From: Convolutriloba macropyga
Taxonomy: Eukaryota
Assembly: GCF_964194025.1 (NCBI RefSeq)
Contig: NC_134474.1
Location: 65,782,001 to 65,846,000 of the forward strand
Direction: 5' to 3'
DNA: 64,000 nucleotides
Shown here: in pieces, positions 1 to 64,000 of the stretch
Layout of the letters: each line of letters starts with the position of its first letter
Position numbering within the stretch: the stretch's first letter is position 1
Translations under genes and position numbers: made by a program
The notes under the pieces: generated by a model
Databases searched by the model: none
What the model was told of the DNA's origin: nothing
The model's input: the letters and a program-made list of their open reading frames with translations, nothing else

Positions 1-1045
1 TAGTCTCAAAAGGTGGTGTCCCAAGGGGTTGGTTTCAAATTTTTTGCTTTCAAAGAAATCCTTGACGTTACCGGCTTCGATACGAACTTTTTTTTTAGAA
101 AAAAGTAAAATTAGTTTTTGATTTTTGTCACATTTGACGTTCTTTTTGCAGACGTAAGGCATATTCTGAATAAATACAGGCCTCAAGAGCTTTATTATGC
201 CCGATAAACTAACCTATTTTTTGTTTCTCTCTGTAGCTAAGGGCTTTCATGGATTTGGGAAAAAAAAATTTAAAAAAACAAAGGTAATACTTAAATTTGG
301 ACTTTTTTCTTTTTGTCTACTTGTTACCCAGTTTCATTTAAAAAAGGTCACATTATCGGCGTCCGAAGAAGGTGCAATTGAACATATTTTGAGGCAAAAA
401 AGGCTTTACGGCTGCGACAGCGTTTTCTGTCAGGTTTTGTGTTTTCTTGTCTGGTTGTTGTTCTTTTTGCAACTGCATAAAAATAAAATAATGGCAGGTC
501 TTAATATTCTCCTATAGAAGCATAGGATATCACAAACCTCTGGAATGTTTTCATGTGATTTCTAATGATTTTCATTATTTCGAAATTCATTATTTTTAAA
601 AACATACGCTAATTAGTTAACTTTACTGTTTTTGTTCTTTTTTGTATAATTGCCACCGAGCCCTATAATTGACTGGTCTCATAACTTTTCTAAAGACGTA
701 AGATTTATTTTCGTTGCTTTCAGTTTTATTTGACGCTGTTTTGACTTTGTTATTAAGTTTTTCTCAAATGGACAAAGTTTTAGACGTTTGGTGTTGTTTG
801 ATTTTGCTGTTCGTCTTGACTTGCTGTCTGAATAATAGCAGATCTCATCAATCTTATGCGGAATTTTTTACTCCACTGAGTTTTTGCTCTGAAAGCGATC
901 TTTCTGTTCATGCCCCATTTTTTTTGAAAAGTACTTGCATTTTTGGGGGTTTTATATCTGTTCCTCAATTGGTAGACATGCCGAAAATGCGGATGAGCGG
1001 GGTCGGAACATTAGGTGCAATCGCACATTACCCAGCCTCCCTGTT
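1..1045 (+). mobile_element. 3' part of a Helentron/Helitron2-like non-autonomous element (family H1)
   Basis: Ends GGGGTCGGAAC-hairpin(GTGC AATC GCAC)-...CTGTT; homologous in reverse to 55611-~56700 and to the end at 38300-38352. Confidence 0.6.
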
Positions 1046-2107
1046 AATTATATATTGCATGGTATTCGAGAATGAAATCATCTGAGCAGATGCGATCATT
1101 TGCTCATCATTTTTTAACCGATGAAATGTACAGAACTTCAGTTGAGGCCAACTAGAAAAACTTCTTATTACAGATTATTTTCTTTAATCATTAGTTTCTT
1201 TTCTAACCTGACTAAAGTGGGGGTTTGAAAGCGAATTGCAAGAGAGATTCGCATCACGTGTTGAGAAATTGAACGCCAATAAAGAATTCATTAATCTGTT
1301 GAACTGATGACCGTAGTTATGGTATAAAGTCAAATATAAATTTGATCCTCTCAGTGTCTAAAAAAACTGAATGCGACCAGTGTTTCACAGTAAAACACAT
1401 TTAATAATATACGAAATCATTCTCAATTTGATTAAACAGATATTTCTTGGATCAACTCAGAATTAACAGAATTTGCAAATTGAATCAACTCGAAAAAATC
1501 AACGTTGGCCGTATTGTTTCAAGCAATGCTACAAAAAATGGAAAGTTACGGCACTTCATATCTCCAAGAAACGTTTTTAAGCGCAGCAAAATTAATAAAA
1601 CGATTTCTGATTTACCGTTGAAACGTTTTATTTTTTATATGTGATACAATTAAAAGTTCTCTAAAGCATTGACCGATAACTCAAGCTCAAACTGAAAAAT
1701 TCAAAGCACTATGATTCATCTTTTATTTCTTCGATGTCAGGTTCTTTTTCAAAATTGACCAATGATCGTTGGCGCTATACCTGTTCTCACACTCAATATT
1801 GTAAATAAGAAAAATCAGAAATTTTTCTTCGAGAAAAATTTTTCCGTCCAAATTTCACAACTTGCAAGCCTCGAGTTTTCAAGAACACACAAAATTTGGG
1901 GAAATCTTTTCTAGTTCAAGAATTTTGCTAGGATATATTTTTATTCATCAGTATAAGATAATGATCAGCCGAGGTTAGTTTTATGCAAAATTCAAATTTT
2001 GTGGTTAATTTTTTTACCCAATTTCAAAACACCCAATGTGCCAAACTGTTCTTAAGCCATGATAACTACTCAATTTCTTTTGGTTTGATGTCAATTAAAG
2101 CTCTTAC

Positions 2108-2404
2108 AAAACATAACTAATTTACATCGGGCTAATTGCGCTCAAACGACTAGCGAGTGGCTGGCTTAGGCAGTAGCCAGCTGGGGCTTAAGGCTGCTAG
2201 CATTACGGAGGGTAACCAGTGTGTGTGTGTGTGTTGGGGGGGGGGGGCTCAAGCGATTGGAGTAGGGTTTTGAGGACTGGATGAGAGTAGGTTCAAATCG
2301 ACAGGTGCAGGACGGTGGACAAGGGGAGTGTTGAGGAGGGGTTTTAGTGGGAGCGGGGGACTGAGGGGGTCAAACTTTTAAGACTAAGAACCGCCTTTCA
2401 CACC
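2108..2404 (-). mobile_element. Left half of a family-H2 repeat split by the Polinton (right half 21564-~21775)
   Basis: The joined flanks are colinear with the copy at ~29240-29613 (tggcttag..agtagc.agct; aatttgtc..ccaaa; gagaact; aaaaaattgca.aaaaa; ttgagag.aat). Confidence 0.65.
2399..2404 (+). repeat. 6-bp target-site duplication CACACC (left copy; right copy 21564-21569)
   Basis: Identical hexamer immediately outside both termini; 6-bp TSDs are typical of Polintons. Confidence 0.97.
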
Positions 2405-2429
2405 AGTAGTAATATAGTGAGCTACACTC

Positions 2430-2460
<31 letters not shown>

Positions 2461-2466
2461 TCCCCC

Positions 2467-2815
2467 ATGTATTAAGATAGGGTATAGCGTATTTTTCGGG
2501 ATTTGGGACCTCCCTAACGTATTAAGATAGGGAATGAATTAGCATGTATTAAGATTAGGTATAGCGGCGTTAATGTATTAAGATAGGGTATAGCCGCCAT
2601 GTATTAAGATTAGTTATAGCCGGCGACATGTATTAAGATTATGCGCCGACATGTATTAAGATAAGTAATAGCCGCCGACATGTAATGAGATTAGTAATAG
2701 CCGCCGACATGTATTAAGATTAGTAATAGCCGCCGACATGTATTGAGATTAGTAATAGCCGCCGACATGTATTAAGATTAGTAATAGCCGCTGCCATGTA
2801 TTAAGAGTAGTATAG
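2467..2815 (+). repeat. Sub-terminal tandem array in the TIR, 12 copies of core GTATTAAGAT; regular 29-bp unit ATGTATTAAGATTAGTAATAGCCGCCGAC (mirrored at ~21157-21505)
   Basis: Core motif at 2469, 2519, 2546, 2575, 2601, 2630, 2653, 2682, 2711, 2740, 2769, 2798; the last six are spaced 29 bp. Confidence 0.93.
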
Positions 2816-3178
2816 TCGGTGCAAATGTGGGGGGTAGGTTCGGAGACGCTCCTGATAGGCTGAAATTTTGAGGGGAAAAAATCAATGTTTGTGTAGTTAT
2901 TAAGTGTTTACTTGAGAACAATAGAATCGGCGTGGGTAATTAATTGCTGTAATTATGTGAGGGGTAATTATGTGACAGGTTGAATTTTGTTTACAACTTT
3001 TATGTTATTAAATTGTGAAATTAATTGGTGGGGGTTTTCAATTACCCTAGTTATCTGAGGGGTAATTATGTGACATGTTGAATTTTTGTTTACAAATTTT
3101 AGGTCAATTGCAAAGATTGTTCCCCTAATTGTTTGAATCAATTGTGTAACAAATGTCTTTTGCGCGCTCATTAATTGG

Positions 3179-3183
3179 AAAAA
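3179..3183 (-). terminator. Putative Pol III terminator (T5) for the tRNA-iMet
   Basis: Minus strand reads ...GCTA TCTTGAC TTTTT; T5 lies 7 nt after the discriminator base and forms the innermost bases of the left TIR. Confidence 0.7.
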
Positions 3184-3190
3184 GTCAAGA

Positions 3191-3262
3191 TAGCAAGAGG
3201 TAGTTTTGATCTACCGTCCTCTGGGTTATGGGCCCAGCGCGCTCCCACTGCGCCATCTTGCT
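3191..3262 (-). tRNA. Initiator tRNA-Met (CAT) gene inside the Polinton
   Basis: Minus strand: AGCAAGA TG GCGC AGTGGGA GCGC G CTGGG CCCATAA CCCAG AGGAC GGTAG ATCAAAA CTACC TCTTGCT A (72 nt). All four stems are Watson-Crick paired. Initiator hallmarks present: A1:U72, three G:C pairs at the bottom of the anticodon stem, C33, A54 and A60, discriminator A73. Confidence 0.95.
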
Positions 3263-3566
3263 AATTACATGCATATATGCATTATTTTTTGTACATTATT
3301 TGAAAAAAGATGTTAAATAAAAGAAAAAAATGAATTAAAATAGTATAAAATGACAGACACAGTACAAATTATGAGCATCAAAATGCAAAATTACTCAATC
3401 ATTTACAATAAATTGTATAAAATTCAATGAACATCAAGGTACACTTAGCCGAGTGGTTAATAAAGTTCGATAAAAAAAGTTTAGAAAACTCACGAGAAAC
3501 AGTTACGAGAAACATATACTATCGACTTTATTAACTTCAGCTTACTAATTACCAAAATGAACACTA

Positions 3567-3965
3567 CTACATATAGTTACTTATAAAATTTAACACGTGT
3601 ACATCATGAATATTGTTCAAGTTGGTTTGGAAAAACTTAAATAGTTGAAATGCTGCAAAAATTGCGTAGAATCCACACAAATTTTGCATCTTCTGAAGTG
3701 GTCGATGTATAATTTTTTGGTACTTTTTACCTAAAAATTTGTAATGTGTTACTGATCGAGCCAGAGAATCCGCATAATAGTAACTTCTGTTGAGTCGAGC
3801 AATCAATATCCAATGTTCACCGACTTCTTTACTCGAAGCAGTGTTAATGATTGCAAAGCTGAATTTGGGTAAATTTGGAATGAAATCTGCTGGAAACGAT
3901 CCAACGTATTTGAATTTTAGCTCAGGAATGCGTTCAATAATTTGTTGAAGAGATTGATTATCCAT
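3567..3965 (-). CDS. Adenain-like (C5 family) cysteine maturation protease
   Basis: 132 aa with His (GEHWILI), Asp (YYADSL) and Gln/Cys (LQKMQNLCGFY) in the order of the Polinton/adenovirus protease. Confidence 0.92.
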   Translation of the reverse strand: MDNQSLQQIIERIPELKFKYVGSFPADFIPNLPKFSFAIINTASSKEVGEHWILIARLNRSYYYADSLARSVTHYKFLGKKYQKIIHRPLQKMQNLCGFYAIFAAFQLFKFFQTNLNNIHDVHVLNFISNYM

Positions 3966-4242
3966 GACAAATAATCTTCTGTTTCAATTCGCAAGCTCCG
4001 TTTGAACAGGGATTTCTCACATTACAATCAAGTTGAAATGATTCGTTCTTTTCAATAAAGCAACAATCTTTAGATTGGGGAATTTTACGTATCAGACCTC
4101 CTGTAGATTCACTTACTCTGTCTTCACTATTGCCTGTGACATCGGGATGAAAGATAATAATGATGATTAAAAGTCCCAGGAATACTGCACAAATAAGGTA
4201 TACATATAAGTTTGGAGTAGGTCTACCCCAATTTTCATCCAT
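3958..4242 (-). CDS. Small single-pass membrane protein with Cys-rich C-terminus, function unknown
   Basis: 94 aa; hydrophobic LYVYLICAVFLGLLIIIIIF; six Cys in the last ~36 aa; overlaps the protease start by 8 nt. Confidence 0.65.
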   Translation of the reverse strand: MDENWGRPTPNLYVYLICAVFLGLLIIIIIFHPDVTGNSEDRVSESTGGLIRKIPQSKDCCFIEKNESFQLDCNVRNPCSNGACELKQKIICHG

Positions 4243-4375
4243 TCCCTATCTTGATATTATAGTGTGGAAAGGGTTGCAACTGGGCGATGAAAGTACATAT
4301 CCAACAAATGTTCCAACGCAGAAGGCAATAATATAAAAACCATAAAAAATTGAGAAGAAAATTAAAAAATCTTGA

Positions 4376-5719
4376 TTAATGCAGAGTTCTTAAGACATTC
4401 TTAGCAACTGTTCCAAACTGATCAATTTTAACTGTTGAGATTCGTTCTCCGAGAACAATTAACTCGGTAACATTGGTTAGCGGACGTTCAAAGAACATTT
4501 CTAAACGAAGACTTTCCCCACTGAGTTCAGGATGATGAACATTTTCACCAGCGTCTTGGAGTGATGTGAGATCGAATACAAGCACATAATGATCTGTGAA
4601 GAAATCATTCGGTAACGCAGGAATTTCTTCGTTGAAGTTCATTGCCTTCATTGTTGTAACATAAGCTCTACAATTGTTGGTTGTATCAATTGAGACAACA
4701 GCTCTCCCCCCTCGAACAATTCTCAGCTCCCGCAGTCCAAACTTTCGATAATGAAAAGGATTTTCTTGAAAATGTCCGGTGAATGCTGAATTAGTGTTCA
4801 TTGCTATTGCAATTCGTCTGATTGGGGCATTATTGAAAACATTTTCCTGAATAAATTGATTTTGTCCAGAAGGAATAATAAATGTTCGCGCAATTGTCTC
4901 CATAAAATTATAGCAAGCTGGTTGATGTGTTAGTTGATACTTGATTGTCTGGTGATAGACCTCATTAACGACAACACGTCTCGTAAAAAGTGAACAGTCA
5001 AGAACTCTAAGGGAAACATGTGGATTGTAGGAAATCATGTAAAAATTTGGTCTCGCTCGAATCAATTTGAGTCTAATTTTTGTATTTGGAAGTAATAATT
5101 TTTAACATTGAAATAAGTCGATTGCAAGTTTACCATATAAGGTGACCCCATCTTTCAACAAAAGCTCTTCTTCCCTATCTATGAACGGACTTTTTTCATA
5201 ATCACTAGGATCTTTCTCAAATTCGTATCCATGACAAGCCAAAATTCCTTCATTATTCATTGTAGAAGCATTGAATTCATTGGATATCAGAGCTTTGTGG
5301 CCATAGAGTCCGTTAGAGTTGTACACTTGTTGATTGTTTAAATACACTTCGCAGTTGGAGAAAAGAGAGTGTAACAAGTTGTTGACATGAGTCAAATATT
5401 GTAAATCATCATCAGTGAAAGTCATACCCATATCTGGTTTTCCATGCTCCTCTTTTTTCATGAAATCGTCAAATAATCTTCCCTTTTGTAATCCAACTTT
5501 AATTTGTAAATGAATATCTCTCATATCGAGATAAATACTTCTATCTGTTTCAAATTCAAATTCAATGCTGCTTTCATCCAATGAAGTGCTGGGATAAACT
5601 TCTTGAATATGGGATGATTCAACTGGTTCCAAAACCGGAATTTTGTCAAAAATCTCCAAGCAAGAATTTGTAAAGTGTCCATAACGGAAATTACTGTCAT
5701 TTGTTGATCTGGTATTCAT
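4376..5719 (-). pseudogene. Major capsid protein (double jelly-roll), one gene interrupted by an in-frame TAA at 5102-5104
   Basis: ORFs 5102-5719 and 4376-5065 are in the same frame (...FQC*KLLLPNTKIRLKLIRARPNFY...), 448 codons in total. Motifs VNNLLHSLFSNCEVYLNN, PIRRIAIAM, ENPFHY and VFDLT match Polinton MCPs. Confidence 0.9.
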
Positions 5720-6072
5720 TTTAGTTTGGTAAAAATATCCCTCCTAGTTCGACGACGTCGACTGATTTTTGGCGAGCGTTTTCGAATAATACGTCGTTTT
5801 CTAGGTTTTCCTCCTCCTAGTTGTTTACGTAAAGTTTTCTTTCCAACATCTGTGGCTGCAGATTTGAACTTTTTCCTTCCAGCTAATACATTTCCGATTT
5901 CTGGCGCAGCTAATTCAATCAAGTCAGCACCAACTCTTTTAGCTGCTGGTACAACATATCGTCTCAAAAAAGGAATTGCAGTTCTCCCAATTGTTTGTGC
6001 TAAAGCTCCAAATCCTCTTCCCCTTTGTCTTGAATAACCACGAAAATACGGTAAATCACTGTCTGCAACCAT
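5716..6072 (-). CDS. Basic virion core / membrane-lytic protein (adintovirus pX/cupiennin-like)
   Basis: QRGRG-FGALAQTIGRTAIPFLRRYVV amphipathic segment, an LGGG adenain-type cleavage motif and an Arg/Lys-rich tail; lies between penton and MCP. Confidence 0.75.
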   Translation of the reverse strand: MVADSDLPYFRGYSRQRGRGFGALAQTIGRTAIPFLRRYVVPAAKRVGADLIELAAPEIGNVLAGRKKFKSAATDVGKKTLRKQLGGGKPRKRRIIRKRSPKISRRRRTRRDIFTKLK

Positions 6073-6089
6073 TTTTTGTAAACTTAATT

Positions 6090-6902
6090 TTAAAAATGAT
6101 TGTCTGAAGCTCTTCTGAACATCAATACAGCTCTTGTTACACCTACTGAATTGAAGGGAACTTTTTCACCGTATGAGTCGCGGAGCTCAAGTTTAATGCT
6201 GTGGAAAGAATTTTTAAGAATTTTTTTAAATTGTAGATTTGGGAAGTTTTGATAATTCATATATTGTCCAGTAGATATTATGTCTCCATTCTTAATTTTA
6301 GAAATAAACGGAATACATCTCAAAAGCGCCGCTTTTGTATCACCTACAATATTGTATTCAACAATATCGCTGTATATCATGAGAGTATGAATTCGAACAA
6401 TATCATAGGGAAATTTAGGAAAATGTGGTCCAGCACCACTCATAAAAACACCCATTCCGTAAACAGCTTCCTCACACCCAAATACGTGACAGAGATCAGT
6501 ACTGAAGATAACTAGTAACGAGTTTTCATTAGGAAGGCTTAGGGATATTCGCTGTGTAATTCTGTTGACTTTTAATTTGATTGGGGTTTTCTCATACTTT
6601 TCTCTTTCCTGAATTTGTTTGTTCATTTCGTTCACAATATCAGATATTGATGGATATAGTCCTGCATCAATTGCATAATAATCGGAAGGTTTTGTATCTG
6701 GAGTTGCAGCATCTAGATAGAAAAATTTTCCATCTGTAATATTCTGGTACAAAGATGGATATGATAGTTCGGTTATTGCCACCTCCCATTCTCCTTCAAG
6801 GTTAATCTGTTCGGGAAGGAAATTGGTAAAAGAACTCAATGTATTATTTGGATAACAATCAAAGGATGCGTTGGAAACCAGCTCTACCGTAAAAGAGTTC
6901 AT
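6090..6902 (-). CDS. Minor capsid protein (penton, single jelly-roll)
   Basis: N-terminus FTVELVSNAS..YPNNTLSSFTNFLPEQINLEGEWEVAITELSYP and C-terminal IYSDIVEYNIVGDTKAALLR match Polinton mCP. Probable ATG at 6902, just after the integrase stop. Confidence 0.88.
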   Translation of the reverse strand: MNSFTVELVSNASFDCYPNNTLSSFTNFLPEQINLEGEWEVAITELSYPSLYQNITDGKFFYLDAATPDTKPSDYYAIDAGLYPSISDIVNEMNKQIQEREKYEKTPIKLKVNRITQRISLSLPNENSLLVIFSTDLCHVFGCEEAVYGMGVFMSGAGPHFPKFPYDIVRIHTLMIYSDIVEYNIVGDTKAALLRCIPFISKIKNGDIISTGQYMNYQNFPNLQFKKILKNSFHSIKLELRDSYGEKVPFNSVGVTRAVLMFRRASDNHF

Positions 6903-6904
6903 CA

Positions 6905-7847
6905 CTAAATGATACACTTTGAGAGCTCTTGTTCATAAAATTTTCCTAGTATTTCATCACCCTGCTCTCCCTTGAGGTTGTATGTTGGAGGTTTGTACGT
7001 AGCAATCTTAACAATTTCAAAGATTTCACTCGTGAACTGTGACTTGTATCCTTTTCTAAAAGGAATATCGTATTTCGAAATTCGTACTTTATCCCCTACT
7101 TTAAACCGAGGTTTTTTGTATTGTCTGATCGGATTTTTGTAAAAAATTGATAAAAAGTCTTTGTTTTTTTACCTCTTTTGGAGCTTTACCTGTAGATCTA
7201 TTTACTCTACTATTCATTGTATTTAGGAAAGATCCCATTTTTACAAGGTACTTATGCCCGTTTTCTTCCATGAAGCGATAAATAATGTTTTTCAAAGATC
7301 TGATAGCTCTCTCAGCTACGGCAGCTTTTGTTTCACTTCTCGTTGAATAAATTTTAATTTTCTTTTCTCCACAAAATTTCCGAAATTCGCCACCAAACTC
7401 TGTTCCTTGATCAACCCATACTTTTTGTGGGATGTTGTTTTTTCGTAGCATTTTTTTGAAAGCTGCTACAGCATCTGTAGAATGCTTTGATTTCATTGGT
7501 TGAACACGGACAGAACGAGAAAATACATCAACGCAGATTAATAGATACTTTACTCCGTTATTAAACTCTGACAATTTGTCCATAAAAGCTAAATCAAGAC
7601 ACCAAATTTCATTTATCCGCTTTGCAAATGCAGGTAATCGTCTAAAATGTCGATTTGCTTGACGGTATTTTGTATAGGAATTTTTAGTGTGGAGAAAGGA
7701 AATAACCTTGCCTCTTGATAAACCGCTCGCTTTTTGAAGATTTCTAACCGATCCAAATGCAGCTTTTCCTTCTTTGTATAATCGTTGAAGTTTCGCTTTT
7801 TCAGATTTTGAAAGGGATCCAACTCCCTCTGTCTTTGCTTTTGGCAT
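6905..7847 (-). pseudogene. Retroviral-like (rve) DDE integrase with a +1 frameshift in the A7 run at 7164-7170
   Basis: D (CLDLAFMD), D (WVDQGTEF), E (VAERAIRSLK). Removing one A restores the C-terminal domain KPRFKVGDKVRISK...FRKGYKSQFTSEIFEI...GKFYEQELSKCII* ending at 6905. No chromodomain seen. Confidence 0.92.
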
Positions 7848-8208
7848 CCTTGTTTACAATTTTGCTCGGACTTATCCCTGTAGCATCAAGTATTGTGTAA
7901 TATATATCAGGAAACGCAATATTTTTTCTCTTCAATGCGTAAATAAAATCGGTAAACGCTACATTTGTATCTCTTCCATCCAGTAAAATGGAGTCACTGA
8001 GGGACAGCTTGATTCGAGGACATTTGAGTATTTGATCTACAACTTACTCGTTTTTGAATGATTTTGTGTTAGTGGTGATGTCCTTGTGAAGAGAATCTAA
8101 ATTTTGTGGAACGAAGTTAACTTTTTCCTCACTCTCGTCCAATTTATACACATGTAATTTGAATTTTTGTTCTTAAAGCTGTTGAGGAATCAAAACAAAC
8201 TGTTCCGT
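7801..8208 (-). pseudogene. Decayed Polinton gene between the ATPase block and integrase (136 codons), absent from the ORF track
   Basis: Frame reads (ACG)EQFVLIPQQL*EQKFKLH...FKNE*VVDQILKCPRIKLSLSDSILLDGRDT...DRGSWIPFKI*. Start codon appears mutated to ACG; in-frame TAA at 8173-8175 and 8044-8046. Exactly fills the gap between its neighbours. Confidence 0.72.
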
Positions 8209-8209
8209 T

Positions 8210-8515
8210 TCAAGAAAGACGGTTAATGATAGACGGAGTTAGAATTGATATAAGTTCTATTCCTTTCCTTGAACTTAAAATTGCTCTCCTTTTATTTATT
8301 CCAGTTCTTTTTAGAATAAGCTGATGAATTTCGTCTTGATACTTTTTTACGTCTCGTTTTTGAATATCTTGCAGTTCTCCTCTGAGCATGTTTACGATGC
8401 ACTCGTTTAGGAACTGAATAAATTCTTTCGGACAATTTTTTAGGTAAGTTCTTTTGAAGTTCCGGGAATAACTTTGGAACGTTGTCAGAGTAGAGAGATG
8501 TTGTGTGCTCATCAC
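8210..8515 (-). CDS. Conserved small basic Polinton protein overlapping the ATPase 3' end
   Basis: FIQFLNECIVNMLRG...KRRAIL pattern resembles the small ORF that typically follows the Polinton ATPase; overlaps it by 224 nt in another frame. Confidence 0.7.
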   Translation of the reverse strand: MMSTQHLSTLTTFQSYSRNFKRTYLKNCPKEFIQFLNECIVNMLRGELQDIQKRDVKKYQDEIHQLILKRTGINKRRAILSSRKGIELISILTPSIINRLS

Positions 8516-9167
8516 TCAAAAATGTGGTCTGCTGTTTATGTTGTGGAAGGAAAAAAATTGAAGGAATCGATCCACTATTTGTACAAAATCGAAGAGAGTC
8601 GACTGTTTTGGGAGTTAAATCAATAAGTAAATGACCATAAGGAATAGAAGTTGCTTTGGTATACCAATCTTTTAATTGTGAACCTAATCCCAACTGTTGG
8701 CTCAGAGTGTTTATTTGCAGTACATCTCTAGGAGATTTGAACAAGACGATATGAGTATTTTGTAACTCTATATCTCTTCCTAATCTACTCTGATGAAATA
8801 AATTGTGTTTGATGTATATTGTGCTGAGTCCTTTATGTCTTCCAGCTGTTGCAATTTTAACGAAATCTTTAGAGCTGGAAATCTCCTCACAAGAGTCGTC
8901 AAAAATTAACAGATACTTTGTTCCGTTATTTGGGAGGTTTTGACTAAACTCAAAGTCAACTCCTTCTATGAACTCAATATTTTTAACATCTTTAGACATT
9001 AAACCATAAAGAGATTGATAATGTTGATAGAAGTAGTAAATTTTGTCGAACTCTGGTTGAAAAGTTCCAATTGTTAACCATTCATGTATAAGATGAGATT
9101 TCCCAGATCCGCTTGGACCAACCAATGAAATAAAAATTCGTTCTTTTGTGGAAATTATCTTGTTCAT
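8292..9167 (-). CDS. FtsK/HerA (A32-like) genome-packaging ATPase
   Basis: Walker A GPSGSGKS, Walker B LLIFDD, arginine-finger region TAGRH, and HIVLFKSPRD. Confidence 0.95.
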   Translation of the reverse strand: MNKIISTKERIFISLVGPSGSGKSHLIHEWLTIGTFQPEFDKIYYFYQHYQSLYGLMSKDVKNIEFIEGVDFEFSQNLPNNGTKYLLIFDDSCEEISSSKDFVKIATAGRHKGLSTIYIKHNLFHQSRLGRDIELQNTHIVLFKSPRDVLQINTLSQQLGLGSQLKDWYTKATSIPYGHLLIDLTPKTVDSLRFCTNSGSIPSIFFLPQHKQQTTFLSDEHTTSLYSDNVPKLFPELQKNLPKKLSERIYSVPKRVHRKHAQRRTARYSKTRRKKVSRRNSSAYSKKNWNK

Positions 9168-9427
9168 AAATTAGGTGAAGGTAAAATATAACCAACTGTA
9201 CTAGAAAGGATTGCAATCCAAACTGTTGTTTCTTCACACGTTGTAGCCAATGTTATTCGTACTATACAACAGACCAGAATTACGAGTATAACAAAAAATT
9301 GGGACAGAAAAACGACTAGAGACCTATTACAAGTCTGTCCAAAACATTTCCATGATTGTCGTTCCTGATTATTATCATCAAAGACAAAATTACCCAAATT
9401 TAATCCTTTATCTGTATGCTCAGTCAT
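9164..9427 (-). CDS. Small two-TM membrane protein
   Basis: 87 aa; two hydrophobic helices joined by TCEET; ATGA overlap with the ATPase start. Confidence 0.75.
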   Translation of the reverse strand: MTEHTDKGLNLGNFVFDDNNQERQSWKCFGQTCNRSLVVFLSQFFVILVILVCCIVRITLATTCEETTVWIAILSSTVGYILPSPNL

Positions 9428-9712
9428 TTAAACGTAATCATTGAGACGATAGAGAAAATGTTTCAACTGAATTGTGATGTAAATATATAAAAAAATGAGA
9501 TAAGCTTCTAAACATAAAAAAGAAACAAACAACAGCGACAGCCAAAACACTGTCTCTTCACAGGAATTAATAACAGAAAGCATAAAAAAGGAGAATAAAT
9601 TCAAAATTAAGAAAAACGACAGAATTGAAATGAAGAATAACTGTGTAACGCTAGGACAAAATTTGTTCAACTTTCTCATTTTTGAAGCAACTTTTCTATG
9701 TTTTGTAGGCAA
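9428..9712 (-). CDS. Small two-TM membrane protein, probable paralog of 9164-9427 (first ATG at 9679)
   Basis: TQLFFISILSFFLIL...SCEETVFWLSLL parallels SQFFVILVILV...TCEETTVWIAIL; its stop directly abuts the next ATG. Confidence 0.6.
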   Translation of the reverse strand: MPTKHRKVASKMRKLNKFCPSVTQLFFISILSFFLILNLFSFFMLSVINSCEETVFWLSLLFVSFLCLEAYLIFLYIYITIQLKHFLYRLNDYV

Positions 9713-9787
9713 AAAAATGATTTTAAAAATTAATTAAAAGACAATATGATACATTACAATCAAAGTATATAAAAATTTTTACAAATA

Positions 9788-10255
9788 TTAAATTTTGTCA
9801 AAAAAATTAAGAACCCAAGTTCCATAAGCATAAGCTTTCTTCTCTGCACAGTGCAATGTTTTCTTGTGTCGGTAGGGGTAGTTACTACATTCCCAGATTG
9901 TATCTTCGTTGGAAATCAACTTAGAGGCTTTTGGACATCCAAAATCGTCCAAATTTTCCACATCCTTTCACAAATAATTGGATAGGATTTTACATTTCTC
10001 CAATCCTTTGGCAAAGTATTCGGTTGTAGGAGAACAATGTTTGATGAATTATGGTTGGAAGATCTGAGTAATCAACTTTTCCATTATTCCAGTTTATTCC
10101 ATGTAAATTCTTTGTGTCCACTTTGCTTGAAATGTTGGCTTGTAGTCATTCGGTGGGAGGAATGTATATCCTAACACAATTCCGTCCTTGAAAATTCCCA
10201 GCTCCTTGACAACTGTTCCCTCCAAGCACTCAATATCAAACACAACGAGAGTCAT
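9788..10255 (-). pseudogene. DEDD/DnaQ-exonuclease-like accessory gene with a 1-nt deletion (~10115) and an in-frame TGA (9968-9970)
   Basis: Reconstructed: MTLVVFDIECLEGTVVKELGIF...KW/TKNLHGINWNNGKVDYSDL...FAKGLEKCKIL...ENLDDFGCP...LHCAEKKAY. N-terminal hhhDxE motif plus HGI motif. The fold assignment is inference. Confidence 0.65.
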
Positions 10256-10286
10256 CCTCTTTTTAGCTGAGATAATTGACAAATGA

Positions 10287-10691
10287 TTAACAATCTAGTA
10301 TTTTAAAAATATGAGGATGACAAACTTTGATGTAGAGACAAAAGAATAATCCAGTTATATGACCTAGAAGACAGGAGCTGGGTAATTGCGGCAGCATGTA
10401 ACAATAACCTGGTCCTTCGTCTGTTGTTGTTTTCACAGCTCCAGCAGAATCATGTAAAATTGCATGTAGACGAAAAATTTTTGATCTAGCTAAGAAAAAG
10501 TCCAAAAGAGAGTTTCCATATCCAATTCTTCCTCCGTGAGGAAACTTTTGATCAATTTCGTCCAAATCGACATTTCGGTCCCAAATTTTACACGCTGCGA
10601 GAAAACAGTTTTTACGTTTTTCGTTCGTAGGGAACATTGAAAGTATGCTTCCGTAACAATTGAAAATGTTTACCAGAGTAACAATATTCAT
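10287..10691 (-). CDS. Accessory protein, possibly phospholipase A2-like (HD motif)
   Basis: GGRIGYGNS followed by HAILHDSAG resembles the GxGN loop and HD dyad of viral PLA2s. Likely ATG at 10691 overlaps the upstream stop (TAATG). Confidence 0.5.
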   Translation of the reverse strand: MNIVTLVNIFNCYGSILSMFPTNEKRKNCFLAACKIWDRNVDLDEIDQKFPHGGRIGYGNSLLDFFLARSKIFRLHAILHDSAGAVKTTTDEGPGYCYMLPQLPSSCLLGHITGLFFCLYIKVCHPHIFKILDC

Positions 10692-11098
10692 TAACTCTGA
10701 GTTGTTTCGTCCAAAATAATGCAAGTCTTTTTGTAATTTTCTATATAGGAAAGAAGTGTTGGTAGATGATCTACTAGATTTTTATACTCCTCTTTTTTCA
10801 AATCAATCTTTGTAAGAAAACTCCACTGATATCCGTTCCAGCGATGTTGAGAAATGGAAATTTCTTGTTTGTCGGAACGATATGTTAGAGTTGTTCTGCG
10901 CAGCCCATTATGAATAACCCACTTGAATTCAGAAATTTGGGACTCTACGTCTAAATTATCCAAATTGGGAAAATTTTGCGCTTCAAGAACTGTATATGAA
11001 TACCTTTTAAGCTCGTGATGTAACCTGACGTGAAAAACTTTTGATTTATCTCTGAGACTTAAGAAAATGTTTCTAGAGCATCCAATATCCCAACTCAT
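10691..11098 (-). CDS. Accessory protein, possibly PC4/whirly-like
   Basis: 135 aa; C-terminal beta-strands followed by IDLKKEEYKNLVDHL resemble the PC4 helix motif. Confidence 0.55.
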   Translation of the reverse strand: MSWDIGCSRNIFLSLRDKSKVFHVRLHHELKRYSYTVLEAQNFPNLDNLDVESQISEFKWVIHNGLRRTTLTYRSDKQEISISQHRWNGYQWSFLTKIDLKKEEYKNLVDHLPTLLSYIENYKKTCIILDETTQS

Positions 11099-11211
11099 TC
11101 TAAGAAGAAAAAAGTTTCAAATGAAAAAATGTTTACTGAAAGTCAAATACATATAATCACCAAATATTCATCATTCAATATAAAAAACATCATAATATTG
11201 CGCAGCAGTAG

Positions 11212-11811
11212 TTATTGAAATGTACATTGTTCAATATTAGAGAAGTCTTTAAGATTTTCAATGAGTTCCTTGAATTCTTCCATTTTATAGCTGACGTAAG
11301 TCACTTGCTTGAACTCATTGCTCTCTTTGCGACAAAATAGTCGGATCTGGACATAAACTGAAGCTGGATTGTCCTGAACGTACTGTATAAAGGTAACGTA
11401 GAGTCTTCGATTTTTTCCAATGCTGATCTCTCTTGCTTTGTGACATTGTTGCAGCACGTCTTCCATTTTTGGGTTCTTCTCAAATTGAGCTGGATTTTCT
11501 CGAATTTCCCAGTCTCCATTCAGCAGATCGTTCTTCAGAAGACAAAATTTCTTGAATTCGTAATCTCCAATTCTCAGTTGTTGGTACTTTTCAAATGTTC
11601 CACGTCTATCTTTTTTAAAGACTTGAAAAGTTGGTTCCGAGTAATTTTGTCCATTTCTAAATATTTGGGACACAGTAAATCTCCCAAATCTGTTTGGATG
11701 AGAACCAAAGTCAATATAAAATGGGACGGAATCAGTACCCAATTTAGGTTGTGAATCTGTAAACATTGATGGAGCGCTCGAGTAACAAGGAGATACTTTG
11801 GAGAGAGACAT
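11212..11811 (-). CDS. Accessory protein with two PC4-like (ssDNA-binding/coactivator) repeats
   Basis: SIGKNRRLYVT...VYVQIRLF...VSYKMEEFKELIENL aligns by eye with the PC4 core; a similar unit occupies the N-terminal half. Confidence 0.6.
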   Translation of the reverse strand: MSLSKVSPCYSSAPSMFTDSQPKLGTDSVPFYIDFGSHPNRFGRFTVSQIFRNGQNYSEPTFQVFKKDRRGTFEKYQQLRIGDYEFKKFCLLKNDLLNGDWEIRENPAQFEKNPKMEDVLQQCHKAREISIGKNRRLYVTFIQYVQDNPASVYVQIRLFCRKESNEFKQVTYVSYKMEEFKELIENLKDFSNIEQCTFQ

Positions 11812-11928
11812 TTACGTAACTTGAGTAAGCTGCGAGAAGTTGATTAAATGATTTGCTTAAAAAATTAAGGGCCTCTACAACGCAGAATTTCCTTTTATGC
11901 TAACGACATCATTGTTTTCGCACAATTT

Positions 11929-12310
11929 CCTAAAAAGGAAGAGAAAAATGTGTCTATTTAGAATTCTTCCTTAAAAGGATTTCTAATCAGAAATTTTCAA
12001 TAAAGAAAACTTTTGAATCATTATAGAAAAAGAGTCTTTGTGTTTAGCACGTCTGTGTTGCATTAGAGAGAAGTAGTGACGAAAATATTTTGAACAAGTA
12101 AAACATCGAAATTTATTAATCCGCTGTTTCTGGAATTGATTCATAGTTCAAATGAGATTTTATATTGCACATAACAATTTCATTAGTTTCCTTATTTGGA
12201 ATTTGAATTCCTTTATAATTTATAAGTTGATTTCCTTATTTGGAATTTGGTTTTATTTATAATAAATAAATTAGTTTCCTTATTTGGAATTTAAGTTCAA
12301 ATAAGGAAAT
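11929..12310. promoter_or_regulatory. Cluster of CArG boxes (CC[A/T]6GG) in a divergent promoter region
   Basis: CCTAAAAAGG at 11929, CCTTAAAAGG at 11969, CCTTATTTGG at 12190, 12234 and 12278 (44-bp spacing), plus an inverted partial copy at ~12298-12310. Confidence 0.6.
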
Positions 12311-12341
12311 CAATTTCTTTAGAACTAAATAATATTACAGA

Positions 12342-12938
12342 ATGGCAGCAGTTATGTGTCAGGTTTTACCACACTTTTACAAAAAATTCTGTGAAAAGGC
12401 GTTGTTTATATCTGTATCTGTCAAAGATTATAGACCATATATTCTTACAAGTGAATATGTTGTTGCTTCACACAACAGTTTCTGTCCCCTGAAAACCTGT
12501 CGATATCACATTGTTCTCATTTCTTTCTCCATCGGAGACTTGCTTCAAAAACTGGAAGATCTCTCCTATTTATATCAGACAGTTGATTGTTTATATACAT
12601 TATATAAACATCAATTTTTTGGCAATATTTTGGAAGAATCGGGACTTGTCTTTACTCAGTTAGACAGAGCAGTACAACACAATTATGAGAACAAATATGT
12701 TGAGAAGTTACCTAGTGTGTCTAAAAAAAGATTGAGTAGAAAGAAGTTCAAGAGACATCTACTGCGCGCTGAACAAAGAAATGTAAGCACACAAACAATG
12801 GGATCTTCTTTTCTGGACAGAATTCAATCTCTTAAAAACTCAAAATATGAGGGTGAATTGATAAAAATTGTTGACTGTTTGTTAGACGGCCATGGCTTAA
12901 TTGATAATTCTCTGTTATATCTTGAAATTAGAAAGTAA
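12342..12938 (+). CDS. Accessory protein of unknown function
   Basis: 198-aa ATG-initiated ORF followed by AATAAA; basic patch KKRLSRKKFKRH and motif RNVSTQT. Confidence 0.7.
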   Translation: MAAVMCQVLPHFYKKFCEKALFISVSVKDYRPYILTSEYVVASHNSFCPLKTCRYHIVLISFSIGDLLQKLEDLSYLYQTVDCLYTLYKHQFFGNILEESGLVFTQLDRAVQHNYENKYVEKLPSVSKKRLSRKKFKRHLLRAEQRNVSTQTMGSSFLDRIQSLKNSKYEGELIKIVDCLLDGHGLIDNSLLYLEIRK

Positions 12939-13067
12939 TAAATTTGTAATTGCATCACAATTATTTACATAGTATCAGTTTTATGTTTGGTTTAAAAATC
13001 AAGAAAATTCAATTTCTCTTTTTTTACAATCTTTTTCTTAAATGTTTAAATTGATACCTCTAATCTG

Positions 13068-13516
13068 TTAAATGTCAAGTTTTGTAACAAATTATTCTTT
13101 TAAAAGTCGAGTTTTCTTACAAAAATTTTTGTTAACTGTTGGGTTTTGGAACAATTTATTTTAATAAAAGTCGAGTTTTCTCAACGAAATTTTTGTTAAA
13201 TGTCGAGTTTTCATTCAATCTTTTTGTTTAAATATCAAAAAACAGTTTCCAATTGGATACAATAAAGCGCAAATTTTTTCCTGATTTTCACCAGTTTACG
13301 GTATAATTTAACGCAAAAAAGGAAGAGATTTTTAATTTGTAAAATGACAAGTTTTCTTTTTCTATAACAACTTAAAAATCGAGTTTTCATACAGGTTTTT
13401 TTCTTAGAAATCAAATTTCTGCTCAGTTTTTTTTCTTAAATATCAAATTTTTGATCAAAAACTTTTGTTAAATGTCGAGTTTTGATAATGCTATTTCCGT
13501 TAAATATCAAGTTTTG
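13068..13516 (+). repeat. Degenerate 32-bp-period array (core TTAAATGTCGAGTTTT), two blocks of six
   Basis: Cores at 13068, 13100, 13132, 13164, 13196, 13228 and at 13340, 13372, 13404, 13436, 13468, 13500. Confidence 0.85.
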
Positions 13517-13709
13517 TAACGAAGTTTCAAAATTCAAAATTTTGTTTGATTATATCCTTGTGAACTGGTTTAGAAAAGAAAGCTCACATGAGAAAAATTA
13601 TATTATAAAGAATGTTTAAATACATCACCAGGAAAATGTATAAATCAACATACAACTTTTCCGTTAAGAACGATTACAAATGAAGCCGCAAAATTGTACC
13701 AACTCGAAT

Positions 13710-14432
13710 CTATTCAAACAGAGTTCTCACAACATACTCTGGTAAGTTTTGAATCTCATTCCCAAAAGGTCTAGAACGTTCAAATATTACTGGAGGATCA
13801 GTTGGTTGAACGCTGATTGAAGTTGTTGAATTTTCATCAGTCAGCAAAATTGGATTGTGCGCCGTTCCATCCTCTATGGAAGGTGTTGTCATTGATGGAG
13901 TAGTCGACATATCAGTAGAACCATAGTACTGTGCCGGATCAAAGTTCTGCTGTTCATTTGCTGTCCAAGTGCTAATATCAACACTTAGCTCGCTCCCATC
14001 AAAGCTTGACACAGTTTGAAGCAAATTCCCTGACTCCTCCACTGAACTCAAAACTTGATTTACATCCGGGCTAGAGAACCAAGAGTTGGGAATTTGCCCT
14101 TCTTCCCAAGGGAAAGTATATTGAATGTTGCCAGCGACGTAGGTAGGTGGAAATTCTGTCCCAGCAACGTGGGGATAGTGGTGCCCACTAATAACAGCAA
14201 CCTCGTGTCCCATCGCTTGAGTTCCAAGCTGATTCTCCGTAATTGGAACCTGACCCTGATGATAGGTGTCGAACTGTTGTCGCTGGTGTTCAATAATATG
14301 CCACACAGTGATGGGTAAAGTCATTACAGTCTCATATAATCCGTTTGATAAGTCTTTAATACTTATCCGAGCAGTCTCCTCAGTGAAGGAAAATGAGTAC
14401 AGAAGACTGTTGTTTTGCAGAGTAAACTCCAT
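13710..14432 (-). CDS. Acidic Ser/Thr/Pro-rich accessory protein (probable ATG at 14432)
   Basis: Long ORF in an AT-rich context; acidic, likely disordered C-terminal two-thirds containing NPILLTDE. Confidence 0.7.
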   Translation of the reverse strand: MEFTLQNNSLLYSFSFTEETARISIKDLSNGLYETVMTLPITVWHIIEHQRQQFDTYHQGQVPITENQLGTQAMGHEVAVISGHHYPHVAGTEFPPTYVAGNIQYTFPWEEGQIPNSWFSSPDVNQVLSSVEESGNLLQTVSSFDGSELSVDISTWTANEQQNFDPAQYYGSTDMSTTPSMTTPSIEDGTAHNPILLTDENSTTSISVQPTDPPVIFERSRPFGNEIQNLPEYVVRTLFE

Positions 14433-14968
14433 TTTGTTCAGATGAGTTGATAGAAGTGGATTTTTTAGAAACAAAAGCAGTTTGTAAATGAACGTATTGA
14501 AAACTGTCAAGTAGAGAGTAAGTTAGAAAACAACAAATTTCACTTTATAGTAGGACAAAAAGAATATCTAAGTTAGAAACAGATAAACGTTACAACTGAA
14601 GTAAGATCTGTAGATAAGAAGAATGTGAATGTAGGAACTCAATTGTATAAAGTTTTGAAGAATAGTTAGCAGGACGATGAGGAACAGAGGTGAAATTAAT
14701 TTTGAAGAAATGAAAGAGAATGATGAAATCTAACTTTGTCGCTCCTATTTATAGTGAATTCCGTCCAATAAGAACAAAGTAACCAAAGAAGGAAATATTT
14801 TGTAGAAAAACTGACGTTAGTAACCGAAACAGGAAATTGAAATCATTTAATGTATCCGAATATGGAAGAAGTTGTTATAAAATGATGCTCGTATACGAAG
14901 CAGGAACATCAATGCGTGAATAGAAACCAAATATGGTTTTTGAATAATACATGTATCACATGATACGA

Positions 14969-15586
14969 CTACTTGTTTACTAAATAAGGATAGCTCATTG
15001 GGAACGAAGTGACATAATTTACCAAAAATGTTAAGCTCTGATAAATTTGTTCAACTTCGTTAAATTTTAAATCAATCTCGGAAAGTATTCCATTTTTGGA
15101 ACAGAACTTTTGCATATATATATTTGGGAGCCGAATTCCAAATCGAATTTTTACTCCTTCAGAATTGTAATCTGTATAATAATGAAAAAACAACGCGCTT
15201 TGTACAGATGAAGTGATTGCTATGGGGTCAGGAATTGGAATACAGTTCGCTTGTGCTAGATTTCTGTACTGTTCTAAAATTTCGGGAACAGAATTCAAAA
15301 TAAATAAAATTTCGTACTTGTTAATGTGTAGCTCTGACGATAAATCAAATGATTGTTTCGTTATATAATCATCATATTTGAATTTTTTAATGGAAAATGT
15401 TGCATATTCGAATCCTTTACTAAATCGGATTATTCTGTCATTTTGAACGCAAATGTCCAAGAAATTGTAGAAAAAATAGGAATCAACATCAATCTCGTCA
15501 ACTTTGTAAGCATCGGCAATTCCTTCTTTCCTCTTATATATTTTTTCCAACAACTGTAAATGATTTTTGATTAACATTTTTCGCAA
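14969..15586 (-). CDS. Accessory protein, possibly two divergent PC4-like repeats
   Basis: Two units of beta-strands plus helix: FSIKKF...LHINKYEILFILNSV and IYMQKF...IDLKFNEVEQIYQSL. Confidence 0.55.
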   Translation of the reverse strand: MRKMLIKNHLQLLEKIYKRKEGIADAYKVDEIDVDSYFFYNFLDICVQNDRIIRFSKGFEYATFSIKKFKYDDYITKQSFDLSSELHINKYEILFILNSVPEILEQYRNLAQANCIPIPDPIAITSSVQSALFFHYYTDYNSEGVKIRFGIRLPNIYMQKFCSKNGILSEIDLKFNEVEQIYQSLTFLVNYVTSFPMSYPYLVNK

Positions 15587-15813
15587 ATGAGCAAAATTTC
15601 ACGCAATACTCTGTTTATGTAAAAGAAAATTAAAATTAAGAAACAATTACACAAAATAAAATCGTTAATCTTCAGAAAAATTTCTTTAACACGCGATTTC
15701 GATTGTTTGAGAGGTTCCAAGACAATAACGTTAAGTTGTAAAGTAAATATTTGTTCGTGAAGTATGGATGAATATTTGTTTTCGACATCTTTAACATTGT
15801 TGTAAAAGCACAT
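15571..15813 (-). CDS. Small hypothetical protein
   Basis: 80-aa ATG ORF tightly overlapping the next gene; hydrophobic C-terminus; no recognisable motif. Confidence 0.35.
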   Translation of the reverse strand: MCFYNNVKDVENKYSSILHEQIFTLQLNVIVLEPLKQSKSRVKEIFLKINDFILCNCFLILIFFYINRVLREILLICEKC

Positions 15814-16194
15814 TCATGTGCTAATTTCAATTTTCAATAGGACTAGATTTGTTTGCAAGCACCGAATTCTGTCAATTGCGGATAGACACAAATTTGAATC
15901 ACAGAGTTTGTTAAGATTGGAACAATTTGTTTGAATTTGTTGTGAGTCTGTTTTTGGATTATGGCTGGATGAAATATGAAAACTTATATAAAATGTAAAA
16001 GAAATGATTAAGAAGATATATAAGAATGATTTGCTATTTTTGAGTTTACTCCAAGGAATGAATTCACATATTTAAAAAGAGTGTTCTTAATTATTAAAGG
16101 TATTTGTAAATGGAAGAATCTGATTGGTTTATTCATTATGTTCTAGAATGTTCGGTTATGACAACAAGCTTCTTAAAATGGAAATGATAAATTT

Positions 16195-16216
16195 CCATAT
16201 ATGGAGTGATGCGTCA
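16195..16216 (+). promoter_or_regulatory. CArG box plus CRE/AP-1-like site upstream of pPolB
   Basis: CCATATATGG-AGTGA-TGCGTCA, ending ~110 bp before the pPolB ATG at 16328. Confidence 0.5.
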
Positions 16217-16327
16217 TAGCTGCGTTCCCTAAATGTACAAAAATAATTTCTTTCATTCTCACTTTGTTATTGTCACAATTAGTTGCTCGTCACAATACCC
16301 GAATTTGTTTCATCTTGTACCAAAACA

Positions 16328-19300
16328 ATGCCTTCTCTCGATAGAAGTCTCCCAGTGAAATGCACAAAGTGCAACAAAATGGTGGTGAAGAAGAATATGG
16401 CAAGACACAAGCAGTCTTGTGATAGTGGGACTCTATTTTGTCCCAAATGTCCACATTTCAGTACAAAGAAGAAAGAAGACATGAATTACCACATTGGTAA
16501 GCATCACGCTCCTAAGGATACAAAGCTAAGCACTATGTGTACTGTATGCTTGGAGGAGTTTCCGAGTTTCTATTCTCTTCAACAACACAAGAGGAGAAAG
16601 CATGGAACTTCAACAAAAGTTGGAACAAAATCGAGTGAAAAGCTTAAAGAAGTTCTAGAATCAGAGGAGCTGGAAAAGGACAACGAGCAGCTACAACAAG
16701 AACTTAGTGCTTGCCAGCACTTTTTTGACGACACTGAGATGGAAAATGGAAGACATCAAGTGTTCAACTTCAAGCTGTCCAAGCTCGATCCTCATGAAAT
16801 TAATAAAAAGTTGAAAGAAGTATTCGAAAAACTCAACTGTGCAGCCAAAGTCAACTTAGCTCTAGGATTTATATAAAGAAATGTGGATACGGACGAGTAT
16901 CGATACTTCTACGCTCACGAGAACAACACTTTCTTCGAGAAATCTCATCTACTCTGTTCCAAAGGAGACTTAGTCTCTCTTCAGGACAGGATTGAAAAGA
17001 TGGATTTAGTGGAGACGTGTGCTCAGGAGCGGGAGAATACAAAATGGCGATTTGCTCTGACTACAAATGTAACAATATTTTGCGCTCTCCTAAAATCCAT
17101 TCCAATGGGATGTATCGATGCTGTTCTTCCTGAACAGTTACTCAGACGACCAGATGTGAATTGTCTCGTATCGAATGGCTATGGTGAGACTTACAAAGAT
17201 TATCTTTGCTTATTCCGAGCTATAGCTGTTCACTTATATGGATCATCGGAGCTTGAGATCAATGCAAAAAATTTGTTTAGTGTATTCCTCCACGAATCTG
17301 GACAAGACGCAATCAATTTCAGAGGGGTATCGATCGATCATCTTGTATTTGTTGAAAATGCGATAAAGCACAACATATTTATTTACGATATTGACATTGT
17401 AGATGGAGATTTTGTTGGTGAACTTGCGAGGAGAAGTATTGAAATGTATGAGAAAAATATTAATTTATTACGTTACAACAACCACATATGCTATGTAGAT
17501 GATATCAACACATTCTTTAAACGATTCCGTTGTCCCAGTTGCGATACGTTCATTCAGAAAGCGGGAAATTTCAACCGCCATGTTAAAACGTGTAAAGATA
17601 GAGTACAGCATATTTACCCAAAGAGTGTGTATACATTGCGCGAGACCTTATTTGATAAGCTTGACGGCTTTGGAATTTCCTACAACGAAGATCAAAAATT
17701 GTTCAAGAACTTGGCTATTTTTGACTTTGAATCGATATGTGTACCCTCCGACCAATTAAAAGATACAAACACAACCACTTGGATTGGAAAGCATGAACCA
17801 ATCTCTGTCTCTATTTCCTCCAATTTAATTGATGAACCTGTCTTCCTATGCGATAAAGATCCGAAAGCTCTCATTATATCTTTTGTTGAAGCTATTGAAG
17901 ACTTAGCAAACAAAAGTAAAACTGAAATGTGGACAAAGTTTTCCTCTATTGAAGCAGTAATCAGAGCACGAGTTAACGCAATTGGTGAAAATTTAATTAA
18001 AAGAAAAGATCAAAACGCTTCAACATTTGAGTGTGAAGATGAACGTACCGAAGATGATGAAGCTGATATGTCTACGCAATTTCTCCAAATGCAGAAAAAC
18101 CAGCTTTTGGACTTACAGCAGCACTTTGAGCGTTATGTGAACACTTTACCTGTGTTCGGATTCAATAGTGGAAAATATGATTTAAATCTCATTAAGTCCT
18201 ATCTCCTACCCTATCTTATTCATGAGCGCGACATTCAACCTACTGTTATTAAAAAAGCAAATCACTTTGTTTCTCTTAAGTTTGGTGATGTAAAATTTCT
18301 CGATATCCTCAACTTTCTCGGTGGAGCTACATCACTTGATTCTTTCCTTAAAGCATACAAGACAAATGAGACCAAAGGATTCTTCCCCTATGAGTGGTTT
18401 GACTCTCCCGAAAAGCTCGATGCAACTTTTCTCCCTCCTTACGACCGTTTCTTTAGCAAACTGAGAAACTATAATCCACTGGAGAAGGAATTTACTGATT
18501 TCACTAAATTGCTTAACAGTGGATTTTCTCAACAAGAGTCATTAAAAAAGTTGAGGTTGAAAAATGTTCCTCCATCTGGAATTGACAATTACAATTACCT
18601 GAAAGTGGTCTGGGAGCAAGAAAAAATGGCTACATTCAGAGATTTTGTCAAGTGGTACAACAACAAGGATGTTGTTCCAACACTGGAGGCAATGCAAAAA
18701 ATGATGGAGTTTTATCACAACAAGGGCATCGATATGTTAAAACTCGGATGTACACTTCCGAACTTGGCTAATATCTGTCTTCACAAGTCAACAAACCACA
18801 AGTTTTTTCCATTTGTTGAAGCTGACAAAGATTTACATGACAAAATACGTGAGGATATGACTGGTGGTCCATCTATTGTTTTTACTAGAAAAGCAGTAGT
18901 TGATCAGACCTTCATACGAAACTCTGAAAACCTTTGCAAGTCTATCGTAGGTATTGACGCTAGCCAACTCTATCCTTTTTCAATGTGTCAAGAAATGCCC
19001 ACTGGACTTTACACTCGATGGGAATTTGATACAGATTCTCAAAAATTCAGGGCTCGAACAAACAGATGTCGAACATTTGATAACATGGTTATGTCATATC
19101 TTCAATCACAACGTTCCGAATGTAAAATTGAGAGCTACTACACAACCGGAAAACAGAAGAAGATTGATTGTTTTAGCGTAGACGGATTTTGCACACATTG
19201 TAATACGGTGTTTGAAGCCATGGGTTGTTACTTTCATTTCTGTCCTTGTCAGGAAGCTAAAGCAAGTCTCTCGGAAGAGGAAACACAGAGAGGGATTAGA

Positions 19301-47737: not shown

Positions 47738-50369
47738 AAAAGAATAAGCCAAAAATCAAAATTTTTAAAAATTAAAAACAAAACTCAACGCGAGCCAATC
47801 AATAGTATTGAAAGTGAAACGCAAAAAAAAAATTAAAAAGTAGTCTGCATTCTTTCGAACAACTCAAGGAATTGAAACAATTGTATATAGTAACATACTC
47901 CTCATTATTTTGTACATTTACAAAGATAATCTAGTCACTTTTTTTAATGTATAACAAATTTTGTCCATGAACTACGATGTTTAAAAAAAATTAGGAAAAA
48001 CATTTAATTGGCGTTGGTCACAAACGCAAATAAAACGCTGGGCAAACATCAAAAAGAAATTCAAAAGACAGCCCACGCAATATTGGGTACATATTGGCTC
48101 AAATGGGCTCTTCCCAGATCTAAATCTATAAGCATTTAGTATTTTCTTCAAAACAAAAAAATGAAAACAAAACATAGCAAGTTTTTTGGACTGTGGGCTA
48201 CTAGGGTGTTGCATTCTTCACGCTCGAGAATTCAAAATAACGGTGAGCAAAATTTTCTTATAACAAACACTTCTCTTGAGGCTGTTTATTTGAGTACAGG
48301 GCTAGGTACGCTAGAGATCGTCCTCAAGAGAATCTCATAAAAACAGGCTTTTGCGAGACTGTCCAGCATTTCTGATAACTTAGTCCCGTATTTACGAAAC
48401 ACAAAAATGGAAAAATACATAGAACATTCTATGAAAATTAGGACCGACATTTTTCCCATTTTTTTCCGCAACGTTGCAAACCATACAAATGTGAACTGCG
48501 ATCTTAAATCTTTTCTCAATTTCAGAACTTTATTCGCCGCAGTAAAAATAGTCTGGCTATTTTAGTCAGTAAAAATAGTCCTATTCAAAAACTTAGAAGC
48601 AACAGATGATAAATAGACATACCACTCTATAAACTAGTAGAATAATATATAAGTTAACAACCAAACTTGGTTAATCTACAAATTGATTTAGCTCTCTATG
48701 CATACCGGTATTCGGAGCTGACTTGTCCAGTATCTAAAATGGAAAAAATTGGAAAAAACTAAAATTGGAAAAAAAAATAATAGCTAAAGATTAGGGAACA
48801 TAACTAAAAAAAAAACTTCGCTGCAGCCACATGGAACAGGCTAACGTCGGATGTCTCCCAAAATCAAAACGCCAAGCACGGGGAGTTCGATTGTATCTTG
48901 CGTCGGAAGAGGCGCTTATTAAGGACGCAAACAATGGCAATATTAAAAACAAAAACGTGAAAACATTGATGGCAGATTTCCAGAAAAACAGCCGCAGTAG
49001 CTTCGTATATCTGCAGCCTCAAAAAGATAAAGAAACAAACTAAAACAGAAATTTCTTTCTATTAAATGCTGAGACGTTGCATTTTTATTAAGAATCAGTT
49101 CAACTTATTGCTACTTCTATTAGCTGCCCTCAAATACCCTTCAATTAGAGTGACACGCACTCACTTGACCTTATCTCTTTGAATTAAAGTTAAGAAAATT
49201 CTAATTCACAGAGAGGAAGTCCTTTTTGAGAGTGAGGTAAGTCACGTGTGACCATAAACTTAATCACGCCCATGAAGGACAAAAATTCGCTCCCATGAGT
49301 GTAAAATGACGTGTAAAAAAGTGTTAAATGAAGTCACGCACGCAATTCAGTTGAAATTGGTATGAACGAATGAACAAAACGCAGATTTGAAGTAATGGTG
49401 ACGTCATATGGTCGTAACAAAAATCTTGACGAAAAAAAAACCAAGAGAAGGCCAATAATAGCCTCCGCTATCGCGTTGCGGCTATTAAACATACGACTCG
49501 CCTCGGACAAATTGATCTCGAATGACAGTGGAGTTCGAACCCCCGACTTCCGGTGTCCTCGACAAAAGCATTAGACCTTGCTGATTTCCTGTTCTGCAAC
49601 AGGAATATTCTGCATAAACAAGACACACGTTTACAATAATTGCTTCTAACTTCGTTCGAGAGCAATTGAGTATTAAACCGATTGCAGAGCATATTTTGTT
49701 TTTCAGCAGACGCTTACTTCACACACGTTTGCCGCTATTTGAATACAGCTAGTTTTAAGATTTTGAATGAGCAATTAGGTCACTTAAAACTCGAGAAATG
49801 AGAAGCAGAAAATGTAGATAACTCAATTCCTCCAAGCAAACATTTTCACACAAAGACACAATAATAGCTCCAAACTTTTGAGCCGTTAAATTTTTTAAAA
49901 CTTGCTTAGATAACAGCAAAAGCTTAAGCGGCCACTAGACATCTTCAAAACGCCTCGCGCATTGACTTTTTCTCTGGGCAACACTTCAAATGAACTTTAT
50001 CATCGCGCCTATCAATCCAACTCATCCACTCAATTTTTGAAATCAGGCGAAGATCGTCCTGAAGATTTTATTGTTGGACTACATTATAATCGAGTTCGAG
50101 AAGCCCGGTTTGAGTAATCAAAATGGATTACCATAGGCCAATAAATCATTTGTTACAAAAGTCTTTCAGAAATACGTCAATTAATGTATTATTGCAGCAT
50201 TTTTACAATATGAACATAGTTATAACTATGTTTATTAACAACAGTAACAGTCTTCGCATATTTCTTATATCTTGCCACAAGACCTATTCTTCTAAAAGCA
50301 ATATATCAACAGAGCTGCTCATATATTTCAAAGGCACTATTAGATAACCATAGCAATAATTGGTTTCAT

Positions 50370-51357
50370 TTATTTGCCAACAAGGGTAGCATCATTTGGT
50401 TCCTCTTTTATATCTGCGTTAGAACTGTCAACAGTTTTTTCAAACCTCGCCTCTTTAAGCGATCCATGTCTTTGTTCATCGTCATCTTGATTTTTTTGTC
50501 TTCCTTCGGTAATGTTTTCGGACAACTTACGTTTTCTACCAACGATTGCGCTACCTTGACCCGCTATTTTTCCATCTTTTCCCAAAGCAATAGTTTCGCT
50601 TTTTATCGCAAATTCAGACGCAAAATCTTTCGGCCCGAGACTTGATTTTGCCAGGTCGTTTTTATCCTGCTGTTTTCCAGCGTCGGCAATTTTTGGATCT
50701 TGAATTTGTGATGTGTTCGAAGTAGATTGACAAAGTTCACTGGTTTTAGTAGTAGCAGTAGCAGTGATAGTTTCTGTTGCATGGTTAAGCAGCAATTCTC
50801 TCGGGGACAGGAGCTGAAACAGACAATTTAGTAGTACATATGGATGAAAAAATGAGGCATTAGCATTATAGAACAATTTTTGCGATTACATAAATTACAT
50901 GATTTTCGAGAAACCAAAAATGATGTAAAATTATGAAATCTACTGATTAGTTCAAAAAATGCTGTAAAACTAATTTAGAAATTTTGTGTTTTTCGCTCTT
51001 TTCCGTTTTTGAATGGTTTTGAATAGGTTTGATTTTGCATTCGCATTTTAAGGCAGATTGAAAGTTCAAAACCTACTGTTCAATCACATTTAATACCAAT
51101 AGAAGTTAAACACTCGGCGCATAAATTAATTACTCCATATTCGGATATGAATTGGTATGTACTACCTGTTTGTTATTGTCTTCCGCTTTCACAACGTTGT
51201 TACGACCTGACGAAGTGTTGACGGGAGGTCCCTCTTGGGGCAAAGCAGGCGGTGGGGGAGGCACTATAGCCCATTTAACATCCAGCTGGGAGGTATCCAC
51301 CATTGGGTTGCCCAGTCCGTACGTTGAAAAGACATAACCGGGTTCCACTTTCGTCAC
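50370..51357 (-). CDS. Last two exons (51166-51357, 50370-50813) of an unidentified host gene
   Basis: AG|GTG acceptor at 51357, CAG|GTAGT donor at 51166 and tttcag|CTC acceptor at 50813 are all phase 0. Low-complexity product with poly-Pro and GRKRKLS (NLS-like). Upstream exons fall in or beyond the N gap. Confidence 0.6.
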
Positions 51358-51554
51358 CTTAAAACAAACCTCCCGTTTCTACACCCTTTAAAATTATAAC
51401 AAAATTTAATACAGCTGGTTGTATTTCGCTAATACAACGCTAAGTTTGTTCACGTCTCAGAATTTTAGCCATTTATTAAATTAGGCGCTGTAAAATAGTG
51501 CAGTCTGTATATAGAGTCAAGACTAAAGCAAAAATGGGCAAACACGCAAAAAAG

Positions 51555-51754
51555 NNNNNNNNNNNNNNNNNNNNNNNNNNNNNNNNNNNNNNNNNNNNNN
51601 NNNNNNNNNNNNNNNNNNNNNNNNNNNNNNNNNNNNNNNNNNNNNNNNNNNNNNNNNNNNNNNNNNNNNNNNNNNNNNNNNNNNNNNNNNNNNNNNNNNN
51701 NNNNNNNNNNNNNNNNNNNNNNNNNNNNNNNNNNNNNNNNNNNNNNNNNNNNNN
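51555..51754. other. Assembly gap (200 N) followed by (TA)n to ~51812
   Basis: Read directly. Confidence 0.99.
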
Positions 51755-51759
51755 ATATA

Positions 51760-51815
<56 letters not shown>

Positions 51816-54800
51816 TTTTCTGAAACATATAATTTGGTAGTTTAATTTGAGTTAAAATAGGAGATTTTTTAATTGTCTCAAACGCTACTACCGGTTGAAG
51901 TGTAAAGAGAGCATAATTATCTAGAAGGGTGGCGAGATATGTTTGAAAGTTGCCGAACCCGTATGTGCTTTTGGCTTATCGGTTTGTTCATCGCAGAAAG
52001 TTGTGAGCTGTATCATTAGAAAGTCCGTGAAGTATAGAATTTTTTCTTTGTAGCCTTTTTAGGATTTCTTTCCGTTTGTACCTTTTGTAAAGTTATTGAC
52101 GTTTTGTGAAAAATTTCAAAATTTAGGTCATCTTTGCTGATTTTTCGCGTTAACTGTCTGTCAATTTATGGGTAGCTTTGAAAAATAGTTTTAAATAGGT
52201 AATAAAGCGTACTTATTTAAGTTTTTGTAGTTAATCAGATTTATGAACTGTTCTGTACGCCCCTTTTTTTAGTCAGAACGGACCAATATTTTCCTAAGTT
52301 AGACAAAAAATGTAAATCGACACCAAATAAGGCAATTTAAGCTAGGTTTGTGCTATTTTGTACAATACGGTTTTTCAGAGTCTGACTAATTGTATTTGAA
52401 ATGGAATGTGATTCATTTTCATCAGTTTTAGCCTATTTTAATTTTGTATTTGTTGAAAAATGCTAAAGATTCTATCATCTTCTTATCAATTAGCTATTTA
52501 GTTTTTGATTTTTCTTCAAATCTTTTTCTCCATCTTTCTACAATTTTTCTTTTCTCCTTTCTTTAGTCTAACAAAAAATTTTATTGTATTCAATGGTTTT
52601 CATAAAAATAATCAAATTAGGATAATAAAAATACAAGAACCTCTACTTTAATTACAATTTTAATTTGTGCTCTCATAGTTTTAGATGCATTTTTTCTTTT
52701 TGCTGTAAAGAACTGTTAGCAGGACAGCCGTTTCAATGATATGTCAGAGTAGAAAACTTCTTCCTGTTATATTTGAGACCAAGGGAGAACAACACACCAA
52801 AGCAACAAGTACGGGTAAAACACATATATTCATTGATAATATTCTTGAAAACAGGTAAGTTAGAAGTCAAAAATAACCTCGATCAAAGGCAAAAACCATC
52901 AAACACATTTATTTGAATATCACCGAAAAGCGTTAATGTTCTGTTGTTAATGAGACAAAACGATGCTGCAAACAAAAATGGGGAAAAAATGCAACCTCAA
53001 AAACCAATTAAAAACAATAATCTAATTTTCTCACCAAATTTGAAAATTAAAAGCCAATGGAACCTCTTTTCATTTTGGTAAAAAGACAAAAAAAAGCATC
53101 CTGCATAACACAAAAAAAATTTTAAAATATTTTATTTTGAAAAGTGGTAAAGTAAAAACCATTTTATCATTGACGGATTTAAATAATTGCAACAGAACTG
53201 TTAGAAGTCGTGAATCACCCTAGTAGCGTTGATAAAAATTGAGGAAATCAAATGTTAAAAACCGAATTAAAAATTCCTCATATCTAATTTTTTACAGAAT
53301 GTTTCTTCGGACACCTAATTCTTTCTCCTATTTAGAAACAACTAAAAATAGTACTGACTTCAAATATACTGGACTTCAATAATAGGCTCGCTATTGCTTC
53401 GGAGCAACAAAGTTTTCACCTAACTTCTCTGTCTTTTACTACTCAATGCTGATAATTAGTATGTAAACGCGTTGAAAAAAATGTGGCTGTTATATTGATT
53501 TTTGCGCTTTTTTTATTTCTCGTTCTCAGTGAACAAATTATTTTTATTGTTTTTTTAATAAAAATTTGCTTCTGACAACTATTTTTAAAATAAAGTTTTA
53601 TAACAGAATTGCACAATGAGCAAATTTATGACATTTTGTTACAATTTCTAATTTATACAAATTTGATGACATATAAATGTTTCAAATGTAGAGCTATTTC
53701 GCAATCAAAGCGAAGACACTGAAAAACAAAAATCAAATTTGTCAACAATTTGATCGTTAAAATCAACTATTTTTTAAGGCGTCGGACAAAAATTGTCTCA
53801 AAACTGTAATCTACCAGTGTTTCTTTTTCCCATTACATCACACGATTTTTGTTTTCCCAAGTTGAGAATCATTCCAATAGAAAGTCACAAAGTCAATAAT
53901 ACTAATCATTTAAAGTATTCTTAATCCAATTATTAGTGAAAACTTATCAACGTTGACAAACAGGCGTTTTAATTTGGACTACGTTCCAGAAACTAAAAGT
54001 ACCCAAAGTCATTGCTCTCTATAAAAGGGGAACTAAACACCCATATCCATAGCTTCAGTCAGCTCAAAAAATTTCCGCGGTGTTTGATTTTTTTTGTGTG
54101 CAAAGATGACAAAATATTGTTATGGGATACAAGCTGATAAGATATGTGTTAGATTTCCTATGTACCTATCTTTTTAGATGGTTGTTCAATTTCATACAAT
54201 ATATGAAATTGCTGCACCCACAGGGTAAGAAAAAGATCAATAAGCGTTTGATCAATAATTCCTCAATGCTGTGTGGTTTAAATAAATATCACTTTTGAAT
54301 TGGATAAAGAAGAACTTAATGAACGATTTGGTGTGAATTACGTAATATCGGCCTCGTCAATAAATAAATAAAAAATAAATAAGTAATGTTTTCCAGTATT
54401 TTGATATTTTCCGTCACCGTCGCCCATTTTAGAAAACCTTTTTATCTCTTGCAATATAACTTTACGATATTCTTCACATCCGTTAACATTTTTTGTTTGT
54501 TGTTCTTATTTATTATTTATTTAGCTCAAATAATATTAATGGCAATGTTTTGGCAACAATAGTTATGGTTTATATTTTAGTTTTGAAGCACAGCGATAGA
54601 TAGTTATAGAATAACAGTTGAAAGCTGTTGTTTTTATGAATTTTGTCAGCTGTTTACAAGTTATTAACAAGTTGCCATTTTGCCTGTGACCACTTTTTCA
54701 AATATAACACAATCAAATATATCAAACTAGCTTTCTCGATTCAAACCACGCGTGAAGACGCAGCATCTAGTTATAAGAATATTAGTTAAAGCGGTGTTGT

Positions 54801-54863
54801 TAATTGTATTGTTTAAAAAGTCATTTTCAATTTATCAATTTATTTGTTATCATTTTTTCAAAT

Positions 54864-57800
54864 ATGACACAACCAGGTGCAAAAATTGCCTTCAAAACTT
54901 TCTGCTCTTATCTTTTAGTAAGTACCAACTCCTGCTTTACACTCATCGATTCAAATCGGACTCGTGACCAATTCTTGAAACCGGACAACATTGGTTTTGA
55001 GTGTGAGTTCCACATAAAACGGATGAGGACTGTTTCGGAGGTAGAGAGAACGATCTCATTTGATGCTGTTTTAAAGGTTAGCGGAACTCTCAAAACCTGT
55101 TTAGTGGTTTCGATGAAAAACATTTAGAATTTGTTAGTTTACATTCATGGTGGGAATTGCACATTAGGACCACAGCCCTGTCGCTTTTCCAGCTCAAAAA
55201 CGTTTAAGGTCAAATTTCCAAATTTTTTGGTCAAAATTGCGTCATAGGTCAAAATTGGCTCCCTGAAAAGATAAAGAACTAGATTGCATTTTGAATGTAT
55301 TTTTCTCTCTCTATGATACATTTGTTCCGATCCCACCGCAGTAGGGGGGGGGGGGACTAGATGCTCAACTGGGTTTGTTTTGGTCGATCGATTTCTTCAT
55401 CGTAGACAGCTGTGAGTGGTATCATCAGAGAGCGCATCAAGCGCATATTATCTATTCAAAACTTTTTCTTCAATTTCTATCTTCTCGAAAACTCTATCGT
55501 GATTTAAATTTCTTGTGAACATTGGACGTGATTTTGTCACCTTTTAGCGTCACCTTTGTTAAATTTGAGATATAGTTTTTTGAGAAATAAACGCTCAATG
55601 ATATAAAGATCAAGGCGACTCGGTAATGTGCGATGGCACATAAGGTTCCGACCCCGCCCATCCACAATTTTGGCTTAATTGTCTACCAAATGAGGAACAG
55701 AAAGAAAAGGCCAAAAATTATTTTTTGCGAGTCCCAAAAAAGCCCGTCTTTTTCAAAAAATTCTGTAAGAACGACAAGATAGCCTCCAAAGCAAATAACT
55801 CAGTGGAGTAAAAACTGAAGCATTAGATTGCTGTGATATGCCAATATTAAGGGAGCGAGTCAAGACGAACAGCAAAATCAAACAACAACAACAACAAACA
55901 TTAATTACATCAAAAACTTTATGTCCGTTTTAAAAAAGAAAATTTGTTAACAAAGTCAGCATACCGTCAGATAAACCTAAAACTAAACAAAAAAACTTAT
56001 AAATCACCAGAAAATATTTGGACCCGTCCATAAAAGGTTTGATAACAATTAGACAAAAAAAGAACAAAAACAGTAAAGTTGAAAAAGTCGCTTATTTTTT
56101 TAAACAACTAACTTAAAAGTAATGAAAACCATTAGGAATCAAATAAATTATCCCAAAGGTTTACGATTACCAATGCTTCTATAGAAGGGCATTAGGACCT
56201 GTCCTTATTCATTTTTTATTAGGCGGCTAAAAAGAACAACAAAAAAACAACAAACAAAACCTCAATTGAAACCTGCCAGAAAACGCTGTCAAAACCGTCA
56301 AGCCATATTTTGGCCCTCAAAATACGTTCAATTGCACCTTATCCAAACACCAAAATTATAGCTTGTGGCCATTTATGAGTGAGACTAGGTAACAAGTAGA
56401 CAAAAAAGAGAAAAGGGCAATATTATGTAACAATTTTGATTTTTTTCGACAGAAAATTATATCCAATGTCATGAAAGACATTAATTACGAAATTAAATGT
56501 TTTAATAGAATCATTTATTCATCCAAAGGAAGCCTGTGAGACCTGCATTTATACAGAATATGTCTTGCGTCTACAAAAAGAACGTAAAATAAAACAAAAA
56601 GTATTTTATTTTTTTTTCGTGAAAAAACCGGTGTCCAAGTCAGTAAGGTCATAACGCATTCTTAAAAAAACAGATTTTTGGGACATCAATCCCTTTTGAC
56701 ACTTTCCCCTGACACCCATAATGTCATATTTGACCAGTAATTAAAGGAGATTAGGTAAAAAAAAATTTGCGAAGTTTAAAAGTTTTTTTTTAGTTTTGGA
56801 AAACGATTGTTTTCGAAGTCATGAAAGCCATCAGCTATCTACTAATATCAAAATATTGGCTCATCTTCCATGAAAAACCAGTGAAACCTATCACTATACA
56901 GGAAATTTCATACGACCGAAACGACAAAGTAAAAATGACAGTTAAAGACAAAATTAAAAACTTCAATTATTTTCTTCAAGAAAGAAGTGTCGAGGCCGTT
57001 AAAACTATTATCTATATCTTTCAAGATTTTAAAATATTCAATTGTGTTTTATTTTGAACGCTAATAATGTGATATGAGAACTGTCAATAATGTGATCATG
57101 TGACTAGAAAACGTGAAAAACTGGCAATTACATAAAAACAAAAAAATCTGAAATATAGTAGTATCAAAGCCAGAAAACAATAACTTCAGGCTTAAAACCA
57201 CAATCGAGAATAAATTTTGATTTAGTAGAAGCATTCTTTAAATGAAGAAGCATTCTTTATTTGCTGATACTAAGCTACAAATTGACCAAATTAAGAAAAA
57301 AATAGAGGAAAACTTCCTTAAGCCATTATTCCTTTAAAAATCAATTATTTTTAAAAGTCGAAACAATCAAAGGATTTCAAGTAAGAAAATAAATGCATTG
57401 GTTTGTAGCTACTTAGGAAGCCAATTGGACCTATCACTCCTGAGCTTTGATTTGATGTGTTCTGTTCTTTATTATTAAAAAAAGGTCTTTTTTCAAAAAA
57501 AAAGACTGACTGATTACAATCCGAATTCTTTTTGGATTGTAACAGTCCAAGATTGGTCCAAAATTAGCCCTGCTAATGCTTTTCGTCGGTTAGGAACAGT
57601 TGATTTTTGAATGTTGTAGATATAGATAATTTGTTAGTTGAAAACTCAAAAACAAATTCTGCATTTTTGATAATCAACGAGTAAAGATAGCAAAAAACGG
57701 CACTTTTTAATTACAGAGCACTCTCAGCGGAAGTTGAAGTAGGAATGGCCCCCTTTTGAGTCTACAAAGATTGTATTAGTGTTGTTTGGGGGTATACTGT

Positions 57801-58737
57801 CGGCAAATTTAATCAAAGTGGACTAAAGCAGCTTATTTCGTGCTGTTTTTGAAGAAAAAGGCTGAATTTTGAAATATTTATCCAGAGTTTTTGACCAAAA
57901 AAATTAAATCAGAATAATCTACAAAGCTTGTTTGTCTTTAAAAATGAAATCATTGACACTATACTTAAAATTTTCGCAAATTTGGGCAAAATTGACGAAA
58001 AATTAGGCAAAAATTTCGAAAAATGTGAATAAAAACATCGTGAATTCACTCTACTTTTCTCAGAAGTTTAAACTTCGATAGCTCAGTGTAGAAATTGAAA
58101 ATTAAAAAATCTTTTCACTTCCACATTCTACGCTGGACGAGCTTTCTAATGATACCAGTCTCTACGATGAATATATCGATCGGCGAAAATTGACTGAACA
58201 AAAGAAAAACCCATTTGAGTATATTGTTCCTCCCCCCTCAAGAGGGGTCGGAACAATGATAACGAAGATTCCTTTCGTTTCTATCGACGAATTTTTGCAG
58301 AGAAGACGGCAGTCAGTAGTGAATATAGCGCAAAACTAATTTAACCCAGGCAATTTCACACAATGATAGATCAAAAAAGTTAAACATTTCACGTCACACC
58401 TGAATTAAAATGGCGAGTTGGGGGTGGGGTACCAACCGTTACGCGCTGTTTTTCCTTTTAGAGTAGGTGGACAGACAGAAGCCTGCCCTCTTCCTTGGGA
58501 ATCGACGTGATTGCGTGGAAAATTGATGAATACATTCAACTGCAGCCGTCAGTAATGGACCAGATCTGGTTTCCCAAAATATACTTCCACCCACTGGAAT
58601 CGGTTGAGGAATCGAAGGAGAACAGCAAATTATCCATGGATAAAAACGGGCGGGTGAACTCAGATATGGTTGGACGGTATACTTTCTCATGTCCCATGGA
58701 CCTAACTTTCTTCCCATACGACCAACACTCATGCGTG
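54864..58737 (+). CDS. Cys-loop ligand-gated ion channel subunit, extracellular-domain exons 54864-55076 and 58462-58737; TM exons not in window
   Basis: Phase-0 splice gives ...TISFDAVLK|SRWTDRSL...; IWFPKIYF; Cys-loop CPMDLTFFPYDQHSC (C-x13-C). Start codon uncertain. Confidence 0.85.
55611..58256 (-). mobile_element. Family H1 Helentron-like element in the channel intron (a 5' fragment of another copy is at 55321-55610, + strand)
   Basis: Ends are reverse complements of those at 35349 and 38352; 55611-56700 is homologous to 1-1045 and 57650-58256 to 35350-35900. Confidence 0.65.
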
Positions 58738-59096
58738 GTAAGCCAAGGGTGGGTGGGGTTGGGGGATAATAATGGTAAAAAGTAAAAAAAGTGAAAACAA
58801 TATACTGCAATATTTTCTGCGGTGAAGAAATTTGGTAAGTTAAGCGGTAATTTTTTTCACCGCATTAACCACCTAAAAATCAGCGCAATTCTTACATCTT
58901 TTCATCGTATTCATCGCATTTTTTTCGCGATTTTTAGCGCTGACACCTCGTCCCAGGGAAACTCTTAAAATTGCACAAGGGAAGAATTTATAAGGTAAAA
59001 GAGTACATTTACATTGAGTATTTTGTAGAAACAACTAACTTTGTCAAATAACAGTTGAATCTATAATCTGAAAGGGAATTAGTGAGTAAAATAGAA

Positions 59097-59981
59097 GATT
59101 AGGTAAAAAAAAATTTGCGAAGTTAAAAAGTTTTTTTTAGTTTTGGAAAACGATTGTTTTCGAAGTCATGAAAGCCATCAGCTATCTACTAATATCAAAA
59201 TATTGGCCCAGCTTCCATGAAAAGCCAGTGAAACCTATCACTATACAGGAAATTTCATACGACCGAAACGACAAAGTAAAAATGACAGTTAAAGACAAAA
59301 TTAAAAACTTCAATTATTTTTTTCAAGAAAGAAGTGTCGAGGCCGTTAAAATTATTATCTATATCTTTCAAGATTTTAAAATATTCAATTGTGTTTTATT
59401 TTGAACGCTAATAATGTGATATGAGAACTGTCAATAATGTGATCATGTGACTAGAAAACGTGAAAAACTGACAATTACATAAAAACAAAAAAATCTGAAA
59501 TATAGTAGTATCAAAGCCAGAAAACAATAACTTCAGGCTTAAAACCACAATCGAGAATAAATTTTGATTTAGTAGAATCATTCTTTAAATGAAGAAGCAT
59601 TCTTTATTTGCTGATACTAAGCTACAAATTGACCAAATTAAGAAAAAATAGAGGAAAACTTCCTTAAGCCATTACTCCTTTAAAAATCAATTATTTTTAA
59701 AGTCGAAACAATCAAAGGATTTCAAGTAAGAAAATAAATGCATTGGTTTGTAGCTACTTAGGAAGCCAATTGGACCTATCACTCCTGAGCTTTGATTTGA
59801 TGTGTTCTGTTCTTTATTATTAAAAAAAGGTCTTTTTTCAAAAAAAAAGACTGACTGATTACAATCCGAATTCTTTTTGGATTGTAACAGTCCAAGATTG
59901 GTCCAAAATTAGCCCTGCTAATGCTTTTCGTCCGTTAGGATCAGTTGATTTTTGAATGTTGTAGATATAGATAATTTGTTA
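59097..59981 (+). repeat. ~885-bp near-identical direct repeat of 56749-57635
   Basis: Both begin GATTAGGTAAAAAAAAATTTGCGAAG and end TAGATAATTTGTTA; the near-identical 78-aa ORFs at 56821 and 59168 reflect this. Confidence 0.93.
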
Positions 59982-61214
59982 TATTGCGGCTGAGCTTAAC
60001 AACTCAGAAATCAAATTGAATAGCGCTTCAAGGTCGTTTCAAGCCTTAAAGCTAGAATAGCGTGACAAGCGAAATTTAATGCTACATTCTATCGAAGCCA
60101 AACGGATTTGTTCATTTTGTTCAACATTTATATTTAGCAACTATTATTAGTACGTAATCGTCATATATGAAGTGAAACAGAAACTCAAACTTTAATTACG
60201 CAATTATTGCCACGTATTCAAGTGTTCACAATCGCACAAATTTAGCTCAAAAGGAGCAAGAGATACCCAACTTGGTAAGCCAGATTCGATGAATTTTGCG
60301 ATTTTCATACTAATTCAGAGAGTGCGGGGCACCGTATAAGGTATCCCGAACCCCAACTTCAGTGCATTCAGAGAATATTACGACATAGTAATCTACAACC
60401 AATCAGAGATGCAATTTTGACATGTACGGCAGTATAAATAGAGCTTGAAAAACTAGCAAAAATCAGTTGAAACTTGTGAAATTTGTCTTATTAAACTGAC
60501 ATACAGTGCGTATTGAAGCACACTTTCTTGAGCGGTAAATTACTTGTTATCGTGTCTTGTTTCTGTAGATCATATTAGTGATTGTACAGTTTTAACTTTA
60601 CTTTGACTTGTGAAAAGAGAATTAACTTTGATATTCTCAAAACTTTCTTTCTGAGGAACGAAGTTCCTAAGTAAGAGAAACTTTGTGCAAAGCATAAAGT
60701 CAGTTTCTCTTACTGGCTTTAACGAAGCTGATTCTAGTTCAACATTGGTGTTATTGAAACCAATAGAGAGACTTGCTAACATTAAAGTTAGAAAATATTA
60801 TTATTGTCAGATTTCCAATTGTTAAGACCTACTGTTTTACAACTGCTTACTGCAGCAGGTTGAAACTTTGCATAGTTATAGCCAAGCTATAGGGCTACAA
60901 TTTGTAGGAACGGGAATTCCTAAATTGGGTTTATAACTTGAGTCATTAACAAAAACTCAACAATAATTTATTGTTTCAATTTGAATTATTTTGTTATTTT
61001 GAGAGAAACAAGATTGTTAAACAGCAAAGCTGAGCGATTAGTTATCAGGAGTAATTGAGCAACAAGTAATGCAACGGTAATCTACAGTATAGCGGATAAT
61101 ACAGTTCACAAAAGTTAACTGCAAAAATACAATATCCGGACAGATTTGAAACCGCTGAAACGAACTGGGCGGTGTAAAGTTTTCCTTGACTTTGATAGGA
61201 GAGCAGCCGTTACA
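59982..61214 (+). repeat. 5' LTR (~1.2 kb) of a BEL/Pao retrotransposon
   Basis: Starts TATTGCGGCTG exactly where the duplicated segment breaks and ends CAGCCGTTACA (imperfect terminal IR). Internal CCAAT (~60399) and TATAAATA (~60434). Followed by a PBS. The second LTR is outside the window. Confidence 0.65.
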
Positions 61215-61216
61215 TT

Positions 61217-61232
61217 TGGTCCGCCGACCCGG
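61217..61232 (+). other. Primer-binding site TGGTCCGCCGACCCGG (tRNA-Tyr-like)
   Basis: TGG 2 nt after the LTR end; resembles the TGGTCCTTCGAGCCGG tRNA-Tyr PBS common in BEL/Pao elements. Confidence 0.65.
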
Positions 61233-61262
61233 ACAGTGGAAGGCAAACTGCTGTCCAATCTG

Positions 61263-64000
61263 ATGAAGAGAGTGCCGAAGGCACCCCTCAAAGAAAATCA
61301 AACAAATCAACAGCGCAACGCCAGTGAGGCAGAGCGAAAGTTGCGAGTGCACTTCACAAATTACGTCGAAGAACTAACCTCGCTTAAAAGGAGCAAGCAA
61401 AGCAAAAAGCAATCAGGCCATCCTAACACATTCAGCAGAGAGGAGCTTCAATCAACAGCACAAAGGTACGACAAGAAGTTCCAAGATTTATTGGAAGAAG
61501 TCAACACCAAAACAGGGATTGGCTACAAAATAATTGAAGATTCAGATCGACCCAACAAACTAAAGGTCCTCTACCAACAGACTGTTCACCTCCTAGAGGA
61601 AGAAATACCCAAGCAACTGCAGCGTCGAAACAAGCTTGTGCCCTACCAAACAAATTTCGTAGAAGAACATCTGAAAGACGCAAGGAAGTGCAAAGCAAGT
61701 TTGGACTATCATTGGCTTGCATATATAAGCAAAGGCACGCAACCAGCAATGAATGCAGAGCAAAATAACGCGACCCAAGCAGTGAACGACAGCGAGAGCA
61801 ACAACAACTACCCAACAGACAACCCAGTTGCTCAAACAGTGCAAAATGGAGCAACAGCAAGTGGCCATGAGACGGAGAATGTTTCGGAAACATCTTCAGC
61901 AAAGCAAAGGCGAAGGAAAGGATGAAGAAATTCGATATCGAATTCGAAACCAAGATGCGACTCGAACAAGCGCGGTTTGAGCGAAGGAGGCTAGAGCTGG
62001 AAATGCAAATGAAGGAACTGGAAACCAAGCATCAACTGCTGGAGGAAGAGCGTGAGCTAGAGCGCAAAGTGAAGAGAACAGCATTAGAGAACGATGATGC
62101 TCGTTCCCAATCAACTGGTGCTCGAGACAAATCACCCTTCAACTGGACCCCCAGGAAGAGAGATCTGATTATGTTTGAAAAATGGCTATCTAGGATAGCA
62201 TTCGTGCACGAAGGGTTTTCAGCTTTCAAGGGAGAGCGAAGAGAAGAAGACCGAAGAAGCACAAATAGAGACAAACGGTTCTCGAAAACATCGAACTTCA
62301 GTGCAAGTTCCAACGTGAAAGAAACGAAGCAAACGCAAAGTGATCACTGTCCGCTAGCTGATGGCACTCATAAAATATGGAACTGTCCACTATTCAGGAA
62401 CATGAGTGTGAATGATCGGTACGCAGCAGTGAGGAAGCAACGCTTATGTTACGGATGTCTAGGCAAAGGACATGCAATCAAAGATTGTAAAGTCAATGCG
62501 TGCGGCATCAATGGATGCATCAAGAAGCACAACCGATTGCTACACTCAGAAAACCAAATGGACGAGGGTAATCACGCAATCAACGTAAGCGCAGCAACAA
62601 TCAACCAGAGTAACGAAGTTACTAGCTTTCTTCAGATAGTTCCTGTCTCAATACAGAGCGGTGGCAACAGGCTGAACACATATGCTTTCCTCGATAGTGG
62701 ATCAACGGTTTCATTCATCGATCAAAGTGTGCAAGAGAAGTTACGAGCCCAAGGCACCGATGCGACGCTCAACGTAGCTGGCATACACGGAACGAAGGAT
62801 CTGAAGACAGAAAAGGTTCCTCTAAAAATAAAGGGACTACATTCAAAGGTGCATTCAATCGAAGCGTTTGCACACCCGTCAATCTCCTTGGGAAACACAA
62901 ACTACAACTACAACAAGCTGAAGCAAAGCTTCAACCACTTGAGTGTTTTACCCAACAAAAGCTTCAACTTGATGGAAGTTGGCATCATCCTTGGTCAAGA
63001 TGCTTATGAGCTACAACGCCCATTGGACTATAAGATAGGAACACGAAGTGAACCTTTCGCCGTTCTAACAGAGCTAGGATGGGTAGTCAGTGGACCCATG
63101 ACGGGCAAAAGAAGACAAAATGTTTGTCATTTCGCCTTCACAGAAGATGTGAAAGTGGCTGAGAATATCCAAACCTGGTGGGACATAGAAACGTATGCTT
63201 CCAAAATCAACGTCGTCAGTCAGTCAAAAAAGGAACTGCAGGCACAAAGGATGCTAGAGAGTACGACAAAGTTCACAGGCGAGCGGTATGAAGTGGGAAT
63301 GCTGTGGAGTGAACCAGAGCCAAACCTACCGAACAACTACAGCTCAGCCTTGGGTCAGCTTTACTCACTGGAGCGAAGATTCCAAAGGGACCCAAACCTG
63401 AAGAATTTGTATCAACAGTCAATAGATACAGATGTAGAAAAAGGATTCGTAAAGATATTGGACGAGTCCGAAATGAAAGGCACCTTCGGGAAAGAATGGT
63501 ATTTGCCCCATCATCCAGTGCTAAGCCCGAACAAGCCGGGCAAAGTAAGACGTGTTTGCAATGCCGCATCAAAGTACAAAGAAGTATGCCTAAATGATAA
63601 GCTACTAGCAGGACCTGATCTGCTACATGGGTTGATTGGAACAATATTTAGATTCCGTGAAGGACCAATAGCCCTAACAGCCGACATCGAATCGATGTTT
63701 CTACAAGTGCAAGTTCCGAATAGGATAGAAGGTGCTTGAGGTTTTTATGGCGTCCAAGAACTAACGAACCTGTTCAGATATACGAATATCAGCGTCACGT
63801 ATTTGGAGCTAAGAGTTCTCCAACTTGTGCAAACTATGCTCTCAAGCGAGTGGGACTGGATAACGAAAAAGAGTATCCAATAGCAACCAAGGCAATACAA
63901 AACAACTTCTACATGGACGATTTCATCAAATCAGTAGAAACCCCGGAAGAAGCAATTGAAGTCTTCAATCAACTACAACCTCTTCTCTCACAACATGGAT
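61263..64000 (+). pseudogene. BEL/Pao gag-pol, frameshifted (~61920 and ~63718) and truncated by the window edge
   Basis: Three Cys/His knuckles (CPLADGTHKIWNC, CYGCLGKGHAIKDC, CGINGCIKKHNRLLH); protease FLDSGS; RT YLPHHPV..KPGKVRRV and ADIESMFLQV, then in the shifted frame LRFLWR..HVFGAKSSP..NFYMDD. Confidence 0.93.

Follow-up and report, generated by a model that had tools for sequence, protein, structure and literature searches.

The window, that is the whole 64-kb stretch of DNA analysed here, probably comes from an acoel worm and holds a whole Polinton/Maverick of 19,159 bp (2405..21563), recognised by its TIRs and by 6-bp direct repeats, with the target-site duplication CACACC present in identical form on the left (2399..2404) and on the right (21564..21569). 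Its terminal inverted repeats (TIRs) begin with AGTAGTAAT and finish with ATTACTACT. In the left TIR (2405..3183, 779 nt) lie a G23 run at 2433-2455 and an array of 29-nt repeats at 2543-2812; the right TIR (20789..21563, 775 nt), which carries no tRNA, has a C19 run at 21517-21535 and its own array of 29-nt repeats at 21160-21429. The two arms are 100% complementary over 747 nt, and the length of the homopolymers is their sole difference. Taken together, the protein-primed family B DNA polymerase (PolB), rve integrase, double jelly-roll capsid protein, A32/FtsK-like ATPase, TIRs and 6-bp duplication confirm the assignment to the Polintons that was made in the initial annotation.

Nearest to the left TIR, two overlapping ORFs on the minus strand (3567..4242) form a putative adenain-like protease region with the same ORF layout as in the sibling copy L003, and its Pfam match to Peptidase_C5 (PF00770) scores 18.8 bits, under the cut-off of 21.3. 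The major capsid protein gene, of the double jelly-roll type, lies beyond it on the same strand (4391..5719). Because a Pfam search with the capsid protein and searches of PDB sequences with the capsid protein (and likewise with PolB) gave no match, we identified the capsid through the predicted structure of a full-length relative, P0399 (pLDDT 82), to which the capsid pieces of the window are 43-49% identical and whose model matches the capsid proteins of iridovirus, PBCV-1, Sputnik and mavirus (Foldseek E down to 8e-16). The minus strand further carries a retroviral-type (rve) integrase gene (6905..8208; PF00665, 47 bits), of which L003 has an intact 433-aa version, an intact gene for an A32/FtsK-like packaging ATPase (8292..9167; Pox_A32, PF04665, 23.0 bits against a cut-off of 22.8) with 2,509 relatives, and the counterpart of a conserved 155-aa ORF (9788..10255), interrupted by two frameshifting indels. 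The PolB gene is on the plus strand (16283..20683), and its N-terminal part, which has a C2H2 zinc finger, matches P0252 over residues 1-197 with 99% identity. The window's own PolB ORF has no Pfam match at E <= 0.01; PF03175 was found in relatives that share 49-66% identity with it, and PolB relatives measure ~1,445-1,467 aa, some of them with PF03175 and PF13912. Measured against the 98.8%-identical sibling copy and full-length relatives, the capsid gene has one premature stop (relative to L003), the integrase two frameshifting indels and PolB one in-frame stop, so that these three genes are indeed broken, as had been noted from the window alone.

Between the left TIR and the protease region, at 3191..3262 on the minus strand, lies a 72-nt initiator-type tRNA-Met(CAT) gene of the variant that we call type A, with 3191 as its discriminator base. 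ARAGORN predicts tRNA-Met(CAT) at 3189-3263(-), and the interval 3191-3262(-) scores 60.3 bits against Rfam RF00005 (E 1.5e-10; gathering score 29), both with a CAU anticodon, and neither method finds a second tRNA in the 64-kb window. In the cloverleaf register 21/21 pairs are standard, which bears out the earlier description of a well-paired initiator-type tRNA. The minimum-free-energy fold of the single sequence (ViennaRNA) is not a cloverleaf, and we therefore based the structure on the covariance-model alignment. The hallmarks listed in the initial annotation can each be read in the sequence: the A1:U72 pair at the acceptor end (columns 1 and 71 are A:U in 5/5 aligned sequences), a run of three G:C pairs in the anticodon stem next to its loop (columns 28-30 with 38-40, one of them replaced by G:U in the degraded copy L009 only), C33, A54 and A60, as well as G20 and A57; the T loop is A-U-C-R-A-A-A in every variant. 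A20 in the D loop is a defining feature of eukaryotic initiator tRNAs, and here the window tRNA departs from it with G20, the one exception among the initiator identity features that we checked. G20 and A57 had been pointed out as departures from the usual A20 and G57; both are present in the window, but they are derived and confined to one variant, since the tRNAs of sister elements have G57 and either A20 (L004) or U20 (L011 and L009). We conclude that a true initiator tRNA-Met gene of eukaryotic type stands at 3191-3262 and that it is cargo of an acoel-associated Polinton family.

The tRNA arrived as part of a 110-nt inserted block (3184..3293, minus strand), in which it is preceded by a 5' flank of 31 nt and followed by a 7-nt trailer. 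The right arm has ~10 nt at the same point, and the block is also missing in L010, L011 and L012; the interval 3179-3320, to which attention had been drawn from the outset, matches the block held by the left arm and missing in the right arm. On either side of the insert stand 15-nt direct repeats that resemble a target duplication, the outer at 3169..3183 and the inner at 3294..3308, which agree at 13/15 bases and which occur in the single-copy state in L004 and in the right arm. Type A entered as a DNA-level piece of 110 nt with a 15-nt duplication on its flanks. Inward of the tRNA block, at 3321..3369, blastn reveals the remnant of an older, longer TIR: left 3294-3369 aligns with right 20730-20803 over 77 columns at 84% identity, the matching parts outside the T-rich overlap with the main TIR being about 3321-3369 and 20730-20778. 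The locus offers an example of a heterologous insert fixing the inner limit of a perfectly homogenised TIR. We also considered whether the tRNA might belong to a tRNA-derived SINE, and rejected this: the insert ends 7 nt past the tRNA with no body and no tail in either orientation, and all seven instances (a small sample) stand in a Polinton left-end context with no solitary copies, nor was a solitary tRNA seen in the ~65 kb of non-element DNA sampled from the window and the loci. A tRNA serving as the integration target was likewise rejected, as the complete gene lies 787 nt inside the left terminus and the CACACC duplication is unrelated to it, and an assembly artefact was rejected on finding the identical block on three separate contigs.

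Seven nucleotides past the discriminator base (3190-3184) is a T5 run (3179..3183, minus strand) that, going by established Pol III biology, likely serves as the Pol III terminator. It was proposed before that this run is supplied by the TIR, and TTTTT at 3183-3179 is in fact the exact inner end of the perfect left TIR. A gene of Pol III type near the genome end of an adenovirus-like element brings to mind the VA RNAs of adenoviruses and the tRNA-like TMERs that murid herpesvirus 68 encodes at its left end, both of them non-canonical, non-chargeable RNAs expressed, as would be the case here, from a type 2 Pol III promoter near the end of a DNA-virus genome. By this analogy the product might be a decoy or regulatory RNA and not a charged initiator, and the derived bases G20 and A57 of type A could be taken in its favour. 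We consider it very improbable, however, because the window gene, unlike the VA RNAs and TMERs, has a full and perfect cloverleaf, a CAU anticodon and, with A20 as the sole exception, every initiator identity feature that we checked; the T5 run so close to the tRNA leaves no space for attached hairpins, and Rfam matched no family in the window apart from RF00005.

The type A tRNA runs in the same direction as the block of protease and capsid genes, from which it is separated by 305 nt on the downstream side, an arrangement that would suit an RNA-processing signal, where RNase P/Z cuts at the tRNA form the 3' end of the structural-gene transcript. This option, raised in the initial annotation, now deserves almost no credence: in another subfamily the tRNA occupies almost the same site but on the other strand, siblings with the same genes do without any tRNA, and an AATAAA motif (3527..3532, minus strand), a probable polyadenylation signal, follows the stop of the protease by 35 nt, ahead of the tRNA.

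We compared the window with a sample of 12 related loci among several hundred copies, in which the tRNA-bearing copies all belong to one assembly, ERZ25071359. The tRNA is present in 6/9 sampled left ends, distributed over the three closest subfamilies and in two layouts. Type A, oriented outward, is carried by the window copy, L003 and L005, and is identical in the three; L003 is an independent insertion, 98.8% identical to the window copy with a different flank, and L005 is about 78-81% identical to the window element. Type B, oriented inward, is carried by L004, L009 and L011 at a site that alignments place ~45 nt from that of type A, adjoining the 29-nt repeat array, and its downstream T-run is weak (T4 in L004) or there is none nearby. 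Type A is distinguished by G20, A57 and an A in the variable loop, and type B by U25 and U33; the ancestral tRNA probably had C25, C33, a T in the variable loop and G57. The tRNA therefore recurs beyond this copy, in independent insertions and in diverged subfamilies with all stems kept, as had been anticipated. It is nonetheless no universal cargo, being absent from the right arm, the close siblings and the distant relatives: three sibling copies (L010, the L011 left end and L012) and the distant L006-L008 lack the tRNA without remnant, and blastn-short finds no decayed remnants in tRNA-less copies. Since close siblings and L006-L008 do without the gene, the tRNA is dispensable for the element.

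The inner-TIR segment differs by subfamily, being 350 nt with the tRNA, ~40 nt with an inverted tRNA, or 135 nt without one, and one copy of subfamily 3 owes its type A to a recombinant patch of ~500 nt. The window and L005 are 93-100% identical over 2900-3400 and ~80% identical elsewhere, and nothing in L011 or L012, siblings of L005 at 98% identity, corresponds to the stretch 15786-16342 of L005. Modules of the left end are seen here to pass from one Polinton subfamily to another by recombination. Because the non-tRNA flanks of the patch are also 93-99% identical, the identity of type A across subfamilies would not by itself be evidence of selection. These observations suit the view that the tRNA is a neutral passenger, in which the repair of a break, or recombination, left a fragment of a host initiator tRNA gene at the inner margin of the left TIR, where it has since been copied along without benefit. 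Such a patch accounts for the type A identity between subfamilies, the inner-TIR segment behaves as a variable cassette, the right arm and close siblings carry neither tRNA nor remnant, and the window copy is itself defective. We regard a neutral origin of this kind as a serious possibility, if on the unlikely side, because other comparisons are difficult to reconcile with it. Between the type B lineages L011 and L004 the tRNA is 69/71 (97%) identical and the flank only 123/168 (73%; Fisher p = 4e-6). Moreover, none of the changes among the four element variants breaks a stem, all of them falling in loops or converting G:C to G:U, so that the random decay of stems by which the idea of a functional tRNA could have been refuted is not what we find. 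For the tRNA to occupy two sites in two orientations, it must have been acquired twice or else have been kept while the region was rearranged, and the old-TIR remnant has fallen to 84% between the arms with the tRNA still perfect. The high conservation of the tRNA could also have a source in gene conversion with host initiator tRNA genes. The only copy with an altered anticodon is L009, within a heavily degraded element, which we count towards the best explanation as a probable relaxation after the death of that element.

Retention in either orientation fits a function of the tRNA gene itself. It also fits a role at the level of DNA, as does the position at the TIR boundary. tRNA genes act as chromatin barriers in yeast and mammals, and like those barriers and TFIIIC sites the Polinton gene occupies a domain boundary (the TIR edge) and is kept independently of orientation; by analogy, a TFIIIC/Pol III site might keep the element end nucleosome-free or block heterochromatin, with the RNA being secondary. 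We find this improbable, given that a barrier needs the A and B boxes only, whereas here the conservation reaches beyond them to the anticodon stem, acceptor stem and initiator bases, and that the tRNA stands at one end of the element only.

Viral tRNA cargo is usually explained by codon usage. Because every reading frame needs the initiator tRNA exactly once, codon-usage compensation cannot explain this one. tRNA cargo has already been published for Polinton-like viruses (PLVs) and virophages (PMC12220804; PMC8502044): 558 tRNA matches are given for about 8,300 PLV/virophage genomes (PMC12220804), and predicted tRNA genes are flagged in mid-size linear dsDNA viruses (PMC8502044 Fig. 6). As in the present case, these are tRNAs inside 15-40-kb elements with a double jelly-roll capsid, integrated in eukaryotic genomes, and they are lineage-specific and non-universal. 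However, the cases treated in the text of PMC12220804 are elongators (His, Leu, Arg) of protist elements and are accounted for by codon compensation, while the tRNA here is an initiator in what is probably an animal host, carried by a classical Polinton with protein-primed PolB and rve integrase, and placed at the TIR boundary in two alternative layouts. Our literature searches brought up no earlier account of a Polinton or Maverick with an initiator tRNA.

Eukaryote-type initiator tRNA-Met genes are also virus-borne in the tRNA clusters of giant viruses, where they are common, and we found initiator-type tRNA-Met on giant-virus contigs in IMG/VR (L013 and L014, among 57 IMG/VR contigs in total) and in JGI data (L015-L023). 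In one giant-virus clade the acceptor stem, D stem, T arm and C33 are identical to those of the window tRNA and 66/72 bases are the same; these initiators differ in the D loop and in one compensatory anticodon-stem pair, and they belong to clusters of 4-7 tRNAs in very large genomes, in contrast to the single tRNA of a 19-kb element. The acceptor and T stems, which the initial annotation had described as differing from those of vertebrate and insect initiators, are therefore not peculiar to the element; as marine giant-virus clusters have initiator tRNAs with identical stems, they probably represent a widespread cellular initiator form. There is no evidence for Polinton-type carriers in IMG/VR or among the virus and metagenome loci with initiator-type tRNAs: a search for relatives of the packaging ATPase in IMG/VR found none, and tblastn of four hallmark proteins against 66 such loci gave one weak ATPase match only. 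The tRNA of the Polinton probably originates from a host initiator tRNA gene.

Considering the constraint on stems and initiator bases, we lean somewhat towards the reading that the tRNA is a selectively kept cargo gene transcribed by Pol III. On that reading, the A and B boxes within the gene would bring in TFIIIC, TFIIIB and the polymerase, transcription would end at the T5 run supplied by the TIR, and a precursor with a short trailer would be processed, given its CCA tail and charged with methionine. The A1:U72 pair, the three G:C pairs, A54 and A60 would then direct the tRNA to eIF2 and the ribosomal P site, so that the supply of initiator tRNA in the ternary complex could be raised or safeguarded while the genes of the element are translated. 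The benefit that a 19-kb element would draw from an initiator tRNA is speculative. A broader proposal, which we hold to be distinctly doubtful, is that Polintons of animals take up an initiator tRNA gene time and again, pass it between subfamilies that share a genome and retain it under selection, and that by raising the supply of eIF2-GTP-Met-tRNAi it lets them continue their own translation when the host shuts off initiation under stress. Under this proposal the initiator tRNA would be the only non-protein cargo of Polintons, and with hundreds of copies the family would be a major contributor to the initiator tRNA gene pool of its host. In a variant of this proposal, suggested by the nearest match being a giant-virus initiator tRNA, the gene would circulate among viruses and not be host-derived. 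An animal element of 19 kb that keeps only an initiator tRNA, in two layouts and with signs of constraint, would permit testing whether small DNA viruses manipulate initiator supply, and for this purpose G20/A57 in type A and U25/U33 in type B are natural tags that can be read by tRNA sequencing.

The element that carries the tRNA gene is a classical Polinton/Maverick, an identity proposed in the initial annotation and borne out by its terminal inverted repeats (TIRs), 6-bp target duplication, integrase, ATPase, polymerase and capsid. A perfect inverted repeat of 747 nt (2437-3183 pairing with 20789-21535) continues outward into a homopolymer, which is G23 in the left arm and C19 in the right, and beyond it to element ends at 2405 and 21563. 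These ends, each flanked by the CACACC target duplication, give an element of 19,159 bp (2405-21563) with TIRs of 779 nt (left) and 775 nt (right). The G23 (2433-2455) and C19 (21517-21535) runs lie 28 nt from the termini, and their gap in length is the sole difference between the TIRs. Each TIR also holds a 9.6-copy array of a 29-nt subterminal repeat (2543-2812 and 21160-21429), which in two related loci has expanded to multi-kb arrays (L009:15984-20873 and L011:424-4035, the latter in both orientations). Among the genes we recognise an rve integrase, an A32-like ATPase, a polymerase with relatives of 1,445-1,467 aa that bear PF03175 and an N-terminal C2H2 finger, and a capsid protein, a modelled full-length relative of which (pLDDT 82, pTM 0.83) matches the double jelly-roll capsids of iridovirus, PBCV-1, Sputnik and mavirus. 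The adenain match is weak, spanning just the N-terminal third of the Pfam profile; in this protease region, at 3567-4242 here and at L003:14924-15599 in the sibling copy, a 94-aa ORF overlaps one of 132 aa; in every other subfamily just the 132-aa ORF is called. An acoel worm is the probable host: a relative of the polymerase is annotated in Convolutriloba macropyga (87% identity), and the only close named relative of a flanking methyltransferase gene is in Symsagittifera roscoffensis (53% identity). Set against L003, which lies on a different contig and is 98.8% identical, and against full-length relatives, the reported breakage of capsid, integrase and polymerase is confirmed: the capsid gene has a single premature stop, the integrase and a conserved 155-aa ORF have two frameshifting indels each, and the polymerase is interrupted by one in-frame stop. 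The remaining ORFs are intact. Despite these broken genes the TIRs differ in nothing but homopolymer length and the target duplication has been preserved; either a defective copy moved in trans or the arms were homogenised after insertion.

The proposed initiator tRNA-Met gene is likewise supported. ARAGORN calls a minus-strand tRNA-Met(CAT) at 3189-3263, the sole tRNA in the 64-kb window, and the Rfam tRNA model, whose gathering score is 29, matches 3191-3262(-) with 60.3 bits (E = 1.5e-10) and flags no non-standard pairs. In cloverleaf register the gene has the initiator features A1:U72, C33, A54 and A60 and a run of three G:C pairs closing the anticodon loop, together with G20 and A57. Single-sequence folding did not recover the cloverleaf as the minimum-free-energy structure, and the structure we describe is therefore based on pair counts and the covariance model. 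By our reading, the bases invariant in Pol III type 2 promoters are retained in the A box and the B box, and the discriminator is followed by 7 nt and then TTTTT at 3183-3179.

How the gene came to lie at the TIR edge can be read from the two arms. In blastn the perfect TIR stops at 3183/20789 and a second match, 84% identical, resumes at about 3321-3369 versus 20730-20778, leaving 137 nt between the matches on the left and about 10 nt on the right, in agreement with the block originally placed at 3179-3320. Within it, an insert of 110 nt (3184-3293) that consists of the tRNA with 31 nt of leader before it and 7 nt of trailer after it is bracketed by direct repeats of 15 nt (3169-3183 and 3294-3308; 13/15 identical), and the unduplicated target state is seen in the right arm and in the related locus L004. 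Since the T5 run is part of the duplicated target, the insertion borrowed a pre-existing T-run. The insert lacks an A-rich tail in either orientation, which rules out retroposition and identifies a DNA-level insertion. The perfect stretch, presumably homogenised between the arms, ends exactly at the tRNA-block heterology while the older inner part has drifted to 84%, and we infer from this that, on the scale of the family's recent history, the insertion is old.

An ATPase search returned 2,509 relatives (clusters at 90% identity or above hold 168 ATPase and 306 polymerase members), and we compared 12 loci, including ten related ones, which by identity of the ATPase-to-capsid block form four subfamilies (SF1-SF4). 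In this sample the gene recurs in two layouts, all tRNA-bearing copies coming from one assembly, ENA ERZ25071359, to which the window belongs as contig ctg37525. Type A, an outward-reading tRNA within the 110-nt insert, is found in both members of SF1 (the window copy and L003; 99.5% identical) and, within SF3 (L005, L011, L012 and L010; at least 98%, L010 95%), in L005 only; L003 and L005 have the window-identical sequence at the same place. Type B reads inward about 45 nt away and is found in both members of SF2 (L004 and L009; 94.8%) and in a second, truncated left end of L011 (4710-4781). A conserved inner-TIR motif lies about 28 nt inward of it, the 29-nt repeat array directly adjoins it in L004 and L009, and its likeness to type A is limited to the tRNA itself and a few bases of the trailer. 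In L010, in L012 and at the main left end of L011 the site is occupied by about 135 nt of unrelated sequence, with neither tRNA nor remnant; the tRNA is likewise absent from SF4 (L006 and L008, from another assembly; 88.5% within, about 68% to the rest) and from the more distant L007. L005 is a recombinant, with a patch matching window positions ~2900-3400 at 93-100% identity to SF1 in an SF3 backbone that is otherwise about 80% identical to SF1; its segment 15786-16342 lacks a counterpart in siblings. The inner unique part of the TIR (window 2830-3183; junctions of L010, L011 and L012) is a cassette that varies among subfamilies: SF1 and L005 have about 350 nt that include an internal repeat of ~100 nt, SF2 has about 40 nt, and SF3 has about 135 nt of unrelated sequence. 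L004 carries type B twice through a local direct duplication of about 2.1 kb (14689-16759 and 18275-20463; 99% identical) that includes the left end; reverse-transcriptase (RVT_1) ORFs sit between the copies, and the arrangement reflects either the insertion of a retroelement accompanied by duplication or a rearrangement in tandem. L010 is also rearranged, having the integrase segment in triplicate (11308-15616).

The tRNA has been held more constant than its surroundings. Between L011 and L004 it is 69/71 identical and the adjoining interior flank 123/168 (Fisher p = 4e-6), and L011 versus L009 gives the same pattern. Stem-breaking decay was looked for among the four element variants, and changes are confined to loops (16, 20, 33, 57, variable loop, discriminator) or to G:C to G:U; pairs are standard in 105/105 cells, one giant-virus sequence included. 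Only L009, a heavily degraded element, has an altered anticodon (CAT to TAT). We think it somewhat more probable than not that the gene is selected initiator tRNA cargo; that it is a neutral passenger is possible but rather unlikely. That the gene is kept in either orientation speaks for a role of its own, as product or as protein-binding site. A TFIIIC or chromatin role seems improbable, and a decoy RNA more doubtful still. The same orientation-independent retention, together with an AATAAA 35 nt 3' of the protease stop and the siblings that lack the tRNA, argues against a signal for processing neighbouring transcripts, which we consider very improbable. As selected cargo, by established Pol III and initiation biology, the gene would be transcribed from its internal A and B boxes and terminate at the T5 of the TIR, and its product would then be matured, methionylated and delivered by eIF2.

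With a giant-virus tRNA as outgroup, type A has a derived variable-loop A and A57 and type B a derived U25 and U33, and thus neither descends from the other; one old capture or two separate captures are possible. The acceptor and T stems, in which the initial annotation saw compensatory differences from vertebrate and insect initiators, are not specific to the element. A 24-nt T-arm-plus-acceptor pattern matched giant-virus contigs of IMG/VR (two) and metagenome contigs of JGI (nine), always within tRNA clusters of the giant-virus kind, whose initiator-type tRNA shares acceptor stem, D stem, T arm and C33 with the Polinton tRNA (66/72 identical) but differs by one compensatory anticodon-stem pair, among other bases. 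Judged from these sequences, the stems would most simply be a widespread cellular form. The marine giant-virus contigs (L013-L023) hold clusters of Leu-Gln-Lys-Met-Glu-Asn and variants including the eukaryote-type initiator. A second scan, unbiased as to stems and using an initiator-type anticodon arm as query, found 67 initiator-type tRNAs on 57 IMG/VR contigs, 45 of them with the eukaryote-initiator T loop and widely varying acceptor and T stems; the next-best match to the Polinton tRNA was 60/72, and the loci showed no Polinton hallmark proteins bar one weak ATPase hit. Virus-borne initiator tRNAs are therefore common on giant viruses. tRNA genes on Polinton-like viruses and virophages have been published (PMC12220804; PMC8502044). 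In the literature we found no initiator tRNA described for a classical animal Polinton. The present gene is unusual in being an initiator, in lying at the edge of the TIR, and in having two layouts with exchange of modules.

Elsewhere in the window, which has 200 N positions, two far-apart pairs of 98-nt inverted repeats (38252-38349/55611-55708 and 788-885/55794-55891; 84-85% identity) lie outside the Polinton and probably belong to another family of dispersed repeats. Two neighbouring ORFs, of 259 and 605 aa and without a Pfam match, occupy 61146-63739, where G+C is the highest in the window (0.45).

Follow-up and report, generated by a model that had tools for sequence, protein, structure and literature searches.

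What switches on an integrated Maverick? Particles of animal Mavericks have not been seen and activation by giant viruses has been proposed, according to the available text of PMC8097293. The window analysed here, 64,000 nucleotides of Convolutriloba macropyga (NC_134474.1, positions 65,782,001 to 65,846,000; host assembly, 1.18 Gb), holds a Maverick with a cluster of CC(A/T)6GG words. These words have the form of the CArG box, the binding site of serum response factor (SRF), and they raise the question of whether host SRF reads the promoters of the element.

The element (Table 1) is a Maverick/Polinton. It has long terminal inverted repeats (TIRs), AGT ends, a 6-bp target-site duplication (TSD; CACACC), an integrase (rve match in Pfam, E 3e-12), an A32-type ATPase (Pox_A32 match above the cut-off) and a C5-type protease (Peptidase_C5, E 0.0014, a weak match below the cut-off). 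The capsid-type ORFs lie at the expected place and have no match in Pfam; their labels are assumed from gene order. The family-B label of the polymerase is likewise assumed, from motifs characteristic of family B in a 1227-aa ORF for which Pfam gave no polymerase match. The window copy is defective, with the major-capsid-type gene and the zinc-finger/polymerase gene each in two pieces. A DEDD-like nuclease gene fragment at 10094-10255 (minus strand) is also broken in this copy, and 29-bp tandem repeats (2543-2812 and 21160-21429, ~9.6 copies) occur inside the TIRs, together with a long G run. Copies of the family are many and young: of 508 candidates, 40 were scored, and each of these is 99-100% identical over 601 bases. 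The element resembles the animal Mavericks and adintoviruses, as far as these are described in the available text of PMC8097293 and PMC8502044, in size, TIRs, AGT termini, 6-bp TSD, integrase and A32 ATPase, and also in its adenain-like protease and its putative family-B polymerase, the latter assigned here by motifs.

The initial annotation reported five perfect boxes in a divergent promoter of the element, further perfect boxes at 14927 and 16195, and near-matches at 14783 and 14856. All of these were located. The five lie at 11929, 11969, 12190, 12234 and 12278, and the last three fall in the 44-bp units described for them, a tandem repeat of 2.7 copies with 78% matches. Boxes with one mismatch at 11891, 12297 and 16172 had been overlooked, as had perfect boxes within coding sequence at 11463, 11739 and 15090. 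The excess over chance that had been roughly estimated persists against a composition-matched background: 11812-12341 holds five perfect boxes where 0.03 are expected (0/2000 dinucleotide shuffles), and three where 0.01 are expected when two of the three repeat copies are removed (0/2000 dinucleotide shuffles). When A/T spacers of 2-10 bases were tested in this interval only length 6 occurred, and none of three other C/G dyads was found there. The element as a whole holds 11 perfect boxes versus 1.3 expected (0/200 shuffles), and 44.6 kb of flank holds 7 versus 3.8 (17/200). The boxes are confined to the accessory/replication block apart from a single coding box to its left (2405-11211); none lies to its right (16328-21563). 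They are positioned within 80-500 bp of start codons. A TATA-like word is present at 14745, and some boxes overlap such words (11891, 14745).

The interval 11929-12310 had been presented as one divergent promoter. Alignment of the sister subfamilies exposed a conserved micro-gene at 11983-12144. The interval is not a single promoter, because this gene sits between the boxes at 11969 and 12190, and the boxes at 11929 and 11969, with the one-mismatch box at 11891, are therefore upstream of gene A. A divergent gap does exist, between the micro-gene and gene B (12145-12341). P1 to P4 (Table 1), the four short gaps in which boxes lie, are putative RNA polymerase II promoters.

Table 1. Features of the Maverick and of its accessory/polymerase block. 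Coordinates are those of the window.
Feature	Coordinates	Strand	Description
Maverick/Polinton	2405..21563		19,159 bp; AGTAGT termini; ~780-bp identical terminal inverted repeats
Structural/late block	3567..11098	-	Protease, capsid-type ORFs, integrase, ATPase, small ORFs; single perfect box 5133, coding
Gene A	11212..11811	-	199 aa; predicted tandem PUR/PC4/Whirly-type single-stranded nucleic-acid-binding fold
P1, putative promoter of gene A	11812..11982	-	Boxes 11891 (one mismatch), 11929, 11969
C2H2 zinc-finger micro-gene	11983..12144	-	53 aa; single finger; conserved
P2, putative promoter	12145..12341		197-bp divergent gap, micro-gene/gene B; boxes 12190, 12234, 12278; inverted one-mismatch box 12297
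Gene B	12342..12938	+	198 aa; homologues in distant Mavericks, 28-34% identity
Gene C	13710..14432	-	240 aa; C-terminal half acidic, S/T-rich
P3, putative promoter of gene C	14433..14968	-	Boxes 14783 and 14856 (one mismatch each), 14927; TATA/MEF2-like CTATTTATAG 14745; CCAAT 14765; TGACGT 14812
Gene D	14969..15577	-	202 aa; perfect box 15090 inside coding sequence
Two small conserved ORFs	15571..15813, 15814..16071	-	80 aa and ~85 aa; narrow non-coding gap before polymerase
P4, putative promoter of zinc-finger/polymerase gene	16072..16327		Boxes 16172 (one mismatch), 16195 (perfect); TGCGTCA 16210
Zinc-finger N-terminal part and family-B DNA polymerase (assumed label)	16328..20683	+	Two ORFs in window copy

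The product of gene A is predicted to be a PUR/PC4-fold single-stranded-DNA-binding protein; its AlphaFold model has a pLDDT of 68.9, and the best Foldseek matches of the model are to Pur-alpha (E 2e-4). Strand-helix patterns like that of gene A were noticed by eye in the ORFs at 10691-11098, 13710-14432 and 14969-15577, and the Maverick may carry several PC4/PUR-like genes, gene A alone having been folded and the others judged by eye. All three subfamily representatives keep the reading frame of the micro-gene open. When the window is compared with subfamily C, the differences in this gene are 15/6/19 by codon position and synonymous codons number 13/50; the zf-C2H2 matches in Pfam are weak and below the cut-off. 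The N-terminus of the micro-protein is basic, and at its C-terminus lies a hydrophobic pattern that we take to resemble a nuclear export signal. Gene B has no match in Pfam or the Atlas and a poor predicted structure (pLDDT 51.6), and an Atlas search with gene C gave no match. Genes B and C converge, and a degenerate 32-bp tandem repeat (13064-13530) lies between their 3' ends. A Pfam scan of 19 element ORFs showed neither a MADS nor a TBP domain.

Conservation was assessed in two sister subfamilies, B and C, which were reached via diverged proteins (amino-acid identity ~83% and ~78%, respectively) and whose measured non-coding identity is 58-60%. A search of the same genome returned these three subfamilies only; a distant query reached other families. 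Conservation in related elements, on which the regulatory reading had been made to depend, was found: when seven positions are taken from the window as reference, subfamilies B and C carry a box of no more than one mismatch in 14/14 cases (one shifted by one base), where identity of 58-60% predicts retention of ~0.5/7 per subfamily, or ~1/14 in total. In one copy of each subfamily, the gaps that include the putative promoters contain 7, 6 and 4 perfect boxes versus 0.05, 0.04 and 0.08 expected (0/500 shuffles each), and the control gaps of the same three copies contain 0, 0 and 0. Pairwise identity is 80/84 at the CC/GG positions and 89/126 in the core, with A/T kept at 120/126 core positions. 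The spacing of the P3 boxes is 71-73 bp in all three subfamilies. The spacing of the P1 boxes is 38/40 bp in the window and in B and 28/30 bp in C, a change that is, to judge from these distances, two deletions of one helical turn (10 bp each). Helical phasing has been taken as a sign of function (PMC2200674, in its available text). The first P1 box is present in 12/12 subfamily B loci and the second in 9/12, and at least one P1 box is kept in 9/12 C-type loci, most of which are degraded. All five boxes are present in 28/29 other young copies examined. Substitutions affect 1/580 CC/GG sites versus 21/3480 other G/C sites in the 29 young copies, counts too few to show selection. The CArG boxes are real and conserved, and probably a cis-regulatory feature.

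Not every box shares in this conservation. The 44-bp triplet is private to the window subfamily, with one near-match in B and near-matches only in C, and appears to have arisen when an older weak site was recently amplified in place. It was rejected as a conserved core, since it is the least conserved part. The in-frame boxes at 11463 and 11739 were rejected as functional because they too are private to the window subfamily. The box at 15090 in gene D is kept in all three subfamilies, and its retention may be codon-driven.

Other promoter words accompany the boxes. TGACGT in P3 is invariant across the three subfamilies, and in P1 of subfamily C CRE words alternate with the boxes. The order in P4 is MEF2-type word, CRE-like word, box and AP-1-like heptamer, and the heptamer follows the box in all three subfamilies; the MEF2-type word is CTAAAAATAG at the 16172 position of B and C, where the window has CTTAAAATGG. 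CRE half-sites are enriched in C (6 versus 1.2 expected, 0/500 shuffles), weakly so in B (20/500) and not in the window (50/500). Strict MEF2 words were matched in 1/500 shuffles in B and in C. AP-1 words are not enriched in any of the three subfamilies by shuffling of the promoter-containing gaps, and GGAA (ETS) counts, which the flanks of the boxes themselves inflate, show no enrichment in subfamily C.

The host encodes the machinery that such promoters would use. Two exons are best matched by human SRF (E 3e-10 and 1e-15), and the host protein retains human SRF's N-terminal extension and its recognition helix; within the helix, the host protein has N where human SRF has T. The host also encodes MEF2 and an MRTF-like gene (RPEL and SAP), which was found with a looser RPEL search; a stricter one returned a Phactr-like gene alone. 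Jun-, CREB- and Fos-like bZIPs were recognized by eye. Two further bZIP matches on small contigs (L137, L139) look, by eye, unlike animal bZIPs; a symbiont present in the assembly may be their source.

Among seven actin-type loci examined, a perfect box lies 195-236 bp upstream of the ATG in three of the four conventional actins (0.04 expected, 0/2000 shuffles) and in none of the three divergent loci. The flank xT(A/T)CC occurs at 21/30 element half-sites, 5/6 actin half-sites and 4/28 background half-sites, the element half-sites not being independent in this test because the three subfamilies form one clade. TTACC/GGTAA-type flanks were seen at the proximal CArG of three host actin loci (L149, L150, L148), which suggests that host SRF prefers yeast/plant-like flanks. 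At the jun, SRF and MEF2 loci and at three fos-like loci, the 2.9 kb upstream of the anchor hold no perfect box, 5' ends having been located for some of these loci. The host genes that share the box are actins and not the immediate-early loci examined, which makes a cytoskeletal/muscle SRF-MRTF programme as good a fit as one set off by wounding.

The initial annotation proposed that the accessory and replication genes of the element may be wired to host SRF. Enrichment, conservation and the presence of SRF, MEF2 and MRTF-like genes in the host speak for this proposal; the low conservation of the triplet and the identity of the host genes sharing the box, which are actins, speak against parts of it. 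On balance host SRF probably controls the early genes of the element via the CArG boxes. At each early promoter, two or three spaced boxes would be occupied by host SRF dimers, which would bring in MRTF or a partner under MAPK control. Together with bZIP and MEF2 factors, SRF would turn on transcription of the genes for DNA binding and the polymerase, so that the single-stranded-DNA-binding protein, the zinc-finger micro-protein, the accessory genes and the DNA polymerase would be switched on early. Adjoining CRE/AP-1 and MEF2-type sites would make the output signal-responsive, and transcription of the structural block would come later, along a different route. If SRF is in control, the chance that the element is inducible by injury, growth or mechanical input would be about even or slightly better.

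It is very improbable that the boxes are functionless words that arose by chance in AT-rich DNA and were multiplied by tandem duplication. The enrichment persists after duplicates are removed (3 versus 0.01), retention is 14/14 where about one is expected, and the control gaps lack boxes; the control gaps and the retention largely refute the chance explanation, even though a repeat gave rise to three of the five boxes, two in-frame boxes (11463, 11739) are private to the window subfamily and the substitution counts among the 29 young copies are too low to show selection. Reading of the boxes by another factor is unlikely. The candidates would be host MEF2, TBP (of the host or encoded by another Polinton) and an autoregulating dimer encoded by the element (gene B or the zinc-finger micro-protein), and they draw on the MEF2-type word that replaces one box in B and C, on the TATA-like words inside some boxes and on the failure of genes B and C to match the Atlas and of gene B to match Pfam. 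Such a reader would have to accommodate the strict CC-6-GG symmetry with its free A/T core, non-TATA cores included, the same word with the same flanks at host actin promoters, and the lack of a MADS or TBP match in the element ORFs scanned. MEF2 prefers CTA(A/T)4TAG, which counts against it.

The boxes could also bind SRF and give steady muscle or cytoskeletal expression via MRTF instead of an injury burst. This explanation, which is nested within SRF control, is quite possible, though short of probable. It agrees with a box and flanks common to the actins and not to the immediate-early genes examined, with the several spaced boxes per promoter accompanied by MEF2-type sites, and with the MRTF-like gene of the host. 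The alternation of CRE sites with boxes in subfamily C is less expected under steady expression, and so is P4, where the AP-1/CRE-like heptamer that follows the box in three subfamilies reproduces the layout found in the serum response element (SRE) of c-fos: box, 5-bp gap and an identical TGCGTCA (window 16195-16216), as seen in the c-fos primers of PMC1796876 in its available text. The candidate CRE/AP-1 partner sites would be a further likeness to the c-fos SRE (SRF review PMC7925694, available text). The differences are that the window boxes lack a convincing ETS site, with GGAA words that mostly overlap the box, and that the host fos-like loci examined have no proximal box. Also at odds with steady expression are the Maverick loci of Hydra, which according to the available text of PMC13465017 are among many transposable elements that peak early in regeneration and cluster with Jun, Fos and CREB.

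Other Maverick families reside in the same genome (loci L108-L115 and L118-L127). Ten further loci from this genome comprise one of subfamily C and nine of families D (two), E (two) and G-type (five). A single box in the homologous gap was found in two of the nine (family E), a box at an ORF edge in one, and none in six. By counts of words made without shuffles, the homologous gap of family D (two loci) has four E-boxes, mostly TCACGTGA, and no perfect CArG box; that of family E (two loci) has one CArG box, three CCAAT boxes and CRE-like sites; and G-type loci combine three CCAAT boxes with CRE words, E-boxes and a MEF2-like word, with a perfect box at the ORF edge in 1/5. A metagenome scan yielded ten Maverick loci, of which six were scanned, and the homologous gap was present in L102 only (941-1205). 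There the same divergent gene pair flanks a gap that has three CCAAT boxes plus one E-box and lacks a CArG box. Viral contigs, searched with a single protein and by alignment, gave no relative. CArG wiring was rejected as a general Maverick trait, since the distant families mostly carry CCAAT or E-boxes. We tentatively suggest, while holding it rather doubtful, that co-resident families split the host regulatory space, one clade using SRF and others E-box or CCAAT factors, and that the SRF clade is a wound- or mechanics-triggered provirus in which SRF, MEF2 and CRE/AP-1 switch on the DNA-binding and polymerase genes. If true, an injury or remodelling trigger would account for the burst of young copies, given that the host is an animal with adult stem cells.

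Promoters of the element type are not described in the available text of PMC8097293 and PMC8502044, in which a term search found 'promoter' 2 and 0 times, respectively. The former proposes activation by giant viruses, whereas the promoters in the window look like host polymerase II promoters. The Mavirus provirophage cited in the same source is an integrated relative in which, as proposed here, a promoter decides what wakes it; its trigger is a co-infecting giant virus, whereas the candidate trigger of the window Maverick is a host transcription factor. In available text, HTLV-1 is described as having SRF sites in an intragenic enhancer and its LTR (PMC9065021) and avian retroviral LTRs as having a CArG box (PMC7601775). 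These retroviruses, like the present element as read from its sequence, are integrated viruses with host SRF sites. Their sites number one or two and lie in an LTR or enhancer, whereas the DNA element in the window has boxes repeated at four separate putative promoters of internal genes. No report of CArG boxes or SRF sites in Mavericks was found in the literature searched.

SRF control would give the first testable handle on what wakes dormant Mavericks. A conserved host-factor grammar names a concrete activation input, SRF with MRTF or MAPK partners, and this input predicts when and where early transcripts of the element appear. Many young copies would, by implication, scatter SRF-responsive enhancers through the genome. 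The differing grammar of the co-resident families suggests that reading promoters could be a general way to infer Maverick lifestyles. Elsewhere in the window, the interval 26213-26956 (minus strand) contains a host SAM-dependent methyltransferase ORF, and 61263-63739 contains ORFs that we take to be the gag-protease of a BEL/Pao-like LTR retrotransposon, with a weak aspartyl protease match in Pfam.

The partially available literature offers further context on host inputs. SRF cofactors are reviewed in PMC7925694 and PMC12103072; PMC9341512 and bioRxiv 2023.12.05.570175, in their available text, add nothing on SRF. The injury response of Hydra is led by CRE sites, and SRF is unmentioned in the available text of its description (PMC8049744). 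In Hofstenia, muscle is an injury-signalling tissue (PMC13046036, available text), and Polintons are de-silenced during planarian differentiation (PMC8532177, available text).
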